Assembly: GCF_004361065.1 (NCBI RefSeq)
Contig: NZ_SELT01000002.1
Location: 177,714-241,713 of the forward strand
Length of the DNA: 64,000 nucleotides
Source of the DNA: Cognatilysobacter terrigena
GTDB lineage: Bacteria > Pseudomonadota > Gammaproteobacteria > Xanthomonadales > Xanthomonadaceae
Reading direction: 5' to 3'
The notes beneath the pieces are model-generated. The model saw only the letters and a list, made by a program, of their open reading frames with translations, did not search any database and was not told the origin of the DNA. The position numbers and the translations under genes are program-made. This document shows, one piece after another, positions 1-64,000 of this stretch (position 1 is the first letter of the stretch; each line of letters starts with the position of its first letter).

Positions 1-1320
1 CTCGCGCCGTGGGCCGGCGACGTGCTGCAGGCGATCGCGCAACTGCTCGCGCGACAGGAAGCGCGCGGTGCGCTGGACGCGGCGTGGTTGCTCGCGATCG
101 CCGTAGGTGCCTATCGATTGTCCGCATCGCTAGGTGCGAACGCGGCGATGCGCGCTCTTTCCGTCGCACTTGTGGTGACCCTGCCACCGATCGCGGCGCT
201 CGCCGGCAGCATGCACACGGAGCTTCCGGCAACAGCAGCGCTGCTCGCACTCGCCGCGCTCGCAGTGAAGCCAAGGAACGACGCACGCGGTGTCATCGCC
301 GTCGCGCTTATCGCCGGATTCCTCGCCGGCCTCAAGCCCATCCACCTCGTCGCTGGCCTGCCGTTGGTATTGCTCGCCGCATGGCGACACCGTGTGCAGG
401 TGCGACCGCTGCACGTGCTGGCGGCCATCGTCGCGTTCCTGATCGTCGGTGGATCGAGCTACGCCTACGCCACGGTCACCTGCGGCAATCCGGTACTTCC
501 GCTACTCAACGGCGTCTTCCACTCGCCGTGCTTTCCGCCCGTCGACTTCAGCGATGCGCGCTGGCAACGCGTGCCTTGGGTGCCATTGCCGTGGTCGATG
601 ACCTTCATGACGCACCGGCACCTCGAAGGGTGGGACGGCGGGGTTGGATTCGCGCTCATCACGCTGTCGGGCGCGGCGATCGCGGCGGTGATCGACCGGC
701 GTACGCGGGCGATCGCGCTGTGCGCGCTGTTCGCCGTGATCGCCCCGATGGCCGTCATCGCCTATGCGCGTTACGTCGTGCCGGGTCTGGCGGTGCTGAT
801 TCCGACCGCCGTCGTCGCGATGGCGCGCGTGCTGCCGCCGCGCCGTGCGGTGCTGCTCGGCGTCGCGCTGTGCGTGCTCGACATCGCGTTCCAGGCGAAC
901 GCGCAGTGGATCCTGCATACCGGCGGCATCAAGCGCGCGTTGGTCGCGGGTGGACGCGATGAGCCGCTGTTGATGCGTTACGCGCCGGAACGTCTCGCCA
1001 TCGAACGACTTCGCGCGGTCGCTCCGACGGCGACCGTGCTCGACCTTGGCGGCGCAACGCATGCGGAGCTGGCCGGTCGCGGTCGCACCACGCTGTGGTA
1101 CGCGCCGCGGATGAATGCGGCCGCGACGTCGGCCGACGGCGATGCAACCGGCGAGGCCTGGTCACGTGTGCTGCGGGACGCCCGCATCGGCATCGTCCTG
1201 CTGCGCACGCCGGACGCCACACCTGCACGCCGCGCCGGCTTGGCCCGCGCCGGTGCCTACCCGCTCCTGACCGTCGGCCCGGTAGAGTGCTGGCGCCTTC
1301 CCGAACCCGGAACCCGATGA
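1..1320 (+). CDS. Integral membrane protein, C-terminal portion (ArnT/PMT-like glycosyltransferase family); 5' end lies outside the window
   Basis: The reading frame is open from nucleotide 1 to the stop at 1318-1320. The translation has multiple hydrophobic helices followed by a soluble C-terminal domain. The stop overlaps the downstream GtrA-like start (ATGA). Confidence 0.5.
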   Translation, partial: LAPWAGDVLQAIAQLLARQEARGALDAAWLLAIAVGAYRLSASLGANAAMRALSVALVVTLPPIAALAGSMHTELPATAALLALAALAVKPRNDARGVIAVALIAGFLAGLKPIHLVAGLPLVLLAAWRHRVQVRPLHVLAAIVAFLIVGGSSYAYATVTCGNPVLPLLNGVFHSPCFPPVDFSDARWQRVPWVPLPWSMTFMTHRHLEGWDGGVGFALITLSGAAIAAVIDRRTRAIALCALFAVIAPMAVIAYARYVVPGLAVLIPTAVVAMARVLPPRRAVLLGVALCVLDIAFQANAQWILHTGGIKRALVAGGRDEPLLMRYAPERLAIERLRAVAPTATVLDLGGATHAELAGRGRTTLWYAPRMNAAATSADGDATGEAWSRVLRDARIGIVLLRTPDATPARRAGLARAGAYPLLTVGPVECWRLPEPGTR

Positions 1321-1700
1321 GCCTCAGTCGACAGAGCCGCGCCTATCTCACCATCGGCCTGATCCAGTGGCTGGTCGACTGGGCGGTGGTCGTGGCGCTG
1401 AGCCACGCGGGCATGGGAATCGAGATCGCGAACGTCATCGGCCGTATCGCCGGCGCGCTGCTCGGCTTCCGCATGAACGGGCGTTTCACGTTCGGCGACG
1501 GCGACACGACGCTGGGCGGCCCGCAGTTCACGCGCTACCTCGTCATGTGGCTGTCGACGACCGTGGTGAGTACGTGGTCGATGGGTGCGATCGACGACGT
1601 CGTCGGCCTGCATTGGGCGTGGCTCGCGAAGCCGGGCGTGGAGTTCATCCTCGGTGTCATCGGCTTCGTGCTCTCGCGGCATTGGGTCTATCGACCCTGA
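1317..1700 (+). CDS. GtrA-family small membrane protein (polysaccharide/glycan biosynthesis)
   Basis: 127 aa with four predicted TM helices (LIQWLVDWAVVVALS..., ...FILGVIGFVLSRHWVY). ATGA overlap with the upstream glycosyltransferase gene, a classic GtrA + GT39/ArnT pairing. Confidence 0.6.
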   Translation: MSLSRQSRAYLTIGLIQWLVDWAVVVALSHAGMGIEIANVIGRIAGALLGFRMNGRFTFGDGDTTLGGPQFTRYLVMWLSTTVVSTWSMGAIDDVVGLHWAWLAKPGVEFILGVIGFVLSRHWVYRP

Positions 1701-1812
1701 CCCGGTCGCGCTTTCGGGTCGCGTTCACCCGACACGCGCTAATCCTGACTCCAGTTGGCCCGAGGTGGGCCGATAGCCAAGGCATGGGGCTTTTGGCGAC
1801 GGAGGTCCGGGG

Positions 1813-2310
1813 ATGGCTTCACTGCAACGGGGTGCGTCGGCCGAGCTGTGGCAGGCGCTGGTGCACGAGGCGGGTGAGCGTGCCGGTTGCGCGCTCGACG
1901 AATCGCGCGAGAGCTATCTGGTATTCGTGCTGCTGCGCCATCAGGGCGACAACCACCTGCTCGCGCGCACACAGGCGCTCGAATGGCTGCATGCGCAGTC
2001 GCTGGCAGGGCGCGCCCGCGAGGAATCACTGCGTGACGTCGGCGATCGCTGCCTGCTGATCGCCGGACTGTATCCCGCGCTCGCCGAACGACGGCGCGTT
2101 AACGTGCGCTACTTCATCGACATGGGCCGCAGCGCCTATCAGGGCGTGGCCGAAGCCGGCCGCTCGGCCTATGCGACGTTGTTCGCCCAGCTCGCCGACA
2201 CCTACGGCGAGCTCGTGTGCACGTTGCGTGCGGTGCGACCGGACATCACCGGCCTGTCGATCGACTACGCGCAGCTCGCACGGCTCACGCCTGCACCCGG
2301 CCGACACTGA
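1813..2310 (+). CDS. Hypothetical protein
   Basis: 165-aa ORF with balanced composition and no recognisable motifs. Convergent with btuB. Confidence 0.35.
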   Translation: MASLQRGASAELWQALVHEAGERAGCALDESRESYLVFVLLRHQGDNHLLARTQALEWLHAQSLAGRAREESLRDVGDRCLLIAGLYPALAERRRVNVRYFIDMGRSAYQGVAEAGRSAYATLFAQLADTYGELVCTLRAVRPDITGLSIDYAQLARLTPAPGRH

Positions 2311-2349
2311 CGCGATCGCCGGCGTTCACCGGCGACCGCGTCATTCGCG

Positions 2350-4206
2350 TCAAGGCGTCGGCGCGTACCGCAGGGTTACGAACAGCCCGCGACCAGGCTG
2401 GCGGTAGTACTCGACCGTCTCGTACGTGCGATCGAACACGTTCTCGATACGCGCCTGCAGGCGAAGCGCTGGTGTGAACGCGTATTCCGCGCGCAGGTCG
2501 AACGTGGCGAAGGCACCGAGACGACGCGTGTTCGCGAGGTCGTCGTATCGCGCGCCTTCGCCCGCGGCGGTGACGCCGAAGCGGAACGCACCGAACTCGC
2601 GATCGAGGTCGAGACGCGCGCTTTCGCGTGCGCGACGCGGCAGCAGCAGGCCTTCCACACCTGCGCTGCGGTTCTTCGCGTCAACCCAGCTCACGCTGCC
2701 CGACGCGATCCAGCCGGCGAGCGTCGTGTTGCCGCTCAGCTCCGCGCCGCGGAGGCGTGCGCGGCTGATGTTTTCCGGTCGGAACGACGTGGAGCTGTAC
2801 GAGATCAGGTCGTCGACGTTGGTCTGGTAGACGTCGAACCGTGCGCTCGACGCCGTGCCCGTCCACGCGAGCCCTGCTTCGAACGTGCGCGAGCTTTCCG
2901 GCTGCAGGTCCGGATTGCCGAAGCCGAACGGGTAATACAGCTCGTTGAACGTCGGCGCCTTGAACGCGGTGCCGGCGCCCACGGTGAAGCGCCACTGCGA
3001 CGCGAACTCGTAGCCGAGTGCGAGGTTGCCCGTCGAGTGACCACCGAACTGCTGGTTGTCGTCGTGGCGCCCGCTCGCCTGAAGGTCGAACGCGCCGAAG
3101 TCGCCTTGGTACTGCAGGAAGGCGGCACGGTCGATGCGCTGCTTGAGGATGTAGTCGGTGACGTCGCTCTGCACGACGTCACGTTGCCATTCGGCGCCCG
3201 CGCTGATCCGCTGACCTGTCGCGACCGTGAAGTCGCCCTGCAACGAAGCCGTGTCGCGGTTGGAAGCAAAGTTGCCCTGGTACTGGGTGCCGCTCGAGTA
3301 GTTGTCCGACGCGTCGCGATTGCGACCCGCCTGCAACCTCACGGACGCGTGCGCGGACGGGGTCCACGTCACGCCACCGCCAACAACCTGCTGCACGACG
3401 GTCGAGCGGTCGTAATAGCCGTCGTACTCGTTGTCGCCTTCCGCGCGGAGCGCGTTGACGTCGGCCTTCCAGCCGTCGGCGATGTCGACACCGCCGCGCA
3501 GCGACAAGGCATCGCGCGTGTAGCCGTCGCGGTCGCTTTGCGCAAACGCAGGCGTGAGGAAACACCCGCCACCAAACGAGGTGAGCGGATCGTACGTGCG
3601 ACACGAATCAAATCCACGCGTCTCCTGCCGCGAATAGTCCGCGCCGAACCAGCCGCGGCCCACGCGACCGCCGTAGCCCGCGCTCGCTTCGTACGTATCG
3701 CGGCTGCCCGCGCCGATCGACATGCGCGGCGCCAATGCACCGGTATCGCGCTTGGTGAAGATCTGGATGACGCCGCCGATCGCCTCGCTGCCGTACAGGC
3801 TCGAGCGCGGACCGCGCACGATTTCGATGCGATCGATCAGTTCGACGGGAATGTCCTGGAACGCGACGAGACCCGAGGTCGCCGAGCCCATGCGCACGCC
3901 GTCGACCAGCACCAGCACGTGGTCCGACTCGCTGCCGCGCATGAAGATCGTGGTGAGCTTGCCGAGGCCGCCCTGGTTGCCGATGGAGATGCCGGCGCGG
4001 CCGCGCAGCAGGTCGGGCAGCGAACGCGCCTGGCTGCGTTCGATGTCTTCGCGATCGATGACCTCGACCGGCGCGAGCACGTCGCGCACGGCGACCGGCG
4101 CGCGGTTGGCGGTGACGACGACGGTGTCGAGCTTGGTCGCGTCGTCCGCGAACGCGGGCGTCGCCAGCGACGCGGCGATGGCGAGGGTGATGAGGCGGTA
4201 CGTCAT
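2350..4206 (-). CDS. btuB: TonB-dependent receptor, BtuB-like vitamin B12 transporter
   Basis: Signal peptide MTYRLITLAIAASLATPAFA. TonB box DTVVVTA. Plug domain motifs (GVRMGSATSGLVAFQDIPVELIDRIEIVRGPRSSLYGSEAIGG). C-terminal beta-barrel ending in aromatic ...TLRYAPTP-like terminus. Preceded by a cobalamin riboswitch. Confidence 0.85.
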   Translation of the reverse strand: MTYRLITLAIAASLATPAFADDATKLDTVVVTANRAPVAVRDVLAPVEVIDREDIERSQARSLPDLLRGRAGISIGNQGGLGKLTTIFMRGSESDHVLVLVDGVRMGSATSGLVAFQDIPVELIDRIEIVRGPRSSLYGSEAIGGVIQIFTKRDTGALAPRMSIGAGSRDTYEASAGYGGRVGRGWFGADYSRQETRGFDSCRTYDPLTSFGGGCFLTPAFAQSDRDGYTRDALSLRGGVDIADGWKADVNALRAEGDNEYDGYYDRSTVVQQVVGGGVTWTPSAHASVRLQAGRNRDASDNYSSGTQYQGNFASNRDTASLQGDFTVATGQRISAGAEWQRDVVQSDVTDYILKQRIDRAAFLQYQGDFGAFDLQASGRHDDNQQFGGHSTGNLALGYEFASQWRFTVGAGTAFKAPTFNELYYPFGFGNPDLQPESSRTFEAGLAWTGTASSARFDVYQTNVDDLISYSSTSFRPENISRARLRGAELSGNTTLAGWIASGSVSWVDAKNRSAGVEGLLLPRRARESARLDLDREFGAFRFGVTAAGEGARYDDLANTRRLGAFATFDLRAEYAFTPALRLQARIENVFDRTYETVEYYRQPGRGLFVTLRYAPTP

Positions 4207-4384
4207 TGCGGTACTTCTCCGGCGTGCACGACCCCACGTCGTGCGGTCATAGGAAATCGCGAGGAGAAGGCGGAAGCGGGACGACGGCGCGGCAACGCGA
4301 CGCAGGCCGCCGCAATGCCCTCCGCATCGCAACCAGTCGACGATCGGGCCGGTCTCCGGACTCGCGAGTGGATGCGTTCGCATC

Positions 4385-4545
4385 CCTCCGGGGCGCCTTC
4401 CCGTGACCTGACGTCACAGTGGCCGATGCCGCGGATCGACTCGCTTACCGTTGCGGGGGCAGTGCCGGGCTGGCGCAGTGCGCGTCACCGGCTTCCCGTT
4501 TCAACCTGCGGCGATCGACCGCCAGGTCACCCGAAAGCGGCGCGA
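4385..4545 (-). promoter_or_regulatory. Cobalamin (AdoCbl) riboswitch in the btuB 5' leader
   Basis: Minus-strand RNA reads ...AAACGGGAAGCCGGTGACGCGCACTGCGCCAGCCCGGCACTGCCCCCGCAACGGTAAGCG...GGCCACTGTGACG... This matches the conserved GGGAAnCCGGTGA core, CCCGCAACGGTAA, and the B12 box GCCACTG. It sits immediately upstream of btuB. Confidence 0.8.
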
Positions 4546-4582
4546 AGTCTACGGGAAAGATCGACCCGGCGCGCGGGCCGCG

Positions 4583-4948
4583 TCAGAACGAAAGCGCATC
4601 AGGCGCTTCGGCCTCGTCATGCGCTTCGTGCGCATCGCCCATCGTCGTGGTGACTTCGGACGCCGGCGGCATGCGCCGGGCCGATGGCAGCAATGCCGCG
4701 CCCGCAGCCGCCTGCGCGGCGAGTTCGGTGCGGCGGTTGATGTCGACCTGTTGCCAGTGACAGCCGACCAGCGCGCCTTCCAGTGCATACAGAAGGTTGA
4801 GGCTGGGCCGGAATCCCGCGCGCTTCACCCGCAGGAACGATTCGACCGCGCCGATCGCGTTGACGTCGTCCCACGTGCGCAGGCCCACCTGGCGGAGCCA
4901 TGCGGCGGACTTGCCACCGATGTTGAGGAGTCTCGGCGCGTCGGTCAT
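4583..4948 (-). CDS. TfoX C-terminal domain protein (TfoX/Sxy C-domain only)
   Basis: 121 aa; LLNIGGKSAAWLRQVGLRTWDDVNAIGAVESFLRVKRAGFRPSLNLLYALEGAL matches the TfoX_C helix-hairpin-helix-like domain. There is no N-terminal TfoX domain. Confidence 0.6.
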   Translation of the reverse strand: MTDAPRLLNIGGKSAAWLRQVGLRTWDDVNAIGAVESFLRVKRAGFRPSLNLLYALEGALVGCHWQQVDINRRTELAAQAAAGAALLPSARRMPPASEVTTTMGDAHEAHDEAEAPDALSF

Positions 4949-4952
4949 GGCA

Positions 4953-5441
4953 TCACCCCAGCGAGTCGACGAAGGCACGTGCAATCGCCTCGAGACCGCG
5001 CTGGTCGTCGAGGTCGAAACGATCGGGTTCCGGGCTGTCGAGGTCGAACACGCCGATGAGCGAGCCGTCCTTCGCCACGAGCGGCACGACGAGTTCCGAA
5101 CGCGACGCCGAATCGCAGGCGATATGGCCCGGAAACGCATGCACGTCCGGCACGCGCTGCGTTTCGCGCGTCGATGCCGCCGCGCCGCACACGCCCTTGT
5201 CGAGCGGAATCCGCACGCAGGCCGGCAGGCCCTGGAACGGGCCGACGACGAGTTCGGTGCCGTCGTAGAAATAGAAGCCGACCCAGTTGAGCGACGGCAG
5301 CGCGTTGTAGACGAGCGCCGACAGGTTCGCGGCGTTGGCGATGCGATCGCGTTCGTCGTGCAGCAGGCCGTGCGCCTGGTCGAGCAGTTGTGCGTATTGC
5401 TCGGGCTTGGTGCCGCTGAGCGCGGAGGCGGTAAAGGTCAT
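4953..5441 (-). CDS. GAF domain protein, free methionine-(R)-sulfoxide reductase-like (MsrC/YebR family)
   Basis: 162 aa; LNWVGFYFYDGTELVVGPFQGLPACVRIPLDKGVCG...SELVVPLV...GVFDLDSPEPDRFD is typical of the YebR/fRMsr GAF fold. Confidence 0.7.
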   Translation of the reverse strand: MTFTASALSGTKPEQYAQLLDQAHGLLHDERDRIANAANLSALVYNALPSLNWVGFYFYDGTELVVGPFQGLPACVRIPLDKGVCGAAASTRETQRVPDVHAFPGHIACDSASRSELVVPLVAKDGSLIGVFDLDSPEPDRFDLDDQRGLEAIARAFVDSLG

Positions 5442-5656
5442 GCGCGAAGTCTAGCGCGCACGATTCGGCCGGATGCGCCGCTTTCGTGCGTTCGTTGTCG
5501 CATGCATGCAACGACCGGCACCGACCGTGCATCGCCTGTCCGCATACGACATGACTTTTCGCCCGGGCGGCCGCTTCGGGCATAGCTATACTCCGCAGTG
5601 CACAAATTGGCCTGCCGCCCGCGACGCTCGTCGCCCCCGACCCGGAGCCCTCCTGC

Positions 5657-6838
5657 ATGACCTCCACCACGCGCCTCATCGTCGCGGCCGGCGTCCTGTC
5701 GCTCGGCCTCGTCGCCTGCAAGAAGGGCGGCGACGCACAGCAGCAGGGACCCGGCGGTGCGATGCCGCCCGCCGACGTCGGCGTGGTCGAAGTCCGGCCG
5801 CAGACGCTGCCCGCCACGCGCGATCTTGTCGGCCGTCTCGCGCCGTTCCGCAGCGCGGACGTACGTGCGCGCGTGCCGGGCGTCGTGCAGAAGCGCCTCT
5901 ACGAAGAGGGTGCGGACGTGCGCGAAGGCCAGGTGCTGTTCCTGATCGATCCGGCCGAACTGCGCGCCGCGACCGGCCAGTCGCAGGCCGCGCTCGCGCA
6001 GGCGGAAGCCACGTACACGACGGCCCGCGCCACCGCCGCGCGCGCACGTCGCCTCGGCCCTGCGCAGTACATCTCGAAGGCCGATCTCGACAACGCGCTC
6101 GCCGCCGAACGCTCCGCCGCGGCCGCGGTGCAGCAGGCGCGTGCGGCGCTCGCGAGTTCGCGCATCAATCTCGGTTATTCCGAGGTGCGTTCGCCGATCA
6201 CGGGACGCGCCGGTCGCGCGCAGGTCACCGAAGGCGCGCTGGTCGGGCAGGGCGGTGCGACGCTCCTCGCCACCGTCGACCAGATCGATCCGCTGTACGC
6301 GAACTTCTCGATCTCGGTGGCGGAACTCGACCAGCTGCGTCGCGGCGAAGGCAAGGGCGAACCGGCGGATCGCGACGTGCAGATCGTGCTGCCCGACGGC
6401 ACCGTCTACGCGCAGCGCGGCACGCTCGATTTCGAAGGCAGCGTGGTCGACCCGGCGACGGGCGCGGTCTCGCTGCGTGCCCGCGTGCCGAACCCGGAAC
6501 GCCGCCTGCTGCCGGGCACCTACGTCGGCGTTCGCGCGACGCTGGGCCTGCAGGACGCCGTCTACCTCGTGCCGCAGGCCGGCGTGCTGCGCGATGCGCA
6601 GGGCGCGTACGTCTACGTCGTCGGTGCCGACAACAAGGTCGTGCGCAAGGACGTCGGCGCGGATCGCCAGCAGGACGGCAAGTGGGTCGTCGACCGCGGC
6701 CTCGCGCCGGGCGACCGCGTGATCGTCTCCGGCATCCAGAAGGCGCAGCCCGGTGCGGCGGTGAAGCCGACGCCGTGGACCGAAGGCCCGGCGAACGCGA
6801 AGCCGGCGCCGGCCGCACCCACCGCGCGTAAGGGCTGA
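5657..6838 (+). CDS. RND efflux periplasmic adaptor subunit (MexA/AcrA family lipoprotein)
   Basis: Lipobox LGLVAC. Coiled-coil and beta-barrel motifs (VRARVPGVVQKRLYEEGADVREGQVLFLIDP; INLGYSEVRSPITGRAG). Directly precedes the RND permease. Confidence 0.9.
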   Translation: MTSTTRLIVAAGVLSLGLVACKKGGDAQQQGPGGAMPPADVGVVEVRPQTLPATRDLVGRLAPFRSADVRARVPGVVQKRLYEEGADVREGQVLFLIDPAELRAATGQSQAALAQAEATYTTARATAARARRLGPAQYISKADLDNALAAERSAAAAVQQARAALASSRINLGYSEVRSPITGRAGRAQVTEGALVGQGGATLLATVDQIDPLYANFSISVAELDQLRRGEGKGEPADRDVQIVLPDGTVYAQRGTLDFEGSVVDPATGAVSLRARVPNPERRLLPGTYVGVRATLGLQDAVYLVPQAGVLRDAQGAYVYVVGADNKVVRKDVGADRQQDGKWVVDRGLAPGDRVIVSGIQKAQPGAAVKPTPWTEGPANAKPAPAAPTARKG

Positions 6839-6844
6839 TCCGCC

Positions 6845-9800
6845 ATGTCCCGCTACTTCATCAACCACCCCGTATTCGCGTGGGTGATCGCGATCATGGT
6901 GGTGATCGCGGGCCTGCTCTCGATCCGCGGCCTCGGCGTCGAGTCGTACCCGAACATCGCACCGCCGCAGGTTGGCGTGTTCGCGAGCTATCCGGGTGCC
7001 GACGCGCAGACCGTCGAGCGCGCGGTCACGCAGATCATCGAACAGCAGCTCACCGGCATCGACGGACTGGATTACTTCAGCGCCTCGTCGAGCCAGGGTT
7101 CGGCGTCGGTGAACCTAACCTTCAAGCCCGGTGTCGATCCCGACATCGCGCAGATGCAGGTGCAGAACAAGGTCTCGCAGGCGACGCCGCGCCTGCCGTC
7201 CGACGTCACGCGTAACGGCATCACCGTCGCGAAGGCGAACTCCGGCTTCCTGTCGGTGGTCGCGCTGAAGTCGTCCGATCCCGCGATCGGCAAGGACCAG
7301 CTGTCCGACCTCCTCGCGTCGAACGTGCTCGACCAGATCTCGCGCGTTCCCGGCGTCGGCGGCACGCAGCTGTTCGGCGGCGAATACGCGATGCACATCT
7401 GGCTCAACCCCGACAAGCTGCAGGCGTACGGCCTTTCGGCGAGCGATGTGTTGAGCGCGGTGCGCGCGCAGAACGTGCAGTTCTCGGCGGGCCAGGTCGG
7501 TGGCGAGCCGTCGCCCGACACCCAGATGTTCACGGCGACGGTCGCGGCGGAAGGCCGGTTCTCCTCGCCGCAGGAATTCGAGAACATCATCCTGCGCGCG
7601 GATCCGAACGGCGCGACGGTGCGCCTGCGCGATGTCGCGCGCGTGGAGATCCTCGGCTCCGCGCATGGCTTCGACCTCAAGTGGGACGGCCAGCCGGCCG
7701 CCGGCTTCGCCGTGCAGCTCGCGCCGGGCGAAAACGCGCTCGCCGTCGCCGCTGCGGTGAAGCAGCGCATGGACGAACTGCAGCCGAGCTTCCCGAAGGG
7801 CGTGCAGTGGTTCTCGCCCTACGACAGCTCGGACTTCGTGCAGATCTCCGTCGACGAAGTCATCAAGACGCTGATCGAAGCGATGGTGCTCGTCTTCCTC
7901 GTGATGCTGCTGTTCCTGCAGAACATCCGCGCCACGCTGATCCCGACGCTGGTCATCCCGGTCGCGCTGCTCGGCACGTTCCTGGGCATGAAGATCCTCG
8001 GCTTCACGATCAACCAGCTCTCGCTGTTCGGCATGGTGCTGGCGATCGGCATCGTGGTCGACGACGCGATCGTCGTGATCGAGAACGTCGAACGCATCAT
8101 GACCGAGGAGGGCCTGAGCCCTCGCGAGGCGACGTACAAGGCGATGCAGCAGATCACCGGCGCGGTCATCGCGATCACGCTGGTGCTCGCCGCGGTGTTC
8201 GTGCCGTCGGCGCTGCAGTCGGGTTCGGCGGGTGCGGTGTATCGCCAGTTCGCGCTGACCATCGCGATGGCGATGCTGTTCTCCGCATTCCTGGCGCTGG
8301 GCTTCACGCCCGCGCTGTGTGCGAACCTGCTGAAGCCGAGCGCGCACCACGACGCCCGCAATCCGATCTTCCGCGGCTTCAACCGCATCTACGACCGGAT
8401 GGCGAAGACGTATGTCGGCCACATCCGCAGCGCCGTGCAGCACGCACCGCGCTGGATGGCGGTGTTCGCCTTGCTCGCGCTGCTGACCGGGTTCCTGTTC
8501 TGGCGCATGCCGGGCTCGTTCCTGCCGGAAGAAGACCAGGGCTATGCGCTCGCGATCGTGCAGCTGCCTCCGGGCGCGACGCTGCGTCGCACCGAAGCGG
8601 TGTTCGACCAGATGCGCGAGTCGGTCAAGAAGATCGACGGCTTCGACGGCATGATGCAGGTCGCCGGTTTCTCCTTCATCGGCCAGGGCGAGAACGTCGG
8701 CATGGCGTTCATCAAGCTCAAGCCGTGGGACGAGCGCAAGATCACCGCGACCGAGTTCATCCAGCAGGCCAACGGCGCGCTGTTCCCGATCCGCGACGCG
8801 CAGATGTTCGTGATCAACCTGCCGACGGTGAACGGCCTCGGCGCGTTCGGCGGTTTCGACATGTACCTGCAGGATCGCAGTGGCCAGGGCCGCGAAGCGC
8901 TGCAGCAGGCCATGGGCACGTTGCTGGCGAAGGCGGGGCAGGACAAGACGCTGGTCGGCGTGCGTCCCAACTCGCTCGAGCCGTCACCGCAGTTGAAACT
9001 CGACGTCGATCGCGTGCAGGCGCAGGCAATGGGCCTGTCGGTCGGCGACATCTACAACGCGATCCAGATCATGCTGTCGCCGGTGTACGTCAACGACTTC
9101 GTGCAAGGCGGCCGCGTCAAGCGCGTCACCATGCAGGCCGACGCACCGTACCGCACGGGCCCGGAGTCGCTCGGGCACTTCTACACGCCGGCGCCCGGCA
9201 TGACCACGAACGGCACGCCGGCGATGGTGCCGCTGTCGAACGTCGTGCACTCGAAGTGGACCGTCGCCGAGCCGTCACTCACCCGCTACAACGGCTTCGC
9301 CGCGGTCGAGATCGTCGGTTCGCAGGCACCGGGCAAGAGTTCGGGCGAGGCGATGAAGGCGATGGAGAACATCGTCAACAACGACCTGCCGCCGGGCTTC
9401 GGCTACGACTGGGCGGGCCAGTCGCACCAGGAAATCCTGTCGGGCAGCCAGACCACGATGCTGATGATCCTGTCGATCGTCGTCGTGTTCCTCTGCCTCG
9501 CGGCGCTGTACGAAAGCTGGTCGGTGCCGGTGTCGGTGCTGCTGGTGGTGCCGCTCGGCGTGCTGGGTGCGATCGTGTTGTCGATGATGCGCGGCTTGCC
9601 GAACGACATCTACTTCAAGATCGGCCTGATCACCGTCATCGGCCTTGCCGCGAAGAACGCGATCCTGATCATCGAGTTCGCGATCGCGGAGCGTCAGCTC
9701 GGCAAGCCGCTGCGCCAGGCGGTCGTGGAAGCGGCGAAGCTGCGACTGCGCCCGATCCTGATGACGTCGTTCGCGTTCATCATGGGCGTCACGCCGCTGG

Positions 9801-9997
9801 CCATCTCGACGGGCGCGGGCGCGAACTCGCGCCATGCGATCGGTACGGGCGTGATCGGCGGGATGCTGTTCGCGACGTTCCTCGGCCTGTTGCTGATCCC
9901 GGTGTTCTACGTCGCCGTACGGCGCATCCTGGGTGACACGCTCGACGATCCGCCGAAGCTCGATCCGAACGAGATCCATCGACAGATCCCGCTCTGA
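6845..9997 (+). CDS. RND efflux permease (AcrB/MexB family, HAE1)
   Basis: 1050 aa with 12-TM plus large periplasmic loop architecture. Starts MSRYFINHPVFAWVIAIMVVIAGLLSI. Conserved GIVVDDAIVVIENVER and FKIGLITVIGLAAKNAILIIEFA motifs. Confidence 0.95.
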   Translation: MSRYFINHPVFAWVIAIMVVIAGLLSIRGLGVESYPNIAPPQVGVFASYPGADAQTVERAVTQIIEQQLTGIDGLDYFSASSSQGSASVNLTFKPGVDPDIAQMQVQNKVSQATPRLPSDVTRNGITVAKANSGFLSVVALKSSDPAIGKDQLSDLLASNVLDQISRVPGVGGTQLFGGEYAMHIWLNPDKLQAYGLSASDVLSAVRAQNVQFSAGQVGGEPSPDTQMFTATVAAEGRFSSPQEFENIILRADPNGATVRLRDVARVEILGSAHGFDLKWDGQPAAGFAVQLAPGENALAVAAAVKQRMDELQPSFPKGVQWFSPYDSSDFVQISVDEVIKTLIEAMVLVFLVMLLFLQNIRATLIPTLVIPVALLGTFLGMKILGFTINQLSLFGMVLAIGIVVDDAIVVIENVERIMTEEGLSPREATYKAMQQITGAVIAITLVLAAVFVPSALQSGSAGAVYRQFALTIAMAMLFSAFLALGFTPALCANLLKPSAHHDARNPIFRGFNRIYDRMAKTYVGHIRSAVQHAPRWMAVFALLALLTGFLFWRMPGSFLPEEDQGYALAIVQLPPGATLRRTEAVFDQMRESVKKIDGFDGMMQVAGFSFIGQGENVGMAFIKLKPWDERKITATEFIQQANGALFPIRDAQMFVINLPTVNGLGAFGGFDMYLQDRSGQGREALQQAMGTLLAKAGQDKTLVGVRPNSLEPSPQLKLDVDRVQAQAMGLSVGDIYNAIQIMLSPVYVNDFVQGGRVKRVTMQADAPYRTGPESLGHFYTPAPGMTTNGTPAMVPLSNVVHSKWTVAEPSLTRYNGFAAVEIVGSQAPGKSSGEAMKAMENIVNNDLPPGFGYDWAGQSHQEILSGSQTTMLMILSIVVVFLCLAALYESWSVPVSVLLVVPLGVLGAIVLSMMRGLPNDIYFKIGLITVIGLAAKNAILIIEFAIAERQLGKPLRQAVVEAAKLRLRPILMTSFAFIMGVTPLAISTGAGANSRHAIGTGVIGGMLFATFLGLLLIPVFYVAVRRILGDTLDDPPKLDPNEIHRQIPL

Positions 9998-10020
9998 GTC
10001 GAATCGTCCGCTGCACCTCG

Positions 10021-10052
10021 AAGCCTCCGCACTGCGGAGGCTTCTTTTTTTG
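10021..10052 (+). terminator. Rho-independent terminator after the RND operon
   Basis: GAAGCCTCCG-CACTG-CGGAGGCTTC hairpin followed by TTTTTTT. Confidence 0.8.
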
Positions 10053-10186
10053 GTGGCGCGAGGCGCCAACTGGTGGCGGATCTCTCTCGTGTCACCACGC
10101 AGGTGGGAACGCGACGCGGCGCCCGCCGTGCACCTGCATCGCGCCAATGCGCCAACGTGAAGCACGCATCTGTCTGGCACCGGGGC

Positions 10187-10216
10187 AAAAAAACCCGGCA
10201 GCTGGCGCTGCCGGGT
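10187..10216 (-). terminator. Rho-independent terminator after the phasin gene
   Basis: On the minus strand, CCCGGCAGC-GCCA-GCTGCCGGG hairpin followed by TTTTTTT. Confidence 0.75.
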
Positions 10217-10249
10217 TCGGGGTTTCCAGCGGGAACTGGAGAGAGAAAC

Positions 10250-10705
10250 TTACTTCGCGGCCTTGCCGGCGGCGACGTTGACCGTCTGCTCGGCGGTCTT
10301 GGCAGCGCCCTTGGTGGCCTGCTCGAACTGGTCCTGCGCCTGGCGGACGGTCTCGTTCGCGCTGCGGGCAGCGGCTTCGAACTGGCCCTTGGCGATCTGG
10401 GCGACCGACTCCTGGACCTTCACGAAGCGGCCGAGGACGTCCTGACCCGTGGTTAGCGCGCGCTCGACATTCTCGCGGGCAACTTGCGCACCGCGCGGCC
10501 AGAGGTTCTTGGCGCCGTCGAAATCACGGACGTTGGTGGCTTCGCCGAAGAAGGCGAAGGTGGCCGACGCGCGCTCTTCGAGGGCCGACAGCTGCAGGCC
10601 GACGATGGCCTCGGCGTTCTCGAGGGCGAGACGGTTGATGCGGGCCGCGGTGTCGGCGAACTGACGGGTGGCCGCGGCGAACTGCTCGTTGAACTGTGCG
10701 TACAT
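10250..10705 (-). CDS. phaP: Phasin family protein (PHA granule-associated)
   Basis: 151 aa, alanine/glutamine-rich amphipathic helices. MYAQFNEQFAAATRQFADTAARINRLALENAEAIVGLQL... is typical of phasins. Confidence 0.8.
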   Translation of the reverse strand: MYAQFNEQFAAATRQFADTAARINRLALENAEAIVGLQLSALEERASATFAFFGEATNVRDFDGAKNLWPRGAQVARENVERALTTGQDVLGRFVKVQESVAQIAKGQFEAAARSANETVRQAQDQFEQATKGAAKTAEQTVNVAAGKAAK

Positions 10706-10889
10706 GGCGGGCTCCTGAGGCCGGGATCGGCCGAGACTGCATGGATGGTGCGTTGCAGCATAGGCTCGTCTTTTGTGCAGCGCAACAACCGCTCGTCGGC
10801 CGTTGCCCGCGGCTCAGGGAGGTGAGCGGCTGTAGCGCCGCAAGCGGCGGTAGGCGGGTCGATCCGCTTTCGGGGCCGGTCTCGGAGCC

Positions 10890-11261
10890 TCAGGCTCCCG
10901 GGCCGCGGTAGCGGCAGCCCGACGTGCAGGTCTCGTGGACCACGATTTCCGACAGCAGCGGCAGCGCAGGCTTCAGCCGGTCCCAGATCCAGGCGGCGAG
11001 CCGCTCGCTGGTCGGGTTCTCGAGCCCCTCGATGTCGTTGAGGTAGTGATGGTCGAGCCGGTCGTAGATCGGGCGGAAGGCCGCCTTGAGGTCGGCGAAG
11101 TCCATGATCCAGCCGGTCTCGGCGCCGGGCTCGCCGGAGACGTGGATCTCCACGCGGAAGGAATGACCGTGCAGGCGGGCGCACTTGTGGCCCGGCGGCA
11201 CGTTCGGGAGCCGGTGTGCGGCCTCCAGCGTGAAAACTTTAAAGATGTCCATCGCCGGCAT
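10890..11261 (-). CDS. queD: 6-carboxy-5,6,7,8-tetrahydropterin synthase
   Basis: 123 aa; [29 protein letters not shown]...EIHVSGEPG...[10 protein letters not shown]...CTSGC; zinc-binding H-x-H and Cys/His/Glu catalytic motifs of the PTPS/QueD family. Confidence 0.9.
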
Positions 11262-11343
11262 TGTACGGGCGGCCTTCCCGGGTGGCTGGGCGGCGCGGGG
11301 CCTCTGCTAACGTACCGACGTCGCGGCTTCGACCCCGTTTTAC

Positions 11344-14300
11344 GTGTCCGACTCCGTCCCGAGCACCGCGCCGAACGTTCGCCGCCCGGCGCCGCGGGTG
11401 CCGGCGGCATGGGGTCCCGTGTTCGGCAGCCTCCTGCTCGCCGCGATCTACGCACCGCTCGCATTCGCCAGCCTTCGCTGGGGCATGACGCGCGGCGTCG
11501 CGTCGCCGATGTGGCCGGCGGCGGGCGTCGCACTCGCCGTGTTCGTTCTGCGCGGACGCCACCTCTGGCCCGGCGTCGTGCTCGGCTACCTCGGGGGTGC
11601 GCTGCTCAACGCATCGCCCAATCCGCTGTGGGTGTTGACGGTCGTCGCTGGCGGCAACGCGCTCGCGGTCTACGCCGGGCATGTCGCGCTGGAGCGCCTG
11701 CGCTTCAACCCGGCGTTCGAGACGTTCCGCGACTTCGTGACGTTCGCGCTGGTGTCGGCCTCCATCGCCGTCATCTCGTCCAGCATCGGCGCCGCAGCGA
11801 TCGCCGTGCCACTGCATCTCGCTGCCGACCGCGTCTGGTTGATGTGGAGCCACTGGTATCTCGGCGACATCACCGGCGTGCTGATCGTCGGCACGATGCT
11901 GCTGGCCTGGGCGCGGGGCGACTGGACCCGCACGCTGCGCTGGTGGGCGGAGCTCGCCGCCTGCCTCGCGGTGTGCACGGCGATCGCCGCGTACGTGTTC
12001 CTGAGCAGCGGCGAACGCATCTACACCTTCATCGTGTATTGCCCGTTGATCTGGGCGGCGCTGTCGCTGCGGCTGCGCGGGGCGAGCGCCGCGTGCTTCC
12101 TCGTGGCGATGGTCGCGGTGGTCGGCACCACGCTCGGCGCGGGTCCGTTCGTGTCGCACGACCTCCACGCGCGCTATCTCGACCTGCAGGTGTTCGTCAT
12201 CGTGATGGCGGCGGCCACGCTGGTGCTCGCGGTGGTCGCCGACGAGCGCCGGTCGCAGCACGCGCTGATGATGAGCGAGACGCGCCTGCGCCTCGCGCTC
12301 GAAGCGTCGGACACCGGGCTGTGGAAGATCGACCTGCGCAACAGCGCCATGACGTTCTCGCCCGAGTGCGCGCGGATCACCGGCATCGACGAGCGTGCGA
12401 TCGCGCCGACCCGCGAAGGCGTCGCGACGCTGCTGCATCCGGATGACCTCGCGCGCATGCGCGTGACGCTGGCCGAGGCGATCGAGCGCCATACCCTTTT
12501 CGAAAGCCAGTTCCGCGTGCGCCGGCCCGACGGCAGCGAGCTGTGGATCGAGGCGCGAGGGCGCGCGCTCTACGACGCCGACGGCGCTCCCGCCTCGATG
12601 CTCGGCACGATCAGCGACATCACCGAGCAACGTCGCAACGAGCGGCGCCTCGCCGAGCAGGCGCGGCTGCTCGACCTCACGCGCGACGCGATCCTCATCC
12701 GCGATCTCGAAGGGCGCATCACGTTCTGGAACGACAGCTGCGAGCGCCTCTACGGATACTGCCGCGACGAAGCGGTCGGGCAGATCGCACGCGAGCTGTT
12801 GCGCACCCAATTCCCGCGACCGTTCGAGGAGATCGCGGCGTCGCTGCTCGAGCACGAGCAGTGGGACGGCGAGCTCCTGCATTACCGCAAGGACGGCGAG
12901 GCGCGGGTCATCCACGCGCGCTGGGTGCTGACGCGCGATGCGGCGGGCCAGCCGCAGTCGGTGATGCAGACGCATACCGACATCACCAATCGAAAACGCG
13001 CCGATGCGGCCACCGCGTTCCTGACGGACCTCGATCGCCACATCGCGCAGGCCTCCAGTGCCGACGAGGTGGCCGAGGTCGGTCTGCGCCTGCTTGGTGA
13101 GCATCTCCACCTCATGCGATGTCTGCTGTCCGACATCGACCTGGACAACGCGCGGATTCGGCCGCTCTACGAATGGACGGGTGGTGGTCCCACTGTTCAC
13201 GGTACGTACGACGCGCGTGATTTCCTCACCAGCGAATTCGGGAAACGCTTGGCGGCGGGCGAATCCGTCGCCATCCGCGATGTGCGCACGGATGCATTGA
13301 CGGCGTCCGTCGCCTCCAACTACGTGCCCTACCGCACGATCGCATTGGCGGCGACGTCGTACGTCATCGAAGGCCGACTGGCCGGCACGCTGACGGCGTC
13401 CGTCGCAGAGCCTCGCCAGTGGCGGCCCGACGAGATTCAATTGCTCCGCGAAGTGGTCGCGCGCCTGTGGCCGGCGATCGAACGCGCGAAGTCGGTTTCG
13501 GCGCTGCGCGAATCCGAAGCGCGCTTCCGGCAGATGGCCGACACCGCCCCGATGATGATCTGGGTGGCCGAAGCCGACGGCCGCTGCAGCTACGTCAGCC
13601 GGCGCTGGACCGAATTCACGGGGCGCGTGCCCGAGGCCGAGCTCGGCTACGGCTGGAAGGATGTCGTGCATCCCGACGACCTGCCCGCGTACTCGGATGC
13701 CTTCGGCGAGGCGGCTGCCGCGCAGCGCGCGTTCGCGTCGGAATACCGCGCGCTGCGGTGGGACGGCGCGTGGCGCTGGCTTCACGCGACGGCGCGTCCG
13801 CGTTTCGGTGCGGCGGGCGAATTCCTCGGCTACATCGGCGCGGTGATGGACGTCACCGAGCGTCGCGATGCCGAGGATGCGCTGCGCGAGGCCGATCGTC
13901 GCAAGGACGAATTCCTCGCCACGCTCGCGCACGAATTGCGCAATCCGCTGTCGCCGATCCGCACCGGCCTGCAGGTGCTCAATGTCACCGACGATGGCGA
14001 CACCGCGCGACGCACGCGCGCCATGATGGAGCGCCAGCTCGGCCACATGGTGCGGCTGATCGACGACCTGCTCGACGTCTCGCGCATCACCAGCGGCAAG
14101 GTCGTGCTGCAGCGCGATCGCATCTCGCTGCAGGATGCGGCGCTCGCGGCGATCGAATCGGCGCGTCCGTTGATCGAACATGCGCGGCATCGGCTGCACG
14201 TCGAATTGCCGTCCGCGCCCCTGTGGATCGACGCGGATCCGACGCGCATCGCGCAGGTGATGACCAACCTGCTCACCAACGCGGCGAAGTACACGCCCGA

Positions 14301-15003
14301 CGGCGGCGACGTCACGCTGCGCGCCTACGAGTCGGAGGGATCGGCCTGCGTGTCCGTCATCGACAGCGGCCTCGGCATTCCGCCGGACGCACTCGGCGCG
14401 GTGTTCGGCATGTTCGCGCAGGTGAATCGCACGCTCGACCGTGCACAGGGCGGGCTCGGCATCGGTCTCGCGCTCGCGCGGCGACTGGTGGAGATGCACG
14501 GCGGTTCGATCACCGCGCAGAGCGAAGGCTTGGGGCGCGGCAGCACGTTCGTCGTGCGACTGCCGCTCGCCGTCGACCTGCCGTCGTCGTTCGAGCACGT
14601 TGCGACATCCACGGCGTTCGCGCCGCGCCGCCGCGTGCTCGTCGTCGACGACAACCGCGACGCCGCGGAAACGCTCGGCATGATGCTCGAGCTCGATGGC
14701 CATGCCATCTGCGTGGCGTATTCCGCACTCGACGGCCTGCGCCTGGTCGACGAGTTCCGGCCCGACATCGCCTTCCTCGACATCGGCATGCCGGTGATGA
14801 ACGGCTACGAGCTTGCGCGCCGGCTGCGCGACCGCGACGACGGCGACGCGATGATGCTCGTCGCGGTGAGCGGCTGGGGCGCCGATGCCGACAAGCAGGA
14901 CGCTGCCGATGCCGGCTTCGACCTGCATCTCACCAAGCCCGTAAGTGTGGAAGCGGTGCAGGAGGCGATGATCCGCACGCGCACCTGCGACATCGCGGGC
15001 TGA
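11344..15003 (+). CDS. Hybrid sensor histidine kinase (MASE1 membrane domain, multiple PAS, GAF, HisKA, HATPase_c, receiver)
   Basis: N-terminal multi-TM MASE1-like region. Repeated PAS blocks (RLRLALEASDTGLWKIDL..., ITFWNDSCERLYGY..., RFRQMADTAPMMIWVAEADG...). H-box EFLATLAHELRNPLSPI. G-boxes GGLGIGLALARRLVEMHGGSI. Receiver RVLVVDDNRDAAE...FLDIGMPVMNGYEL...THLKP-like LHLTKPV. Confidence 0.9.
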   Translation: MSDSVPSTAPNVRRPAPRVPAAWGPVFGSLLLAAIYAPLAFASLRWGMTRGVASPMWPAAGVALAVFVLRGRHLWPGVVLGYLGGALLNASPNPLWVLTVVAGGNALAVYAGHVALERLRFNPAFETFRDFVTFALVSASIAVISSSIGAAAIAVPLHLAADRVWLMWSHWYLGDITGVLIVGTMLLAWARGDWTRTLRWWAELAACLAVCTAIAAYVFLSSGERIYTFIVYCPLIWAALSLRLRGASAACFLVAMVAVVGTTLGAGPFVSHDLHARYLDLQVFVIVMAAATLVLAVVADERRSQHALMMSETRLRLALEASDTGLWKIDLRNSAMTFSPECARITGIDERAIAPTREGVATLLHPDDLARMRVTLAEAIERHTLFESQFRVRRPDGSELWIEARGRALYDADGAPASMLGTISDITEQRRNERRLAEQARLLDLTRDAILIRDLEGRITFWNDSCERLYGYCRDEAVGQIARELLRTQFPRPFEEIAASLLEHEQWDGELLHYRKDGEARVIHARWVLTRDAAGQPQSVMQTHTDITNRKRADAATAFLTDLDRHIAQASSADEVAEVGLRLLGEHLHLMRCLLSDIDLDNARIRPLYEWTGGGPTVHGTYDARDFLTSEFGKRLAAGESVAIRDVRTDALTASVASNYVPYRTIALAATSYVIEGRLAGTLTASVAEPRQWRPDEIQLLREVVARLWPAIERAKSVSALRESEARFRQMADTAPMMIWVAEADGRCSYVSRRWTEFTGRVPEAELGYGWKDVVHPDDLPAYSDAFGEAAAAQRAFASEYRALRWDGAWRWLHATARPRFGAAGEFLGYIGAVMDVTERRDAEDALREADRRKDEFLATLAHELRNPLSPIRTGLQVLNVTDDGDTARRTRAMMERQLGHMVRLIDDLLDVSRITSGKVVLQRDRISLQDAALAAIESARPLIEHARHRLHVELPSAPLWIDADPTRIAQVMTNLLTNAAKYTPDGGDVTLRAYESEGSACVSVIDSGLGIPPDALGAVFGMFAQVNRTLDRAQGGLGIGLALARRLVEMHGGSITAQSEGLGRGSTFVVRLPLAVDLPSSFEHVATSTAFAPRRRVLVVDDNRDAAETLGMMLELDGHAICVAYSALDGLRLVDEFRPDIAFLDIGMPVMNGYELARRLRDRDDGDAMMLVAVSGWGADADKQDAADAGFDLHLTKPVSVEAVQEAMIRTRTCDIAG

Positions 15004-15037
15004 CGCCGATCCGTCACGCAGCCTTGATCCCGATTTC

Positions 15038-15358
15038 ATGGATCGCTGCGTAGAACGAACGCGTCCCACCGAGTCCGCCGTCATGTCTGCCACGCTGTCG
15101 TCCGACTGGACCCTCGACCCCGCCCACGCCACCGCGACGCACGTGTCCGGCGTCACCGTGGTCGCCCTCCGCGGCAATGGCCGTGGACGCTATCGGGCGG
15201 TGCCGTTGCCGGACACGCTGCCTGCGCCCGGCCCGGGCCTGACCGACGACGACTGCGAGTTCGTCGCGCGACTCGTCGGCGAGCGCGTTCGCGAGGGCGC
15301 GAAGCTCCTGCTCGACCTGATGCGCCGCCGGCGCGTCGAGGGCGCGACCCTGCACTGA
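15038..15358 (+). CDS. Hypothetical small protein
   Basis: 106-aa ORF; may start later at MSATLSS; no motifs. Confidence 0.3.
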   Translation: MDRCVERTRPTESAVMSATLSSDWTLDPAHATATHVSGVTVVALRGNGRGRYRAVPLPDTLPAPGPGLTDDDCEFVARLVGERVREGAKLLLDLMRRRRVEGATLH

Positions 15359-15481
15359 GGTCGCCGCTGCGCCCGCTCGGCGCAACGATCGGTATACACT
15401 CGGGACTGTGCGCGCCATCACGGTCCGCGCCCGCATGCCGAGGGAGGCTGGCCGCGGGCGCCGCGCGACCCAGGAGTCGAT

Positions 15482-16231
15482 GTGACGTCCCAGCAGCTCC
15501 AGACCGCGGCCGATGCGACCGAGGGGAGCGATCTCGACCCGGTCGGGCGAGTCGATCGGGAGATCATCCGTCAGGTCGACCTCGACCGCGCGACAGCGCT
15601 GATCGAACGCCGCAGTGCGTCGGGCCTGCTCGACGAGCTCGCCGGCATCGTGCAGGCGCTCGAAGTCGCCGATTCCCGTACCACGCCGCGCCGGGCCACC
15701 ATCGTCGGCCGGTTGCTGGGTCGCGATCTGTCCGGGCAGGCGCGGGCGCGCCAGGCGCACGAACACGTCCGCATCCGTCTTCAACTCGCCGAGCGCCGTG
15801 CGCACGACGTGCTCGCGCACGTCCGCGAACTCGACGACGCGAGCGCGCACATCGCGCGCCAGCGCGCGCGGCTCGCCGAGATCGCCGAACGCGGTCGCGA
15901 AGCATTCGATGCCTTCGAAGGCGGTACGCGATCCGATGCGATGGGGCGTCGCCTCGACCACCTCACGCTGCTGTTGAGCACGTGGGACATCGCGATTGCG
16001 CATCTGCGGCTCGTGCGCCAGTACGACGAACTCCTGCTCGCACGCTATGCACACGTGCGCGACGTCGTGGTGCCGCAGTGGTTGCGTCGCGTCGATGCTG
16101 CACTTGCAGCCGAGGAACACGACGGCCCGCCGCCGGGCGAGCCGTTGCGCGAAGCACTGGCGGTGCTGTTGCAGGTGACCGCACCGGAGCCCGCGGTGTT
16201 CCCGCGCGCCGAGGACGTGCGCGTCGTCTGA
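15482..16231 (+). CDS. Hypothetical helical protein, possible divergent short TelA-family (toxic anion resistance) paralog
   Basis: GTG start 6 nt after a CAGGAG ribosome-binding site. C-terminal HVRDVVVPQWLRR resembles the VRDITIPAWKR signature of the TelA at 39084-40178. Predicted all-helical. Confidence 0.4.
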   Translation: MTSQQLQTAADATEGSDLDPVGRVDREIIRQVDLDRATALIERRSASGLLDELAGIVQALEVADSRTTPRRATIVGRLLGRDLSGQARARQAHEHVRIRLQLAERRAHDVLAHVRELDDASAHIARQRARLAEIAERGREAFDAFEGGTRSDAMGRRLDHLTLLLSTWDIAIAHLRLVRQYDELLLARYAHVRDVVVPQWLRRVDAALAAEEHDGPPPGEPLREALAVLLQVTAPEPAVFPRAEDVRVV

Positions 16232-16232
16232 C

Positions 16233-16594
16233 CTAGCGTTCGTCGCGATCGAGCATGTCGCGCGATTCGCGCGGCCCACGCGGCTGGCGATGACCTTCGA
16301 GCGGAACGTCCGACACGACCGGCGGCGCCGGCGTCGCGGTCGTTGGCTTGTTCCACGCATGCGATTCGAGCATGCCGACACCGACCAGGCCCGGCATCAG
16401 CGCGAGCAGCGACAGGTCGTTCCCCTGCGCCTGCGGCGCCACGTGGCTACCGAGCACCGCGCCCGTCGCCACCGCGAGCAGGCCGCACATCATCAGCATT
16501 CTGGGATTGCGGACCATGCCGACCTCGAGGGCGGAGGCGTCGAGGCTCGCACGCATCGGCTGCACGCCATGTCGAGACGCAGCGGGCCGAACCG
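16233..16594 (-). CDS. Hypothetical small membrane protein
   Basis: 120 aa with one or two hydrophobic helices (MLMMCGLLAVATGAVLG; LLALMPGLVGVGML). It is the 3' part of a long minus ORF that is otherwise antisense to the VIT/VWA gene. Confidence 0.3.
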
Positions 16595-16730
16595 CGCTAT
16601 TCATGCCCCGTGCGAAGGCGTGAGCACGCAGTGACCCGGTGCGGTCGAGGCCGATCCATCGCAAGCGGCTGTAACCCCGTCCGCAGCTCGGGTACGTTCT
16701 AGCCGGGGACTTCCAACGGACTCGACCATC

Positions 16731-19667
16731 ATGCGATCGCTCGTCGCCTTGCTCGTCTGCGCGCTCGTCGCCTCGCCGTGCCTCGCGCAGGCGCGGCGCA
16801 ACCTCACTGCACCACCCTTGGTGACGACCGATCGGGTCGACGCACCCGTGCGGCTCGAACGCGCCGCGATGTCCGTGGAGCAGGCCGGCGGCACCGTGCG
16901 CACCACGCTCGACATGACGTTCCGCAATCCGTCGTCGCGCACGCTGGAAGGCAACCTCGAATTCCCGCTGCAGCCGGGCCAGCAGGTCGTCGCGTTCGCG
17001 CTCGACATCGGCGGCCGCCTGCGCAGCGCGGTGCCGGTGGAGAAGCAGCGCGGCCGCCAGGTGCTCGAAGCGATCGAACGTCGTGGTGCGGATCCCGGCC
17101 TGCTCGAGCAGTCGCAGGGTGAACACTTCCGCCTGCGCATCTATCCAGTCGCGCCGGGCGGCGAGCGCAGCGTGCGGATCGTGCTGGCGGAGGTGTTGTC
17201 CGCCGGCGCGACCTCGGCTTCGTTGCCGGCCGCGTTCGTGGCGGGCCTCGATGCGCTGCCGATCACGGTGCGTGCGAACGACACGCCACGTGTCGAAGGC
17301 GCGTTGCGCACGTTGGCGTTCGCACGCAAGGGTCGCGGCCGGTACGAGGCCGTGCTGCATCCGGGCGATGTCGGACGCGCGGGTGCGCTGCGTCTCGTAC
17401 TTCCGGCTGCCATCGCACCGCTCGCGCAGGTGCAGACGTGGCGCGGCGAGCGCTATTTCGCCGCCGACGTGCCGGTCGCCCTGCGGGCCGAACCACGCGC
17501 GCTGCCGCAGAAGATGGTGCTGTTGTGGGATAGCTCGGCGTCGGGCGCGAAGCGCGCGCACGACCTCGAACTCGCGCTGCTCGACGCCTACTTCCATTCC
17601 ACCCGCGCGGTCGACGTCGACCTCGTGCGCTTCCGCGACACGGTCGAGCCGGCGCAGCACTTCCGCGTGCTCACCGGCGACTGGAGCGCGTTGCGCGCCG
17701 CGCTGGAATCGACCGTCTATGACGGTGCGACGCGCTTGAACGGGTGGACGCCACCCGCCGACGCCGGAGAGGTGCTGCTCTTCAGCGACGGAGTGTTCAA
17801 TTTCGGCGACGCGGCGTTTCCGACGTTCGACGCGCGTCAGCGCCTTTACACGGTGCGCGCGGGCGTCGCCGGCGACGCGGCCCGCCTGAAGGCGCTTGCC
17901 GAGGCGCGCGCGGGCGTCGCGATCACGCTCGACAGCATGCGCGACATCGAGCGCGCGCGCAGCGAGCTGCTCAACGACCTGCCGCGCATTGCGGCGATCG
18001 ACGCCATAGGCGCGCGCGATGTCATCGCCGACTCGACGGTCGTCCGCGACGGCATGCTGCGGATCGCGGGACGACTGACGGACGCCGACGCGCGGGTCAC
18101 CGTCGATGTCGTGCGCGGCGGAACGCACGAGCGCGTCGAGGTGCCGGTCGCGAACGCGATCGAAGGCGAGTCCGCGGCGCCGCTGTGGGCGCAGTACGAC
18201 GTCGCCCGGCTCATGGAGGCGCCTGAACGCAATCGCGCGGCGATCGCACGCGTGGGCGCGGATTTCGGCATCGTCACGCCGGGCAGCTCGCTGATCGTGC
18301 TCGAGAACGTCGCGGACTACGTGCGCTATTCGATCGCGCCGCCCGACGAGCTGCGCGAGGAATACGCGCGACTGGCCTCGGCCGCTGCCACGCAACGCGA
18401 CGAGGCGCGTGTGAAGCAACTCGACACCGTGCGCGAGCAATGGAAGGAGCGGGTCGAATGGTGGTCGACGTCGTTCCCCAAGGGCGCGCCGCCGGTCCCG
18501 AAGAAGATGCGCGAGCCCGCGGTCGCGGCTGCGGTGGCGTACGCACCGCCCCCGGCTCCCATGGCGACGCCCGCCGAACAGACCGTGCGTGAGGCAGCCG
18601 ACGCCGCTGCGAACGCCGCGCAGCAGGCGGCATCCGAAGCGGCGGAGCGGACGGATACCGCGCGCGCGGAACGGGCACAGGCGCAATCGCTGGATCGCGT
18701 CGCGGTCACCGGCAGCCGCATCGCCGATGCAGAGACGGGCGGGCCGCAGCGCGCGACCGAAATCGGCGTCCACCTGCAACCGTGGACGCCGGATTCGCCG
18801 TTCGCGCGTCGTATCCGCGGCCTCGATGCGGACGGTGCTTATGCGGCCTATCTCGACGAACGCACCCGCGCTGAACCCGGCACCGCGTTCTACCTCGACG
18901 TCGCCGACGTGCTGTTCGACCGCAAGCGGGACGACCTCGCGCTGCGCGTGCTGTCGAACGTCGCCGAGATGGATCTGGACAACCGCCATGTACTGCGTGT
19001 GCTCGGCTACCGCCTGATGCAGGCCGGTCGCGCGGACCTCGCGGTACCGGTGCTCGAGCAGGTACTGGCGATGAGCGACGACGAGCCGCAGAGCTATCGC
19101 GACCTCGCGCTCGCGTATGCAGCGATCGGTGACCGGCAGAAGGCCGTCGACCTGCTGTACGAAGTCGTCGCCGGCACGTGGGACGGGCGTTTCCCGGGCA
19201 TCGAAGTCACCGCGCTCGCGGAGCTCAACGCACTGGTGGCGACTTCGCCCAAGCCGCTCGACACGCATCGCGTTCCGTCCGATCTGCTGCGCAACCTGCC
19301 GCTCGATCTGCGTGCGGTGCTGAGCTGGGATGCCGACAACAGCGACATGGATCTGTGGGTGACGGATCCGAACGGCGAAAAGGCCTACTACGCGCATCGC
19401 GACACCTACCAGGGCGGCCATATGTCGCGGGACTTCACCGGCGGCTACGGCCCGGAGGAGTTCGCGCTGCGCATCGCGAAGCCGGGACGCTACAAGGTCG
19501 AGGCGAACTACTACGGCGATCGCCAGCAGGTGGTGACCGGCGCAACGACCTTGCAGCTGTGGCTCAGCACGCGCTTCGGAACGGCCAAGCAGAAGGACCA
19601 GCGGGTGACGCTGCGCCTGCGCGATGACAAGGAAACGGTGCTGGTCGGCGAGTTCGAGGTGAAGTGA
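16731..19667 (+). CDS. Secreted VIT domain + von Willebrand factor A + DUF2135 domain protein
   Basis: Signal peptide MRSLVALLVCALVASPCLAQA. N-terminal VIT-like block. VWA region (MVLLWDSSASGAKRAHDLE...). TPR-like middle section. C-terminal DUF2135 signature (LSWDADNSDMDLWVTDPNGEKAYYAHRDTYQGGHMSRDFTGGYGPEEF...YKVEANYYG). Confidence 0.75.
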   Translation: MRSLVALLVCALVASPCLAQARRNLTAPPLVTTDRVDAPVRLERAAMSVEQAGGTVRTTLDMTFRNPSSRTLEGNLEFPLQPGQQVVAFALDIGGRLRSAVPVEKQRGRQVLEAIERRGADPGLLEQSQGEHFRLRIYPVAPGGERSVRIVLAEVLSAGATSASLPAAFVAGLDALPITVRANDTPRVEGALRTLAFARKGRGRYEAVLHPGDVGRAGALRLVLPAAIAPLAQVQTWRGERYFAADVPVALRAEPRALPQKMVLLWDSSASGAKRAHDLELALLDAYFHSTRAVDVDLVRFRDTVEPAQHFRVLTGDWSALRAALESTVYDGATRLNGWTPPADAGEVLLFSDGVFNFGDAAFPTFDARQRLYTVRAGVAGDAARLKALAEARAGVAITLDSMRDIERARSELLNDLPRIAAIDAIGARDVIADSTVVRDGMLRIAGRLTDADARVTVDVVRGGTHERVEVPVANAIEGESAAPLWAQYDVARLMEAPERNRAAIARVGADFGIVTPGSSLIVLENVADYVRYSIAPPDELREEYARLASAAATQRDEARVKQLDTVREQWKERVEWWSTSFPKGAPPVPKKMREPAVAAAVAYAPPPAPMATPAEQTVREAADAAANAAQQAASEAAERTDTARAERAQAQSLDRVAVTGSRIADAETGGPQRATEIGVHLQPWTPDSPFARRIRGLDADGAYAAYLDERTRAEPGTAFYLDVADVLFDRKRDDLALRVLSNVAEMDLDNRHVLRVLGYRLMQAGRADLAVPVLEQVLAMSDDEPQSYRDLALAYAAIGDRQKAVDLLYEVVAGTWDGRFPGIEVTALAELNALVATSPKPLDTHRVPSDLLRNLPLDLRAVLSWDADNSDMDLWVTDPNGEKAYYAHRDTYQGGHMSRDFTGGYGPEEFALRIAKPGRYKVEANYYGDRQQVVTGATTLQLWLSTRFGTAKQKDQRVTLRLRDDKETVLVGEFEVK

Positions 19668-20143
19668 TGGGACGCGCGGTCGTGTCCACGGATGCGGCCG
19701 CGCAGGCGTGCGACGAAGCGTTGCGACGCGTGGGCCAGGGTCGATCGTCGAGTCGAAAGCGCCGATAGGGCAGCGATCAGCGCATCACCGTGCGACCTCT
19801 CGGCGACCTCGTCCCGCGCTCGGTCAGCGCAACGCCAGCGCGAATGCCGCGACGAAATTGACGAGCGCGAAGGCGATGCCGAGCAGTGTCAGCAGGGCGG
19901 TGCGGTGGCGGCGGTTGCGATAGGTCGTGGTCATGGCGGCGTCGGCGATGTGGCCCCGGCGCCGGCGCGCTGCTCCTGTCGTCCTTCGCCGTCGGTCCGT
20001 GCGGCTCGGTAGCGAGCGCCGGGGCAGGGCCATGCTCGGCCACGACGCGACCGGCCGCCGTCCGACGATGGCGCGTCGCTGCGTAGGAAAAATCCGGTGG
20101 GATACCGCCGGCCGATTGGCCGCAGCGGCTCGGCTGCGAATCG

Positions 20144-20551
20144 TCAGTGATACATCGGCTTCTGCAGCAGCGACGCCTGCGGCACGCGGTGCCGCTTGAC
20201 CCACATCAGCGCGTCGACCGCATCCGTGAATGCGTGCGCGCGAAGCCCCAAACGCGCCGCCATGATCACGCCGACCCGGTCGGCATCGAACAGCTCTTCG
20301 TGGGCCGCGATGGCGATGGTGTACGGCAGCGGCGCCGCGTCCGCCCACTCGCGCACGATCTCGAAGCGCTCCGTCAGCGTCGGTGCGCTGGCGATATCGG
20401 CATGGGTGAAGTCGAGCAGCAGGCGATTGGTGTCGGCATCGCGCGTGTCGCGGATCGCGTCGAGCGCGATCGAACGCGCTTCGCCGAGCGACAGCGCGCC
20501 CTCGACCAGCACCACCAGGCAGTCGTCATCGAGATGGCGTTCGACGTTCAT
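20144..20551 (-). CDS. Hypothetical protein, second of a tandem paralog pair (possible STAS-like fold)
   Basis: 135 aa; clearly paralogous to 20526-20942 (LVVLVEGALSLGEARSIALDAIRD...LLLDFTHADI... vs LVLRVEGDATLGQARATAFEAVMA...LLLDFLDMQL...). Confidence 0.5.
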   Translation of the reverse strand: MNVERHLDDDCLVVLVEGALSLGEARSIALDAIRDTRDADTNRLLLDFTHADIASAPTLTERFEIVREWADAAPLPYTIAIAAHEELFDADRVGVIMAARLGLRAHAFTDAVDALMWVKRHRVPQASLLQKPMYH

Positions 20552-20942
20552 GCGGCTTCTCCGAGACGAGTGTCGCCGCCGGCTCGCTCAACCACCGCTG
20601 CGCGGCGGCGCGGTCGGTGAACACCTGCGCGTCGAGGCCGAGACGAGAGGCGACGTACAGGCCCGCGCGGTCCGGCCTCAGCAGCGATTCGGGTGCGGCA
20701 AGCGCCAGCGACAGTCCGCGCGGCGCGGCTTCGGCCCATTCCTGGACGATGTCGATGCGCTGCACGTACTGCGGCGGCGCGTCGAGTTGCATGTCGAGGA
20801 AGTCGAGAAGCAGCCGACGGAGGCCGCGGTCACGACAGGCCATGACCGCTTCGAAAGCCGTTGCGCGTGCCTGCCCGAGCGTCGCATCCCCCTCGACGCG
20901 CAGCACCAGCGTCTCGTTGTCGATGCGCACGTCGGTGTTCAT
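20526..20942 (-). CDS. Hypothetical protein, first of a tandem paralog pair (possible STAS-like fold)
   Basis: 138 aa starting MNTDVRIDNE. Its 3' end overlaps the downstream paralog's 5' end by 26 nt. Confidence 0.5.
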   Translation of the reverse strand: MNTDVRIDNETLVLRVEGDATLGQARATAFEAVMACRDRGLRRLLLDFLDMQLDAPPQYVQRIDIVQEWAEAAPRGLSLALAAPESLLRPDRAGLYVASRLGLDAQVFTDRAAAQRWLSEPAATLVSEKPHERRTPSR

Positions 20943-21088
20943 CGCCACTGATGGTAGGCGCGGGGCATGACGCAGACGCACCGCCGGTCGCATGTGCACC
21001 AAAGGGCAGGGACGACCGAACGCGTCGAATGCGCGTCGCCAAGCGGCCGTTCCTGCGATGCATCGTGGGCCGGTTCGCCCGGATCGCG

Positions 21089-21367
21089 TCAGATGTAGGC
21101 GCTGCTCGCCGCCCACTTCACCTGCGCGATCACTTCCTTGATGCGTCCGCGTTCGACGAGCTCCGCGGGCGATGCCTCGCCGCGCCGCGTGCACAGCCAT
21201 CGAGCCAATGCGGCCTCGTCGTGCTTCCAGAAATCGAGGAGCAGGGTGGCGAGCTCCGGCGATTGCGCCCGCACCAGCTCCCATACGCGACGTTCGGCCT
21301 CCCGACATTCGTCCTGCGCGCCGGAGCAGTTCGAGCTCCAGGAACAGATCGTCGTGGGGTCGGGCAC
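21089..21367 (-). CDS. Hypothetical protein with DUF2384-like (Xre/MbcA/ParS antitoxin C-terminal) motif
   Basis: C-terminal LARWLCTRRGEASPAELVERGRIKEVIAQV resembles the toxin-binding domain of Xre-family antitoxins. No RES-type partner found. Confidence 0.35.
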   Translation of the reverse strand: MPDPTTICSWSSNCSGAQDECREAERRVWELVRAQSPELATLLLDFWKHDEAALARWLCTRRGEASPAELVERGRIKEVIAQVKWAASSAYI

Positions 21368-21670
21368 AGCCGGTCATGCGGGGGATGCTCGCATGGGTCC
21401 GGCGTGGCGGGGCTGAATCGTCCATCAACGCGTTCACGACTGCCGCAGCGCACGCGACTGGCGCGGCGTGCATCCCGACGAGCGGTTGGATCCCGCGCCA
21501 CCGATGCGGCGGAGCAACACGACGACGTATCACGACATTCGCCTTGCGCCGTGTTGCGTCAGCCCGCGTCACAAGGCGCGTCTGCGCGTCACAATGGTCG
21601 CCACCGGGGCGGGCTCGCTCGTACAGCGCGCCGGCCCGTCGCGTATGTCGAACACGCTGGATCGCAACCA

Positions 21671-22678
21671 ATGTTCCAGACCCTGCCTGCCATCGACGCG
21701 CGATTCCGCTACCGAATGCGGCTCTGGTTCTGCCGTGCCTTCATCGTGCAGTTGCTGGTGATCGGTGCGCTCAGGCTGCATCTCGGGCACGACGAGATCG
21801 CGCTTTTCGATGCGGCGTGGGCCGTGTGCTTGTTCGTCGTGCTCGGCGCCATCCATCTGCTGCCCGACAATCCGCGCGTCGGCGATGCGCTGGTGCTGCT
21901 CAACGCGGCATTCGCGTCGGCGAGCATGCATCTGGTCGGCGTCATCGGCGTCGGCTGGGTGTTCCCGACCGTGATCGCGTCGTTCGCCATCAGCCGGACA
22001 TCGTTGGCGCTCGGGCTGTCGACGATCATGCTGGTCAACGCGTTCCTGTTCACGCGCTTCGACAGCGTCGATATCCAGGTCGCGTTCGGTCTGTCGGGCG
22101 TGCTGATCACGGTGCTCGCGTACGTCGCGGCAATCCACGTCCAGCGTCTGCGCGGGCTGCTCGAGCGCCTGGCGACACGCGATCCGCTGACCGACTCCGG
22201 CAACCGTCGGGCGATGGACGAGGCGTTGCGCGCCGCATTGCGGTCGCGCCAGCCCAGTGTGCTTGCGGTGCTCGATCTCGACCACTTCAAGAAGATCAAC
22301 GACGCCTACGGCCACGCCGTCGGCGACCGTGTCCTTCGGGAAACGGCGGCCGCCGCGCGACTGGCGCTCGGTGACGCCGGCGAGCTCTACCGCCTCGGTG
22401 GAGAGGAGTTCGTGATCCTGCTTCGCGACACCGAGCGCGACGCAGCACACGCACGGTTGCTCGCGCTCACCGCGGCCGTTCGGCGCGACGTGCGGCTGCG
22501 CGAGGTGCAGGTCACGTGTTCCGTTGGCCTTGCGGGCAAGCAGGCCGGTGACGATCAGGCGGCGTGGCTCGCACGCGCGGACAAGGCCGTCTACCGCGCG
22601 AAGGCGCTGGGCCGCGATCGCGTGGTCGATATCGACGACACGCCCGAATTGGACGCGGCGAGCTTCTGCATGGAGTAG
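21671..22678 (+). CDS. Membrane-anchored diguanylate cyclase (GGDEF)
   Basis: Five or six N-terminal TM helices, then a GGDEF domain with an active GGEEF motif (LGGEEFVILL). Confidence 0.85.
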   Translation: MFQTLPAIDARFRYRMRLWFCRAFIVQLLVIGALRLHLGHDEIALFDAAWAVCLFVVLGAIHLLPDNPRVGDALVLLNAAFASASMHLVGVIGVGWVFPTVIASFAISRTSLALGLSTIMLVNAFLFTRFDSVDIQVAFGLSGVLITVLAYVAAIHVQRLRGLLERLATRDPLTDSGNRRAMDEALRAALRSRQPSVLAVLDLDHFKKINDAYGHAVGDRVLRETAAAARLALGDAGELYRLGGEEFVILLRDTERDAAHARLLALTAAVRRDVRLREVQVTCSVGLAGKQAGDDQAAWLARADKAVYRAKALGRDRVVDIDDTPELDAASFCME

Positions 22679-22790
22679 TGCGCTCGCGCTACGGCGTGAC
22701 CGGGCTGTTCAGAGGTCGTACGAACCCCGCGGATTCGCGCGCCGCGCGCGCGGCGCCGTCACCTGGCAGCGCACGCGTACCTGCACGCGA

Positions 22791-24611
22791 TCAGGCGACG
22801 GCGCGCACCTTGCGATTCGGCTGCTGCGGCATCGCATTGGCGCGGCCCGCGGGTGCCGGCGCGTCCGATGTGCGATAGCGCGCGACCTGCGCGACCAGTG
22901 CGTTCGCTTCGTTCTCGAGGCTGCGCGCACTCGCCATCGCTTCCTCGACGAGCGCGGCGTTCTGCTGCGTCGTCTCGTCCATGGCCGTGATCGCACCGTT
23001 GACGAGGTCGATGCCCGCGCTCTGCTCGGCCGCGGCTGCCGCGATGTCGCCCATCAGGTGGGTGACGTCACGGATGCGGTCGACCGTGCGGGCGATCGTC
23101 GAGCCGGCGTCGTCCGCGACGCGCGCACCGATGCCGACCGCTTCGCCGGATGACAGAATCAGCGAGCGCACGTCCTTCGACGCAGTGGCGCAGCGCTGCG
23201 CGAGGCTTCGGACTTCCGACGCGACCACCGCGAACCCGCGGCCCTGTTCGCCCGCACGCGCGGCCTCGACGGCCGCGTTGAGCGCGAGGATGTTGGTCTG
23301 GAAGGCGATGCCGTCGATGACGCTGATGATGTCGGTGATCTGCTTCGCATTGCCCTCGATGCGCGACATGGCCTGCACCATCTGCGCGACGGCGGCGCGT
23401 CCGTCCTCGGCGACCTGCACGGCATCGAGTGCGAGCTGGTTGCCACGACGCGCGTTCTCCGCGGTGCCACGCACGGTGGACGCAAGTTCTTCCATCGACG
23501 ATGCGGTTTCCTCGAGCGATGCCGCTTGGCGTTCGGTGCGGACCGAGAGGTCCTCGTTGCCCGCCGCGATCTCGCGCGCGGCGGCGTGCACTTCGCCGGA
23601 CGCGGCCGCGACCTGCGACACGACGGTCGCCATCGAATCGAGGAGCGCATTGACGCCGTTGCAGAGCTCGGCAATTGCGCCGGCCTGCCCATCCAGCCGC
23701 ACGCGTGAACGAAGGTCGCCCTGGCTGGCAGCCGACACCACGTCGCCGACGCTCGCCACCGCGTCCGCGAGCGCGCGCGCCTGCTTCACCTGGTCGGTGA
23801 CATCAGTCGCGTACTTCACGACTTTCCACGGCTTGCCGTCGCCGTCGAAGATCGGGTTGTACGACGCCTGGATCCAGATCTCGTTCCCGGCTTTGCCGAC
23901 GCGGCGATAGCGCCCGGAGTCGAACCGGCCCGCACGCAGGTTCGCCCAGAAGGCGGCGTAGGCGTCCGACTTGGTCTCCGCCGCCTCGAGGAACATCGCG
24001 TGGTGCTTGCCGCGCACCTCGTCGAGCGAGTAGCCGGTCGTGGCGCAGAAGTTCTCGTTCGCGGTCAGCACGTTGCCGTCGAGATCGAACTCGATGACGG
24101 CCTGCGCTTTGGAAATCGCCGCCATCTGGCCCGCGAAGTCCGCGGCCTCGCGCATCTTCGCGGTGATGTCGGTGGCGAACTTCACGACCTTGTACGGCGT
24201 GCCGTTCTCGTCGAACACCGGGTTGTACGACGCCTCGATCCAGATCGGCGCGCCCGACTTCGCGATGCGACGGAAGCGCCCGGCCCGCAGTTCGCCCCGA
24301 CGCAAGGCACTCCAGAATTCGCTGTATTCCTTCGACGCCGCGTAGGCATCGTCGACGAACAGGCGATGGTGCCGGCCGGTGATGTCGTCCAACTCGTAGC
24401 CGACCGCCGCGAGGAAGTTCGCATTCGCCTGGCGGATCGTGCCGTCGAGGTCGAACTCGATGATCGCCTGCGCACGATCGACTGCGGCGAGCAGGCTGCG
24501 CGCCTCGAGCAGCGCGCGATCGGGAACCGACATGGTCGGCGCCATCTTTCGAAAAATCTTGTGCAACACGTTCGCGTCCTCGCGTAACGAAGTCGTCACG
24601 CCCTTCGTCAC
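22791..24611 (-). CDS. Soluble methyl-accepting chemotaxis protein with two N-terminal PAS domains
   Basis: Duplicated PAS blocks (AIIEFDLDGTIRQANANFL... and AVIEFDLDGNVLTANENFC...). MCP signalling domain with highly conserved ...TNILALNAAVEAARAGEQGRGFAVVASEVRSLA.... No TM segments. Confidence 0.85.
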   Translation of the reverse strand: MTKGVTTSLREDANVLHKIFRKMAPTMSVPDRALLEARSLLAAVDRAQAIIEFDLDGTIRQANANFLAAVGYELDDITGRHHRLFVDDAYAASKEYSEFWSALRRGELRAGRFRRIAKSGAPIWIEASYNPVFDENGTPYKVVKFATDITAKMREAADFAGQMAAISKAQAVIEFDLDGNVLTANENFCATTGYSLDEVRGKHHAMFLEAAETKSDAYAAFWANLRAGRFDSGRYRRVGKAGNEIWIQASYNPIFDGDGKPWKVVKYATDVTDQVKQARALADAVASVGDVVSAASQGDLRSRVRLDGQAGAIAELCNGVNALLDSMATVVSQVAAASGEVHAAAREIAAGNEDLSVRTERQAASLEETASSMEELASTVRGTAENARRGNQLALDAVQVAEDGRAAVAQMVQAMSRIEGNAKQITDIISVIDGIAFQTNILALNAAVEAARAGEQGRGFAVVASEVRSLAQRCATASKDVRSLILSSGEAVGIGARVADDAGSTIARTVDRIRDVTHLMGDIAAAAAEQSAGIDLVNGAITAMDETTQQNAALVEEAMASARSLENEANALVAQVARYRTSDAPAPAGRANAMPQQPNRKVRAVA

Positions 24612-25115
24612 GATTTATCGGCGACGGCGCGGTGCGCTTCATGGGTAGACGAAAAGGCGCGTGAATCGTTCAAGCAGTGCGGCCGCTTTGCTGCACGCGG
24701 ATGCGAGCGTCGTGATCCCCCGCGTTTGCGTCTGCGTCTGTGCGAATGACTAATGACCGATAGTGCGACGGCCGCTTGCCGTCGCAACAGCGGTTGTCAG
24801 CGCTCGAGCTGGTTCAGGACAGCCGGACGCACGCGGACAATGCGACGACTACCCTGCGGAACGGCACAGATATCACGTGTCTTGCGAATGCGCGGCCCGA
24901 TGAGCCTGAACCGTTTCACATTTGCCTTTCGTTCGACAACAGCCGGTTGACTCCGCAGTCGGCTGCATTGACTGTGGACCTCGCCTGCTCTCGCCGACCG
25001 GCGAGGCGAAGTACCGAAGGACGGGCGATGCCGTTGCACGGTGATGCTTCAGTGACAGCTCCGGTACGACATTTGCTTGGCCACCGTGAAGCTTGACCGG
25101 CCCTAGGGGAGGGCG

Positions 25116-25592
25116 ATGACCATCAGTGAGCGCTACCGCACACGTCGGCGGACGATGGGATGGACCCTGCTCGAGCTGATGCTCGGCTTGGCCGTGGCCG
25201 CGGTGCTCGCGGCGATCGCGCATTCGGGCTACAGGTCCATCGTCGAGCGCGGTCGCGTGGCGCATGCCAAGGCGGACATCGCCGAGTTCGACACCCTGAT
25301 CGAGCGATGGCGTACTGGCCACCGCGAATACCCGACGAGCCTCGACGACTTCAATTACGACGGCCGTCTCGATCCCTGGGGCAATCCGTACCACTACACA
25401 TTGCTGGCGGGAGTCAAAGGGAACGGTGCAGCGCGCAAGGATCACAAGCTCAATCCGCTCAACAGCGACTACGACCTGTTCAGCGCCGGCCGCGATGGCG
25501 TCTTCAAGACGCAGATCACCCAGAAGGACAGCCTCGACGACGTGATCCGCGCGCGCACCGGGGGTTACATCGGCCTGGCCGCGGACTACTGA
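25116..25592 (+). CDS. GspG-like pseudopilin (type IV pilin-like prepilin N-terminus)
   Basis: Ribosome-binding site GGGGAGGG upstream. Prepilin motif ...RTMG|WTLLELMLGLAVAAVLAAIA. C-terminal DPWGNPYHY...SAGRDG parallels GspG's DPWG..Y...S.G.DG. Confidence 0.7.
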   Translation: MTISERYRTRRRTMGWTLLELMLGLAVAAVLAAIAHSGYRSIVERGRVAHAKADIAEFDTLIERWRTGHREYPTSLDDFNYDGRLDPWGNPYHYTLLAGVKGNGAARKDHKLNPLNSDYDLFSAGRDGVFKTQITQKDSLDDVIRARTGGYIGLAADY

Positions 25593-25598
25593 CCGTCC

Positions 25599-28256
25599 AT
25601 GACGAATTGGTCGGCGCTTCGTATCGAGGGCACATGGCTGCGCAGCCGCCTCGCACGACGCATCTTCCTCATGTTCTGCGCGATGGCGTTCGTGCCCGCC
25701 GCGCTCGTGTTCTGGCTCACGTGGCGACAGGCCGATCTCACGGTCCGTACCGCCGAACAACGCGACCTGCGTGCAGAGACGCGATTCGTCGCGTTCACCC
25801 TGCTCAGCCGACTGCAAAGCGCCGAAGCCCTGTTGACGCGCATCGCCGCAGCCGGCGGCGTGCCGGATTCGAACGATGCGGACGTTTTCGACGCCGTTGT
25901 TCGTCGAACGCTTGCCAACGGCGTGGACACGTCGCGACTGTCGCGTCTGCACGTGTCAACGGTCCCGGGCGCGCAGATCGGTCGAGCTGTCTTGCTCGTC
26001 GCACGGCCGCAGCCCGACGGATCGACGGTGATCTACGCCGGCACGTTGTCGCCGCGCTACCTATGGCGGGCGGACGAGGATGTCGTCGAAGGCACCCGCA
26101 TCTGTATTCGTTCCAGCGTGCAGGCGCTCGGCTGCGGCGGTGAGGTCACGTCGGGCGCACGCACGATTCGGACGTCGTGGGACCTCGACCTGAAGACCGA
26201 ATACGGCGCGCCCGTGTGGCGTTTCGACGCCGAGCGCGAGTCGGGCGCGGCGCCCGCGTTGCGCGTGCACTGGTTCGCGCTGCTGGCCGCCGGCGTGCTG
26301 CTGATGGCGATGCTGATGAGCCTGGTGCAGATCCGTCGCACGCTGGTTCCGCTGGAAGCATTGATCGATCGCATCCGCGCGTTCTCCGGCTCGCGACGCG
26401 CCGTGCAGCGGAACTCGAACTCTGACGAGCTCGCGACGCTGTCGCACACCTTCGACGAGATGCAGCAGCGGATCGGCGGGCAGCTTGCGCGCCTGCACGG
26501 CTTGTCGGCGGTGGATGGCGAGATCGTGTCGCGCCAACCGCTCAGCGCCATCCTCGAGAGCGTTGCCGAGCAACTGCGTGCGTTGCCCGGCGTGCTCGAG
26601 GCCGCGGTCATCGTCGAGGTATCTGCAAGCGGGCCGCGCGACGTGTATCCGGCAAGCAACTCCGCGCACGAGCGGCACAAGGTGCTGCAGGTCATCGATT
26701 CGGTGCGCGTCGAGCGCGATGGCGATCCGTGGCAGCGCGTCGTCACGCCAGACGAGCATGACGGAGCGGGCAGCGTCTGGTATCGCCTCTCCCTCGCCGC
26801 GTCCGACGACCATCGCGCCTGGGCGGTCGTGGCGCTGGATACACGAGCAGAGCGCGATCCCGAAACGCTCGACGCCGCACGTCAGCTCGCCGACCGCGTC
26901 GCCATCGCGCTTGCACTCGACGCGCGCGAGCGTCGTCTCGTGCACCAGTCGCGCCACGATGCACTCACCGGCCTGCCGAATCGGCTGGCGATCATCGAAG
27001 AACTCGAAGCCGCGATCGCAACGTCGTCGCGGCCGTTCGCGGTCGTCTTCATGGATCTGGATCGCTTCAAGTCGGTCAACGACGGGCTCGGCCATGCGCT
27101 GGGCGACGCGCTGCTCGCTGAAATCGCGGCGCGACTTGCCAGCACGCTGTCGGCGGACGACGTCGTCGCACGCCTCGGCGGTGATGAGTTCGTGCTGCTC
27201 CTGCGCGATGTCGCAGGCATGGACGACATCGACGCCGTGCGCGCACGCATCGACACGGCGTTCGGACTGCCGGTGACGCTCGGCGACCACGTCATGGCGA
27301 TCCGCTACAGCGCGGGCGTCGCGTTCCATCCCGTCGATGGCGACGATGCCCACGATCTGCTGCGCAAGGCGGACGTGGCGATGTATCGCGCCAAGCAGGA
27401 GGGCGGCGGGCGCTTCGCGGCGTATTCGGCGGGCATGAACGAGGCGGCGCGCGAGGAGGTCGAACTGGTGGCGGCGCTGCGTGTCGCGCTGTCGGACGAG
27501 GCGCTGGATGTGCACTACCAGCCCCGCATCGATCCGCACACCCGCCAATGGCAGGGCATGGAAGCGCTGGCGCGGTGGCACGATCCGCAGCGCGGCTGGA
27601 TCCCGCCGTCGAAATTCGTCCCGCTCGCAGAGCGGCACGGGCTGATCGACGCGCTGGGCGCGCTGGTGCTTCGGAAGACGTGCGCGCAGATCGCCGCATG
27701 GCGTGCGCTCGGCTTCGCGCCGGGGCGCGTCGCGATCAACGTGTCGAGCGAACAGTTGCGTGCCGGGACGCTCGTGGACGACATCGGTCGCGTCCTCCTC
27801 GCCAGCGGCGCGGAGTGGTCGGACCTCGAAATCGAGATCACCGAGTCGCTGCTGATCGCCGATGCCGAGACGAGCTCGCGACAGTTGCAGGCGCTGCGGG
27901 ATCTCGGTGTGCATGTCGCGATCGATGACTTCGGCACCGGCTACAGCTCGCTCGCCTATCTCGCGCGATTGCCGCTGGATACCATCAAGATCGATCGCGC
28001 GTTCGTGGTCGCACTCGACGAGCCCGGAACGGCGTCGGTGGTGCGTTCGATCCTTGCGCTCGCCACGGCGCTGGGCAAGCGCGTCGTCACGGAGGGCGTG
28101 GAAACCGAATCGCAGCTGCAGGTCCTGCAATCGTGGGGCTGCGACGTGTTCCAGGGCTATCTGTTCTACCGCCCGATGCCGGCTGCGGACGTCGGCACGT
28201 TGCTGGCAGCTGCATCGGCGGGCGCAGTGGGCAGCGAGAAGTCGTTGGCGCCGTAG
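25599..28256 (+). CDS. Membrane sensor GGDEF-EAL protein (c-di-GMP cyclase/phosphodiesterase)
   Basis: Two TM helices flank a periplasmic domain; HAMP-like linker. GGDEF domain with GGDEF motif (LGGDEFVLLL). EAL domain with EALARW, ...EITES..., DDFGTGYSSL. Confidence 0.9.
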   Translation: MTNWSALRIEGTWLRSRLARRIFLMFCAMAFVPAALVFWLTWRQADLTVRTAEQRDLRAETRFVAFTLLSRLQSAEALLTRIAAAGGVPDSNDADVFDAVVRRTLANGVDTSRLSRLHVSTVPGAQIGRAVLLVARPQPDGSTVIYAGTLSPRYLWRADEDVVEGTRICIRSSVQALGCGGEVTSGARTIRTSWDLDLKTEYGAPVWRFDAERESGAAPALRVHWFALLAAGVLLMAMLMSLVQIRRTLVPLEALIDRIRAFSGSRRAVQRNSNSDELATLSHTFDEMQQRIGGQLARLHGLSAVDGEIVSRQPLSAILESVAEQLRALPGVLEAAVIVEVSASGPRDVYPASNSAHERHKVLQVIDSVRVERDGDPWQRVVTPDEHDGAGSVWYRLSLAASDDHRAWAVVALDTRAERDPETLDAARQLADRVAIALALDARERRLVHQSRHDALTGLPNRLAIIEELEAAIATSSRPFAVVFMDLDRFKSVNDGLGHALGDALLAEIAARLASTLSADDVVARLGGDEFVLLLRDVAGMDDIDAVRARIDTAFGLPVTLGDHVMAIRYSAGVAFHPVDGDDAHDLLRKADVAMYRAKQEGGGRFAAYSAGMNEAAREEVELVAALRVALSDEALDVHYQPRIDPHTRQWQGMEALARWHDPQRGWIPPSKFVPLAERHGLIDALGALVLRKTCAQIAAWRALGFAPGRVAINVSSEQLRAGTLVDDIGRVLLASGAEWSDLEIEITESLLIADAETSSRQLQALRDLGVHVAIDDFGTGYSSLAYLARLPLDTIKIDRAFVVALDEPGTASVVRSILALATALGKRVVTEGVETESQLQVLQSWGCDVFQGYLFYRPMPAADVGTLLAAASAGAVGSEKSLAP

Positions 28257-28427
28257 GGTGCTTCACGATAAGGGGTAGCGGGCTTTCGCCACACCTTCCT
28301 GTACCGACGAGTGGACAGCGCAGCCGGACCACCGCGCGACGGAATCGCTGGCAGGGCAGCTCCGCGCGCTTGCCGCCACTCGCGCCAGGGCTTTTCGTCG
28401 TCTCCACGCGTCATCCGCGAGCACGCC

Positions 28428-28787
28428 ATGACCTCGTTGGCCCAGCGCATCCGCCGCGCACGCACCGCCGCCGGCCTTTCGCAAAGCACGCTCGCCGCGC
28501 GCATCGGCATCAAACGGAGCGCGGTGACGCAGTGGGAGCACCCGCACGGCACGCGTCCGAGCGTCGACCACCTCATCCGCATCGCGATCGAAACCGGCAC
28601 CGGCTTCGAGTGGCTGGCCACGGGCCGTGGCCCGAGCGAACTCGATCCGCTCGACACCACCCCCGCGGTTCTCGTCGACGACTACGCCGGCGACGAATTC
28701 GAAGCCCAGGCCCTCGGCCACCTCCGCCGTATGCCACCCGCGAAGAAGCGCATGGCCGTGGCGATATTGGAGACGATGGGGCGATGA
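28428..28787 (+). CDS. XRE-family helix-turn-helix transcriptional regulator
   Basis: 119 aa; LAQRIRRARTAAGLSQSTLAARIGIKRSAVTQWE is a canonical Cro/C1-type HTH. Confidence 0.75.
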   Translation: MTSLAQRIRRARTAAGLSQSTLAARIGIKRSAVTQWEHPHGTRPSVDHLIRIAIETGTGFEWLATGRGPSELDPLDTTPAVLVDDYAGDEFEAQALGHLRRMPPAKKRMAVAILETMGR

Positions 28788-28914
28788 CGGTCGGCGATGA
28801 TCGAACCCGCTGGGCGCTAAGGCACTGCGGCAGCCCAGCCCCATACTGCCGCTCGTCGGAAACGTCACCACAGCTGCTAGTCCGGGATTTCATGTAAGCG
28901 TACAGTCGCCTTCC

Positions 28915-29553
28915 ATGAAAGGCGATCGCCCCCGCAGCTCGACGGACTACGTCCGGGAATTCCGCAAGCGGATGCGGGAATCCGGCCTGGTGAAGCGCGA
29001 GGTCTGGATCCGCCCCGAGCGGGCCCCCGAGCTGACGGCGATCGAAAAGCAGCTGCGCCAGCCGCCCGGTACGGCGACGGCGCTCGACGAAGAGCGATCG
29101 GCTCGGCCGGGCTGGACCGTACACGCGCTCGCCGTCGCGCTCGCAGCGACCCGGCCCGTGCTTACGGGCCGCGTCACCATCGAACTCATCGAGGGTGCGG
29201 AGCCCAGTCTCCACCTCGTCATGCACGACTACGGCGACCTGCCGGTTTTCGTTGCGATCGGTGGCGAGCAGATCATCGTGCAGGTGCTGATGTGGCCCGT
29301 GGACGACGTCGTCGACACGGCAGCGTTCGACATGCACGTGCTTCGGACACACAAGCTGCTGCCACTCAGCACGATGGGCATCGAGCCGATCGGTGGTGTC
29401 ATGAGCTACATCATGTTCGGCTCGCTCGACACCCATTCGAGCCTCGCCAACGTCCTGTTCGAAATCGAAACGCTCGCCGAGAACGTGCTGAGCGCCGCGG
29501 AGTCGTACGCGCCGTTCCTGCGCCCCGAACTTCTCGACGAGGCGGCCGCATGA
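28915..29553 (+). CDS. DUF2170/YjfI-like protein with N-terminal extension
   Basis: 212 aa; C-terminal two-thirds (...VFVAIGGEQIIVQVLMWPVDDVVDTAAFDMHVLRTHKLLPLSTMGIEPIGG...YIMFGSLDTHSSLANVLFEIETLAENV) resembles the YjfI family, which precedes PspA-like yjfJ in enterobacteria. ATGA overlap with the next gene. Confidence 0.5.
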   Translation: MKGDRPRSSTDYVREFRKRMRESGLVKREVWIRPERAPELTAIEKQLRQPPGTATALDEERSARPGWTVHALAVALAATRPVLTGRVTIELIEGAEPSLHLVMHDYGDLPVFVAIGGEQIIVQVLMWPVDDVVDTAAFDMHVLRTHKLLPLSTMGIEPIGGVMSYIMFGSLDTHSSLANVLFEIETLAENVLSAAESYAPFLRPELLDEAAA

Positions 29554-30287
29554 ACCCTTTCAGTCGCCTCATGGGACGGGTCCGCGAGCAGCTCGTCGAA
29601 CTCGGCGAAAGCCTCGCCGGCAGCCAGGCCGAGCGGTCGCTGGACGATCGCATCCGCCGTGCCGACGATCAGTTGCGCGAATGGCGGGCCTCGCTGGCCG
29701 AGTTCCGCGCGAAGCACATGGCCGCGAAGGAACGCCACGACGCCACGATCGCCATCGTGCTGCAACGCGAAGCGCAGACGGCCGTCGCTCTGCAAGCCGG
29801 GCAGGACGCCCTGGCCACCGAAGTCGCTGCCGAGATCGATCGATTGGAGCAGGCACGCGACGACGAGGCGGAACTGATGGGTCATCTCGACGCCTGCATC
29901 GCACAGATGACGCCCCTCGTGGAGCAGGGCGAACGCCAGCTGCGGCGCTTGCGACACCAGCTCGACGTCCTGCGCGCTGCGCACGCCGTGCAGCGTGCGC
30001 AGGAAGCCGTCGCCGGCCGCGGTGATGGTGATGCGGTTCGCCCGCAGACCGCACTCGATTCGTTGGCTCGCGTTCGTCGACAGCACGAAGCGGCGAGCGC
30101 ACCCGAGTGCGCCGCGGTCGACACGTCGTCGACCGGGGCAGATACCGATCCGCTCGACGCAAAGCTTCAGGACGCGGGTGTCGATCGCCGTGCGCGCATC
30201 GACGCGATCCTCGCCCGCATTCGCGCGTCGGCCGAGCCCGCACCGACCCGGCCGGCCGGACGTGCCACCCGCAAGGCATCGTCATGA
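29550..30287 (+). CDS. PspA/IM30 family protein (YjfJ-like)
   Basis: 245 aa, long coiled-coil. MNPFSRLMGRVREQLVELGESLAGSQ... is a typical PspA/Vipp1 N-terminal amphipathic helix. ATGA overlaps on both sides. Confidence 0.75.
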   Translation: MNPFSRLMGRVREQLVELGESLAGSQAERSLDDRIRRADDQLREWRASLAEFRAKHMAAKERHDATIAIVLQREAQTAVALQAGQDALATEVAAEIDRLEQARDDEAELMGHLDACIAQMTPLVEQGERQLRRLRHQLDVLRAAHAVQRAQEAVAGRGDGDAVRPQTALDSLARVRRQHEAASAPECAAVDTSSTGADTDPLDAKLQDAGVDRRARIDAILARIRASAEPAPTRPAGRATRKASS

Positions 30288-30949
30288 CCGATTTCCTTAC
30301 TACCGCATTGACGTTCCCGACCGTCGTCTACAGCGTGTTGCTGGCGGTCTGTCTGATCTATTGGCTGCTCGCCGCGACCGGCCTGATGGACCACCACGCG
30401 CCCGACGCGCTCCTGCATGGGCATCTGCACGGCGGCGACCTGCACGGGCACGGCGATCACCATGCAGAAGCCAGCGACCTTGCGGCGTTGCTCGGCCGGC
30501 TGGGCCTCGCCGGCGTGCCGGTCATGGTCATCGCGACGGTGCTCAGCTTCTTCGGCTGGATGTGCGCGTACTACGCGCAACTGCTCGTGCTCGATCACCT
30601 GCACACGACGTTGCGCGTCGCGATCGGCATCGCGGTCGATGTCGCTGCCCTCGTGCCGGGTCTCATTGCGACGTCGATCGCCCTCCGCCCGGTCAGCCGC
30701 TGGATCCTGAAGCTGCGTCCGCCCGTGGAGCCCAGCCTGCTCGGGCGCGTCGCGGTCGTCAGTACGCCGGTGGTCGACGACCGCTACGGCCAGGCACGCG
30801 TCGACGACGGCGGCGCCGGATTGATCCTGCAAGTACGTACCAACGAACCCGGCCGGTACAAGCGCGGCGACCGGGTCGTGCTCATCGAGTTCCTCGATGC
30901 GCAACATGCCTACCGCGTCGTCCCGGAACATCAGTTCCACAGTCTGTAA
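30284..30949 (+). CDS. YqiJ/NfeD-like membrane protein (DUF1449; OB-fold partner of flotillin)
   Basis: 221 aa with an N-terminal TM helix, a His-rich loop and further TM helices. C-terminal soluble beta-rich domain (GRVAVVSTPVVDDRYGQARVDDGGAGLILQVRT...GDRVVLIEF) typical of NfeD/YqiJ proteins encoded upstream of flotillins. Confidence 0.65.
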   Translation: MTDFLTTALTFPTVVYSVLLAVCLIYWLLAATGLMDHHAPDALLHGHLHGGDLHGHGDHHAEASDLAALLGRLGLAGVPVMVIATVLSFFGWMCAYYAQLLVLDHLHTTLRVAIGIAVDVAALVPGLIATSIALRPVSRWILKLRPPVEPSLLGRVAVVSTPVVDDRYGQARVDDGGAGLILQVRTNEPGRYKRGDRVVLIEFLDAQHAYRVVPEHQFHSL

Positions 30950-30977
30950 GCGTCACACCTCAAGGAGAGGGTCGCAA

Positions 30978-33023
30978 ATGAGTATGTCCCTGATCATGCC
31001 GTTCATCATCGGCACCGGCGCGCTGCTGGTGGTGTTGCTCGGCCTTTTCGGCCTGTTCAAGGCTTTTTACGTCAAGGTCGAGCAGGGCACCGCCTTGATC
31101 GTCAACGACCTGAGCAGCACGCCCAAGGTGCGGTTCACGGGCGGCCTGATCATTCCGGTGCTGTACAAGGCCGAGTACATGCAGATCTCGCTCATCACCC
31201 TGCAGGTGGATCGCAAGGGCAAGGAAGGCTTGATCTGCAAGGACAACATGCGCGCCGATATCTCCGTTGCGTTCTACCTCCGCGTGAACGAGACGCAGCA
31301 GGACGTGCTGCGCGTGGCCAAGGCCATCGGCGCGCATCGCGCCTCCGACAAGGTCGCCGTGGACGAGCTGTTCAACGCCAAGTTCTCCGAGGCGCTGAAG
31401 ACCGTCGGCAAGCGCTTCGACTTCACCGAACTGTTCGACAAGCGCGAAGAGTTTCGGGACGAGATCGTTAAGGTCATCGGCAGCGACCTCAACGGTTATG
31501 CGCTCGAGGACGTCGCCATCGACTACCTCGAGCAGACGCCGAAGCACCTGCTCGATCCCAACAACATCCTCGACGCCGAGGGCATCAAGAAGATCACGGA
31601 GCTGACGTCGGCGCAGAACGTGCGCACGAATGATCTCGAACAGAATGCGACGCTCGAGATCCAGAAGCGCAACACCAGCGCCCGGGAAGCGGCGCTGGCG
31701 ATGGAGAAGCAAGTCGCTGAGGCGGAAGCGCGCCAGGCGCGTGAGGTTGCCGAGGTGCGGGCCCGTGAAGAGGCGGCTGCGAAGAAGGCGCAGGAAGAAC
31801 AGCGCCTGATCGCGGAGCAGGCGCGCCTGGAAACGGAAGAGAAGCTGCAGATTCGTGACCAGAACAAGCTGCGCGAGATCGAAGTTGCCGAGCAGAACCG
31901 TCAGCGCGCCGTGGCGATCGAAGCCGAGCGCGTCAACCGCGCGCGTTCGCTCGAGCAGGTGACCACCGAGCGTGAAGTGCAGCTGCAGAACGTCGAGCGT
32001 GACAAGGCGGTCGAAGCCGGCCGCATGGACGTCGCCAACATCACCCGCGAGCGCATCTCGATCGACAAGACGGTGGCGCAGGAGGAAGAGCGCATCAAGG
32101 ACGTGCGTGCCGTGTCGGAAGCCGAGCGCCAGCGCCAGGCGCGCGTCATCGCTGCCGAGGCGATTGCGCAGGAGGCGCTCGTCCGCACGGTGAAGGAGGC
32201 CGAGGCTGCCGAAGCCGCCTCGAAGCACCGCGCGAACGAGACGACCATCACCGCCGAGTCCGAACTGCAGTCGTCGATCAAGCTGTCGGAAGCCAAGCGC
32301 GTGCTGGCCGAAGGCGTCAAGGCCGAGCGCGCTGCGCCGGGCCTGGCCGAGGCGCAGGTGCGTGAAGCTAGCGCGGCGGCGATCGAGAAGGTCGGTATCG
32401 CGGAAGTGCGCGTGCTCGAGGCAAAGGCCGAAGCGACCTACAAGCAGGGCAATGCCGAAGGTCGCGTGCTGGCCGAGACGCTCGCGGCGAAGGCGCACGG
32501 CGAGGAGAAGATGGGTCTCGCGAAGGCGAAGGCGGTCGAAGCCGTCGGCACGGCCGAAGCCGAAGTGCTTGGCAAGCGCTTCAACGTCGAAGCGGAAGGC
32601 CTGAACAAGCGCTTCGCGGCACTGGACGAGCTCAGCGACAACGCGCGTGCGCACGAAGAGTTCCGCATGGTGTTGGAGAAGAACCTCGAGCAGGCGCTTG
32701 CCGCGATCGAGGCCGGCAAGGACGTCAGCAAGGAAAACGCCGAAGTCATCGCGACGGCGCTGCGTGGGGCGAACATCGACCTTGTGGGCGGCGACGGCGG
32801 GCTGTTCGAAAACTTCTCGAAGGCGCTGTCGCTGGGCAAGGCGATCGAAGGCTTCGCTGCCAAGAGTCCGATCGCGCAGGATCTGCTGGAGCGCTATCTC
32901 GGCGTTGCCAGACCCGCGCCGCGCGAGCGCGTGATCGATGCCGCCGGTGCCGCACCGATTGCAGCCGCGATCGAACGCGCCGCGCATGCTGCCGACGCGG
33001 AACCAGCCAAGCCCGCGGTCTGA
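30978..33023 (+). CDS. Flotillin family protein (SPFH/band-7; YqiK/FloT-like)
   Basis: Ribosome-binding site AAGGAGAGG 7 nt upstream. N-terminal TM helix. SPFH domain (KVEQGTALIVNDLSSTPKVRFTGGLIIPVLYKAEYMQISLITLQVD...). Very long E/A/R/K-rich flotillin coiled-coil. Confidence 0.9.
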   Translation: MSMSLIMPFIIGTGALLVVLLGLFGLFKAFYVKVEQGTALIVNDLSSTPKVRFTGGLIIPVLYKAEYMQISLITLQVDRKGKEGLICKDNMRADISVAFYLRVNETQQDVLRVAKAIGAHRASDKVAVDELFNAKFSEALKTVGKRFDFTELFDKREEFRDEIVKVIGSDLNGYALEDVAIDYLEQTPKHLLDPNNILDAEGIKKITELTSAQNVRTNDLEQNATLEIQKRNTSAREAALAMEKQVAEAEARQAREVAEVRAREEAAAKKAQEEQRLIAEQARLETEEKLQIRDQNKLREIEVAEQNRQRAVAIEAERVNRARSLEQVTTEREVQLQNVERDKAVEAGRMDVANITRERISIDKTVAQEEERIKDVRAVSEAERQRQARVIAAEAIAQEALVRTVKEAEAAEAASKHRANETTITAESELQSSIKLSEAKRVLAEGVKAERAAPGLAEAQVREASAAAIEKVGIAEVRVLEAKAEATYKQGNAEGRVLAETLAAKAHGEEKMGLAKAKAVEAVGTAEAEVLGKRFNVEAEGLNKRFAALDELSDNARAHEEFRMVLEKNLEQALAAIEAGKDVSKENAEVIATALRGANIDLVGGDGGLFENFSKALSLGKAIEGFAAKSPIAQDLLERYLGVARPAPRERVIDAAGAAPIAAAIERAAHAADAEPAKPAV

Positions 33024-33083
33024 CGAAGGAACCGCCGGGCGCCGTGTGGTGCCCGGCCTGCTCACGGAATGGAAGGCTTCTAG

Positions 33084-36000
33084 ATGTCCGAGTCCACGCC
33101 CACGGTCGCGTCCGGCGACACGTCTTCTGCAGTCGATCGCGCCGTCGCCGAGGGCGGTGCGTACGAGGTGCTGCGTCGGCGCCTGACCGAGCAGGGTGGT
33201 CGCCTGCGCGGAATCGCCGACACGCTCAATGCGCAACGCGTCGCCGAGTTCGGCGATAGCCGGCTCGAGGTGATCGGTCGCCTCCGGGTCCGCACCGAGC
33301 ACAACTGCGTAGGGCGCGACATCGTGCCCGTGGGCGGCTTGCTCTTGTTCGGCTACAACGTTTTCATGGGTCTGAAGACGACCACCGGCATCGCGGACGT
33401 CTTCGCCCTGTACCGCCTGGTCGAAACGGCGGACGGCTTCGACGTCGAAACCGTCGATCCGGCGAGCAGCTTCCTCGGTGACGCACAGTTCGAGCGCGAC
33501 TTCGCGGAGCTGTACGCGTATTACAAGAACGCACGTTTGCTGCAGCTCGACGTCACGGGCGGCAAGCTCCTCGCCGCGTTCCAGATCGGCGAGCGCAGCA
33601 CGGATGTGCGCGTCTTCCGTTGGGCGGTTTCGCCGCAGGGCGAAATCACTTACATCGACGCACGGGGCGAGCGCGACCTCATATTGCCGCCTCCGTTCGA
33701 TTTCGAGTGGACGCGCGCGACGCGCGACCTGATGGTCAGCGGTCGGTTTCCGCATCTCAATATTCTCGACACGTTGTTTGTCGAGACGACCGGTGGCGAC
33801 CTCACGATCAAGGTCGAGAACAATACCGAGACCGGTCAGGGCATCTACGCCGAGCCGGTCGACGACATCACGCAGTCGCTCGACGATGCGACGTTCGAGT
33901 TCGCCAAGCTCGGTTCGCTGATCCTGCTCAAAGTACTGCCGTACCGCGAGCACGCGTGGCGCGGCTTCATCTACAACACGCTCACCGGCAAGATCACGCG
34001 CAACGACGCGATCGTGCAGGCCTGTGTGCAGTTGCCCGAGGATCATGGGCTGCTGTTCCCTGGCGGGTACTACCTGCAGAACGGCGAACACAAGGCGTTC
34101 GACGCCCAGATGGACGGCATGCAGTTCCAGCGCGCCATCCGTTCGCCGAACGGCGAAGACGTGCTCTACATGTTCTACGAGCACGAGGCCGGAAAATCGG
34201 CACTGTTCGTCTACAACATGATCCAGCGCAAGCTGCAGAACCCGTTGTTTGGCCACGGTCATGCGGAGTTGCCGGACGGCCGCATGGTGCTGTTCGGCGC
34301 CGAGGGCGATGCGCCCACCCGCGTCCACGCGATGCAGGTCTGGCAGACCCCGTTCGTGTCCGACGAAGTGGCCGCGGCACGTCCGCCGGGGAACAGTTTC
34401 ATGGGCCGCCTGGGTAACGCAGAGCTGGTGCGCGGCATTTCCAACCTGCTGGAGCTCACGCGTGAGATCGAGCGCCCCGACGTGTCGGCGGCCCGCTATC
34501 AGCTCCTGGCCCAACATACGCGGCGGCTGTTCGATGCCCATCACTGGATCGACGACGCCCACTGTTGCGGCGCAGCGACCCTGCTGCGCGAGATTGCTGC
34601 GAGCAGCGAGTCCGTGCTCGACGAGTTCGAGAAGGTCGAGGGCATCCGCCGACAGTCGGAACAGGCGATCGTCCGCGCAGCCTCCGACCACAAGGCGCTG
34701 CTGGCTCGGCTGACACCTGACAGCTGGACGCAGGTTCAGGACTACGTCGACGCCATCAACGACATCACACGGCAGCGTGGTCATTTGCTGACCATTCGGG
34801 ACTACCGCTACATCGACGTTGCCGCGGTCGACGGGATGAACTCGGAACTCGAAGTGGCCCATGCGCGCATTGGCGCTGCGACGGGTACGTTCCTTGCCGG
34901 TGCGGCTGCGCTGGCACCGTTCGCCAAGCGGGTCGACGATCTCGACGCCGCGGCCCAGCAGGCGCAGACCGCGAAGCAGCTCGCCGAGCATCTCGCATCG
35001 CTGAAGACGCTGTCGGCGGATCTCGACATGCTTTCGGCGCTCATGGCCGGGTTGCAGGTGGAGGACGCGACCGAGCGCACACGCGTCGTTGACGCGATCG
35101 CGGGGATTTACGCGCGTCTCAACCAGGCGCGCGCACGCGCTGACCAGCGTCGCAAGTCGCTGGGCTCGGCTGAGGCTGTCGCGCAATTCGCTGCGCAGTT
35201 CGCACTTTTCGGGCAGTCCATTACGAGCGCGCTGGGTCTGGCGACAGATCCCGAGAAGGCCGACGAACAGCTGTCGCGACTCATGGTGCAACTCGAGGAA
35301 CTGGAGAGCCAGTTCGGCGAGCACGAGCAGTTCCTGGGCGACATCCTCACCAAGCGCGAAGAGCTGCTCGAGACATTCCAAGGCCACAAGCAGGCACTAC
35401 TCGACGAGCGCCAGCGCAAGGCACAGGCCGTTCTGGATGCCGCGAACCGAATCCTCGAAGGATTGAGCAAGCGTTGCGAGAAATTCACCACCGCGGACGA
35501 GCTCAATGCCTTCTTCGCGGGCGATCCGCTGATCCTCAAGCTGCGCGAACTGGCGGACCGGCTTCGCGCGCTGAAGGACAGCGTCAAAGCCGACGACGTC
35601 GCGGCACGACTCAAGGCGACGCGCGACCAGGCCGTCCGTGCGCTTCGCGATCGCAGTGACCTCTTCGAGGGCGGCGGGGACATCATCCGGCTCGGCCGTC
35701 ATCGCTTCAGCGTCAACACGCAGCCGCTCGATCTCACGATCCTGCCGCGCGGCGACCACCTCGCGCTGCACCTCACGGGCACCGACTTCATGGAGCCGAT
35801 CGACAGCGCTGAGCTCACTACGTTGCGCGAGTACTGGCAGACGGCGTTGGAATCGGAATCCGCCGAGCTCTATCGCGGCGAGTACCTTGCGGGCGAGCTG
35901 CTGACCGCGGCGGAGCAGGGCGCGGATGGGCTGTCACAGGAGAGCCTGCAGCGGCTCGCCGCCGACCCCGACGCGCTCGCCAAGGCAGTACGTGACTTCG

Positions 36001-38411
36001 CAGCCCCGCGCTATCGGGACGGCTACGAACGCGGCATTCATGATCACGACGCCGCGCGCATCCTGCGCGCGTTCCTCGCCCAACGCGGCGTCGCGGGTGA
36101 ACTCGTGCACGCGCCGGCGGCGCGGGCGCTTGCCGCCCTCTTCCAGGCCACCCATACCGACGACGCGGATGTCCGAGAGTGGCTTGGGCGTGCGAACGGC
36201 GCGAAGGCGATGCAGGTGTTGTTCAATGCGCGAAGCGGTCTGGATGCATTGCTTCGCGACATCAATGGGCGCATCGTCGCTTTCGTCGATGCCGCAGGGC
36301 TTCCGTTCGAGCCGGCCGACGCATCAGATGCAGCACGCTACCTCGTCGACGAACTGACCGCAGGCCAAAACGCGTTCGTCCTGTCGCGCTACGGCCGCGA
36401 ACTCGGCGAGGCGCTGCTCGCGCGTCTTGAGAGCGCAGGCCTCAAGGAGGGATTCGAGCGCACGATCGAGCAGTTCCGCGATCGCCCCGGCGCGCGCTGG
36501 CACCACGCGGTGCACTGGCTCGACGCGCTTTGCGGTGACGCGACGTTCGTCCCGATGCAGCGTTACGTCCCTGAAGCCGCCGCGTGGCTTCTTACGCGCG
36601 ATGTGCTGCCGCGTCGCGACAACGCGACGCCTCTCCTGACCGCCGTCGACGGCCTGCTGGGCGAGCACCCGCGTATCGCGAGCGGAACGCTGCACCTTGC
36701 GATCGACGACCTGCTCGCGCGTCTTCGCGCCCATCGCGAGCGTTTCCTGCCGGGCTATCGTCGGTACCAGGCACTTCGCCAGACCGTCGCGACGCGTGAA
36801 CGAGACGCACTGCGCCTGTCGGAGTTCAAGGCAAGGCCGCTTACGTCGTTCGTCCGCAACAAGCTGATCAACAAGGTCTACCTGCCGCTGATCGGCGACA
36901 ACCTCGCCAAACAGATGGGCACGGTCGGCGAAGGCAAGCGCAGCGATCTCATGGGCCTGCTCATGATGATCTCGCCGCCCGGCTACGGTAAGACGACGCT
37001 GATGGAGTACGTAGCGAATCGTCTCGGCCTGATCTTCATGAAGGTCAACGGGCCCGCGCTCGGCCATGAGGTTCGTTCCGTCGACCCCGCCCAGGCCCCC
37101 GACGCTACGGCGCGCCAAGAGCTGGAAAAGCTCAATCTCGCGCTCGAGATGGGCAACAACGTGATGCTGTACGTCGACGACATCCAGCACACCAGCCCCG
37201 AATTCCTGCAGAAGTTCATTTCACTCTGCGACGGCACGCGCCGCATTGAGGGCGTCTGGAAAGGGCGCAGCAAGACCTACGACATGCGGGGCAAGAAGTT
37301 CTGCGTCGTCATGGCTGGCAATCCGTATACGGAATCCGGTGAGGTCTTCAAGATTCCGGACATGCTCGCCAACCGTGCCGACATCTACAACCTCGGTGAC
37401 GTGCTCGGCGGCATGGAAGACGCCTTCCTGCTCAGCTATATCGAAAACAGCCTGACGTCGAACCCGGTGCTTGCGCCGCTCGCAACGCGCGACATGTCCG
37501 ATCTGTATCTCCTGATCGACAAGGCGATGGGCAAGGACGTTTCGACCAACGGCCTCAGCCATGCCTACAGCGGCGCCGAGATCAGCGAACTCGTCGCGAC
37601 GTTGCAGCGGCTCATCGCAGTGCGCACCGTGGTCTATCGCGTCAACCAGGAATACATCGCGAGCGCTGCGCAGGCCGACAGATACCGGACGGAGCCGCCG
37701 TTCAAGCTGCAGGGCAGTTACCGCAACATGGGTAAGCTGGCCGAGAAGATCTCGCCGGTGATGAACGATGCGGAAGTTCAGCAGCTGATTTCCGATCACT
37801 ACCTGGGCGAGGCGCAGCTGCTCACCCAGGGCGCGGAGGAAAACCTGCTAAAGCTCAAGGAATTGCGTGGTCTGCTGTCGGGGGACGATGCCATCCGCTG
37901 GGCGCAGATCAAGCGCGACTTCCTTCGTAACAAGGCGATGGGAAGCGACGACGCGGACGTCGGCGGTCGCGTTGTCGCCCAGCTCGCGGACATCGCGAGC
38001 GGGCTGCAGGCAATCGAAGGCGCGACAGCACGGCCTGCGGAAACACCCGCGCCGTGGGGCGAACTGCTGCAGTTGTTGCGCGACGCCGTCGAGCGACCGG
38101 CTGGATCCGCGACGGCGACCGAGGCGGCGCGGCCACCCGTAGACGATGTCGTGCGTGAAGCGCTCAAGCGCCTTCCCGACAGCCTGCATGCCGCGATCGT
38201 GCCGCTGCTCGATGCCCTGCGGAGTTCGCAGGATCAGCAGACCCGCGTGAATACGGCGATCATGCAGCTCGCCGAATCGCTGCGGGATGCGTCGCCCACG
38301 CGCCAAGTCCTGGTCGCGCCTGCGAAGACGCGCGGGCCCCATCACCCCACGGCGGAGGAAGCGCCGCTGGATCGCGCCCTCGAGCAGTTCGGCGCATCAC
38401 CCTCGCCGTGA
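33084..38411 (+). CDS. Giant (1775 aa) uncharacterised protein with C-terminal MoxR-like AAA+ P-loop ATPase module
   Basis: Single uninterrupted ORF. Walker A ISPPGYGKTT (~aa 1290). Walker B NVMLYVDDIQH. Sensor-1-like VVMAGNPY. Arg-rich ANRADIYNLGD. No TM segments. Ribosome-binding site GGAAGG. Stop overlaps the next start (GTGA). Confidence 0.8.
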   Translation: MSESTPTVASGDTSSAVDRAVAEGGAYEVLRRRLTEQGGRLRGIADTLNAQRVAEFGDSRLEVIGRLRVRTEHNCVGRDIVPVGGLLLFGYNVFMGLKTTTGIADVFALYRLVETADGFDVETVDPASSFLGDAQFERDFAELYAYYKNARLLQLDVTGGKLLAAFQIGERSTDVRVFRWAVSPQGEITYIDARGERDLILPPPFDFEWTRATRDLMVSGRFPHLNILDTLFVETTGGDLTIKVENNTETGQGIYAEPVDDITQSLDDATFEFAKLGSLILLKVLPYREHAWRGFIYNTLTGKITRNDAIVQACVQLPEDHGLLFPGGYYLQNGEHKAFDAQMDGMQFQRAIRSPNGEDVLYMFYEHEAGKSALFVYNMIQRKLQNPLFGHGHAELPDGRMVLFGAEGDAPTRVHAMQVWQTPFVSDEVAAARPPGNSFMGRLGNAELVRGISNLLELTREIERPDVSAARYQLLAQHTRRLFDAHHWIDDAHCCGAATLLREIAASSESVLDEFEKVEGIRRQSEQAIVRAASDHKALLARLTPDSWTQVQDYVDAINDITRQRGHLLTIRDYRYIDVAAVDGMNSELEVAHARIGAATGTFLAGAAALAPFAKRVDDLDAAAQQAQTAKQLAEHLASLKTLSADLDMLSALMAGLQVEDATERTRVVDAIAGIYARLNQARARADQRRKSLGSAEAVAQFAAQFALFGQSITSALGLATDPEKADEQLSRLMVQLEELESQFGEHEQFLGDILTKREELLETFQGHKQALLDERQRKAQAVLDAANRILEGLSKRCEKFTTADELNAFFAGDPLILKLRELADRLRALKDSVKADDVAARLKATRDQAVRALRDRSDLFEGGGDIIRLGRHRFSVNTQPLDLTILPRGDHLALHLTGTDFMEPIDSAELTTLREYWQTALESESAELYRGEYLAGELLTAAEQGADGLSQESLQRLAADPDALAKAVRDFAAPRYRDGYERGIHDHDAARILRAFLAQRGVAGELVHAPAARALAALFQATHTDDADVREWLGRANGAKAMQVLFNARSGLDALLRDINGRIVAFVDAAGLPFEPADASDAARYLVDELTAGQNAFVLSRYGRELGEALLARLESAGLKEGFERTIEQFRDRPGARWHHAVHWLDALCGDATFVPMQRYVPEAAAWLLTRDVLPRRDNATPLLTAVDGLLGEHPRIASGTLHLAIDDLLARLRAHRERFLPGYRRYQALRQTVATRERDALRLSEFKARPLTSFVRNKLINKVYLPLIGDNLAKQMGTVGEGKRSDLMGLLMMISPPGYGKTTLMEYVANRLGLIFMKVNGPALGHEVRSVDPAQAPDATARQELEKLNLALEMGNNVMLYVDDIQHTSPEFLQKFISLCDGTRRIEGVWKGRSKTYDMRGKKFCVVMAGNPYTESGEVFKIPDMLANRADIYNLGDVLGGMEDAFLLSYIENSLTSNPVLAPLATRDMSDLYLLIDKAMGKDVSTNGLSHAYSGAEISELVATLQRLIAVRTVVYRVNQEYIASAAQADRYRTEPPFKLQGSYRNMGKLAEKISPVMNDAEVQQLISDHYLGEAQLLTQGAEENLLKLKELRGLLSGDDAIRWAQIKRDFLRNKAMGSDDADVGGRVVAQLADIASGLQAIEGATARPAETPAPWGELLQLLRDAVERPAGSATATEAARPPVDDVVREALKRLPDSLHAAIVPLLDALRSSQDQQTRVNTAIMQLAESLRDASPTRQVLVAPAKTRGPHHPTAEEAPLDRALEQFGASPSP

Positions 38412-39103
38412 CCGAACGCTGTCCTGCTGCAGGCGGGCCAAGGATCAGCGACGCGCCGTCCGCGCGCGCGCGGTTGCTGGAGGACGTCGCCGACCTGCTG
38501 GCGCGGCAGCCCGCCACGGATCTTCTCGGTGACCTCCGGCAGTGGCTCGAGGGGTTAGTCCCGCAGCGACGGGGCCTGTCGGCTCTTGCCGATCGCCTAC
38601 TCGCACGAGACCTCGTGCGGGCAGCGCATCCCGACGCGCTGGACGCGCGGCTGCGTGTCATCGACGATCGCTGCGCCGCGCATGCGGCTGCAACGGAGCG
38701 CTTTCTCGCCCACGCGGACAGCGCCATCCGCGATGCGGACCAGCAGCTCGAAATGATCGGGCGGGAGCGCGAGAAGGCGTCAGCGGCGATGGCCGACGAC
38801 GTCGCTGCGGGCCCGGGGGCGCTGCAGCGCCTGGATGCTTTGCACGCATCATGGCTCGCGACGCGCGCGCAGGTCGCACTGGCCCGGTCGACGGCGGAAG
38901 CAGTGCTCGACCAGTACCAGCACATGCGTGACCTGCTCATGCCGCTGTGGCGGCAGCACGGCGCGGCCAGAGCGGCGGCCGAACATGCGCGTGCCGCCCG
39001 GGGCTTGGCAGAGCTGCAAGCCGCGTTCGCCGCTGGCCCCACCAACCTATCGTTGATCGACCCGCACGCACTGGAGAGTCTCGATGACCGCACCCACTCA
39101 TGA
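38408..39103 (+). CDS. Short TelA-like helical protein (TelA-family paralog)
   Basis: GTG start overlapping the giant ORF's stop. C-terminal ...DQYQHMRDLLMPLWRQH parallels the TelA signature ...KFGSVRDITIPAWKRS. 20-nt overlap with the downstream TelA. Confidence 0.45.
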   Translation: MTERCPAAGGPRISDAPSARARLLEDVADLLARQPATDLLGDLRQWLEGLVPQRRGLSALADRLLARDLVRAAHPDALDARLRVIDDRCAAHAAATERFLAHADSAIRDADQQLEMIGREREKASAAMADDVAAGPGALQRLDALHASWLATRAQVALARSTAEAVLDQYQHMRDLLMPLWRQHGAARAAAEHARAARGLAELQAAFAAGPTNLSLIDPHALESLDDRTHS

Positions 39104-40178
39104 TCTCGTTGCTGCCACACCCGCCGCTGGATTGGATGCCGCCACGCTGCGGGCCATGGACCTGCAGCCCGCGGACGCCGAAGCGATCGAGAGCCTGCGC
39201 GCGGCGCTCGCCGCCCAGCCCGTAACGGACCTGCAGGGTTATGGACGAGACGCCTCATTGCGTACGACGCAGTTCTCCAGCCAATTGCTCGATCAGGTTC
39301 GCAACAAGGATCTCGACGATGCAGGCGTCAAGCTCGGTGAGGTCGTCCGAATCGCGCGATCATTGAACCTGCAGAAGTTCGCCGGGCGGTCGAAGGTACC
39401 GGTCATCGGACCGTTGATCGACCGCATGCGCGACGCGAAGGGCGAGCTGGTGCAGAAGTTCAGCAGCACCAACCAGCAGATCGACCAGCTGATGCGCGAC
39501 CTCTCGCGCCAGCAGGACGATCTCGGCAAGCGCGTACGCGACTTCGACCGCATGCACGACATCGTGCTCGAGGAACGCCATCAGCTGGGTGTGCACGTGG
39601 CCGCGGGCAAGCTCCGTCTCGCCGAACTCGACGAAGCGCGTCGTGCACTCGATGGGCTGGAGGATGCGGAGTCGCGGACCCGTCGGTCCGAACTCGAGAT
39701 GGCGATCCGGCTACTCGACAAGCGCGTTGGCGATCTTCAACTCATGCGGCATGCCGCGGAGCAGACGCTGCCGATGATTCGTCTGATTCAGGCGAACTCG
39801 ATGCAGCTTATCGAGAAGTTCGGCTCGGTGCGCGACATCACCATCCCCGCGTGGAAGCGGAGTTTCGCGCTTCAACTGTCACTCAACGAGCAGCAGAACG
39901 CGGTGCAGCTGGCCACCGCCATCGACGACGCCACCAACGAGCTCATGCGGCGCAATGCCGACCTGCTTCGCGAGAACTCCGTAGCGACCGCACGCGCCAA
40001 CCAGCGCGGCGTGATCGACATCGAGACGCTGCAGCACGTGCATGAGCAGCTGATCCAGACGGTCGAGGATGTCCGCCAGATCCATCGGGAAGGTGCCGAA
40101 AAGCGTCACCAGGCCGAGCAGGACCTCGCGCGCATGCGCGACGATGTCCAAAAGCGGCTCGCGGCGCCAAACGTATGA
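39084..40178 (+). CDS. telA: Toxic anion resistance protein TelA (KlaA/TelA family)
   Basis: 364 aa; full-length TelA hallmarks (..LDQVRNKDLDDAGVKLGEVVRIARSL...; TLPMIRLIQANSMQLIEKFGSVRDITIPAWKRSF). Confidence 0.85.
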   Translation: MTAPTHDLVAATPAAGLDAATLRAMDLQPADAEAIESLRAALAAQPVTDLQGYGRDASLRTTQFSSQLLDQVRNKDLDDAGVKLGEVVRIARSLNLQKFAGRSKVPVIGPLIDRMRDAKGELVQKFSSTNQQIDQLMRDLSRQQDDLGKRVRDFDRMHDIVLEERHQLGVHVAAGKLRLAELDEARRALDGLEDAESRTRRSELEMAIRLLDKRVGDLQLMRHAAEQTLPMIRLIQANSMQLIEKFGSVRDITIPAWKRSFALQLSLNEQQNAVQLATAIDDATNELMRRNADLLRENSVATARANQRGVIDIETLQHVHEQLIQTVEDVRQIHREGAEKRHQAEQDLARMRDDVQKRLAAPNV

Positions 40179-40861
40179 TCGCGTTGGACGACCTGGACCG
40201 GCTGCTGCGCGAATCCGCCGCCGACGGACGCCTCGACCACGACGAACGTCTGGAACTGCGCGACATCGGCCAACAGGCGACCGCCGATCAGGTCCGTTTC
40301 CTGCGCAATCGCGCGTTCGATATCGCACGCGAGTCGATGCGGGCTGATGCGACGACGGCGCTCGATGTGCTGCGCTGGTTGGAGCAGGTGGTGAAGACGC
40401 TGGAGGTCGCTGCGATCGGTGCGAGCGCGGCGACGACGGCCTTCTTCTCGCCCGGGGATGCGTGCCTGCGGCAGCTGCAGTCGCTGTGGTCGAATGCCAA
40501 GCGCTCGGCCGATGCGTGCGTGTTCACCATTGCGGACGATCGCATCACGCGCGTCATTCTGGACGCGCATCGCCGCGGCGTAACGGTGCGGATCGTCAGC
40601 GACGACGACAAACGTTTCGACACGGGCAGTGATCTGGACGAGCTAGTTGTGGCCGGAGTTTCGGTGCGCACCGATGCCACGCCGTATCACATGCATCACA
40701 AATTCGCGGTTTTTGATGGCGCGACTGTGGCGAACGGCAGTTTCAACTGGACGCGTAGCGCGAGCTCGAACAACTTCGAGAATCTTGTCGTCAGCAGCGA
40801 TCCGTACCTGGCGCGTGTGTTCGCGGGCCATTTCGAGACGCTCTGGAGTCGCTTCGCGTAA
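40175..40861 (+). CDS. Phospholipase D/Nuc-like HKD domain protein (single HKD motif) with helical N-terminal extension
   Basis: HxKxxxxD...GSxN motif present: MHHKFAVFDGATVANGSFNWT. ATGA overlap with telA. Confidence 0.75.
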   Translation: MIALDDLDRLLRESAADGRLDHDERLELRDIGQQATADQVRFLRNRAFDIARESMRADATTALDVLRWLEQVVKTLEVAAIGASAATTAFFSPGDACLRQLQSLWSNAKRSADACVFTIADDRITRVILDAHRRGVTVRIVSDDDKRFDTGSDLDELVVAGVSVRTDATPYHMHHKFAVFDGATVANGSFNWTRSASSNNFENLVVSSDPYLARVFAGHFETLWSRFA

Positions 40862-41106
40862 TCGCTGTCGGTCGGCACGGGCAAATCTTGCGCCGACGGC
40901 AGCGCCGCCGTGGTGTCTAGCCTCGTTCATCGCATGCGCCTTGCGGATGGTGGCGGAGGGCCGATGTCGACGAGGCTCGCGCACTCTTGACGGACTGCAA
41001 GCGGCAATATGCCTTGGCGCCTCAATCGCAGGCGTTGTTTGGAGCGATGTCAGCCGCGGCGCCGGTCCTCGAGTCGGGCGGGAGGGCCGGCGCACGTGGG
41101 CAGCGA

Positions 41107-41349
41107 TCAGCCGATGGCGTGCGTCTGACGGATCTTCGTGATGCGTGCGGCGACTGTCGGGTCGAGCTGCGTTTGCTCGGCCTGCTTGAAAATGCTCTGC
41201 AGAACCCGCTTTTCGTCTTCGTCGTACGTGCCGTCGCGTTCTGCGAGTTCGAGCAGCTTGTCGAGTTCCGCGTGGTCGAGCAGACCATCGTTGGTGAACA
41301 GGGGGATCGAGGCGAGGGCGACGTCGAGATGGCTGCGGGACGATGGCAT
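41107..41349 (-). CDS. Hypothetical small acidic protein, possibly TerB-like
   Basis: 80 aa; LFTNDGLLDHAELDKLLELAERDGTYDEDEKRVLQSIF resembles TerB/DjlA-N-type helical domains. Confidence 0.35.
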   Translation of the reverse strand: MPSSRSHLDVALASIPLFTNDGLLDHAELDKLLELAERDGTYDEDEKRVLQSIFKQAEQTQLDPTVAARITKIRQTHAIG

Positions 41350-41681
41350 GAGTTCGAGCTCAGCGTGCGATGGAAAGCGCGAAGATAGAGCTTCGTAGTG
41401 CTGTTGTCGCCTGCTTGCCCAATGACGGGAATGCACGCGCCGGCGCGTGCAGATGTTTGCTCGCCGGAGCGGAACCGGACGGTCGGCGGTCGTAGGTGCG
41501 CTGGCTTGTTGCAATGTGGGGGTGGGCTGTGACGTGCGTGCGTCCAGCGGTTTTTCGTCGGCCGGCCGGTCGACGCCGTGGATGCAGCGCACTGAGGCGC
41601 ACCTACTGGCACGGCCGATCGACGTCGCCGGGCCCGGGCTGGTCAATCAACTGCCCCAAAGACGAGGCGCTCGCCGGGCAC

Positions 41682-41705
41682 AAAAAAGCCCGCGCAGTGG
41701 CGGGC
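41682..41705 (-). terminator. Rho-independent terminator downstream of tRNA-Met
   Basis: On the minus strand, GCCCGC-CACTGC-GCGGGC hairpin followed by TTTTTT. Confidence 0.7.
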
Positions 41706-41710
41706 GTAGA

Positions 41711-41787
41711 TGGTGGCTATGGGTGGACTCGAACCACCGACCCCAGCATTATGAGTGCTGTGCTCTAACCGGCTGAGCTACATAGCC
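41711..41787 (-). tRNA. tRNA-Met (anticodon CAT), elongator type
   Basis: Minus-strand sequence GGCTATGTAGCTCAGCCGGTTAGAGCACAGCACTCATAATGCTGGGGTCGGTGGTTCGAGTCCACCCATAGCCACCA folds as a canonical cloverleaf. 7-bp acceptor with G1-C72, encoded CCA. Close to E. coli elongator tRNA-Met. Confidence 0.9.
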
Positions 41788-41930
41788 ATGCGGTGAACCG
41801 CGAATTCTTCCGGTTCGGCCGCTCACTGTCAACGGCTGCAGCGCCTACACCGCGTTCGCTTGTTGTCGACCGCCCCCCGTGGCAGAGTCGATCGCAGTGG
41901 CTTCGTGCCTAAGCGATCGAGGTCCGCATC

Positions 41931-42539
41931 GTGATCGATCCGGACGGCTACCGCCCCAACGTGGGCATCGTGATCATGAATGCCGACGGCCAGGTGTTCT
42001 GGGCTCGGCGTGTCCATCGCGATGGCTGGCAGTTCCCGCAGGGCGGGATGAACACCGACGAGACGCCGCTCGAGGCGATGTATCGCGAGCTGCGTGAAGA
42101 GACCGGGCTGCTGCCGGAGCACGTCGACGTGCTGGCCGCGACGCCCGGCTGGCTTCGCTATCGGCTCCCGCAGCGTGCGATCCGTCGCCGCGACCGGCTG
42201 GTCTGCATCGGCCAGAAGCAGGTGTGGTTCCTGCTGCACCTCAAGGGCGCGGAGTCGGAAGTCCGCTTGGATCTGACCGAGAAGCCCGAATTCGACCACT
42301 GGCGCTGGGTCGACTTCTGGTACCCACTGGACCACGTCGTGACGTTCAAGCGCGGCGTCTACTCGCGGGCGTTGCGGCATCTCGCGCCCACCGCCCGCCA
42401 GCTGGCGGGCGCCACAGCGATCCCGACGCCGGTGCCTGATCCGTACGACAACCGCGGCGTCCGCTCGCCGCGACGGCCCCGCCCGCGCTCCGGCGGCTAC
42501 GGGCAGCCGGTCGGGGCCTCCGAACCCGCATCTAATTGA
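41931..42539 (+). CDS. rppH: RNA pyrophosphohydrolase (Nudix)
   Basis: [21 protein letters not shown]...[28 protein letters not shown] has the Nudix box GGx5Ex7REuxEEtG. Typical RppH length and basic C-tail. Confidence 0.85.
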
Positions 42540-42553
42540 CAATCATTCTCATT
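42534..42553 (+). promoter_or_regulatory. Candidate Fur box upstream of bfd-bfr
   Basis: TTGACAATCATTCTCATTCG; GACAATCATTCTC matches 11 of 13 positions of the Fur consensus half GATAATCATTATC. Confidence 0.5.
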
Positions 42554-42594
42554 CGTGTTGGACTAGGGGCGTCCCATCGATCGTCCCGGCCCCC

Positions 42595-42801
42595 ATGTAC
42601 GTGTGCATCTGCAACGGCGTCACTGATCGCGACATCCGCCAAGCGGCGGAGTCCGGTTGCCGCAGCATGTCGGAGCTGACGATGCGCACCGGCGCGGGTG
42701 CCACCTGCGGCAGCTGCATCGAGATGGCGACGTCGATCCTCGACGAAACGACGGCGCGCCTAGAAGCATTGCCGCTTCCGGTGCTCTCGATCGCGGCCTG
42801 A
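42595..42801 (+). CDS. bfd: Bacterioferritin-associated ferredoxin (BFD-like [2Fe-2S] domain)
   Basis: 68 aa, MYVCICNGVTDRDIRQA...GATCGSC, with the four Cys spaced as in Bfd. Confidence 0.85.
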   Translation: MYVCICNGVTDRDIRQAAESGCRSMSELTMRTGAGATCGSCIEMATSILDETTARLEALPLPVLSIAA

Positions 42802-42881
42802 CCTCAACGCAGGCGATTCGCATTACGCCGTAGCGCGTCGGGCCGGTTTAGAGTGCCCGCTCCGCGTCACGGAGCCGGCCC

Positions 42882-43352
42882 ATGAAGGGCGATGCCAAGG
42901 TCATCGAGTTTCTCAATCGCGCGCTCTACAACGAGCTGACCGCGATCAACCAGTACTTCCTGCACGCCAAGATGCTGAAGAACTGGGGTCTGAAGGAACT
43001 CGCGGAGCACGAGTACCACGAGTCGATCGACGAGATGAAGCATGCGGACAAGTTGTCCGAGCGCATCCTCTTCCTCGACGGGCTGCCGAACTTCCAGGCG
43101 CTGGGCAAGCTGCGCATCGGCGAGAATCCGCGCGAACTGCTCGGCTGCGACCTCGCGCTTGAATACGAGGCGTTGCCGCTGCTGCGCGAGGCGATCGCGT
43201 ATTGCGAGCAGGTGCAGGACTACGTCAGCCGCCAGCTGTTCGCGGACATCCTCGAATCCGAGGAAGAACACATCGACTGGATCGAGACGCAGCTCGCGTT
43301 GATGGATCGCCTCGGCGACGCGCTCTACCTGCAGTCGAAGATCGAAGGCTGA
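42882..43352 (+). CDS. bfr: Bacterioferritin
   Basis: 156 aa; [31 protein letters not shown]...; ferroxidase ligands and haem-binding Met52 context are conserved. Confidence 0.95.
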
Positions 43353-43358
43353 TCGCGG

Positions 43359-43955
43359 CTAGGCGGCCGGGCGCGGGCTTCCGAAGCCGCGCCGCATCAC
43401 GCCGCGCACCCGTCGCCACAACCATGCGAGCGCAAGCGCGACGAGCAGGCTGATCGCGAGCACCAGCACGAACGCCGCCACCGGATGCGCGATCAATAGC
43501 GCGAGCAGGCCGATCGTGGCGGTGTCCTCGCCCAGCGATGCGCCCCAGTTGGTAACCGGCTCCGGCGAGATGTTGAGGAGCGCGCGCGTGCCGGACTTGA
43601 GGCCGTGACTGGCCAGCGCGACGCCCGCGCCCGTCGCCAGCGCACCTGCACCGAGATGCCCATCGGGCGATAGCGCGGCCGCAGCGAGGAACGCGCCGAC
43701 CGGCACACGCAGCAGCGTGTGCACCAGATCCCACGCCGAATCCACGCCGGGGATCTTGTCGGCGAAGAATTCGACCAGCGCGAGCAGGCCGGCGACGCCG
43801 ATCACCCACGGGGACTGCGCCGCCTGCAGCGCGGGCGGGAGGTCGAGCCAGCCGAGCGCGCCGGCAAGGCCGACGCCGAACACCGTCAGGTAGACGCGGA
43901 TTCCAGCGAGCCAGGCGAGGACCAGGCCTAGCGCGAACAGCGGGGCATCGGACAT
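43359..43955 (-). CDS. DUF4126 family membrane protein
   Basis: 198 aa, multi-TM. Start chosen at MSDAPLFALGLVLAWLAG; the upstream in-frame extension lacks coding character. Confidence 0.6.
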   Translation of the reverse strand: MSDAPLFALGLVLAWLAGIRVYLTVFGVGLAGALGWLDLPPALQAAQSPWVIGVAGLLALVEFFADKIPGVDSAWDLVHTLLRVPVGAFLAAAALSPDGHLGAGALATGAGVALASHGLKSGTRALLNISPEPVTNWGASLGEDTATIGLLALLIAHPVAAFVLVLAISLLVALALAWLWRRVRGVMRRGFGSPRPAA

Positions 43956-44050
43956 GGGGGAGTCTCCGGAGCGCCGCTGCCATGGAACGGCCGGCCGTGT
44001 CGACGTGGCGTGGGCATACTGCAGCCACTGCCGCTTCGCCCAAGGCTGCC

Positions 44051-44740
44051 ATGACGCCCCGACCGACGCCATCCGCCGTCGCCCGCACCGGTTTCGGACT
44101 GGTCGCGGCGCTGTTCGTCTTCCTGCTGGCCCTGCTGTTCGGCGCCTGGGGCGTATGGCAGGTCGCGCGCACGTCGCACGCCTCGCCCTGCGACCCGCAC
44201 GCCACCGACGCGCTCACGCAGCGCGTCGCGACGCTGGAGCGCTCCGACCAGGTCAGCCGCGCGGCCAATACCAAGCTGCAGTCGACCCTCGCCGAGCGCG
44301 AGGAGCAGATCGCGCAGCTCAAGGCCGACGTCGACTTCTACGAGCGGCTCGTCGGTGCGACGGGCCAGCGCCACGGCCTCAGCGTGCACGCGCTGCAACT
44401 GCATCGGCAGCCCGGCGGGGCGTGGCACTTCAGCGCCGTGCTGACGCAGAACCTCGATCGTGCGGCGGTCAGCACCGGCACCCTGACGCTTGCGATCGAA
44501 GGCAGCCGGCAAGGCGAGCTCGAGACGCTCGACTGGCCGACGCTGCGCCAGCAGGCGAACGCGGCGGGCGCGCCGTACTCGTTCCGCTACTTCCAGCAGG
44601 TCGACGGCGACGTGTTCCTGCCGGCCGGGTTCACGCCCGCGCGCATCAACGTGCGCCTGCAGCCGCGCGGCGGCGCGGTCGTCGAGCATGCGGTGACCTG
44701 GGCCGAGGCGACCGGGAACACCACCGCGGCGACGCGTTGA
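44051..44740 (+). CDS. Hypothetical membrane-anchored protein
   Basis: One N-terminal TM helix ([23 protein letters not shown]), coiled-coil segment, C-terminal beta-rich domain. Start assigned at the internal Met before the TM. Confidence 0.45.
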
Positions 44741-44798
44741 ACGCAGCGTCGCGGCCTTGTTGGCCGGGCGTTGCGCCACCCGCTGGTATCCTGAGCGC

Positions 44799-45173
44799 AT
44801 GGAAATGATCGACCTGCCGACGGCGCCGGGCTACCAGTCGCTCGAGCGGCCGCTGGTGTTCACCTCTGCCGCCGCGGCGAAGGTGCGCCAGCTCATCGAG
44901 GAAGAAGGCAACGACGCCCTCAGCCTTCGCGTCTACATCCGGGGCGGCGGCTGCTCGGGCTTCCAGTACGGCTTCGAGTTCGACGAAGAACGCGCCGAGG
45001 ACGACCTCGCGGTCGAGACCGATGGCGTCACGCTCGTCGTCGATCCGCTGAGCCTGCAGTACCTGATGGGCGCGGAAGTCGACTACACTGAATCGCTGCA
45101 TGGCGCGCAGTTCGTGATCCGCAATCCGAACGCGAAGACCACCTGCGGCTGCGGATCCTCGTTCTCCGCATGA
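44799..45173 (+). CDS. erpA: Iron-sulfur cluster insertion protein ErpA (HesB/IscA A-type carrier)
   Basis: [14 protein letters not shown]...CGCGSSF with the three conserved Cys. Confidence 0.9.
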
Positions 45174-46081
45174 CGTCCCCATCCGACGCGCCGTATTCGC
45201 TCGTCGGAGACGCCACGTGCCTTGCGCCGCTGGATCGCGCGGAACACCTGCGCGGGGATGCGGGGGCGCTGTCGATGCTGTGGATCAACGGCTGCGTGCT
45301 TCGCCTCGACGGCGAAGGACGCGCGGCGGTCGATGCATCGGGCGATCCGGTCATCGAGCGTGGCGACGCGCGACCCGAATCGCCGAGCGATGCCTATTTC
45401 CTTGGACTCGACGCAGCCGGTCGCGGCTGGTTCGCGCTGACGCATGCCGATCTCGGCGATGCGCGCGTCGACCTGCGCACGGCGGCCGCGTCGTGGCCTG
45501 CGGTGGCAGCGAGCGCGTTCGCGACGGCGCATGCGCTGCACCACTGGCATCTGCGCAACCGCTATTGCGGCAGTTGCGGCGGCGAAGTCGAGTTCGTGCG
45601 CGCGGGCTGGCTCGGCCGTTGCCTGCGCTGCACGCGCGAGCACTATCCGCGCGTGGATCCGGCGGTGATCGTCGCGGTCGGCAACGGTTCGCGGCTTCTG
45701 CTCGGACGCCAGGCGGCGTGGCCGCCGCGCCGGCATTCGGTGATCGCGGGATTCGTCGAGCCCGGCGAAACGCTCGAGCACGCCGTCGCGCGTGAAGTGA
45801 TGGAAGAGACCGGGGTGCGCGTGCTCGGCTGCCGTTATCTCGGCTCGCAGCCGTGGCCGTTCCCGACGTCGCTGATGATCGGTTTCATCGCGGCGGCGGA
45901 ACCGGGGGACGTGCGCAGCAGCGACGAACTCGAAGATGCCCGCTGGTTCGAACGCGAGGAGATCCTCGCTGCGCTTGCCGCCGAAGAACGCGGCGAAACC
46001 GACGATGCGCCGCTGCTCATGCCGTCGAGGGTTTCGATCGCGCACTGGCTCGTGCGCGAGTGGTTGGCCGCGACGGCCTGA
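45170..46081 (+). CDS. nudC: NAD+ diphosphatase (NADH pyrophosphatase), Nudix with zinc ribbon
   Basis: Zinc ribbon CGSCGG...CLRC. Nudix box [31 protein letters not shown] overlap with erpA. Confidence 0.85.
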
Positions 46082-46495
46082 TCAGCCTGGGGCGAGCGCC
46101 TTGAACGGCGCGTAGGGCAGGTTGCGCAGCACGCCGAAGACGAGCGCGGCGACGATCCACGCGCGGCCGTTGAATGCGATTCGGCGAATCACGCCGTCGA
46201 GCAGGCGCCGACGCATGAGCTGTTCGAGCGCATAGGTCGCGAGCACCGGCAGACCGATCAGCGCGAGCACGTTCATCGATGCGGCGCTGGCGATGTCGCC
46301 GTGGACGAGCGCGTGGAGCATGCGCGTCATGCCGCAGCCCGGGCAGTAGAGCCCGGTGAATGCGCGGAACAGGCAGCCCGGGAACGGACTGCCTGCCGCG
46401 TTCGGATCGAAACGATAGAGCAGGGCGACACCCGCGACCGCCGCCGCGCCGAGCGCGACGACGATCGTATTGCGGCGGGCGTCGGACGCGATCAA
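46082..46495 (-). CDS. DUF2752 domain protein
   Basis: 137 aa with CPGCGMTR motif. Only plausible start is TTG overlapping the upstream gene's TGA (TTGA). Confidence 0.55.
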   Translation of the reverse strand: MIASDARRNTIVVALGAAAVAGVALLYRFDPNAAGSPFPGCLFRAFTGLYCPGCGMTRMLHALVHGDIASAASMNVLALIGLPVLATYALEQLMRRRLLDGVIRRIAFNGRAWIVAALVFGVLRNLPYAPFKALAPG

Positions 46496-46857
46496 CGGCC
46501 CTGCATCCGTTCGATCTGCTGCAGGCGCTCGGTGTAGCTCGCCATGCCGCCGGTGGCCATCATGCCGATGTTGATGAGCAGGCCGAGGGCGCACAGGCCG
46601 GTCGCGATCCAGCACCACAGCCTGGCGGAGTCGGACGAACGCTTCGCCTCGGCGAAATCGCCGCGATCGAGCGCGCTGTTGACCTTGCTCGCGAACACGA
46701 TGCCGACGATGCCCGGCACGGTGCCGACGATGCAGCAGAAGCAGAGCGAGGCGATGGTGACGATGATCGCCCACACCATGTAGTTGGGCGTCGGAACACC
46801 ACCGGCCTGCGGGGGCATCGGCGACGGGGGCGGCATAACGGGCGGCGGCGTGCTCAT
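46492..46857 (-). CDS. CD225/dispanin family membrane protein (proline-rich N-terminus)
   Basis: 121 aa. Pro-rich MSTPPPVMPPPSPMPPQAGGVP, then NYMVWAIIVTIASLCFCCIVGTVPGIVGIVFASKVNSALDRGDFAEAKRSS, typical of the CD225 fold. Confidence 0.7.
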   Translation of the reverse strand: MSTPPPVMPPPSPMPPQAGGVPTPNYMVWAIIVTIASLCFCCIVGTVPGIVGIVFASKVNSALDRGDFAEAKRSSDSARLWCWIATGLCALGLLINIGMMATGGMASYTERLQQIERMQGR

Positions 46858-46920
46858 GGTGCGTCCTTGGTCAGGGGTCGAGGAAAAAACGTACGGTCGG
46901 GGATGCTAGCAGCGGGCCGC

Positions 46921-48801
46921 TCAGGCCGCAGCGCCGCGCAGCGCGCGAACCTGAGCTTCGAGCGCTTCGGCTGTCAGGCCCGTCCCATCGACCGGCAAGT
47001 CGGCGACCACGTCGACATGCGCGCGGAACCGGCGCGGCACGCGCGCGCGGCCGAGGCGTCCGTCGCGACGGCTCCACATGCTGGCCCACATGCCGCGCAG
47101 TGCCATCGGCACCACCGGCACCTGGCGGCGTTCGAGGATCTTCTCGACGCCCGACTTGAACGCCGCGATCTCGCCGTCCTTCGTCAGCCCGCCTTCCGGG
47201 AAGATGCCGACGAGTTCACCTTCGGCCAGCGCCGCATCGATCTCGTCGAACGCCTTCTGCATGAGCGCAGGATCTTCGCGCGCGCCGGCGATCGGAATCG
47301 CTTTCGCCGTCTTGAAGATCCAGCGCATGACCGGGACGTTGAAGATCCTGTAGTACATGACGAAGCGCACCGGCCGCGGAATCGTGCCGGCGAGGATCAG
47401 CGCGTCCATGTAACTCACGTGGTTGCAGACGATCAGCGCGGGGCCTTCGTCGGGAATCGCCTCGATGCCCTTCGCGCGTAGTTTGTAGAGCGAGCGGACG
47501 AGCACCCAGCTCATGAAGCGCATCGCGAACTCCGGCACGATGCTGAAGATCCACAGCATCACCAGCGCATTCGCAATTGCGAGAGCGAGGAACAGCTGCG
47601 GCACCGTCCAGTGCAGGTAGCGCTGCAATGCGATCGCGCCGAGCGCCGCGATCACGATGAACACCGAATTCTGGATGTTCATCGCCGCGATCACGCGCGA
47701 CAGCTCCGCCTTCGGTGTGCGGCTCTGGATCAGCGCGAACAGCGGCACAACGAAGATGCCGGCCGACAGGCCGACGCCCGCCAGCGCGATCGCGATGCGC
47801 CAGCCACCCGGTGCGGCGAGGAACTCGCGCAGCGACAGCCCCGTCGCCGGCGGCGCACCGGTGCGCGCGAAGTACAGGTCGAGCAGGAACGCCGTGATGC
47901 CGAACGCACCGACCGGCACTAAGCCGATTTCGACCGTGCGCGCCGACAGCTTCTCGCACAGCACCGACCCCACGCCCGTGCCCACCGAGAACAACGCGAG
48001 CGCGAACAAGTACAGCTTGCCGTTGCCGAGGTGGACGTCTGCATAAGCCGGCAGCTGCGATGTCAGCACCGTGCCGACGAACCAGAACCACGACACGCCG
48101 AGAATGGAGTTGCGCACCGCGAGCTGCTTGCGCGCCATCCGCAGGATGCGCAGCGATTCGGGGAAGGGATTGAAGCTGATGCGCAGGTCGGGCGCGTTCG
48201 CATCCGAATGCGGGATCGCGCGACAGACCACGTAGCCGAGCACCGCGAGCGCCAGCACGGCGCCCGCAGCGATCAATGGCGCCTGCGCATGACCTAGCGC
48301 GAAGATGCCGCCGCCGACGAGCATGCCGACGAGGATGGCGACCGACGTGCCCATCTCCACCAGTCCATTGCCGCCGGTGAGTTCGCGCGGCTCGAGCACG
48401 GCGGGCAGGATCGAATACTTCACCGGCCCGAACAGCGTCGCGTGTAGGCCGGTGAGGAACAGGGCGACCATCAGCACCGGCAGGCTCTTCATCGCGAAGC
48501 CCACCGCTGCCACCGCCATCACCGCGATGCCGAACAGGTTGATCGCGCGGATCAGCCGCGACTTCTCGTACTTCTCCGCGATCTGTCCCGCGAGCGCGGA
48601 GAACAGGAAAAACGGCACGATGAAGATCGCGGGCGCGAGGTTCGCGTACAGCGTGGTCTGCGCCGTGCCCACCGCGAGGAAGCCGAGCAGGCCGATGATC
48701 GCCTGGCGGTAGACGTTGTCGTTGAACGCGCCGATGGCTTGCGTGGCGAAGAAGGGCGCGAAGCGTCGCTGGCCCAGCAGTTCGAATTGGTTGTGCGCCA
48801 T
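46921..48801 (-). CDS. MFS transporter fused to a PlsC-type acyltransferase domain (LplT-Aas-like fusion)
   Basis: 626 aa; N-terminal ~400 aa 12-TM MFS. C-terminal domain with HX4D (CNHVSYMDAL) and FPEGG motifs of lysophospholipid acyltransferases. Confidence 0.8.
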   Translation of the reverse strand: MAHNQFELLGQRRFAPFFATQAIGAFNDNVYRQAIIGLLGFLAVGTAQTTLYANLAPAIFIVPFFLFSALAGQIAEKYEKSRLIRAINLFGIAVMAVAAVGFAMKSLPVLMVALFLTGLHATLFGPVKYSILPAVLEPRELTGGNGLVEMGTSVAILVGMLVGGGIFALGHAQAPLIAAGAVLALAVLGYVVCRAIPHSDANAPDLRISFNPFPESLRILRMARKQLAVRNSILGVSWFWFVGTVLTSQLPAYADVHLGNGKLYLFALALFSVGTGVGSVLCEKLSARTVEIGLVPVGAFGITAFLLDLYFARTGAPPATGLSLREFLAAPGGWRIAIALAGVGLSAGIFVVPLFALIQSRTPKAELSRVIAAMNIQNSVFIVIAALGAIALQRYLHWTVPQLFLALAIANALVMLWIFSIVPEFAMRFMSWVLVRSLYKLRAKGIEAIPDEGPALIVCNHVSYMDALILAGTIPRPVRFVMYYRIFNVPVMRWIFKTAKAIPIAGAREDPALMQKAFDEIDAALAEGELVGIFPEGGLTKDGEIAAFKSGVEKILERRQVPVVPMALRGMWASMWSRRDGRLGRARVPRRFRAHVDVVADLPVDGTGLTAEALEAQVRALRGAAA

Positions 48802-48914
48802 TGCGGCCTGTCTCCCCGGGACGTCGCGAATCTAGCAGAGCGGCCGCTTGATTCGCGGATGAAATGCCCGTCACGTGCGCGCTCCTAGCCTGCGACTCCG
48901 CGGCGCGGTGCCGC

Positions 48915-51353
48915 ATGGAGACGACGATGGCGGTGAAGAAGTCCAGCAGCGGCAAGAAGACGGCGAACGGCGCGAAGACGCGCACCACCGGCGGCAAGGC
49001 CGCGGCCCGCAAGACCGACAGCGGCAGCGCGAAGGGCCCGCCGCCCGGCACCGGCGATGCGCCGTCGGAAAAGATGGCGCAGACCCAGCAGGTCGCCGCA
49101 TCGATGCCGGTCAATCGCGCCAAGCCGTCGGAATTTGCGAAGCGCGGCGCGATTGCGGTGGCGGACGAAGGCGAGCACGTGGACATCGAGCCCATCGTCG
49201 GCGCGAGCACGCTCACCGAGGTCAATGTCAACGACAAGGCGGGTGCGCCGGCCAGCATCGGCGAGAACCCGACGGTCGACCCCCTCGATCGCGTGCGCGT
49301 GGATTCCACCGGGCAGCGGCTCACGACCAACCAGGGCGTGACGATCTCGGACAACCAGAATTCGCTGAAGGCGGGCCTGCGCGGGCCCGCGCTTCTGAAG
49401 GACTTCATCCTCCGCGAAAAGATCACGCACTTCGACCACGAGCGCATTCCCGAGCGCATCGTCCATGCGCGCGGCTCCGGCGCGCACGGCTTCTTCGAGT
49501 GCTACGAGCCGCTGACCGACCTCACGATCGCCGCACCGTTCCAGGCGGCGGGCAAGCGCACGCCGGTGTTCGTGCGCTTCTCCACCGTGGCGGGCGAGCG
49601 CGGCAGCAAGGACACCGCGCGCGACGTGCGCGGCTTCGCGGTGAAGTTCTATACCGACCAGGGCAACTGGGATCTCGTCGGCAACAACATCCCGGTGTTC
49701 TTCATCCAGGACGCGATGAAGTTCCCCGACCTCGTGCACGCGGTGAAGCCCGAGCCGCATCACCAGATGCCGCAGGCCGCGAGTGCGCACGACACCTTCT
49801 GGGACTTCGTGTCGCTGATGCCCGAGTCGACGCACATGCTGCTGTGGCAGATGAGCGATCGTGCGATCCCGCGCAGCTATCGCACCATGCAGGGCTTCGG
49901 CGTCCACACGTTCCGGCTGGTCAATGCCAAGGGACGCGCGGTGTTCGTCAAGTTCCACTGGACGCCCGTGCTCGGCACGCATTCGCTGGTGTGGGACGAG
50001 GCGGTCAAGATTTCGGGCGCGGATCCCGACTACCACCGTCGCGATCTGTGGGAAGCCATCGAAGCCGGCCAGTACCCCGAGTACGAACTCGGTCTGCAGG
50101 TGTTCACTGAAGAGCAGGCGGAAGACTTCAGCTTCGACGTGCTCGACGCGACCAAGATCGTGCCCGAAGAACTCGTGCCCGTGCGCCCCGTCGGCCGTCT
50201 GGTGCTCGATCGCAATCCCGACAACTTCTTCGCCGAGACCGAACAGGTCGCGTTCTGCACCGCGCACGTCGTGCCCGGCATCGACTTCACCAACGATCCG
50301 CTGCTCGCCGGTCGCATCCATTCCTACGTCGATACGCAACTCACGCGACTCGGCGGGCCGAACTTCCACGAGATCCCGATCAACGCGCCGATCGCACCGG
50401 TGCACAACAACCAGCGCGATGGCTTCCATCGCCAGGCGATCAATCGCGGTCGTGTGTCGTACGAACCCAACAGCCTCGCGGGCGGTTGCCCGGTCCAGGC
50501 GGGCGCCGCGGGTTTCATCGCGTTCCCCGAGCCGGTCGAAGCCAACGAAGTGCGCGGCAAGCCCGAGAAGTTCGCCGAGCACTACAACCAGGCGCGGCTG
50601 TTCTTCGACAGCCAGACACCGATCGAACAGGCGCACATCATCGCGGCGTTCCGCTTCGAGCTGTCGAAGGTGACGGTGCCGGCGATTCGCGAGCGCGTCG
50701 TGTCGATGCTCGCCAACGTGTCCGATGCGCTCGCGAGTGGCGTCGCGCAGGGCCTCGGGATGGACGTGCCCGCGCCGATGCCGCCGCTGCTGGCGAAAGC
50801 GCCGAAGCCCGAAGTCGTGTCGTCCGATGCGCTGTCGCTGCTCGCGCGGCCGGGCGACGGCAGCATCCGCACGCGACAGATCGCGCTCGTCGTCGCCGAC
50901 GGCGTGGACGGCGAGGCCGTGTCGGCCCTGCAGGCCGGCCTGCTCGCGGAAGGCGCCGTGCCGCGTCTCGTCGGCCCGCGCATCGGGCCGGTGCGCACGG
51001 CGGACGGCAGCACGCTCGACGCCGATGCGTCGCTCGAGAACGAACCCGCGTTCCTGTTCGACGCCATCGTGTTGCCGGACGGTGCCGCAGCGGTCGACAC
51101 GCTGCTCGCGAACGGCCGCACGCTCGAAGGCCTCAAGGACCAGTACCGCCACTGCAAGACCATCCTCGCGCTCGGTGACGCACGCCGACTGATCGACGCC
51201 GCGGGTCTGCCGACCGAACTGCCCGACGGCACGCCGGATCCGGGCCTGTTGCTGATGGACAGCGGTGACGCCGACGCCGCGCTCGAGGCCTTCGTCGAAG
51301 CGGTTGCGATGCATCGTCATTGGGACCGCGAGACCGATCCGCCGCGCGTCTGA
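48915..51353 (+). CDS. katE: Catalase HPII (large-subunit, clade 2)
   Basis: [33 protein letters not shown], ...FDHERIPER...; C-terminal flavodoxin-like extension gives >750 aa. Start is uncertain between 48864, 48915 and 48927. Confidence 0.9.
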
Positions 51354-51506
51354 CGGAACGCGGTCCGCGCGGGCGGGCCGATGTCCCTCGATGTGCCCGT
51401 GACCACGTCCCCCGCGGCGTGGCACGGGCCGATGGGCGGCGCCCGCTGCTGCCTCGCAGGCACGGATGATCCGTGGCGCGCCATCGCGCGCGACGGGGGA
51501 TCTCCG

Positions 51507-51911
51507 ATGAAGGGCATGCTGTTCCTGCGCACGGGCGTCGTGCTGCTGCTCGTGGGCATCGTCATGGGCATGGTGATGGGCGGACGCCACGACTTCACCT
51601 ATGCACCGGTGCACGCGCACCTGAATCTCGTCGGCGGCGTGCTGATGATGGTCGCCGGCCTGTTCTACAACGCACGTCCCGACCTCGCCGGCCGGCTCGT
51701 CACCGCGCACTACGTGTCGCATGCGCTCGGTGGCGTGCTGCTGCCGATCGGCATCTACGGGTCGATCGCGGGCACGGCGTGGGCCGGCCCGGTGGTCGGA
51801 AGCGGCTCGGTACTCGCGCTACTCGCCCTGCTGCTGTTCGCGATCAACCTCTTCCGGCGCGCGCCGGCCAGCGTGACGGCCGCTGCACTCGACAGTGCGA
51901 GCGCTCCCTGA
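51507..51911 (+). CDS. Hypothetical small membrane protein
   Basis: 134 aa, four hydrophobic helices; start chosen at MKGMLFL. Confidence 0.4.
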   Translation: MKGMLFLRTGVVLLLVGIVMGMVMGGRHDFTYAPVHAHLNLVGGVLMMVAGLFYNARPDLAGRLVTAHYVSHALGGVLLPIGIYGSIAGTAWAGPVVGSGSVLALLALLLFAINLFRRAPASVTAAALDSASAP

Positions 51912-51961
51912 ACAGGCGCAGCTCACGCGGCCTGCACCGGGCGACGGGTGACCCTACGCCC

Positions 51962-52243
51962 ATGCGCTTTCTCGACGCCGAGCTCCACCCCATCGCCGCC
52001 TCCGACGCGGTGTCGCCGCTCGTGACCGCCGCGGCGATCAGCGGCATGACCGCATTGATGGGCCTCGCGCTCGGCAGCGGCATCGCGATCGCGCTGCAGC
52101 TGTTCCCGGGCGTTTTCCTCGGTGCGCTGCTCGCGCAGGCCGGCGTGTCGCCGCTGCGCACGCCATGGGCGATGGCCGCCTGCACGCCGCTGATCGGGCT
52201 GCTGATCGCCGGCAGCGCGCAGCTCGCCGAACTGATCGCCTGA
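51962..52243 (+). CDS. Hypothetical small membrane protein
   Basis: 93 aa, two or three hydrophobic helices. Confidence 0.35.
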   Translation: MRFLDAELHPIAASDAVSPLVTAAAISGMTALMGLALGSGIAIALQLFPGVFLGALLAQAGVSPLRTPWAMAACTPLIGLLIAGSAQLAELIA

Positions 52244-52252
52244 CGCGTCGAG

Positions 52253-52732
52253 TCAGGGTGTCGGCGCGGCCGGTGGCGGACGTCGCGCCAGCCAGCGATC
52301 AACGCCCGCTGCGAACGTCTGCCGATCGCGCGCATGGAACGGCGCGGGCCCGCCCGTCTGCACACCCGAACCGCGCAGCTCGTCCATGAAGTTGCGGATC
52401 GACAGCCGCTCGGAAATCGTGTCCTTCGTGTACGGCTCGCCGCGCGGGTTGATCGCGGTCGCACCCGCTTCGATCACCTTCGCCGCGAGCGGGATGTCCT
52501 GCGTCACCACCAGGTCGCCGGCACGCACGTGCGCCGCGATCTCGTCATCGGCCACGTCCGGCCCCTGCGGCACCTGGATCGCGCGCAGCCACGGCGACGT
52601 CGGCAACTTGATCCACTGGTTCGCGACGAAGATCGTCTCGACCTTCGCCCGGTTCGCAGCCCGCACGAGGATGTCGCGGATCACGCCCGGGCAGGCGTCC
52701 GCGTCGACCCAGATGCGCGTCGCCTCGCTCAC
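52253..52732 (-). CDS. yaiI: YaiI/YqgE-like UPF0178 (DUF188) protein
   Basis: IWVDADACPGVIRDILVRAA...ETIFVANQ...LVVTQDIPLAA matches the YaiI family. Confidence 0.75.
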   Translation of the reverse strand: MSEATRIWVDADACPGVIRDILVRAANRAKVETIFVANQWIKLPTSPWLRAIQVPQGPDVADDEIAAHVRAGDLVVTQDIPLAAKVIEAGATAINPRGEPYTKDTISERLSIRNFMDELRGSGVQTGGPAPFHARDRQTFAAGVDRWLARRPPPAAPTP

Positions 52733-54114
52733 AGGCGACGCACGCGAAAGCGCTTGGCCTTGATGCGGCCTTCCTGCAGGCGCGACAGCGCGCGCGCGAC
52801 GTCCTCGCGACGCACCGCGACATAACTGCGCGTCGGAAACACATCGATCTTCCCGATCGCGGTGGCGGGCAGGCCCGCCTCACCGGTGAGCGCGCCGACG
52901 ATGTCGCCGGGGCGCAGCTTGTCGGTGCGACCGCCGTCGATGCGCAGCGTGCGCATGGCCGCATGCCGGCCGACGCCATTGCGCAGCGGCGCGAGCGTCG
53001 GCTTGCGCAGCACGGCCTCGATGCCGAGCGCGGTTTCGATCGCCGCCAGGCGCGAACGTTCGCGGCCCGTGCACAGCGTCAGGGCGACGCCGCCACGCCC
53101 CGCGCGCCCGGTGCGGCCGATGCGATGCGTGTACGTATCGGCGTCGCTCGGCACGTCGTAATTGACGACCAGGCCGAGATCCTCGATGTCCAGCCCGCGC
53201 GCGGCGACGTCGCTGGCCACCAGCACGTCGCAACTGCCGTTGGCGAAGCGCACCAGCACTTCCTCGCGGTCGCGCTGTTCCAGATCGCCGTGGAGCGCGA
53301 GCGCATCGAAGCCCAGGTGCGCGAGCGACGACGCGACTTCATCCGCATCGCGCCGCATGTTGCAGAACACCACCGCGCGGCCGTCGTGGTGCGCGAGCAG
53401 CGCACCGGCGAGCGCAGCCGTCTTCTGCGCGGGTTCCACCTCGACGAACCGCTGCTCGATCGCCGGCTGGTCGACGTGCGCCTCGACGCTCACCTCCACC
53501 GGCTCGCGCATCGTCGCCTGCGCCACCGCGCGGATCGCGTCGGGGAACGTCGCCGAGAACAGCAGCGTCTGCCGCGTGCGCGGCGTCGCCGCGACGATCT
53601 CGCGGATCTGTTCCTCGAAGCCCATGTCGAGCATGCGGTCGGCTTCGTCGAGCACCAGCACGCGCACGTCGCGCAGCTTCAGCGCCTTCTTGCGCAGCAG
53701 CTCCTGCACGCGGCCGGGCGTGCCGACGATCACGTGCGGCGCGTGCTGATCCAGCGACGCCAGCTGCGGCGCCAGTGCCACGCCGCCGGTGAGCGTGAGC
53801 AGCTTGAGGTTGGGCACGCCCGTCGCGAGCTTGCGCACCTGCCGCGCCACCTGCTCGGCCAGCTCGCGCGTGGGGCAGAGCACCAGCGCCTGCACCTCGA
53901 TGCGCGACGCGTCGATGCGGTGCAGCAACCCGAGCCCGAACGCGACCGTCTTGCCGCTGCCCGTCGGCGCTTGCGCGATCACATCGCGCCCCTCGATCAG
54001 CGCCGGCAGGCTCTGCGCCTGCACGGGCGTCATCTGCACGTGGCCGAGGGCGTCGAGGCCGGCGAAGAGGGCGGGGTCGAGGGGGAGATCGGTGAATTCG
54101 AGGGGGGAGGTCAT
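52729..54114 (-). CDS. dbpA: ATP-dependent RNA helicase DbpA (DEAD-box with C-terminal 23S rRNA-binding domain)
   Basis: Q-motif/Walker A AQAPTGSGKT, DEAD (VLDEADRM), SAT, HRIGRTGRAG. C-terminal DbpA RRM-like domain (GDIVGALTGEAGLPATAIGKIDVFP). Confidence 0.9.
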   Translation of the reverse strand: MTSPLEFTDLPLDPALFAGLDALGHVQMTPVQAQSLPALIEGRDVIAQAPTGSGKTVAFGLGLLHRIDASRIEVQALVLCPTRELAEQVARQVRKLATGVPNLKLLTLTGGVALAPQLASLDQHAPHVIVGTPGRVQELLRKKALKLRDVRVLVLDEADRMLDMGFEEQIREIVAATPRTRQTLLFSATFPDAIRAVAQATMREPVEVSVEAHVDQPAIEQRFVEVEPAQKTAALAGALLAHHDGRAVVFCNMRRDADEVASSLAHLGFDALALHGDLEQRDREEVLVRFANGSCDVLVASDVAARGLDIEDLGLVVNYDVPSDADTYTHRIGRTGRAGRGGVALTLCTGRERSRLAAIETALGIEAVLRKPTLAPLRNGVGRHAAMRTLRIDGGRTDKLRPGDIVGALTGEAGLPATAIGKIDVFPTRSYVAVRREDVARALSRLQEGRIKAKRFRVRRL

Positions 54115-54585
54115 GCGACATGTTAGCGGGCGGGCCCTAGTATCCACGCTGCGCGCGCTGCTCAGTTGTACTAGCCGAGCAGGGCCTCGAGCAGCTATCG
54201 GACATCGACTGCGTTTGGTTAGAGCCCGGTGCTCGAACCGACGCCACAAAGCGGCTTAGCGGCCGCGGTCATAGGGCGAAGAATTCGGATCTTCCGTTCG
54301 GCCTGCCGGTGCTGCAAGCCGCCTCGATACACTCCGCTTGCCCGAGAACCGCCCGTGAACTCGCATCCAAGTCTGAGATCGCATCGACACGACTATTTGT
54401 GGCGCCTCGCATGGCACCTGGCTACGAAGTGCGAGCTCGAGTCGTGCAGCCCGCCAAGTCGGTATCCGCGCGCATGCTCGACGACGCGTGACACTAGTCG
54501 AATAAGGCGGCTAAACAATTAGCCACGCGGTAAGCTGATCAGCAAATATCCTTCTCTCCGTCAAACGGTATTCATTGGGTGTGTT

Positions 54586-55773
54586 GTGCCTAGATCGAAG
54601 TCAACAGTAGCAACGCGTCGTGCATATGTCATTACGAGCACGAGCGAGGCCAAATGCGTTGCTACCAACTGGCTGGGTGAGTTCCAGTTGAGCCAAATCA
54701 CAAGGTATGGCTTGCCGGAAGTTGACGACCGGTACCACGTGTGGCGGGTCCCTCTTAAGAAGCAACGGGGATCCGAAGTGTTAGGTGAGATTGTCATCGA
54801 TGCATACACGGGCGAGGTCATCGTCGACAAGACCACACGGCCTGAAATTATTGAGGCCCGCCTGCTGAAGAAGGCCGAGGCTGCCGCTTCGAGCGGAAGG
54901 AGTAAAGCGACGTACGAGGTTTCGCAGCTGCGAAACACCATCGGGCTAGGTGACTGCGTTGAGTTGATGGCGGGAATGCCAGCTGAGTCGGTCGACCTGG
55001 TCTTCACTTCGCCGCCCTACTTCAACGCTCGTCCTCAGTACAGCGAATATGACGAGTACCAAAGCTACTTGCTCTTCATGAAGTCAGTCATTCGAGCGGC
55101 AGAGCGCGTCCTTAGAGAAGGTCGCTTTTTTGTCATGAATACCTCGCCCGTTCTGCTTCGGCGGGCGAGCCGTAACGAATCTTCGAAGCGGATTGCAGTT
55201 CCCTTCGATCTGCATGGTCTATTCATAGAGTGCGGCTTCGAATTCGTCGACGACATCATCTGGGTGAAACCCGAGGGCGCGGGATGGGCCACTGGACGCG
55301 GCCGGCGTTTTGCGGCCGATCGTAATCCGCTGCAGTACAAGGCTGTGCCGGTCACCGAGTATGTGCTGGTGTACCGGAAAAAGAGTCAGCGACTGATTGA
55401 CTGGCATATTCGCAATCACCCGGACCGTGATCTGGTCGCCGCATCGAAGATTGGGGACGGATATGAGAAGACGAACGTCTGGCGCATACAACCGAATACG
55501 CGCTCGCCACATCCTGCTCCCTTTCCTATGGAGCTGGCGGAGAAGGTAATTCGCTACTATTCATTCAAGGGAGACGTTGTGCTCGACCCGTTTGCTGGCA
55601 GCGGGACATCGGGTGCGGCCGCAGTGAAGTTGGATCGACGCTTCGTTCTCTTTGATAACAACGAAAAGTACGCAACGTGGATACGCGATAGCGCGCAACA
55701 GTGGCTTGGCAAGCGGTTTAAAGAAGTGCTTCTGCTCAACATTACATCGCCCGCTTCAGAAGGACTGATCTGA
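54586..55773 (+). CDS. Beta-class DNA methyltransferase (N4-cytosine or N6-adenine) of a type II R-M system
   Basis: Motif IV TSPPY (aa ~143) precedes motif I DPFAGSGTSG (aa ~327), i.e. beta-class order. Lies in an AT-richer segment. Confidence 0.85.
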   Translation: MPRSKSTVATRRAYVITSTSEAKCVATNWLGEFQLSQITRYGLPEVDDRYHVWRVPLKKQRGSEVLGEIVIDAYTGEVIVDKTTRPEIIEARLLKKAEAAASSGRSKATYEVSQLRNTIGLGDCVELMAGMPAESVDLVFTSPPYFNARPQYSEYDEYQSYLLFMKSVIRAAERVLREGRFFVMNTSPVLLRRASRNESSKRIAVPFDLHGLFIECGFEFVDDIIWVKPEGAGWATGRGRRFAADRNPLQYKAVPVTEYVLVYRKKSQRLIDWHIRNHPDRDLVAASKIGDGYEKTNVWRIQPNTRSPHPAPFPMELAEKVIRYYSFKGDVVLDPFAGSGTSGAAAVKLDRRFVLFDNNEKYATWIRDSAQQWLGKRFKEVLLLNITSPASEGLI

Positions 55774-56897
55774 TGACCGAGTTGTTGGAGGCATTTCCCT
55801 CGTCCGCCGTTGCTCTCTTATCTGGGTCGGGGCGTGAGTTCATTAAGCGCATCGGTCAGGAGGCGGCGCGCGAGGCGGTGGCTGGCATCCTAAAGGGAGA
55901 GAACGTTCGAACTCAGACAGAGTTCCTTACGCGAGCCCGAATTACTCAACTCAATGCTGCACTCGTGGCTCAATTTGTCAGTCTGCACGACGGCGCGGAT
56001 GATTTTTCCGAACGATTCTTCGATGCGGCAAGGGACGCCATCGCGAAGAAGAATCGTACCCATCCGGCTTACATCACTGCCCAATGGTTTCTCGGGCTAA
56101 CTAACAAGTCGGTTCAGAACGTCTTGCGTGGTAGCTCCGATAACTTGGAGCAGTATGTAGCCCGACTTGATGAGGTGCTGGCGGAGTCGGCCTTAAAGGT
56201 CGAACAGTCGCTAGGCGAATACGCATTTACGATCTGGCGTGAGGGCGCCGAAGTCACGTTCGATTGGACTGATTTTGTTCGCTTGAGTACTGCGATCGGC
56301 GCTCAGACGTTGAGCGTACGGGGGTCAGACAAGTCGATGTACGGGAAGCTCTTCGAACGCCTAGTTTTAGGCAGTGCATTGACGCTACTTGGGTTCACGC
56401 TAGTGCCGCGGGGAGAAAAGAAGAGCGTGACGCGGGCGGGAGCGTTCTGGCTGTCCGATAGTGCAGACACGCGCGAGTGCGATGCGACCGCCGTAGTGGC
56501 TCCAGGTAAAATTGTCCGTTTCGACATCGGTTTCATCGGACCTGGAAATTCGGAGATATCAAAAGACAAGCTGTCGCGGTTCACGGCCGAGATTAATCAA
56601 CAGGGCAAGAAGACGTACTCGAAGACAATCATCGTCGTGGATCGCTTGCCCCGGACGAACAAGACTCTGGACGCTGCTGCCGCGCTGAACGCGGATATCG
56701 TGCAGATGAGTATGAAGTTCTGGCCAATTGAGCTAGCGCAAAAGCTTCAAATGCAGGGATGGTCAAGTACGCTTGCGGGCATATCGGAGGCACGCGTTTC
56801 CGACTGGATTGATCGGAAGATGGACTCGATGAACCTGCTTCCCTTTATCGGAGACCTGTCCGTTAACGCGGCTGAGGAAGCGGACTCGGACGAGTAG
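55773..56897 (+). CDS. Putative cognate type II restriction endonuclease (no recognisable family)
   Basis: 374-aa ORF whose ATG overlaps the methyltransferase stop (TGATG). Same AT-richer composition. No confident catalytic motif seen. Confidence 0.5.
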   Translation: MTELLEAFPSSAVALLSGSGREFIKRIGQEAAREAVAGILKGENVRTQTEFLTRARITQLNAALVAQFVSLHDGADDFSERFFDAARDAIAKKNRTHPAYITAQWFLGLTNKSVQNVLRGSSDNLEQYVARLDEVLAESALKVEQSLGEYAFTIWREGAEVTFDWTDFVRLSTAIGAQTLSVRGSDKSMYGKLFERLVLGSALTLLGFTLVPRGEKKSVTRAGAFWLSDSADTRECDATAVVAPGKIVRFDIGFIGPGNSEISKDKLSRFTAEINQQGKKTYSKTIIVVDRLPRTNKTLDAAAALNADIVQMSMKFWPIELAQKLQMQGWSSTLAGISEARVSDWIDRKMDSMNLLPFIGDLSVNAAEEADSDE

Positions 56898-57090
56898 GTT
56901 GCTATGCATTCCATCACGTTGCGATCTCGATGTTCGTGGACGTGCCCGCGTCGAAGCTCCGTATGAGACGAAATGGAGATGTCATGACAGGGCGCGCAGA
57001 GTTGCGCCAAAAAGAACGTCGATTAGTCATGGATCTTGTCGCTGAGCAGGCCTCGCTGATAAGCCTCCGGCCACCGCGGTAACCTGGATC

Positions 57091-58365
57091 TTGTCCGACA
57101 CGCTTATTGACCCGCGCATCGCCGCCCTAAACAGCCGCAAGCGCATCGCCGCGGCGCTGCTGGTGTTCGCCGCACTCGTCCTCCTCGCCGCCCGCATCAC
57201 CGAGCAGCACCTGCATCACTGGTCGCTCGCGCTTCTCGCCGCCATGGCCGAAGCCGCGCTCGTCGGCGGGCTCGCCGACTGGTTCGCCGTCGTCGCCCTG
57301 TTCCGCCATCCGCTGGGCCAGCGCTGGATTCCGCACACGGCGATCATCCCCACGCGCAAGGACGCCATCGGCGAGAGCCTGGCGGACTTCATCGCGAATC
57401 ATTTCCTCGGGCGCGAGCAGGTGGCGGAGAAGCTGCGCGAGGTCGACATCGGTGCGGCGCTCGCGCGTCGGCTGACGGAGGCGGACACGTCGCGCGCGGT
57501 GGGGCGTGCGGTGGCACGCGGGCTTGCCCGCGTGCTCGACGTGCTGTCGGACGAGCGCCTGCTGCGCTTCGCGCACGACATGTCGCGCGAACGGTTGCGC
57601 AGCCTCGATCTGTCCGGTCTGGCCGCGCTCGGCATCGAGCGGTTCACCGCGGACGGCCGCCATCAGGCGCTGGTTACCGACGTGCTGCGTTTCCTGTCGG
57701 ACAAGCTGCAGTCGCCGTCGGTGCAGGACGAGGTGAAGCGCCGCGTGGCGCGCGAGGTCGGCCGCGTGCTGCGCTGGCTGGGCGCCGACGAGTACGCGTC
57801 GAACCGCCTGATCTCGGCGGGCATCGAGCTGATCGGCGAGATGGCGGAAGATCCGGACCACGAACTGCGCCAGTACATCGAAACGCAGGTGCAGGGATTC
57901 GCCGCGCGCTTGCGCACCGACGAACGTTTGCGCGCCGAGGTCGATGCGTTTCGCGATCGCCTGCTCGACAGCGACGACTTCCTCGCTTACGTGCGCTCGC
58001 TGCTCGCCGACCTCGTGCGTTGGGTCGATGAGGATGCGGCGCGCGATGATTCGGTCATCGCAACGCGCGTCGCGCAGGGCCTGCACGCGGTCGGCGAACG
58101 TCTGCTCGAGGATGCCGACCTGCGCGACTGGGTGTCGTCCAGCGTGCGCGAGACGGTCGAGCCGCTGATCGACGAGCATCGCGATGCGATCCGTCGCTTC
58201 ATCGTCGACCGCATCCGTCGCTGGAACGCCGAGGAGATGACGCGCGAGCTGGAGCTGGCGGTCGGCAGCGACCTGCAGTTCATCCGCTACAACGGCACGG
58301 CCGTAGGTGCGTTGGTGGGCGGACTGATCTTTGCGGCGTCGCGTCTGCTCGGGCTCGCGGGCTGA
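57091..58365 (+). CDS. DUF445 family membrane-associated protein (YjiN-like)
   Basis: 424 aa; N-terminal TM helix then WFAVVALFRHPLGQRWIPHTAIIPTRKD; C-terminal TM helix, both typical of DUF445. Confidence 0.7.
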   Translation: MSDTLIDPRIAALNSRKRIAAALLVFAALVLLAARITEQHLHHWSLALLAAMAEAALVGGLADWFAVVALFRHPLGQRWIPHTAIIPTRKDAIGESLADFIANHFLGREQVAEKLREVDIGAALARRLTEADTSRAVGRAVARGLARVLDVLSDERLLRFAHDMSRERLRSLDLSGLAALGIERFTADGRHQALVTDVLRFLSDKLQSPSVQDEVKRRVAREVGRVLRWLGADEYASNRLISAGIELIGEMAEDPDHELRQYIETQVQGFAARLRTDERLRAEVDAFRDRLLDSDDFLAYVRSLLADLVRWVDEDAARDDSVIATRVAQGLHAVGERLLEDADLRDWVSSSVRETVEPLIDEHRDAIRRFIVDRIRRWNAEEMTRELELAVGSDLQFIRYNGTAVGALVGGLIFAASRLLGLAG

Positions 58366-58377
58366 CGCGAGTGACGG

Positions 58378-58926
58378 TCAGTGAGCCGGGACGTCGGGCG
58401 CGAGTGCTTTGTCGTCGCCGGCGAGCACGTGGTACTGCGCGGGCGTCATGTTGGGCACCTTGCGCAGGAACGCCACCAGCGACCACAGCTGCGGGTCGCT
58501 GTGGGTGCGGCCCCACGCGGGCATCGCGCTCATCTTGATCCCGTGCTTGATGATCCAGAACGCCTCGGCATCGTTGTCGATGCCTTCGTGGCCGAGATCC
58601 GGCGGCTGCGGGTACAGACCGGCGCGCAATGCGCTGTGTGTCTGATCGGGCGCGAGGTGGCAGCCCGTGCATTCCTCGGCGTACTCGCGGGCGCCGCTCG
58701 CCACCATCGACGCGTCGTCGAGGTTGGCGGGTACGCGCACGCTCTGTGCCGCGCGCTCGGTCGCGCTGTCGCGCAGGCGGTCGATCATGTGCAGGGTCAG
58801 CGGTGCGTGCGGAACGTCCGCACCGATCGGATAGAGGCCGGCGCCGACGTAGGCGTAGGCCGCCGCGCCTGCGACGGCGGCGACGGTGACGACGCCGATC
58901 AGGAATCCACGGACGGTGGGCGACAT
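58378..58926 (-). CDS. c-type cytochrome (mono-haem, membrane-anchored)
   Basis: N-terminal TM anchor; haem-binding CTGCH; conserved ...MPAWG... distal Met region. Confidence 0.8.
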   Translation of the reverse strand: MSPTVRGFLIGVVTVAAVAGAAAYAYVGAGLYPIGADVPHAPLTLHMIDRLRDSATERAAQSVRVPANLDDASMVASGAREYAEECTGCHLAPDQTHSALRAGLYPQPPDLGHEGIDNDAEAFWIIKHGIKMSAMPAWGRTHSDPQLWSLVAFLRKVPNMTPAQYHVLAGDDKALAPDVPAH

Positions 58927-59052
58927 GCGGGCGGCTCCAGCGGCGGTGGGCGGACTCTCGCGCCGCCCCTGTGTGGAGCGCGTGGTGGTCGTCGCAGCAC
59001 GCGGGCGCCTGCACGGCTACGCTGGGGCAATCGTCCGCAAGCCACCCGTCCC

Positions 59053-60423
59053 ATGCGCCGCCACGCCCTCACGCTCGCCCTGACGCTCGCTGCTCCCGCC
59101 TTCGCCGCCGACGCGCCACAACCGCCCGCCGGCAACCCCAAGCTCTACGACATCGCCACCGCCCCCTCCGCGGCGCGCATCGAAGCCGACGTCCGCAAGC
59201 TCGTCTCCTTCGGCACGCGGCACACGCTGTCGGACCAGACGTCGGACACGCGCGGCATCGGCGCGGCGACGCGGTGGATCCATGCGGAGTTCGAGAAGAT
59301 CTCGAAGGACTGCGGCGGCTGCCTCGACGTGCGCTACGTCGAAGGCACGGTGCAGGGCGAGCCGCGCATTCCGGGGCCGCTCAAGGTGATCAGCGTGATC
59401 GCGATCCAGCGCGGCACGAGCGATCCGAACCGCTACGTGATGATGAGCGGCGACATCGATTCGCGCGTGACCGACGTGATGAACGCGACGGCCGATGCGC
59501 CGGGCGCGAATGACAATGCGTCGGGCATGGCGGGCACGATCGAAGCGGCGCGTGTGCTGACGAAGTACAAATTTCCGGCGTCGATCGTGTACGGCGCGCT
59601 GTCGGGTGAGGACCAGGGCCTGTTCGGCGGCAAGTTCGTCGCGGCCGAGGCGAAGAAGAACGGCTGGCGCCTCGAGGCCGAACTCAACAACGACATGATC
59701 GGCAATTCATCGGGCATCAATGGCGTGGTCGACAACACCACGGCGCGCGTGTTCTCCGAAGGCGTGCGCATCGTCGAGACCGCGGACGAGGCGAAGCAGC
59801 GTCGCTTCGAGGGCGGCGAGCTGGATTCGCCGTCGCGCAACCTCGGCCGCTACATCGACCGCATGGCTGACTACGTGCCCAACCTCGATGTGATGATGGT
59901 CTATCGCCTCGACCGCTTCGGCCGCGGCGGTCACCACCGCCCGTTCAACGAGGCGGGCTATCCGGGCGTGCGCGTCATGGAGACCAACGAGAACTACGAC
60001 CGCCAGCACCAGGATCTGCGCACCGAGAACGGCCGCCAGTACGGCGACGTGATCGAGGGCGTCGACTTCGGCTACGCGGCCAAGCTGACCGCGCTCAACG
60101 CGGTGAGCCTGGCCGGCATGGCCTGGGCGCCGCCGCCGGCGGCGGACGTCAAGATCGAAGGCGCGGTCACGGCAGACACCACGCTCAAGTGGTCGCGCCC
60201 CAGCGCCAAGCAGGCGCCGAACCTCGCGGGCTACAAGGTCTACTGGCGCCTCACCACCGATCCGCAGTGGACGCATTCGCGCTGGGTCGGCGACGTCACC
60301 CAGTTCACGCTCAAGAACGTGGTCATCGACAACTACTTCTTCGGCGTGGCCGCGGTGGCGAAGGACGGCACGGAGAGTCCGGTGGTGTTCCCGGGTGCGG
60401 CCGGGAGTTTCGGCGGCTACTGA
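59053..60423 (+). CDS. M28 family zinc peptidase with C-terminal fibronectin-III-like domain
   Basis: Signal peptide MRRHALTLALTLAAPAFA. M28 motifs (GANDNASG, ...SGEDQGLFG...). C-terminal FN3-like domain. Confidence 0.8.
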   Translation: MRRHALTLALTLAAPAFAADAPQPPAGNPKLYDIATAPSAARIEADVRKLVSFGTRHTLSDQTSDTRGIGAATRWIHAEFEKISKDCGGCLDVRYVEGTVQGEPRIPGPLKVISVIAIQRGTSDPNRYVMMSGDIDSRVTDVMNATADAPGANDNASGMAGTIEAARVLTKYKFPASIVYGALSGEDQGLFGGKFVAAEAKKNGWRLEAELNNDMIGNSSGINGVVDNTTARVFSEGVRIVETADEAKQRRFEGGELDSPSRNLGRYIDRMADYVPNLDVMMVYRLDRFGRGGHHRPFNEAGYPGVRVMETNENYDRQHQDLRTENGRQYGDVIEGVDFGYAAKLTALNAVSLAGMAWAPPPAADVKIEGAVTADTTLKWSRPSAKQAPNLAGYKVYWRLTTDPQWTHSRWVGDVTQFTLKNVVIDNYFFGVAAVAKDGTESPVVFPGAAGSFGGY

Positions 60424-60746
60424 AGCCGCGGGCGATCCGCCTCGGAGGCCGCGTTCGCGACGATCAATGCGGCCACCGCTTCGTTGCGGATGGCGATGTC
60501 GATCAGGGCATCGTCGTCGTCGCCCGCGATGCCGAAGCCGGTGAGTGCGATGGAATAACTGAGCTCGGGCGAAAGCGCAGCGAACGAAAGTACAACGGAA
60601 CCGATCGCGTAGAGCGGGCCTTCGCGCGCGAGCGCGATCGGGTGCGGAAGGACCGTCGGGACGAGGACGCAGCGCCCATCGGCGCGGCCGTAGAGATCGA
60701 AACGCATAAGCCCTCCCACATCCGCAGATGACGATGCGGTGAGCAA
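60417..60746 (-). CDS. Hypothetical protein
   Basis: 109-aa ORF with reasonable composition; its 3' end overlaps the peptidase stop by 7 nt; no motifs. Confidence 0.3.
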   Translation of the reverse strand: MLTASSSADVGGLMRFDLYGRADGRCVLVPTVLPHPIALAREGPLYAIGSVVLSFAALSPELSYSIALTGFGIAGDDDDALIDIAIRNEAVAALIVANAASEADRPRLQ

Positions 60747-61986
60747 AAAAGCCCCGGACGAGCCGGGGCCCTTCTACTGCCTTCTCCCTCTGACACCCCG
60801 TCGGGTGCTGTGGCCGGGAGGGAACCACGGCACCACCCTCCGCGCATTCGGATGCCGGGGGTGTGACGGCAGGGGCCCGTCGCATGCACGTAACGGGATG
60901 GGGAGGACGGTGGGTGTGACGCGAATCGCGCCGAAGCGGGATCGCGCCATGACCACTACCCATCTGTTTCCCGATGCGGGCGAGACGGCGCTCAACGCGC
61001 TGGACACCGCGGCCTGGAGTCGTGCGAACAACGAGGGCTGGCCGTCTCTGCCGGACGACCCCCAGCTGCCCGCACCCGCTCGCGTGGCGCCGCAGGTCGC
61101 ACTGGCTGCGCCGGGCCGTGTCGTCGACATGCAGGCGTGGCGCCAGCGCGGCGGGGGCCGGAGCGCAGGGCGCGCTGCCGGGACGTCGTGATCGAACTCA
61201 ACGGTTATGACATCAACACACGGCACGTCGCAGCCGTCGGCCCCGTGGCATGCACGCGAGCAAAGCGCTACGCGTTCGAGGTCATCTTCGTGGGCAGTGC
61301 GGGCGCATTGCGCCTGACATTCGATAAACAGGAGGACGCGATCGCCGGTCGCGCGCGCCTCATCGCGGACACGGAAGAACACGACGCGCCGCCCACGATC
61401 TCTGGCCGACGACCGTTCGCGGACGGCCCGGACGCCGGCGCTTCGCCTCGCGAGTCGATCATTCGGCGCGCACGCGAAACATTCGCCGGCGCGGGGCAGC
61501 CGGCGTTGCGATGAATCGAACGTCGGTCGTCGTACGCGATCGCCAGCCGTAGCGTGGCGGAGGTCGGACGCGGGAGCCACGCGAGGCGGGTTCGGGGGCA
61601 CGCGCCGACGCCGGGACGGTCATGCCGTGCGTGGCGGAACGAGCGGCGGCTGACCCGCCCGTCTTGTGTGCCTTCGGCGCCCGAAAGTGAGGACATCCGG
61701 CGCGATTGCAGGCGCGGTGAAACGGCTCGCCCACGGGCACATCCGCGGGGGCTGCGACATCACCCCGCGAACCCTCAAGAGCGCGGTCACCGACAACGAC
61801 TTTTCTGCGGGGCCGCGGCGGCGAAGGACGGGACGGAGCGCCCGGTCGTCCCGCACGCCGAGCGGCAGCTTTGGCGGGCGCCGATGCCCGGCCGCGCATC
61901 GGCCGTCGAGCGCGCTCCGGAGACGTTAATCCCGTTGATGGGCCGACACGTTCATACTGTCGGCTCCTGCCGCCACCGGACCGTCC

Positions 61987-64000
61987 GTGGCCATCCGCTT
62001 CGACGCGCTGTTCCAGAACTCGACCAACGCCTACATGGTGTTGGATCGCGAGTTCCGTTACATCGAAGCGAACCGGGCCTACGAGCTGCTCACCGGCCTG
62101 TCGCGTGAGCAGCTGATCGGGCGCGGCCTCTTCGAGTTGGTCCCCGGCTCGGCCAACGACGACGGCTCGTCGCAGGCCAGCGTGCTGCGCCGCTCGCTGG
62201 CGCGCGCGTTCGAGACGGGCGAGCGCGACGTGCTCGCGCTGATTCCGTACGCGATCACGGTCGACACGCCGAACGGCCCCGTCACCGACATGCGCTACTG
62301 GAGTGCGACGCACACGCCAATCCGCGACGAGTCCGGCGCGGTGGTGGCGGTGATGCAGCACACCACCGACGTCACCGAAGTGCAGCACCTACGCGAGGAG
62401 CTGCGGCGCGCGCGCGAGGCCACGGGGCTGACCCAGGAGCAGGCAGAAGAGGGTGTGCTGTCGCGCGCGGCGGTGGTGCAGCGCACCAACGAGCGGCTCA
62501 GTACGCAGCTGGACTTTGTGGATGACCTGCTCGAGCAGGCGCCGGGATTCATGGCGGTACTGGTCGGCCCGGAATACCGCTTCGAGCGCGCGAACGCCGC
62601 CTACGAAGCGCTTGTCGGCAAGTCCGGGCTGGTCGGCCGGACGCTGCTCGAAGTGGTCCCCGAGGTGGAAGAGCAGGGCTTCATCGCGCTGCTCGATCAG
62701 GTGCGCGCCAGCGGCGAGCCGTTCGTGGGGCGGGGCGTGCCGGTGGTGATCATCGACGGCGAGCGCGGGCCCGTCACGCGCTTCGTCGACTTCATCTACC
62801 AGCCCATTCGCGGCGCCAGCGCCCAGATCGACGCGATCTTCGTGCAGGGCGCCGACGTTACCGATCGCGAGACGGCGCTCGCCGCTGCGCGCGACAGCGA
62901 AGCACGCTTCCGCACGATCGCCGACCTCGTGCCGCAGATGATCTGGTCGACGCTGCCGGACGGCTATCACGACTACTACAACCAGCGCTGGTACGACTTC
63001 ACCGGCGTGCCGGTCGGTTCGACCGACGGCGAAGCCTGGGCCGGCATGGTCCATCCCGAGGACCAGCCGCGCGCGTGGGCGCGCTGGCGCCACAGCCTCG
63101 CGACGGGCGACCCGTACGAGGTCGAATACCGCCTGCGCGATCGCAACGGCGTCTACCAGTGGGTGTTGGGCCGCGCACTGCCCGTGCGCGACGACGCCGG
63201 CGCCATCGTGCGCTGGATGGGCACCTGCACCGAAATCGACGATCTCAAGCGCACGCAGCAGGCGCTCGAGCGCAGCGAGAACGCGTTGCGCGTCGCCGAT
63301 CGCCAGAAGGACCAGTTCCTCGCGACGCTCGCGCACGAGCTGCGCAATCCGCTCGCGCCCATCGTCACCGCAGTGCAGCTGCTGCGCATGGCGCCGGAGC
63401 GCGAAGCCACGGTGCGGCAGGCGGCGGAGATCATCGACCGCCAGTCCACGCACATGCGCAACCTGGTCGAAGACCTGATCGACGTTTCGCGCGTGACGCG
63501 CGGCCTGTCGGCGCTGCAGAAGCGCACGGTGCGGTTGTCCGACGTGGTGGCGGGTGCGATCGAACAGACGCAGCCGCTGATGGCGCGTCGCAACCATCAC
63601 CTCACGGTCGACGACCGCAGCGACGGCGTCACGCTCGACGCCGATCCCGTGCGCCTGACGCAGATCCTCACCAACCTGCTCAACAACGCGGCGAAGTACA
63701 CGCCGTCGGGTGGCAAGGTGAACGTCGATGTTCGCGTCGAAGGCGATCAGGCCGTGGTGCGCCTGCAGGACACCGGCGTCGGCATGGATGACGCGCTGCT
63801 CGCGCGGGTGTTCGGGCTGTTCGAGCAGGCGGAAGCGACGCCGGAGCGCGAACATGGCGGCCTCGGCATCGGTCTCGCACTCGCGCGCAGCCTGGCGCAG
63901 TTGCACGGCGGCACGCTCACGGCGTCCAGCGCGGGTCCTGGCCTCGGCTCGACGTTCGAGTTGCGTCTTCCGCTCGTATCCGCCGCGGTGACGGCGGACT
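61987..64000 (+). CDS. PAS/PAC sensor histidine kinase, 3'-truncated by the window end
   Basis: Frame is open from ~61939 to the window end. Three PAS blocks (AYMVLDREFRYIEANRAYELLTG...; GFMAVLVGPEYRFERANAAYEALVG...; RFRTIADLVPQMIWSTLPDGYHDYYNQRWYDFTG). H-box DQFLATLAHELRNPLAPI. G-boxes GGLGIGLALARSLAQLHGGTL. Start codon uncertain (GTG at 61987 proposed). Confidence 0.8.
   Translation, partial: MAIRFDALFQNSTNAYMVLDREFRYIEANRAYELLTGLSREQLIGRGLFELVPGSANDDGSSQASVLRRSLARAFETGERDVLALIPYAITVDTPNGPVTDMRYWSATHTPIRDESGAVVAVMQHTTDVTEVQHLREELRRAREATGLTQEQAEEGVLSRAAVVQRTNERLSTQLDFVDDLLEQAPGFMAVLVGPEYRFERANAAYEALVGKSGLVGRTLLEVVPEVEEQGFIALLDQVRASGEPFVGRGVPVVIIDGERGPVTRFVDFIYQPIRGASAQIDAIFVQGADVTDRETALAAARDSEARFRTIADLVPQMIWSTLPDGYHDYYNQRWYDFTGVPVGSTDGEAWAGMVHPEDQPRAWARWRHSLATGDPYEVEYRLRDRNGVYQWVLGRALPVRDDAGAIVRWMGTCTEIDDLKRTQQALERSENALRVADRQKDQFLATLAHELRNPLAPIVTAVQLLRMAPEREATVRQAAEIIDRQSTHMRNLVEDLIDVSRVTRGLSALQKRTVRLSDVVAGAIEQTQPLMARRNHHLTVDDRSDGVTLDADPVRLTQILTNLLNNAAKYTPSGGKVNVDVRVEGDQAVVRLQDTGVGMDDALLARVFGLFEQAEATPEREHGGLGIGLALARSLAQLHGGTLTASSAGPGLGSTFELRLPLVSAAVTAD

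Follow-up and report, generated by a model that had tools for sequence, protein, structure and literature searches.

A bac-type PspA, flotillin and giant ATPase operon carrying a KlaA-like/TelA pair in Cognatilysobacter terrigena

Gene content, junctions and promoter

Within the 64,000-nucleotide stretch of Cognatilysobacter terrigena DNA that we analyzed (the window), nine forward-strand genes run from an XRE gene to a PLD-family gene, followed by a convergent gene for a small acidic protein (Table 1). The initial annotation described the nine as one translationally coupled array. All nine open reading frames are present with the identities it gave, and a base-by-base check found its five reported junctions correct: ATGA overlaps for BacA/PspA (29550), PspA/YqiJ (30284) and TelA/PLD (40175), a GTGA overlap at 38408 that couples g7 to the ATPase stop codon, and a 20-nt overlap between g7 and telA at 39084. 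We correct the end of the YqiJ-like gene to 30949 and the start of the flotillin gene to 30978, which leaves a 28-nt gap that holds an AAGGAG ribosome-binding site; the flotillin and ATPase genes lie 60 nt apart. Membership of the XRE gene did not survive, nor did the statement that all gaps measure 60 nt or less. The XRE-to-BacA gap is 127 nt and contains the operon's conserved promoter/operator, and none of 80 related loci has an XRE counterpart next to it; the coupled array therefore comprises eight genes (28915–40861), BacA to PLD, for which translational coupling is real. There are no internal terminators above chance in the operon, and no open reading frame besides that of the PLD enzyme is coupled after the telA end. 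From the overlaps and the Pseudomonas aeruginosa precedent we infer that the eight genes form one operon. Their arrangement is conserved: four Lysobacter genomes, with flanks that show no synteny to the window, keep every gene of the BacA-to-PLD block, so that the gene order is not due to chance, and orthologues recur in the order BacA-PspA-YqiJ-flotillin-AAA+-PLD in P. paraeruginosa (locus L029).

Table 1. Positions of the genes and regulatory features, numbered from the first nucleotide of the window
Feature	Position	Strand	Remark
XRE gene	upstream of BacA	+	127-nt gap to BacA
Conserved upstream element CGCTCGTCGGAA	28850–28861	+	54–65 nt before BacA ATG
Promoter/operator	28888–28920	+	paired CATG operators around −10 box
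Operator arm 1 TTTCATGTAAG	28888–28898	+	
−10 box TACAGT	28901–28906	+	
Operator arm 2 CTTCCATGAAA	28910–28920	+	encloses BacA start codon, 28915–28917
BacA homologue	28915–29553	+	MazE-like N-terminus and DUF2170/CesT-like domain
PspA/IM30 (ESCRT-III superfamily), YjfJ/BacB type	29550–30287	+	Pfam PspA_IM30
YqiJ/NfeD-like multi-pass membrane protein, BacC position	30284–30949	+	YqiJ_N sub-threshold, conserved placement
Flotillin-like SPFH protein, BacD position	30978–33023	+	Band_7/Flot/FloT sub-threshold, conserved placement
1775-aa ATPase, BacE position	33084–38411	+	DUF3686, DUF7902, MoxR-like AAA+
g7, KlaA-like helical-hairpin protein (initially "TelA-like")	38408–39103	+	hhalign
TelA (KlaB) family protein	39084–40178	+	Pfam TelA
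Single-HKD PLD-family enzyme, Nuc/Zucchini/MitoPLD type, BacF position	40175–40861	+	PLDc_2
Acidic 80-aa EF-hand/TerB-like protein	41107–41349	−	downstream of operon, convergent

As judged from its sequence, the operon is served by a conserved sigma-70-like promoter of its own. At least two CATG-centered half-sites lie within −100 to +30 of the start in 40 of the 42 BacA-bearing loci (background 0.016 per 130 nt), and the BacA ATG follows a TAnnnT (−10) box by 6–9 nt in all genera. Operator arm 2 of the window has one mismatch and its −35 box, TAGTCC, is weak. No Shine-Dalgarno precedes the BacA ATG, so that the BacA-first transcript is probably leaderless; the placement of this ATG inside paired CATG operators just past the −10 box, together with the MazE-like N-terminus of BacA, points to a leaderless operon that BacA would autorepress. 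The published P. aeruginosa bac model invokes sigma-54. We found no conserved −24/−12 site of this type, a similar site at 28821–28834 not being kept in relatives; Pseudomonas may still have one. Farther upstream, 1.8 Mb of related loci contain the exact pattern CGYTCGTCSGRA six times, always at the same position before BacA, and the window as a whole shows no enrichment for it.

Proteins of the operon

The initial domain calls for DUF2170, PspA, TelA and PLDc_2 are significant, whereas those for flotillin and YqiJ hold only below threshold. BacA combines a MazE-like putative DNA-binding domain (residues 1–50) with a DUF2170/CesT-like domain (residues 67–202), and matches Pfam DUF2170 (E 2e-45), NCBIfam BacA (E 1e-77, 260 bits, under the 300-bit cut-off) and the BacA crystal structure PDB 8q8o (E 2e-39, residues 66–203 only). 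Forty loci conserve its N-terminal domain; a search found no solved homologue for it, and its putative DNA-binding assignment derives from sub-threshold matches to PF11455 (10 of 14, best E 1e-3). As a bac-type operon requires, the DUF2170 gene is directly followed by a YjfJ-type pspA gene (PspA_IM30, E 9.5e-21).

The YqiJ-like protein (YqiJ_N, E 0.002) and the flotillin (Band_7, E 1.9e-4 over the full profile, scoring 22 bits where the cut-off is 23.6; Pfam Flot, E 0.02; NCBIfam FloT, E 1e-4) both remain below curated cut-offs, and in all 64 complete loci orthologues occupy the same positions, with YqiJ immediately before flotillin. The flotillin, 56–76% identical across genera, has a transmembrane helix at its N-terminus and contains a long coiled coil. 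The giant ATPase, 56–74% identical to its counterparts in 80 related loci, comprises DUF3686 (residues 41–487, E 2e-192), described as a beta-propeller by Ravi et al. (PMC11237479), a coiled coil with DUF7902 (609–692, E 8e-25) and a MoxR-like AAA+ domain of AAA_5 type (about 1285–1560; Pfam AAA/AAA_5 also matched).

Between the ATPase and PLD genes a KlaA-like/TelA dyad is inserted, which is new. The "TelA-like" gene of the initial annotation, g7, is indeed a diverged relative of the TelA/KlaA group: it aligns to the gene preceding telA on an IncP-type plasmid (hhalign probability 97.6%, E 3.9e-12), which the record labels hypothetical and which by position would be klaA, and six of 21 family members match Pfam TelA (best 6e-6). 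All 21 loci of the first-ORF set with a g7 homologue also carry TelA. An AF2 model of g7 predicts a long helical hairpin (pLDDT 71). TelA itself (Pfam TelA, E 6e-76) is 57–77% identical among Lysobacteraceae loci and 47% identical to the IncP-type plasmid protein; TelA and PLD occur together only in the four Lysobacter loci and the window.

The PLD-family enzyme (PLDc_2, E 1e-26), 44–64% identical to the gene at this position in Pseudomonas, Lysobacter and other loci, matches mitochondrial cardiolipin hydrolase (E 4.6e-26) and Nuc (E 3.4e-14) among PDB structures, with HHKF and GSFNWT conserved across 24 homologues; the enzyme is as near to the nucleases Nuc and Zucchini as to a lipid hydrolase, and its substrate may be of either kind. 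Its N-terminus is a conserved helical domain with a DGxxDxxE motif, which the acidic 80-aa protein, bearing two such motifs, resembles (E 4e-5). In 19 of 64 loci a homologue of this small protein is encoded between flotillin and ATPase or upstream of BacA (directly upstream in five), and the family has sub-threshold EF-hand (10 of 18, best 2e-4) and TerB (10 of 18, best 5e-3) matches. Going by these homologues, it is a recurrent part of the system, also new, and is here displaced downstream on the opposite strand.

Distribution and relation to known systems

A genome scan placed the ATPase in at least 575 species, mainly on chromosomes and across phyla, with identity dropping with taxonomic distance; 13 of the 72,556 plasmid records carry it, these being replicons of megaplasmid to chromosome size, and no phage record does. 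Its invariant partners across phyla are flotillin and the NfeD/YqiJ membrane protein, and all 64 complete loci contain the YqiJ-flotillin-AAA+ core. Optional additions to this core are BacA-PspA, TelA, PLD, a rhomboid protease and the small EF-hand/TerB-like protein. Most relatives of the operon lack TelA, and half of the loci, every Stenotrophomonas locus among them, lack PLD, which is therefore not an obligatory effector. By family, the add-ons TelA, rhomboid, PLD (closest to mitochondrial cardiolipin hydrolase) and EF-hand/TerB-like protein are all membrane-linked.

The suggestion that no described system has this composition is contradicted by two published operons. P. aeruginosa bacABCDEF, the "biofilm-associated cluster" (PA3732-PA3727/PA14_16140-16200; PMC2587700, PMC10948618), shares six proteins and their order with the window: BacA (DUF2170), BacB (PspA-like), BacC (YqiJ-like), BacD (flotillin-like), BacE (giant ATPase) and BacF, PLD-type going by the P. 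paraeruginosa locus. The operon that Ravi et al. (mSystems 2024, PMC11237479) describe, joining CesT/Tir-PspA, band-7/flotillin, an AAA+ protein with coiled coil and beta-propeller, YqiJ/YuaF and, in some Proteobacteria, PLD, fits the window gene for gene in its main text, down to the optional HKD hydrolase and a wider-spread abbreviated flotillin-YqiJ-AAA+ core; that main text is without the TelA, KlaA-like, rhomboid and EF-hand/TerB-like add-ons, the BacA N-terminal domain and the operator. The locus is thus the C. terrigena version of the published bac operon, unusual only in the added KlaA-like/TelA pair. Protein identities to P. aeruginosa are 38–64%, and the promoter plan of paired CATG operators with an ATG just past the −10 box is common to both, the half-sites being TTTCATGTAAG/CTTACATGAAA in the window and two TYACATGTRA palindromes in Pseudomonas. 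The window differs in its KlaA-like and TelA genes between ATPase and PLD and in the small EF-hand/TerB-like gene on the opposite strand, whereas biofilm, rhamnolipid and virulence phenotypes are recorded for Pseudomonas bac only.

With the classical Psp system (pspF-pspABCDE) and B. subtilis yuaFGI (NfeD2-FloT) the window shares a PspA effector, a flotillin-NfeD pair and, by analogy, stress-inducible envelope maintenance. PspB, PspC and PspF domains are absent from the operon and its flanks; a CesT-like regulator, the giant MoxR-like ATPase, TelA and PLD stand in place of PspF/PspB/PspC, and there is no conserved sigma-54 promoter.

Function and alternative readings

We read the locus as a bac-type inner-membrane stress and maintenance operon, at a probability of roughly 0.7, and the envelope-stress part of the initial proposal is reasonable. 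In P. aeruginosa PA14 bacA-F are a single transcript by RT-PCR, under negative control by BacA, since proteomics of a bacA mutant shows BacB-F in 6- to 13-fold excess (PMC10948618); osmotic shock induces PA3731 (PMC2587700), and yjfIJKL are up-regulated in heat-evolved E. coli strains (PMC12492005). In the mechanism that we propose, BacA would bind the operators through its MazE-like domain and repress the operon, its CesT-like domain binding PspA; repression would be lifted when PspA is drawn to damaged or depolarized membrane, or titrates BacA. Membrane-anchored flotillin and the NfeD/YqiJ protein may build a scaffold at anionic-lipid patches, where an ESCRT-III-like PspA polymer would seal or remodel the bilayer, and the ATPase, docking via DUF3686 and its coiled-coil regions, may use ATP to assemble or recycle polymers. 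The KlaA-like/TelA pair, the small EF-hand/TerB-like protein and the MitoPLD-like enzyme would be interchangeable peripheral modules; at the repair site they would act as ion sensors or alter the lipids, for example from cardiolipin to phosphatidic acid. Against this reading, the usual partner of a MoxR ATPase is a VWA protein, and a VWA domain is absent from all operon proteins.

The initial annotation also raised abortive infection or anti-phage defense, for which we found no positive evidence; in such a system PspA, flotillin and TelA would sense infection and license a PLD-family nuclease, with the ATPase as switch. Ter systems, which are conflict-related, do contain TelA and TerB-like domains, the PLD domain belongs to the Nuc/Zucchini nuclease type, and an XRE regulator adjoins the operon, but the XRE gene is not conserved and the PLD is optional. 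PADLOC (PADLOC-DB v2) found no defense system and no model for any core protein: its matches are generic ones for the HTH (capH, RmrA) and the PLD (DrmC and MkoB/C, weak at E 1e-5 to 1e-6, or weaker), with none for BacA, YqiJ, flotillin, g7 or TelA. We rejected its PspA/PbeC (E 0.0064) and ATPase/LmuB (E 8e-4) pairings as coiled-coil noise. Two lytic phages induce the P. aeruginosa homologues PA3728-32 (PMC12041424), which is expected of a phage-shock type envelope response anyway, and the broadly chromosomal ATPase is unlike patchy, mobile defense islands; we regard the anti-phage reading as improbable.

Still less probable is a chief role in tellurite, toxic-anion or metal resistance, built on KlaA-TelA and TerB-like modules as in plasmid kilA/tel. 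The strong TelA match, the homology of g7 to the gene preceding telA on an IncP-type plasmid and the TerB-like motifs of the small protein and PLD N-terminus speak for it, and in the klaA-klaB(telA)-klaC(telB) operon of IncP plasmids the first two genes are an adjacent overlapping pair like g7-TelA. However, the KlaC/TelB membrane protein, which the plasmid resistance phenotype needs, is absent here, where PLD follows telA, and the chromosomal dyad is embedded in a flotillin/PspA operon most of whose relatives lack TelA. TelA proteins are also linked to envelope-antibiotic tolerance, and so not to tellurite specifically. No Ter (terZABCDE) cluster gene for TerC, TerD/TerZ/TerE or TerB was detected, sub-threshold TerB/EF-hand-like motifs in the 80-aa protein apart. 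We give the least credence, very little indeed, to DNA repair, with the ATPase as repair enzyme, PLD as its nuclease partner and the membrane genes as mere neighbors. Pfam DUF3686 and the PGAP labels "ATPase involved in DNA repair" and "DNA repair ATPase" name this role, and the PLD is Nuc-like; yet no DNA-binding or repair domain was detected, the invariant partners are membrane proteins and the others are rhomboid protease, TelA and PspA, and the name appears to us an inherited annotation without experimental basis.

A speculative extension of the membrane-maintenance reading, to which we attach a low probability, is a self-contained membrane-wound repair machine gated by ion influx. By analogy only, an ESCRT-III-superfamily polymer, an AAA+ ATPase and an EF-hand-like protein recall eukaryotic and archaeal Ca2+/ALG-2-triggered ESCRT-III/Vps4 repair, and MitoPLD-type lipid hydrolases are also tied to membrane fusion. 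In the window, however, the ATPase belongs to the MoxR-like group and differs in this from Vps4, a classic-clade AAA, and the EF-hand assignment is sub-threshold. The EF-hand/TerB-like protein and the matching PLD N-terminal domain would sense Ca2+ or another metal entering a lesion and recruit PspA, flotillin and the ATPase, and the MitoPLD-like enzyme would convert cardiolipin locally, driving resealing, which would make the machine a prokaryotic counterpart of the Ca2+/ALG-2-triggered one. TelA/KlaA would then gain a long-missing function as adaptors of the machine, which could guard against phage- or toxin-induced lesions.

A known operon in a rare form

The operon running from BacA to PLD serves envelope maintenance and does not represent a new type of system, and the initial annotation was wrong in holding that no such system had been described. 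It must count as already described because its first product matches the NCBIfam family "biofilm formation regulator BacA" (1e-77) and P. aeruginosa BacA (PDB 8q8o, 2e-39), and because the bac papers and Ravi et al. (PMC11237479) cover its architecture. The P. aeruginosa bac cluster (PA3732–PA3729) was described in 2008 (PMC2587700) and extended in 2024 to the six-gene operon bacABCDEF, with RT-PCR across every junction and over-accumulation of BacB–F in a bacA mutant (PMC10948618). We found no literature on "DUF3686", nor on PspA, flotillin, TelA and AAA+ combined. New here is the rare joining of TelA-type and PLD-type variants of the known operon, together with regulatory and compositional details useful to students of bac/Psp systems; conservation of the operon family extends across phyla, and in P. 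aeruginosa both biofilm formation and virulence have been tied to it. Three results from the window, namely the putative BacA autorepressor, the variable slot after the ATPase and a recurrent mini-protein, provide direct experimental handles.

Genes in and next to the BacA-to-PLD operon
Feature	Position	Strand	Evidence or remark
XRE	28428-28787	+	ORF; Pfam HTH_3
BacA-like	28915-29553	+	Pfam DUF2170 2e-45
PspA	29550-30287	+	Pfam PspA_IM30 9.5e-21
YqiJ-like	30284-30949	+	Pfam YqiJ_N 0.002, weak
Flotillin-like	30978-33023	+	Below-threshold profile matches only
1775-aa ATPase	33084-38411	+	Pfam DUF3686 2e-192, DUF7902, AAA/AAA_5
231-aa protein (g7)	38408-39103	+	ORF; family profile KlaA-like
TelA	39084-40178	+	Pfam TelA 6e-76
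PLD	40175-40861	+	Pfam PLDc_2 1e-26
80-aa EF-hand/TerB-like ORF	41107-41349	-	245 nt past PLD stop codon

The window has a G+C content of about 68%. It belongs to Cognatilysobacter terrigena, an NCBI protein of which matches the 231-aa product of 38408-39103 at 100% identity. The earlier description of a nine-gene translationally coupled array is largely right: the ORFs are in place, as are all junctions it listed (ATGA at 29550, 30284 and 40175, GTGA at 38408 and a 20-nt overlap at 39084), and two other intergenic gaps measure 28 and 60 nt. Its ceiling of 60 nt for every gap is, however, broken by the 127 nt between XRE and BacA, and we rejected XRE as operon member or regulator on the grounds that it is absent from 80/80 related loci (the best 80 of at least 575). 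The domain reading was good, as judged by Pfam, NCBIfam and PDB matches. The flotillin is a putative one, called throughout from below-threshold matches: Band_7 at 22 bits against a cut-off of 23.6 with the whole profile covered, Flot at E 0.02 and NCBIfam FloT at 1e-4. The solved structures nearest to PLD are mitochondrial cardiolipin hydrolase/Zucchini (4.6e-26) and Nuc endonuclease (3.4e-14), and PLD homologues keep the HxK and GSFNWT motifs; an exact-protein look-up with the window PLD gave no record. PDB sequence searches were without match for the flotillin, the N-terminal 1150 aa of the ATPase and the BacA N-terminal profile.

Conserved core and variable modules

With the ATPase as query, a scan limited to a single genome from each species gave at least 575 relatives, the best 80 loci of which were fetched. 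Within these, identity declines with taxonomic distance, from Lysobacter (71–74%) and Stenotrophomonas (67–71%) over Pseudomonas (60–64%) and Enterobacterales (59–62%) to Betaproteobacteria (56–59%). Counted at the 50%-cluster level, 736 of 1.84 billion representatives are related to the DUF3686 region, and most of these proteins are 1600–2000 aa long. YqiJ, flotillin and ATPase occur together in all 64 loci with enough flanking sequence, BacA, usually with PspA, in 38, PLD in 32, TelA in 25, and a rhomboid protease and a small acidic protein in 19 each. TelA and PLD are combined in only four of the 64, the Lysobacter loci L001–L004, which have the entire BacA-to-PLD order of the window yet non-syntenic flanks.

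What occupies the slot behind the ATPase varies between KlaA/TelA, rhomboid and PLD. The rhomboid protease (Pfam E 2e-18; for example L030:15241-15804 and L077:14899-15474) is found in many Pseudomonas and Enterobacterales loci, where its gene shows translational coupling to the stop codon of the ATPase and fills the slot taken by KlaA-like/TelA in Lysobacteraceae. On the P. fluorescens SBW25 megaplasmid pQBR103 (L081, 89658-97641) the YqiJ-SPFH-ATPase trio directly follows genes for DUF2491, DUF350, DUF1190 and glutathionylspermidine synthase, with a PLD gene 8 kb beyond the trio; this setting is the polyamine-type PspA neighborhood of Ravi et al. (PMC11237479).

Among the ORFs that come first behind the ATPase, the g7 family was recovered in 21 loci, with TelA present in all 21 and a 4-nt overlap with the ATPase stop codon in about two-thirds. 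Pfam TelA matches 6 of its 21 members (best 6e-6), and hhalign pairs the family profile, along 193 columns and with a probability of 97.6% (E 3.9e-12), with a 261-aa gene overlapping the telA start on an IncP-type conjugative plasmid. By its position we take that gene, recorded as hypothetical, to be klaA of the klaA-telA-telB (kilA) operon. Because the profile aligns with the gene preceding telA, the inserted module is a KlaA-like/TelA dyad, differing from kilA by the absence of TelB. Through the variable slot, TelA and KlaA come to stand in the membrane setting of flotillin and PspA, and to our knowledge their function was never clarified since the RK2 kilA work. The AF2 model of g7 is a long helical hairpin and its fold search was unspecific. 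Equating g7 with the small Pseudomonas ORF after the ATPase was rejected, there being no homology and the latter being the rhomboid protease. A standalone KlaA-like paralogue (15482-16231, +), flanked by a MASE1-PAS-GAF hybrid histidine kinase (11344-15003) and a VIT/TPR/DUF2135 protein (16731-19667), is 33–36% identical to the L001–L004 copies and shares the motif Y.H[VM]RD..[VM]P.W.

The 80-aa protein forms a ninth component of the system. Its homologues lie between flotillin and ATPase in L001–L004 and many Pseudomonas loci, and upstream of BacA in other Lysobacteraceae loci, directly so in five. It carries two DGxxDxxE motifs and resembles the PLD N-terminus (E 4e-5), and members of its family match EF-hand (10/18) and TerB (10/18) below threshold; the recurrence of such an EF-hand/TerB-like mini-protein suggests ion sensing. 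Just beyond its gene lie a terminator-like hairpin (41688-41705) and tRNA-Met (CAT; 41711-41787, -), around which we saw no sign of an integrated element.

The BacA promoter and a candidate operator

A sigma-70-like promoter lies upstream of BacA in the 42 loci compared. In Pseudomonas and PLD-type Lysobacter loci two TYACATGTRA palindromes flank the -35 box and spacer; in TelA-type loci the -10 box and start codon are covered by an inverted repeat, TTTCATGTAAG ... CTTACATGAAA. Of the 42 loci, 40 have two or more half-sites within -100 to +30 of the BacA start, where the expectation is 0.016 per 130 nt. The BacA ATG stands 6–9 nt past a TAnnnT box and lacks a Shine-Dalgarno sequence, which implies a transcript that would be leaderless. 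A -24/-12-like sigma-54 candidate (AGGCAC-N6-AGC, 28821-28834) is not conserved in relatives and was set aside in favor of the conserved sigma-70-like promoter. About 60 nt upstream of BacA, and at the same distance in several Lysobacteraceae loci, is a 12-nt element, CGYTCGTCSGRA / CGCTCGTCGGAA (28850-28861), which might bind a second regulator or act as an ECF-type -35 box; CGCTCGTCGGAA was not found anywhere else in the 1.8 Mb of fetched loci.

The best-conserved part of BacA is its first ~50 residues (SSAxYQRxFRxRLRExGLVKKEVW...), and 10 of 14 BacA N-termini give below-threshold matches to PF11455, a MazE-like antitoxin family. The crystallized P. aeruginosa protein (8q8o, 146 aa) has an internal Met as its first residue and is without this N-terminal domain, and its structure paper makes no mention of DNA binding. 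Because a conserved in-frame extension precedes that Met, the published structure probably lacks a putative DNA-binding domain. In P. paraeruginosa (L029:5713) the extension, of ~60 aa (MERKSSAHYQRVFRQRLREQGLVKKEVW...), starts 6 nt past the -10 box. Judged from sequence, BacA appears to be a two-domain, operator-binding autorepressor, which would account for the derepression published for the bacA mutant, and the defined candidate operator makes this idea testable.

Physiology and genomic surroundings

Operon membership and the conserved cis-element are the two established points; beyond them we infer a mechanism wherein BacA would link PspA availability to transcription, flotillin and NfeD would scaffold a membrane patch for ESCRT-III-like PspA, and the MoxR-like ATPase might serve as assembly or recycling chaperone, with KlaA/TelA, the EF-hand/TerB-like protein, the rhomboid and the MitoPLD-like enzyme as presumably exchangeable peripheral modules. 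Physiology in relatives lends this support: in P. aeruginosa PA14_16190, which encodes the ATPase, ranks with the top RsmA-regulated genes and PA3731 is osmotically induced (PMC2587700), and heat-evolved E. coli up-regulates yjfIJKL (PMC12492005). The initial annotation also suggested an anti-phage or defense system with PLD as presumed effector, which we consider improbable: PADLOC returned no system-level match, half of the family (64 loci) does without PLD, and the locus is chromosomal and widely distributed rather than phage- or plasmid-borne, the ATPase occurring on 13 of 72,556 plasmid records, each a large replicon (such as pQBR103 or Deinococcus and Streptomyces megaplasmids), and on none of the phage records searched. 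Lytic phages do induce PA3728–32 (PMC12041424), and this fits a phage-shock-type response, in keeping with an envelope-maintenance operon.

A GGDEF-EAL protein gene (25599-28256, +) and the XRE regulator precede the operon, and XRE and GGDEF genes also lie just upstream of the YqiJ-flotillin-ATPase trio on a Deinococcus plasmid (L082). This likeness is probably coincidence, since none of the 80 gammaproteobacterial loci (the best 80 of at least 575) shows the pairing. The GGDEF-EAL neighbor was also rejected as a linked component, GGDEF matches standing at inconsistent positions in other loci, and is ascribed to coincidence. At 54001-58000 (ORFs 54586-55773, 55773-56897 and 57091-58365) G+C falls to 0.575–0.617 against ~0.69 elsewhere, and this stretch may be horizontally acquired DNA.

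Follow-up and report, generated by a model that had tools for sequence, protein, structure and literature searches.

A soluble AAA+ protein of 1775 amino acid residues is encoded between a flotillin gene and a TelA-family gene in Cognatilysobacter terrigena, and the question raised by this locus is what such a protein does there. The window (the whole 64,000-nt stretch of DNA that was analysed) had been given a preliminary description, which proposed a cytosolic protein with a dedicated mechanochemical role, possibly as an ATPase that remodels flotillin or PspA. The gene, its domains, its operon and its neighbourhood in other bacteria were analysed together.

Domain architecture of the giant ATPase

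The open reading frame at 33084-38411 (+) was confirmed as a gene, with a coding pattern of GC at the three codon positions (0.70/0.44/0.82) and a large family of homologues. The antisense ORF at 30960-35387 (1475 aa) showed the mirrored codon-position pattern and was rejected as a high-GC artefact. The maximal 19-residue Kyte-Doolittle mean of the ATPase was only 1.49, which indicates that the protein has no transmembrane segment and is cytosolic, as had been proposed. The features deduced for the protein were as follows.

33084..38411, + strand: DUF3686-DUF7902-AAA+ protein of 1775 aa, BacE orthologue (ATG start; Pfam; homologues)
33267..34346, + strand: predicted beta-propeller, aa 62-421, ~7 blades, inside DUF3686 (AlphaFold2, ~28 strands, pLDDT mostly >90)
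34416..35663, + strand: predicted helical-bundle/coiled-coil arm, aa 445-860, ~400 residues (DSSP on the model: helices only)
35682..36596, + strand: predicted middle domain, with a beta unit at aa 867-906 and a helical domain at aa 931-1171 (pLDDT 85-98)
36831..37883, + strand: single AAA+ module, aa ~1250-1600
37884..38408, + strand: helical C-terminal tail, aa 1601-1775 (pLDDT 37-83, few conserved columns)

More than 4,400 homologues were found at E<=1e-5, forming 815 clusters at 50% identity, and the full-length members were 1600-1900 aa long. The Cognatilysobacter terrigena entry named 'DNA repair ATPase' was 100% identical to the window protein. The P. aeruginosa protein P0398 (PA3728/PA14_16190, BacE) was 65% identical over 1731 aa, that is, over the full length; it sits in the bac locus, next to lasB and recJ, where the published RT-PCR primers map. 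The two proteins have an identical Pfam architecture and the same gene order (DUF2170-PspA-YqiJ-flotillin-ATPase-PLD), whereas in the window operon, unlike the P. aeruginosa bac locus, two additional genes, p231 and TelA, separate the ATPase gene from the PLD gene. As judged by sequence, the window protein is the orthologue of P. aeruginosa BacE. Its family, architecture and operon context have already been published, and what is offered here is a promising lead and no discovery.

The residues preceding the AAA+ module had been regarded as unrecognisable, a view that the profile HMMs overturned. Pfam DUF3686 (PF12458) matched aa 41-487 (E=2.1e-192, 640 bits, profile positions 2-448 of 448), and DUF7902 (PF25472) matched aa 609-692 (nt 34908-35159, E=8e-25) within the helical arm. 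Such searches had been suggested for both flanks of the module; the N-terminal part was identified in this way, and Pfam at E up to 10 returned nothing beyond noise for the C-terminal 336 aa. The family recognised by the HMMs is uncharacterised and is conserved next to flotillin. In the AlphaFold2 model of aa 1-1200 (pLDDT 87), strands occupied aa 62-421 and helices aa 445-860, which agrees with the beta-rich N-terminus and the helical/coiled-coil stretch described before, and a long helix (aa 13-56) was predicted to precede the propeller. A Foldseek search with this model returned generic propellers only (IFT-A, Nup, prolyl oligopeptidase, PON1; E=1e-6 to 1e-4). For the helical arm, Pfam at E up to 10 gave DUF7902 together with weak ATG17, ALIX V-domain and spectrin look-alikes. 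Neither Pfam at E up to 10 nor the PDB sequence search matched the middle domain (aa 860-1250), which contains the motif GIHDxDA (aa 984-990), of which G984, H986, D987 and D989 were invariant in 22 diverse members. When solved structures were searched with the single sequence and with a 22-member profile, only the Walker A region was matched (~40-70 residues; Cdc48/p97, Rix7, NVL, RuvB and proteasomal AAA ATPases), and the other ~1,400 residues were left unmatched. All AlphaFold models of the ATPase are monomers.

The four AAA+ motifs were found where they had been placed, namely Walker A (PPGYGKTT, aa 1298-1305), Walker B (LYVDDIQH, aa 1362-1369), VMAGNPY (aa 1409-1415) and ANRADIY (aa 1429-1435), and the predicted structure bore out a single, C-terminal module. 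A pre-sensor-1 beta-hairpin (~1387-1400), the sensor-1 residue N1413, the Arg finger R1431 and a putative sensor-2, QGSYR (aa 1543-1547), were also assigned. SPPGYGKTT, DDIQH, GNPY, NR(A)D and QGSYR were invariant across 22 diverse members, the window protein included. Because Walker A, the sensor-1 Asn, the Arg finger and QGSYR are kept among members that share just 29-50% identity, the sequences suggest a conserved, working nucleotide site. Walker B was Asp-Asp instead of Asp-Glu in every member aligned (n=22), so that ATP turnover could be slow or switch-like and less motor-like. The loop after beta2 (GPALGHEVRSVDPAQAP) has no aromatic residue corresponding to the pore residue of classical unfoldases, and threading of flotillin is thus not indicated.

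The closest solved structures to the AAA+ module were the MoxR ATPases CbbQ and NorQ, followed by midasin and dynein, and the motif GNPYTESGEVFKIPDMLANRAD, inspected by eye, follows the MoxR/dynein pattern; RuvB and MCM were also among the top Foldseek matches. Pfam gave marginal and non-specific scores for AAA_5 (23.5 bits, cut-off 22) and AAA (25.7 bits, cut-off 21.2), and its MoxR model, AAA_3, did not match. Like the MoxR ATPases (CbbQ, NorQ, RavA), the window protein has a pre-sensor-1 beta-hairpin in the model and a GNP...G...IP...NR motif after sensor 1. Unlike them, it is about five times larger, its Walker B is DD and not DE, and the helix-2 insert beta-hairpin is absent from the model, in which beta2 is joined to alpha2 by a loop and a short helix (model residues 174-191). 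It also differs in having no VWA-domain partner gene in the gene lists of the window operon, P. aeruginosa, Hymenobacter, Deinococcus or pQBR103. RavA, a member of the MoxR family, has arms that dock onto a large protein cage. The features of the classical clade (aromatic pore-loop-1, second region of homology, N-terminal MIT or Cdc48-N domain) were not found in the window protein, whose N-terminus is the predicted propeller.

Operon and gene neighbourhood

The ATPase gene lies in an operon of eight genes, in which ATGA and GTGA overlaps indicate translational coupling. The other seven genes were assigned as follows.

28915..29553, + strand: YjfI/DUF2170 protein (CesT/Tir-like), BacA equivalent, first gene of the operon (Pfam DUF2170 E=2e-45)
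29550..30287, + strand: PspA/IM30 protein (YjfJ-type), BacB equivalent (Pfam PspA_IM30 E=9.5e-21, aa 2-226)
30284..30949, + strand: YqiJ/YuaF-type short NfeD membrane protein, BacC equivalent (Pfam YqiJ_N E=2e-3)
30978..33023, + strand: YqiK-type flotillin, BacD/PaFlo3 equivalent (N-terminal membrane anchor, SPFH, EA-rich coiled coil)
38408..39103, + strand: helical protein of 231 aa, 'p231' (GTGA overlap with the ATPase gene)
39084..40178, + strand: TelA-family protein (Pfam TelA, PF05816, E=6e-76)
40175..40861, + strand: single-HKD PLD-superfamily hydrolase, BacF equivalent, last gene of the operon (Pfam PLDc_2 E=1.2e-26)

All six bac-type genes (DUF2170-PspA-YqiJ-flotillin-AAA+-PLD) are present in the window, with p231 and TelA in addition. 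The YjfI and PspA genes share an ATGA overlap, and the PspA gene has one at both ends. NCBIfam matched the YjfI gene to 'biofilm formation regulator BacA' (E=1e-77) with 260 bits, below the 300-bit cut-off, and the YqiJ protein matched E. coli YqiJ by BLASTP at E=1e-4. Flotillin was not recognised by Pfam or by the PDB sequence search, and it was identified by a direct alignment to E. coli YqiK (28% identity over 414 aa, E=7e-34; NCBIfam FloT E=1e-4). Its start, previously put at 30897, was corrected to the ATG at 30978, which is preceded by the ribosome-binding site AAGGAGAG. A conserved C-terminal 'handle' on flotillin was considered and rejected, as conservation was even throughout and the last 40 residues were variable.

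The gene with the GTGA overlap had been taken for the TelA-like one; however, 38408-39103 had no TelA match, and TelA is encoded by the gene after it (39084-40178). For p231, Pfam, NCBIfam and PADLOC gave no match, and its homologues were found solely in loci that also carry TelA. The proposal that p231 is a TelA paralogue was rejected as unproven (BLASTP E=0.007, hhalign probability 14%, RDxxxPxW as the sole common motif). The PLD gene matched NCBIfam NucT at E=1e-14, under the cut-off, and in P. aeruginosa a PLDc_2 gene comes directly after the ATPase. Upstream of the operon, a sigma-54-like GG-N10-GC match (AGGCACTGCGGCAGC) was located at 28820; such a loose motif, with a background of 0.54 per 330 nt, is not distinguishable from chance, and it was seen in only 10/33 loci. 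Scans for sigma-70 promoters and terminators performed no better than on shuffled sequences.

The neighbourhood census covered 71 loci, drawn from the best 80 of at least 584 genome matches, from Gamma-, Beta- and Zetaproteobacteria, Myxococcota, Actinomycetota and one Clostridia MAG. YqiJ was encoded upstream of the ATPase on the same strand in 70/71 loci, and flotillin likewise in 69/71 (E=1e-150 to 1e-288). The same gene order was present in independently annotated records of Hymenobacter (Bacteroidota), Deinococcus and plasmid pQBR103; the Hymenobacter homologue, also annotated 'DNA repair ATPase', showed 37.5% identity by tblastn over 96% of aa 1-600. In three loci, genes were inserted between flotillin and the ATPase, and these were unrelated or mobile (PD-(D/E)XK transposase-like, NYN/nucleotidyltransferase, OmpA). 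Of the position between flotillin and TelA emphasised in the preliminary description, the flotillin link held across phyla, whereas TelA lay downstream in 14 of the 71 loci, in every case in Xanthomonadales, and is no conserved partner. PspA was encoded upstream in 37/71 loci and YjfI in 36/71, and the examples from Actinomycetota, Myxococcota, Stenotrophomonas and Luteimonas, all of them without PspA, retained YqiJ-flotillin-ATPase. PspA was also contained in the Hymenobacter and pQBR103 operons. Since roughly half of the loci lack PspA, flotillin/NfeD, and not PspA as had also been suggested, is indicated as the core partner. The accessory genes near the ATPase encode a rhomboid protease (overlapping the ATPase stop codon in 9 loci, and also within the pQBR103 operon), an MscK-like channel, PLD (downstream in 16/71 loci) and TelA, and all of them are plausibly membrane-directed.

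The conserved core thus consists of three genes, for a short NfeD/YqiJ protein, a YqiK-type flotillin and the giant AAA+ ATPase, and in Proteobacteria this core is embedded in the PspA-type membrane-stress operon bacABCDEF. This linkage is evidence of a shared process, not of flotillin as the substrate. The flotillin operons of E. coli and B. subtilis operate without such an ATPase, which weighs against a flotillin-directed motor.

A candidate flotillin-remodelling ATPase

YqiK/FloT-type flotillins have their SPFH and coiled-coil parts in the cytoplasm, past an N-terminal anchor, so that a soluble ATPase could reach them. Our preferred reading, which we consider an even call, is that the giant ATPase works in the cytosol as a motor on the flotillin/NfeD scaffold and powers its remodelling. 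The soluble protein would oligomerise through its single MoxR/dynein-like AAA+ module, probably into a hexameric ring, and the propeller, carried on the ~400-residue helical arm, would dock either to the flotillin/NfeD dome on its cytoplasmic side or to proteins that the dome retains. ATP turnover by the ring would be converted into mechanical work by which the flotillin scaffold is assembled, opened or dismantled. Such work may regulate membrane microdomains in envelope or osmotic stress and possibly in phage stress, with the output tuned by lineage-specific membrane-active genes (PLD, rhomboid protease, TelA with p231, or the MscK-like channel).

A more specific version is offered tentatively and with rather more doubt than belief: BacE-type proteins may be the first dedicated ATP-driven openers or dismantlers of flotillin (SPFH) domes, as Vps4 is for ESCRT-III. 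Six propeller-tipped arms would grip the cytoplasmic cage and release the membrane patch during envelope stress. If this is true, SPFH biology would gain a disassembly factor; our literature search found no dedicated bacterial flotillin-remodelling ATPase. A conserved soluble AAA+ ATPase whose gene directly follows that of flotillin in at least six bacterial phyla is a concrete candidate for opening, loading or disassembling the flotillin/SPFH dome, the structure of which is by now known.

Coupling of an SPFH scaffold to an AAA+ machine in quality control has a precedent in the mitochondrial SLP2-PARL-YME1L complex. There, and in HflK/C-FtsH, the dome encloses AAA+ partners that are membrane-anchored proteases of the classical clade, whereas the window protein is soluble, lacks a protease domain and, unlike FtsH, belongs to another AAA+ clade. 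According to PMC13220708, HflK/C houses the AAA+ protease FtsH, and the likeness to the window operon is that a membrane scaffold of the SPFH family is coupled in function to an AAA+ machine. Closed domes formed on membranes by SPFH proteins are described in PMC11260169, PMC13000311 and PMC12624060.

A computational study by Ravi et al. 2024 (PMC11237479) described this kind of operon, and the window agrees with it in both operon type and domain description. A general chaperone-like or ESCRT-like role was proposed there from comparative genomics only, with no named target, and the AAA+ links to PspA were discussed as ESCRT-like. TelA has 0 occurrences in the text of PMC11237479, which likewise mentions neither p231 nor DNA repair. 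In P. aeruginosa, bacA-F are co-transcribed, and BacB-F were up 6-13-fold in a bacA mutant (Wallart et al. 2024, PMC10948618). PA3731 is induced by osmotic shock (PMC2587700) and PA3728-PA3732 by phage infection (PMC12041424). Speaking against the proposed motor, deletion of paFlo3 (bacD) gave marginal phenotypes only (PMC13086221). PA3728 was reported to be recurrently mutated in cystic-fibrosis isolates (PMC8190622). What is known of BacE is limited to its co-transcription and co-regulation with the bac genes and to phenotypes of the genes around it (PMC10948618, PMC2587700). P. aeruginosa is nevertheless a tractable system, in which the neighbours of BacE affect biofilm, swarming and virulence.

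Alternative explanations

The best-surviving alternative, which we regard as unlikely yet worth serious weight, is a chaperone or extractase whose targets would be not flotillin but membrane proteins confined to the flotillin microdomain, such as damaged or unfolded proteins that are handed to the rhomboid protease or freed from the scaffold. In this it would be like the MoxR ATPases, by which particular client complexes are matured or repaired. CbbQ and NorQ, the nearest structures, are MoxR-type maturation factors, and the overlapping rhomboid gene and its presence in the pQBR103 operon would fit, as would the reported confinement of unfolded proteins by bacterial flotillin domains (PMC11222466) and the quality-control role of HflK/C-FtsH. 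Against this, the ATPase has no protease domain, no gene for a VWA-type adaptor was found in the loci examined, the rhomboid gene is present in a minority of loci, and the universally linked genes are those for flotillin and NfeD only.

It is improbable that the ATPase instead disassembles or recycles PspA/YjfJ polymers in the manner of Vps4, an ESCRT-III-like reading that is favoured by the PspA and YjfI genes opening the window operon, by PspA in Hymenobacter and pQBR103, and by the ESCRT-like links drawn in PMC11237479. As with Vps4 and ESCRT-III, a dedicated ATPase is encoded beside a membrane-polymer gene, and PspA belongs to the ESCRT-III superfamily. However, about half of the loci have no PspA and still retain YqiJ-flotillin-ATPase, so that the PspA linkage is facultative and that of flotillin near-universal. 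Furthermore, the window protein belongs to a different AAA+ clade from Vps4, has no Pfam MIT-domain match, and resembles Cdc48, Rix7, NVL and proteasomal AAA proteins in the Walker A region only.

A function on nucleic acids, either as a true 'DNA repair ATPase' or in an anti-phage system with the single-HKD PLD as nuclease, is very improbable: the NCBI and Pfam names, the RuvB and MCM structural matches, the resemblance of the PLD protein to the nuclease NucT and to DISARM DrmC, and the phage induction of PA3728-PA3732 speak for it, but the domain searches revealed nothing of a DNA-binding, helicase or nuclease kind in the ATPase, which has one contiguous C-terminal AAA+ module and not an ABC head split by a coiled coil, the RuvB NCBIfam models scored 15-18 bits against cut-offs of 282-299, PADLOC gave only LmuB (E=8e-4, in the coiled-coil region aa 589-878) and no defence-system assignment, no homologue of the ATPase occurred among 50,697 phage records, PLD is found in just 16 of the loci, the always-present neighbours are membrane proteins, and the literature search returned no paper with DUF3686 or PF12458, nor with 'DNA repair ATPase' and flotillin together. 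The name 'DNA repair' has no support from anything found here; thousands of genomes carry this label, and the evidence points to the membrane instead.

Gene, protein family and predicted structure

The ATPase gene is located at 33084-38411 on the plus strand, and it encodes, from an ATG start, a protein of 1775 residues. Spurious long ORFs are frequent in DNA of a G+C content as high as that of the window (67.5%). Based on codon-position G+C, the ATPase frame, with its usual coding pattern (0.70/0.44/0.82), was accepted as real, and a 1475-aa antisense ORF across the flotillin and ATPase genes (30960-35387, minus strand), which gave the mirror image (0.84/0.42/0.69; GC1 > GC3), was rejected as a high-GC artefact. 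The four AAA+ motifs named in the preliminary description were all located (PPGYGKTT, aa 1298-1305; LYVDDIQH, 1362-1369; VMAGNPY, 1409-1415; ANRADIY, 1429-1435), and its assignment of the protein to the cytosol was upheld, as no membrane-spanning hydrophobic segment was found (top 19-residue Kyte-Doolittle mean, 1.49). Only the AAA+ part had been regarded as recognisable, which holds when the sequence is read by eye, but profile searches identify more of the protein: DUF3686 (aa 41-487, E=2e-192) and DUF7902 (aa 609-692, E=8e-25) were matched by Pfam, and the AAA+ region was barely above the cut-offs (PF00004, 25.7 bits; AAA_5, 23.5 bits).

The family, domain layout and operon context of the ATPase have already been published, and the family is functionally uncharacterised. 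More than 4,400 homologues were found at 90% clustering, a query with aa 1-600 returned 815 clusters at E<=1e-3 (among 1.84 billion cluster representatives), and full-length members were consistently 1600-1900 aa long. An entry named 'DNA repair ATPase [Cognatilysobacter terrigena]' has exactly the sequence of the window protein, and the one-line Pfam description of DUF3686 reads 'ATPase involved in DNA repair'. In the literature searched, neither a mention of DUF3686 (PF12458) nor a 'DNA repair ATPase' paired with flotillin was found. The evidence shows the 'DNA repair' label to be without visible basis, which is a new finding.

In an alignment of 22 family members, reaching down to ~33% identity, the Walker A residues, N1413, P1414, R1431 and QGSYR (1543-1547) were invariant. 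Walker B was invariantly Asp-Asp (D1365, D1366; nt 37176-37181) in place of Asp-Glu, a replacement that may lead to slow, switch-like hydrolysis. A GIHDxDA motif (aa 984-990; nt 36033-36053) in the all-helical middle domain was likewise invariant and may bind a metal or serve in catalysis. The structure was predicted with AlphaFold2 in two models, each from a 108-sequence alignment, one of aa 1-1200 (pLDDT 87) and one of aa 1150-1775 (pLDDT 81).

Structural elements of the ATPase predicted by AlphaFold2
aa 13-56: long helix
aa 62-421: ~28 strands, roughly seven propeller blades
aa 445-860: helical bundles
aa 867-906: small beta unit
aa 931-1171: all-helical domain
aa ~1280 onward: AAA+ module
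aa 1601-1775: helical tail, poorly conserved

When the N-terminal model was searched with Foldseek, the matches were generic propellers only. The AAA+ model contained a beta-hairpin between helix 3 and the sensor-1 strand (~aa 1387-1400), and the helix-2 hairpin was absent from it. The earlier term 'MoxR-like' is apt as a structural description of this model, but membership of the MoxR family is unsupported, because the ATPase has no AAA_3 match, VWA partner gene or modelled helix-2 hairpin, carries a DD Walker B and is ~5x the usual size. According to the predicted structure, the AAA+ module is placed beside MoxR, midasin and dynein, and this placing is new. The architecture, the conserved nucleotide-site residues and the AAA+ clade were established in this analysis.

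The window operon and the bac cluster of Pseudomonas aeruginosa

Reading of the DNA combined with family searches revealed an operon of eight translationally coupled genes.

Genes of the window operon
28915-29553, plus strand: YjfI/DUF2170, first gene of the operon
29550-30287, plus strand: PspA/YjfJ, ATGA overlap
30284-30949, plus strand: YqiJ-type short NfeD, ATGA overlap
30978-33023, plus strand: flotillin, RBS AAGGAGAG upstream
33084-38411, plus strand: ATPase, DUF3686-DUF7902-AAA+
38408-39103, plus strand: 231-aa helical protein, GTGA overlap
39084-40178, plus strand: TelA, 20-nt overlap
40175-40861, plus strand: single-HKD PLD enzyme, ATGA overlap

The gene upstream of the ATPase had been named a flotillin, an identity borne out by its match to E. 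coli YqiK (28% identity over 414 residues, E=7e-34), and its start was corrected to 30978. This flotillin gave no match in a Pfam or PDB sequence search; the gene preceding it matches E. coli YqiJ. The gene with the GTGA overlap, previously read as TelA-like, matches no TelA model, and TelA is encoded by the next gene downstream. Just upstream of the operon, a GGDEF-EAL (c-di-GMP) gene was observed (25599-28256, plus strand). GGDEF or GGDEF/EAL genes were also seen within 10 kb of the homologous locus in Deinococcus (L084 2541-4022) and in eight others (e.g. L018 15332-16570), against a high background of such genes.

The window YjfI matches the NCBIfam model 'biofilm formation regulator BacA', which led to the bac cluster of P. 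aeruginosa. This species encodes a 1746-aa 'DNA repair ATPase' in a locus with the order DUF2170, PspA, 213-aa gene, 688-aa gene, 1746-aa DUF3686/DUF7902/AAA gene, PLDc_2, YaeQ, RecJ and LasB. The published bacD/bacE junction primers map to this locus, where the stated 557-bp amplicon was reproduced, and the 1746-aa protein shares 65% identity with the window ATPase over 1731 residues. BacE was confirmed as a member of the window ATPase family, and the window protein is a plain BacE orthologue, as established here. The bacD/bacE reverse primer (21 nt; L082 8202-8221) differs from the P. aeruginosa sequence compared by one substitution and one extra base, with 557 bp still exact; the sizes stated for two other published primer pairs do not match the strain compared.

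Operons combining CesT/Tir-PspA with a YqiJ/YuaF protein, joined in some Proteobacteria by a PLD hydrolase, were reported by Ravi et al. (mSystems 2024, PMC11237479). PA3729-PA3732 were defined by Macé et al. 2008 (PMC2587700), who found a mutant of PA3731 (PspA-like) to be impaired in biofilm, swarming, rhamnolipid production and virulence, and PA3731 to be induced by osmotic shock. Co-expression of the ATPase with the bac genes has been shown in P. aeruginosa by other groups: bacE and bacF (PA14_16190, PA14_16200) were co-transcribed with bacA-D by RT-PCR, and mutation of bacA raised BacB-F 6-13-fold (Wallart et al. 2024, PMC10948618). Phage infection induces PA3728-PA3732 (PMC12041424), PA3728, listed as 'ATPase', is recurrently mutated in cystic-fibrosis isolates (PMC8190622), and deletion of BacD (PaFlo3) gave only marginal phenotypes (PMC13086221). 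BacE itself was studied in none of the six papers cited in this paragraph.

Conservation of the gene neighbourhood

A one-genome-per-species scan gave at least 584 confirmed loci, of which the best 80 were analysed by searching all their ORFs with the window operon proteins. These 80 span Gamma-, Beta- and Zetaproteobacteria, Myxococcota, Actinomycetota, a Clostridia MAG and Thermoanaerobaculia; 71 had 5 kb or more of DNA upstream, and 71 had downstream DNA. Among these best loci, YqiJ (70/71) and flotillin (69/71) were found upstream of the ATPase, as were PspA (37/71) and YjfI (36/71); downstream, TelA was found in 14/71, all Xanthomonadales, and PLD in 16/71. The same core as in the window was present in independently annotated records of Deinococcus, Hymenobacter (Bacteroidota) and the P. 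fluorescens megaplasmid pQBR103. In Hymenobacter, the ATPase follows Tir-chaperone, PspA, DUF1449 and a 722-aa protein, and in the merged operon of pQBR103 it follows PspA, rhomboid (L085 457-1011), YjfK/L/M/C, a YqiJ-like gene and an SPFH protein. No ATPase homologue was present in the phage records searched. Based on the neighbour counts and the independently annotated records, the conserved unit is NfeD/YqiJ, flotillin and ATPase, to which particular lineages have added PspA, TelA, PLD and rhomboid. The near-obligate flotillin/NfeD linkage established here shows, in numbers and across phyla, that flotillin/NfeD, and not PspA or TelA, is the constant partner, which is new. Gaps between flotillin and ATPase were rare, and their contents were unrelated or mobile genes.

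Insertions between flotillin and ATPase (three loci)
L036 8015-9915: two PD-(D/E)XK transposase-like genes
L022 6539-9577: hydrolase, NYN-domain gene, nucleotidyltransferase
L080 4038-9880: OmpA, surface-repeat protein (DUF11 domain), CopD

The 231-aa protein is Ala/Arg-rich and helical, with no family assigned, and its homologues were detectable solely in Xanthomonadales loci that also have TelA. The local motif RDxxxPxW followed by K/R occurs in both it and TelA, but the profile comparison gave a probability of only 14%, and its reading as a TelA paralogue was set aside as unproven. In nine loci from Pseudomonas, Providencia, Limnobaculum and others (L007 15241-15807; L013, L017, L019, L024, L027, L057, L061, L065), a gene for a rhomboid intramembrane protease (Pfam E=1.7e-18) starts at the ATPase stop codon or no more than ~15 nt from it, in several cases overlapping it. 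Two further points are new: the Xanthomonadales-specific module of TelA with the 231-aa protein, and the variant with rhomboid. In Comamonas, the ATPase gene is followed by an MscK-like mechanosensitive channel gene of ~1150 aa (L028 15515-19003; L029 15575-19021).

Possible roles of the ATPase

There is an even chance that the ATPase is a ring-forming motor that remodels the flotillin/NfeD scaffold. This reading was drawn from the gene linkage together with knowledge of SPFH domes and the pairing of HflK/C with an AAA+ protein: SPFH proteins form closed membrane domes (PMC11260169, PMC13000311, PMC12624060), and HflK/C, another SPFH pair, partners an AAA+ machine (PMC13220708). The soluble ATPase would form a ring through its AAA+ module, helical arms tipped by propellers would contact the flotillin/NfeD dome on its cytoplasmic side, and movement driven by ATP would build, open or take apart the scaffold under membrane stress. 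The aromatic pore loop is missing, which argues against polypeptide threading.

Given the linkage to rhomboid and the analogy with MoxR, the ATPase might alternatively act on clients confined in the flotillin microdomain, a tentative and rather doubtful reading. A Vps4-like role on PspA is unlikely, since PspA is missing from half of the loci. A nucleic-acid or defence role, for which the database name and the ambiguous PLD enzyme are the main arguments, is very improbable. That enzyme may cut either lipid or nucleic acid; the NucT nuclease and DISARM DrmC models outscored any lipid-enzyme model.

By eye, a TerB-like helical motif was seen in the N-terminal 95 residues of the PLD enzyme. The ~1-kb gap after its gene holds a small ORF (41107-41349, minus strand) whose TerB-like motif is weak (Pfam TerB E=0.03), beside which lies a tRNA-Met gene (41711-41787, minus strand) with a terminator-like hairpin.

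What the first reader, a model, noticed from the sequence alone, without database searches (positions are those of the whole stretch)
54115..57090. AT-richer ~3 kb insertion carrying a beta-class DNA methyltransferase and a putative novel restriction endonuclease
GC drops visibly to ~45-55% by eye, against ~70% elsewhere, between the dbpA start (54114) and the DUF445 gene (57091). The methyltransferase has SPPY then FxGxG order (beta class, M.PvuII-like). The 374-aa downstream ORF overlaps it by 1 nt and has no motif I can assign, which makes it a candidate uncharacterised REase family. The methyltransferase's first ~110 aa are also atypical, possibly an extra DNA-binding domain. This is a likely horizontally acquired type II R-M system.
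Basis: partly seen in the sequence, partly recalled or inferred. Interest (0 to 1): 0.55.

Follow-up and report, generated by a model that had tools for sequence, protein, structure and literature searches.

The report
CfrBI-family restriction-modification cassette in defence hotspot
The low-GC 3-kb block is a real, horizontally acquired two-gene restriction-modification system, but its nuclease belongs to the already known CfrBI family (prototype cuts C^CWWGG), so it is an ordinary new member, sitting in a chromosomal slot where related bacteria carry other anti-phage genes.

Summary
Observation confirmed. Positions 54131-57108 have 56% GC against 68% for the rest of the window, and GC3 of 0.63-0.64 against 0.88-0.91. 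The block holds a beta-class DNA methyltransferase (54586-55773) and a 374-aa ORF (55773-56897) that overlaps it by 1 nt.

- The ORF matches Pfam PF09516 RE_CfrBI at 67.8 bits (cutoff 25) and a PADLOC type II REase model (3e-47).
- NCBI already names the identical protein 'CfrBI family restriction endonuclease' (Cognatilysobacter terrigena).
- It is 31% identical over 95% of its length to CfrBI-type enzymes on enterobacterial plasmids.

The methyltransferase is 57% identical to the plasmid CfrBI-type enzyme, and 76% in the target-recognition region. That includes the 'atypical' N-terminal domain, which is a family trait. Likely function: N4-cytosine methylation and cleavage at CCWWGG (inferred).

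It differs from the prototype in layout: tandem overlapping M->R genes and no CCWWGG promoter switch.

Three related genomes carry different defence cargo upstream of the same DUF445 gene: PDC-S41, Mza, and type I R-M. In Lysobacter sp. HA35 both flanks, dbpA and DUF445, are seen. Low novelty.

The parts
54131..57108 (.). Variable, lower-GC slot (island) between the conserved dbpA and DUF445 backbone genes
   Evidence: Backbone homology with Lysobacter sp. HA35 ends at 54130 and resumes at 57109. GC is 0.56 against 0.68.
54131..54585 (.). Non-coding leader of the island. It presumably holds the promoter of the M-R operon and, divergently, that of dbpA. Origin unknown.
   Evidence: GC 0.597 (measured over 54115-54585). 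The 97-aa ORF at 54229-54522 has no Pfam hit. No Rfam hit. No homology to the closest cassette relative L048 or to the other hotspot cargos. No consensus sigma-70 site was found here. No CCWWGG site.
54586..55773 (+). Beta-class DNA methyltransferase, CfrBI-type (395 aa, GTG start); probably makes N4-methylcytosine
   Evidence: PF01555 at 1.1e-42. PADLOC MTase_II PDLC03246 at 1.8e-138, covering residues 11-367. 57% identical to the CfrBI-type MTase of E. coli plasmid pO26_3. Homologs of 395-410 aa cover 97-100% of the 395-aa ORF.
54613..54870 (+). N-terminal alpha+beta domain of the methyltransferase (residues ~10-95), family-specific, function unknown
   Evidence: In the AF2 model, pLDDT is 82-92 for the 10-residue blocks covering residues 11-90. 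It has a helix (19-31) and four strands, then a disordered linker at 98-107. Invariant residues include R12, Y14, W29, G42-L43-P44-E45, D47-D48-R49, W53-R54, P56. 39.8% identical to the plasmid MTase over this part. Solved MTases do not cover it (TMq ~0.5). The PepSY hit occurs in 1 of 30 members only.
55009..55020 (+). Catalytic motif IV, SPPY (residues 142-145)
   Evidence: Nearly invariant S142 and invariant P143, P144, Y145 in alignment A2.
55591..55605 (+). AdoMet-binding motif I, FAGSG (residues 336-340), downstream of motif IV, which makes the order beta-class
   Evidence: Invariant G338, S339, G340 and nearly invariant F336, A337.
55773..56897 (+). CfrBI-family type II restriction endonuclease (374 aa), PD-(D/E)XK fold
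56355..56570 (+). Candidate catalytic core of the endonuclease (residues 195-266): invariant E195, D229, E235, D237, D251, E261, K264, D265, K266
   Evidence: These columns are invariant in 38 sequences at 43-78% identity to the query. They lie on the helix 165-205, the strands 238-243 and 246-253, and the helix 260-267 of the model. Assigning particular residues to the active site is inference.
56898..57108 (.). Trailing non-coding part of the island, up to and into the first codons of DUF445
   Evidence: GC 0.56 (measured over 56898-57090). No homology to the relatives. No terminator-like site.
52729..54114 (-). Left backbone flank: dbpA (ATP-dependent RNA helicase, 461 aa)
   Evidence: Pfam DEAD, Helicase_C and DbpA. 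The NCBI name of the identical protein is DbpA. Syntenic with HA35.
57091..58365 (+). Right backbone flank: DUF445 protein (424 aa)
   Evidence: PF04286 at 1e-98. Syntenic in L001, L002 and L049 from about 57090-57109 onward.

Best explanation
This is a compact, horizontally acquired type IIP restriction-modification cassette of the CfrBI family, lodged in a variable chromosomal slot between dbpA and the DUF445 gene of Cognatilysobacter terrigena.

How it most likely works:
- The first gene encodes a beta-class amino-methyltransferase. It most likely methylates N4 of the outer cytosine of CCWWGG, as M.CfrBI does.
- The second gene encodes a PD-(D/E)XK endonuclease. It most likely cuts unmethylated C^CWWGG on both strands and leaves 4-nt cohesive ends. 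Incoming phage or plasmid DNA is then cleaved while the methylated host DNA is spared.
- The two genes form one operon. The nuclease start codon overlaps the methyltransferase stop codon (TGATG). The nuclease is therefore transcribed with, and probably translationally coupled to, the methyltransferase.
- This replaces the prototype's control, where the genes are divergent and share a promoter that is switched by methylation of an embedded CCWWGG site.

Shown here: family membership of both proteins, the nuclease fold, the gene layout, the foreign composition, and the variable slot.

Inferred: the recognition sequence, the m4C product, the cleavage position, the translational coupling, and the active-site residues.
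For: Family membership:
- REase: PF09516 at 67.8 bits against a cutoff of 25; PADLOC REase_II at 3.4e-47.
- NCBI names the identical protein 'CfrBI family restriction endonuclease'.
- All of the best 120 homologs listed carry PF09516.

Link to the prototype-type system:
- Enterobacterial 5.7-kb mobilizable plasmids carry M (376 aa) and R (355 aa) divergently, with a 76-bp spacer that contains CCATGG.
- This matches the published CfrBI layout and its CCWWGG/m4C specificity (bioRxiv 10.64898/2025.12.04.692298, PMC6556831).
- The window MTase is 57% identical to that plasmid MTase, and 76.5% identical across the region between the catalytic and AdoMet motifs, where beta-class MTases carry the target-recognition domain.
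- The REase is 31% identical over 95% of its length.

Fold:
- AF2 pLDDT 85.7.

Intactness: the window protein keeps all 70 invariant columns of the 38-sequence alignment.

Layout: the 1-nt overlap TGATG. The same tandem overlapping M->R order occurs in the closest relatives L048, L045 and L046.

Foreign origin:
- GC 0.56 against 0.68, and GC3 0.63-0.64 against 0.88-0.91.
- DNA homology with the nearest cassette is limited to 54579-56858.
- In HA35 the same dbpA-DUF445 slot holds PDC-S41 instead.
Against: - The recognition sequence was not measured. The REase is only 31% identical to the plasmid CfrBI-type enzyme, and specificity can change within a family.
- CCWWGG is not depleted in the window: 29 sites against 29.15 expected. 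Site statistics therefore give no independent support. This is neutral rather than contrary, since the host is methylated.
- I could not compare with the actual C. freundii CfrBI sequences or with REBASE. The link to CfrBI runs through the Pfam model, NCBI naming, and plasmid systems that show the published layout.
- No promoter consensus was found upstream of the M gene, so expression is not shown.
Confidence: 0.9

Rival explanations
1. The family and mechanism are as above, but the recognition sequence differs. The tandem environmental clade, to which this system belongs, recognises something other than CCWWGG, for example a related palindrome with outer C:G pairs.
For: - The REase is only 31% identical to the enterobacterial CfrBI-type enzyme.
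- The closest solved fold, BsoBI, recognises a different site. From my own knowledge that site is C^YCGRG, with the same cleavage stagger.
- The clade has lost the CCWWGG promoter site, and the island contains no CCWWGG at all.
Against: - The methyltransferase, which must share the target, is 57% identical overall and 76.5% identical in the target-recognition region. That is the best-conserved part of the protein.
- About 1.4 CCWWGG sites would be expected in 3 kb at the window's density, so finding none there is not significant.
Confidence: 0.25
2. One reading: the 374-aa ORF founds a novel, uncharacterised restriction endonuclease family.
For: No solved structure matches by sequence, and NCBIfam has no model for it. 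A reader working from motifs alone would therefore find nothing to assign.
Against: - Pfam PF09516 RE_CfrBI at 67.8 bits against a cutoff of 25.
- PADLOC REase_II at 3.4e-47.
- The NCBI name is 'CfrBI family restriction endonuclease'.
- Full-length homology to plasmid CfrBI-type enzymes.
Confidence: 0.02
3. The cassette is decaying. The methyltransferase is active, effectively as an orphan, but the endonuclease is inactive or not expressed.
For: - No promoter or terminator consensus was detected around the operon.
- There is no avoidance of the presumed target in host DNA.
- NCBI annotates a shorter methyltransferase (361 aa).
Against: - Both ORFs are full length and aligned end to end with homologs.
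- The REase retains every invariant residue of the family.
- The 395-aa MTase start aligns with the homologs' N-termini.
- The overlapping junction is intact.
Confidence: 0.07
4. The downstream ORF is a non-nuclease companion of the methyltransferase, such as an ATPase, Vsr or a regulator. This is the refuting case that the reader named.
For: None found.
Against: - The fold search returns type II restriction endonucleases and other PD-(D/E)XK nucleases as the top matches.
- The Pfam and PADLOC assignments are to REases.
- There are no ATPase or HTH hits.
Confidence: 0.02

Closest known systems
CfrBI R-M system of Citrobacter freundii plasmid pZE8, with CfrBI-type systems on 5.7-kb enterobacterial mobilizable plasmids such as E. 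coli O26 pO26_3 (isoschizomers StyI, Eco130I, BssT1I, ErhI)
   Same: - Both proteins are homologous over their full length. The MTase is 57% identical, including the N-terminal domain. The REase is 31% identical over 95% of its length.
- The REase belongs to the same Pfam family, PF09516.
- It is a two-gene type II system with no C protein.
- The prototype recognises CCWWGG, methylates N4 of the outer C and cuts C^CWWGG. The same is inferred here.
   Different: - The genes here are tandem, M then R, with a 1-nt overlap. They are not divergent around a shared 76-bp promoter region.
- There is no CCWWGG site in the upstream region or anywhere in the island, so the prototype's methylation-sensitive promoter switch cannot operate.
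- The system is chromosomal, in a 68%-GC xanthomonad, not on a small enterobacterial plasmid.
- The REase is 19 aa longer and the MTase also 19 aa longer.
BsoBI (PDB 1dc1) and the Cfr10I / Bse634I / NgoMIV / SgrAI / PspGI / Ecl18kI / EcoRII-C group of PD-(D/E)XK restriction endonucleases
   Same: - From my own knowledge, these enzymes cut 5' of a cytosine at or just outside the site and leave 4-5-nt 5' overhangs. C^CWWGG has the same geometry.
   Different: - Sequence identity in the structural alignments is only 8-13%, and there is no detectable sequence match to any PDB chain.
- The canonical (D/E)XK triplet is not evident. The strand carrying invariant D251 reads F-D-I-G-F. The invariant lysines K264 and K266 lie on the following helix.
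- No CfrBI-family structure has been solved.
Beta-class amino-methyltransferases with solved structures: TTHA0409, the Adineta vaga N4-cytosine MTase, M.PvuII, CcrM, M.RsrI
   Same: - The catalytic fold and circular permutation are the same. Foldseek E-values are 1e-20 to 1e-14, and phmmer gives 3.8e-25 to TTHA0409.
- SPPY precedes FxGxG.
   Different: None of these covers the N-terminal ~95-residue alpha+beta domain (TMq ~0.5). That domain is specific to the CfrBI-type MTase family.
Defence-island integration hotspots (variable anti-phage cargo between conserved core genes)
   Same: - Backbone homology to the window starts at the DUF445 start in three related genomes, and each has a different lower-GC defence cargo upstream of it.
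- The cargos are the CfrBI-type R-M here; PDC-S41 in HA35; MzaB-E in PAGU 2638; and type I R-M plus PDC-S14 and PDC-S45 in C. segetis.
- In HA35 both backbone flanks, dbpA and DUF445, are seen.
   Different: - No integrase, transposase, tRNA or convincing flanking repeat was found in the window's slot.
- The mechanism of cargo exchange is therefore unknown.

Membership tests
CfrBI family restriction endonuclease (Pfam PF09516) | Scores above the Pfam gathering threshold for RE_CfrBI | tested here: met
   67.8 bits against a cutoff of 25, E 1.2e-18, residues 35-270 matching profile positions 7-243 of 257.
CfrBI family restriction endonuclease (Pfam PF09516) | Full-length homology to CfrBI-type enzymes of enterobacterial plasmids | tested here: met
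   tblastn finds 15 plasmids at 31-35% identity; 14 cover at least 80% of the query, and all but one of the matches lie under a gene annotated 'CfrBI family restriction endonuclease'. BLASTP to the pO26_3 enzyme gives E 2e-53 over residues 7-361. The original C. freundii sequence itself was not available.
CfrBI family restriction endonuclease (Pfam PF09516) | Recognises CCWWGG and cuts C^CWWGG | not testable with these tools
   Inferred only, from 76.5% identity of the partner MTase's target-recognition region to the plasmid CfrBI-type MTase. CCWWGG counts in the window are uninformative: 29 against 29.15 expected.
CfrBI family restriction endonuclease (Pfam PF09516) | Adjacent cognate methyltransferase homologous to M.CfrBI-type (beta-class, m4C) | tested here: met
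   The adjacent MTase is 57% identical to the plasmid partner MTase. PADLOC MTase_II PDLC03246 at 1.8e-138. The m4C chemistry itself was not tested.
CfrBI R-M system, prototype architecture and regulation | Divergent M and R genes sharing a promoter region with a single CCWWGG site that acts as a methylation switch | tested here: not met
   The genes are tandem with a 1-nt overlap. There is no CCWWGG between 52169 and 57241. The plasmid systems do show the divergent layout and a CCATGG site in the 76-bp spacer.
PD-(D/E)XK nuclease superfamily | The alpha/beta core fold of PD-(D/E)XK nucleases | tested here: met
   [not shown]
PD-(D/E)XK nuclease superfamily | Canonical catalytic signature: acidic residue, (D/E)-X-K | tested here: inconclusive
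   Invariant E195, D237, D251, E261, K264 and K266 are present, but no strict (D/E)XK triplet lies on the expected strand. The loop 255-262 has pLDDT below 50.
Beta-class N4/N6 DNA amino-methyltransferase (Pfam PF01555) | PF01555 match, with motif IV (S/D/N-PP-Y/F) N-terminal to motif I (FxGxG) | tested here: met
   PF01555 at 147 bits against a cutoff of 26.7. SPPY at residues 142-145 and FAGSG at 336-340. Fold matches to beta-class MTases.
Beta-class N4/N6 DNA amino-methyltransferase (Pfam PF01555) | The product is N4-methylcytosine rather than N6-methyladenine | not testable with these tools
   Suggested by homology to the CfrBI-type MTase (m4C) and by the SPPY form of motif IV. It needs a methylome or biochemistry.
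C-protein-controlled type II R-M systems | A small HTH controller gene next to the R gene | tested here: not met
   The only spare ORF, 54229-54522 (97 aa), has no Pfam hit. The close relatives L048 and L045 consist of M and R only.
Integrative mobile element (genomic island with its own mobility functions) | An integrase or transposase, an attachment site or tRNA target, and flanking direct repeats | tested here: not met
   The only tRNA in the window is at 41711-41787. No recombinase gene lies in 54131-57108. Only short repeats of 11-12 nt, of chance-level length, were found.
Defence-island hotspot | The same core-gene junction carries different defence cargo in related genomes | tested here: met
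   HA35 has PDC-S41 between dbpA and DUF445. PAGU 2638 has MzaB-E upstream of DUF445. C. segetis has type I R-M plus PDC-S14 and PDC-S45 upstream of DUF445. All of these cargos have lower GC than the backbone.

The most novel reading that the evidence does not exclude
The tandem, chromosomal, environmental clade of CfrBI-family systems, to which this cassette belongs, may have replaced the prototype's methylation-sensitive promoter switch with a different control. In that control the conserved N-terminal alpha+beta domain of the methyltransferase would act as an autoregulatory or DNA-binding module, in the manner of the N-terminal regions of M.SsoII and M.EcoRII. Alternatively or additionally, the clade may have a recognition sequence other than CCWWGG. 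In either case the family would hold an undescribed regulatory domain or a new specificity.
Probability: 0.15. Interest if true: 0.35.

Novelty: new member of a known kind. Interest (0 to 1): 0.15.

Why it matters
Little changes for the field. This is one more uncharacterised member of an established restriction enzyme family, already labelled as such in public annotation.

Modest points of value:
1. No structure of any CfrBI-family enzyme has been solved. The confident model here places the family next to BsoBI and the Cfr10I/NgoMIV group. It also nominates invariant residues (E195, D237, D251, K264, K266) for mutagenesis.
2. The environmental clade shows that the family exists in a tandem, overlapping-gene form that lacks the textbook methylation-switch promoter. 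This makes a natural comparison for studies of how R-M systems establish themselves safely in a new host.
3. The dbpA-DUF445 junction in Cognatilysobacter and Lysobacter is a compact defence hotspot. Two of its cargos, PDC-S41 and PDC-S14/PDC-S45, are still only candidate defence systems, so the hotspot adds guilt-by-association support for them.

Tried and rejected
- PepSY-like label for the MTase N-terminal domain. There is a weak Pfam hit (E 0.006), but it occurs in only 1 of 30 family members. Rejected.
- Target-site avoidance as indirect evidence of specificity. CCWWGG occurs 29 times against 29.15 expected. Uninformative.
- Flanking direct repeats as an insertion signature. D15 (CGCGGTAAGCTG at 54526 and CGCGGTAACCTG at 57075) brackets the two genes. 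D19 (TGGATCTTGTC at 57030 and 57085) sits at the DUF445 start. By my rough estimate, 12-mers with one mismatch are expected about 0.2-0.5 times by chance between these flanks, and the closest cassette relative shares no flanking DNA. Not accepted as att sites or target-site duplications.
- Remnants of earlier cargo in the non-coding edges (54131-54585 and 56898-57108). blastn and tblastx against all fetched hotspot and cassette loci gave nothing significant. There is no Rfam hit and no Pfam hit for the 97-aa ORF.
- Promoter and terminator scan. No site lies upstream of the M gene or downstream of R, and counts are at shuffle level.
- Sequence search of the REase against PDB. Only chance-level hits to PsaE, with E of at least 0.4.
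- Simple empty-site test in C. segetis and Lysobacter sp. PAGU 2638. It failed because their slots are also occupied, by cargo of at least 8 kb that runs off the fetched loci. It succeeded only after the HA35 backbone was found through DbpA. No relative with an empty slot was found.
- Methylome literature for CCWWGG. Only the CfrBI paper itself turned up.
- A paper reading term search failed on a term that was too short and was not repeated.
Full report
**1. Observation**

The composition drop is real and sharp.
- 400-nt windows fall from 0.70-0.73 GC to 0.53-0.58 between about 54200 and 57050, then return to 0.70 or more.
It is the lowest 3-kb stretch in the 64 kb. The next lowest outside it is 0.642, and 3-kb windows average 0.674 with sd 0.025.
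- Third-codon-position GC is 0.631 and 0.643 for the two island genes. It is 0.88-0.91 for dbpA, DUF445, the catalase and the peptidase.
- The ORFs are as described: 54586-55773 (+, 395 aa, GTG) and 55773-56897 (+, 374 aa). The junction is TGATG, a 1-nt overlap.
- The flanks are a DbpA-type DEAD-box helicase (minus strand, start at 54114) and a DUF445 protein.

**2. What the two proteins are**

The methyltransferase:
- It matches PF01555 N6_N4_Mtase (1.1e-42).
- Almost end to end, it matches one PADLOC type II methyltransferase model (PDLC03246, 1.8e-138, residues 11-367).

- It matches Pfam PF09516 RE_CfrBI at 67.8 bits, against a gathering cutoff of 25.
- It matches a PADLOC type II REase model at 3.4e-47.
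- The large protein database holds the identical sequence from Cognatilysobacter terrigena, named 'CfrBI family restriction endonuclease' by NCBI.
- That search found 946 homologs with E <= 0.001. All of the best 120 listed carry PF09516.

The central claim of the finding, a candidate uncharacterised REase family, is therefore not supported.

**3. Link to the CfrBI prototype**

According to the literature, CfrBI comes from C. freundii plasmid pZE8. It recognises CCWWGG and cuts C^CWWGG. Its methyltransferase makes N4-methylcytosine at the outer C. The two genes are divergent and share a promoter region with one CCWWGG site, whose methylation switches expression from M to R.

A tblastn of the window's REase against plasmids found 15 small mobilizable enterobacterial plasmids. 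The matches are 31-35% identical. In 14 of the plasmids the match covers at least 80% of the query, and in 14 it lies under a gene annotated 'CfrBI family restriction endonuclease'.

On E. coli O26 plasmid pO26_3 and on a Klebsiella plasmid:
- M (376 aa) and R (355 aa) are divergent with a 76-bp spacer.
- In pO26_3 that spacer contains CCATGG, which is the published layout.

Comparison with the window's proteins:
- The MTase is 57% identical to the plasmid MTase from residue 12 to residue 366.
- The REase is 31% identical over residues 7-361, E 2e-53.

MTase identity by region:

| Region | Identity to plasmid MTase |
|---|---|
| N-terminal domain | 39.8% |
| Motifs IV-VIII | 57.5% |
| Segment between catalytic and AdoMet motifs | 76.5% |
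| Motifs X-I-III | 57.4% |

The 76.5% segment is where beta-class enzymes carry the target-recognition domain. That this is the best-conserved part is the main, indirect, argument that the target is still CCWWGG.

**4. Fold of the endonuclease**

- No PDB chain matches by sequence.
- An AlphaFold2 model built from a 38-sequence alignment is confident: pLDDT 85.7, pTM 0.83.
- All of these are PD-(D/E)XK type II enzymes. From my own knowledge, they cut 5' of a cytosine and leave 4-5-nt 5' overhangs, which is the geometry of C^CWWGG.
- The family alignment has invariant E195, D229, E235, D237, D251, E261, K264, D265 and K266. They lie on the long helix 165-205, the strands 238-243 and 246-253, and the helix 260-267.
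- A strict (D/E)XK triplet is not evident, and the loop 255-262 is poorly modelled. The assignment of catalytic residues therefore remains inference.
- The window protein keeps every invariant column, so it looks intact.

**5. The methyltransferase N-terminus**

- They are conserved in all 29 aligned homologs. Invariant residues include R12, Y14, W29, GLPE 42-45, DDR 47-49, WR 53-54 and P56.
- They are also conserved in the enterobacterial CfrBI-type enzyme. This is a family trait, not a peculiarity of this gene.
- In the AF2 model (pLDDT 79.5) residues ~10-95 form a separate small domain with one helix and four strands. A disordered linker at 98-107 joins it to the catalytic domain.
- Solved beta-class MTases (TTHA0409, the rotifer N4-cytosine MTase, CcrM, M.PvuII, M.RsrI) match only the catalytic part, with TMq ~0.5.
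- A weak PepSY hit occurs in only 1 of 30 members, and I reject it.
- The function of the domain is unknown. DNA binding is possible but untested.

As a by-product, the homologs' N-termini align with the GTG at 54586. The 361-aa NCBI model therefore probably starts 34 codons too late.

**6. Layout and control**

- The window's system and its closest relatives have M then R on one strand, with a 1- or 4-nt overlap. The relatives are L048 (REase 79% identical), L045 and L046.
- There is no C-protein gene. The only spare ORF has no Pfam hit.
- There is no CCWWGG between 52169 and 57241. The prototype's methylation switch cannot operate here.
- The simplest reading is co-transcription with translational coupling, so the nuclease is not made without the methyltransferase. 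This is inferred.
- The promoter scan found nothing upstream of M.

**7. The insertion and its site**

- DNA homology to the nearest cassette (L048) covers only 54579-56858. The transferred unit is essentially the two genes.
- Relatives carry the cassette among unrelated housekeeping genes.
- No tRNA, recombinase, Rfam element or convincing flanking repeat is present.
- DbpA orthologs led to Lysobacter sp. HA35. Its backbone is the same as the window's: catalase, DUF188, dbpA, [slot], DUF445, M28 peptidase.
- Homology to the window ends at 54130 and resumes at 57109.
- In HA35 the slot holds a 657-aa protein that matches the PADLOC candidate defence gene PDC-S41 (3.6e-263). It too has lower GC.
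- Two further relatives have lower-GC blocks of at least 8 kb that end at the DUF445 start.
  - Lysobacter sp. PAGU 2638 carries MzaB, MzaC, MzaD and MzaE.
  - C. segetis carries type I HsdS and HsdR, YgjP, PDC-S14 and PDC-S45.

The R-M cassette therefore occupies a defence hotspot, and the 'insertion' reading is supported. No empty site was seen.

**8. Verdict**

This is a genuine, horizontally acquired type II R-M system and a new, uncharacterised member of the known CfrBI family.
- It most likely modifies CCWWGG to m4C and cuts C^CWWGG: about 0.65-0.7 for the exact specificity, 0.9 for the overall explanation.
- It differs from the prototype in gene order and therefore in regulation.
- Novelty is low, and interest is 0.15.
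- The most novel reading still open is a regulatory role for the N-terminal domain, a changed specificity in the tandem clade, or both. I put it at about 0.15.

Noticed in passing
window 54131-57108; L049 7714-9984; L002 1-8000; L001 1-8000: The slot upstream of DUF445 is a defence hotspot. Four related genomes carry four different lower-GC cargos there: the CfrBI-type R-M (window); PDC-S41 (Lysobacter sp. HA35, where dbpA is also seen on the other side); MzaB-E (Lysobacter sp. PAGU 2638); and type I R-M plus YgjP, PDC-S14 and PDC-S45 (C. segetis). No mobility genes were seen.
   Followed up: yes
window 54586-54687: The public (NCBI) model of the methyltransferase is 361 aa (a 331-aa version also exists). 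Homologs of 395-410 aa align from the GTG at 54586, with conserved residues (R12, Y14, W29, L30) upstream of the annotated start. The annotated start is probably 34 codons too short.
   Followed up: partly
window 54526-54537 and 57075-57086; 57030-57040 and 57085-57095: Two short direct repeats were found. CGCGGTAAGCTG / CGCGGTAACCTG brackets the M-R pair. TGGATCTTGTC occurs twice, 55 nt apart, with the second copy spanning the DUF445 TTG start. A 'CGCGGTAA' motif also lies upstream of DUF445 in L002. All are of chance-level length, so their meaning is unclear.
   Followed up: partly
window 54112-54135 and 57091-57108: The variable slot begins only about 17 nt upstream of the dbpA start codon and reaches into the first ~6 codons of DUF445. 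Both backbone genes must therefore take their promoters and 5' ends from whatever cargo occupies the slot.
   Followed up: no
L050 (C. segetis contig SMRQ01000024) and L001 (contig NZ_SMRQ01000020); L051 (C. tabacisoli): In C. segetis, dbpA and DUF445 lie on different contigs with unrelated neighbours. In C. tabacisoli, dbpA has no DUF445 within 10 kb. The dbpA-DUF445 linkage is therefore broken, or interrupted by an assembly gap, in some relatives.
   Followed up: partly
window 58378-58926 (- strand): A 182-aa ORF with a CxxCH haem-binding motif (ECTGCH), probably a small cytochrome c, lies between DUF445 and the M28 peptidase. It falls in a gap of the alignment to HA35. The window has about 650 bp there where HA35 has about 205 bp, and HA35 has no called gene at that place. 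The alignment to L002 is continuous across it.
   Followed up: no
L046 4377-4652: In a metagenomic relative of the cassette (REase 58% identical), a RelB antitoxin-like gene sits immediately upstream of the methyltransferase. There the MTase is called as 434 aa, with an N-terminal extension.
   Followed up: no
window 52729-54249 (- strand): The mechanical ORF list extends dbpA to a TTG at 54249 (506 aa), reaching into the island. Orthologs and the NCBI model are 460-461 aa and start at 54114, so the extension is an artefact of ORF calling.
   Followed up: yes
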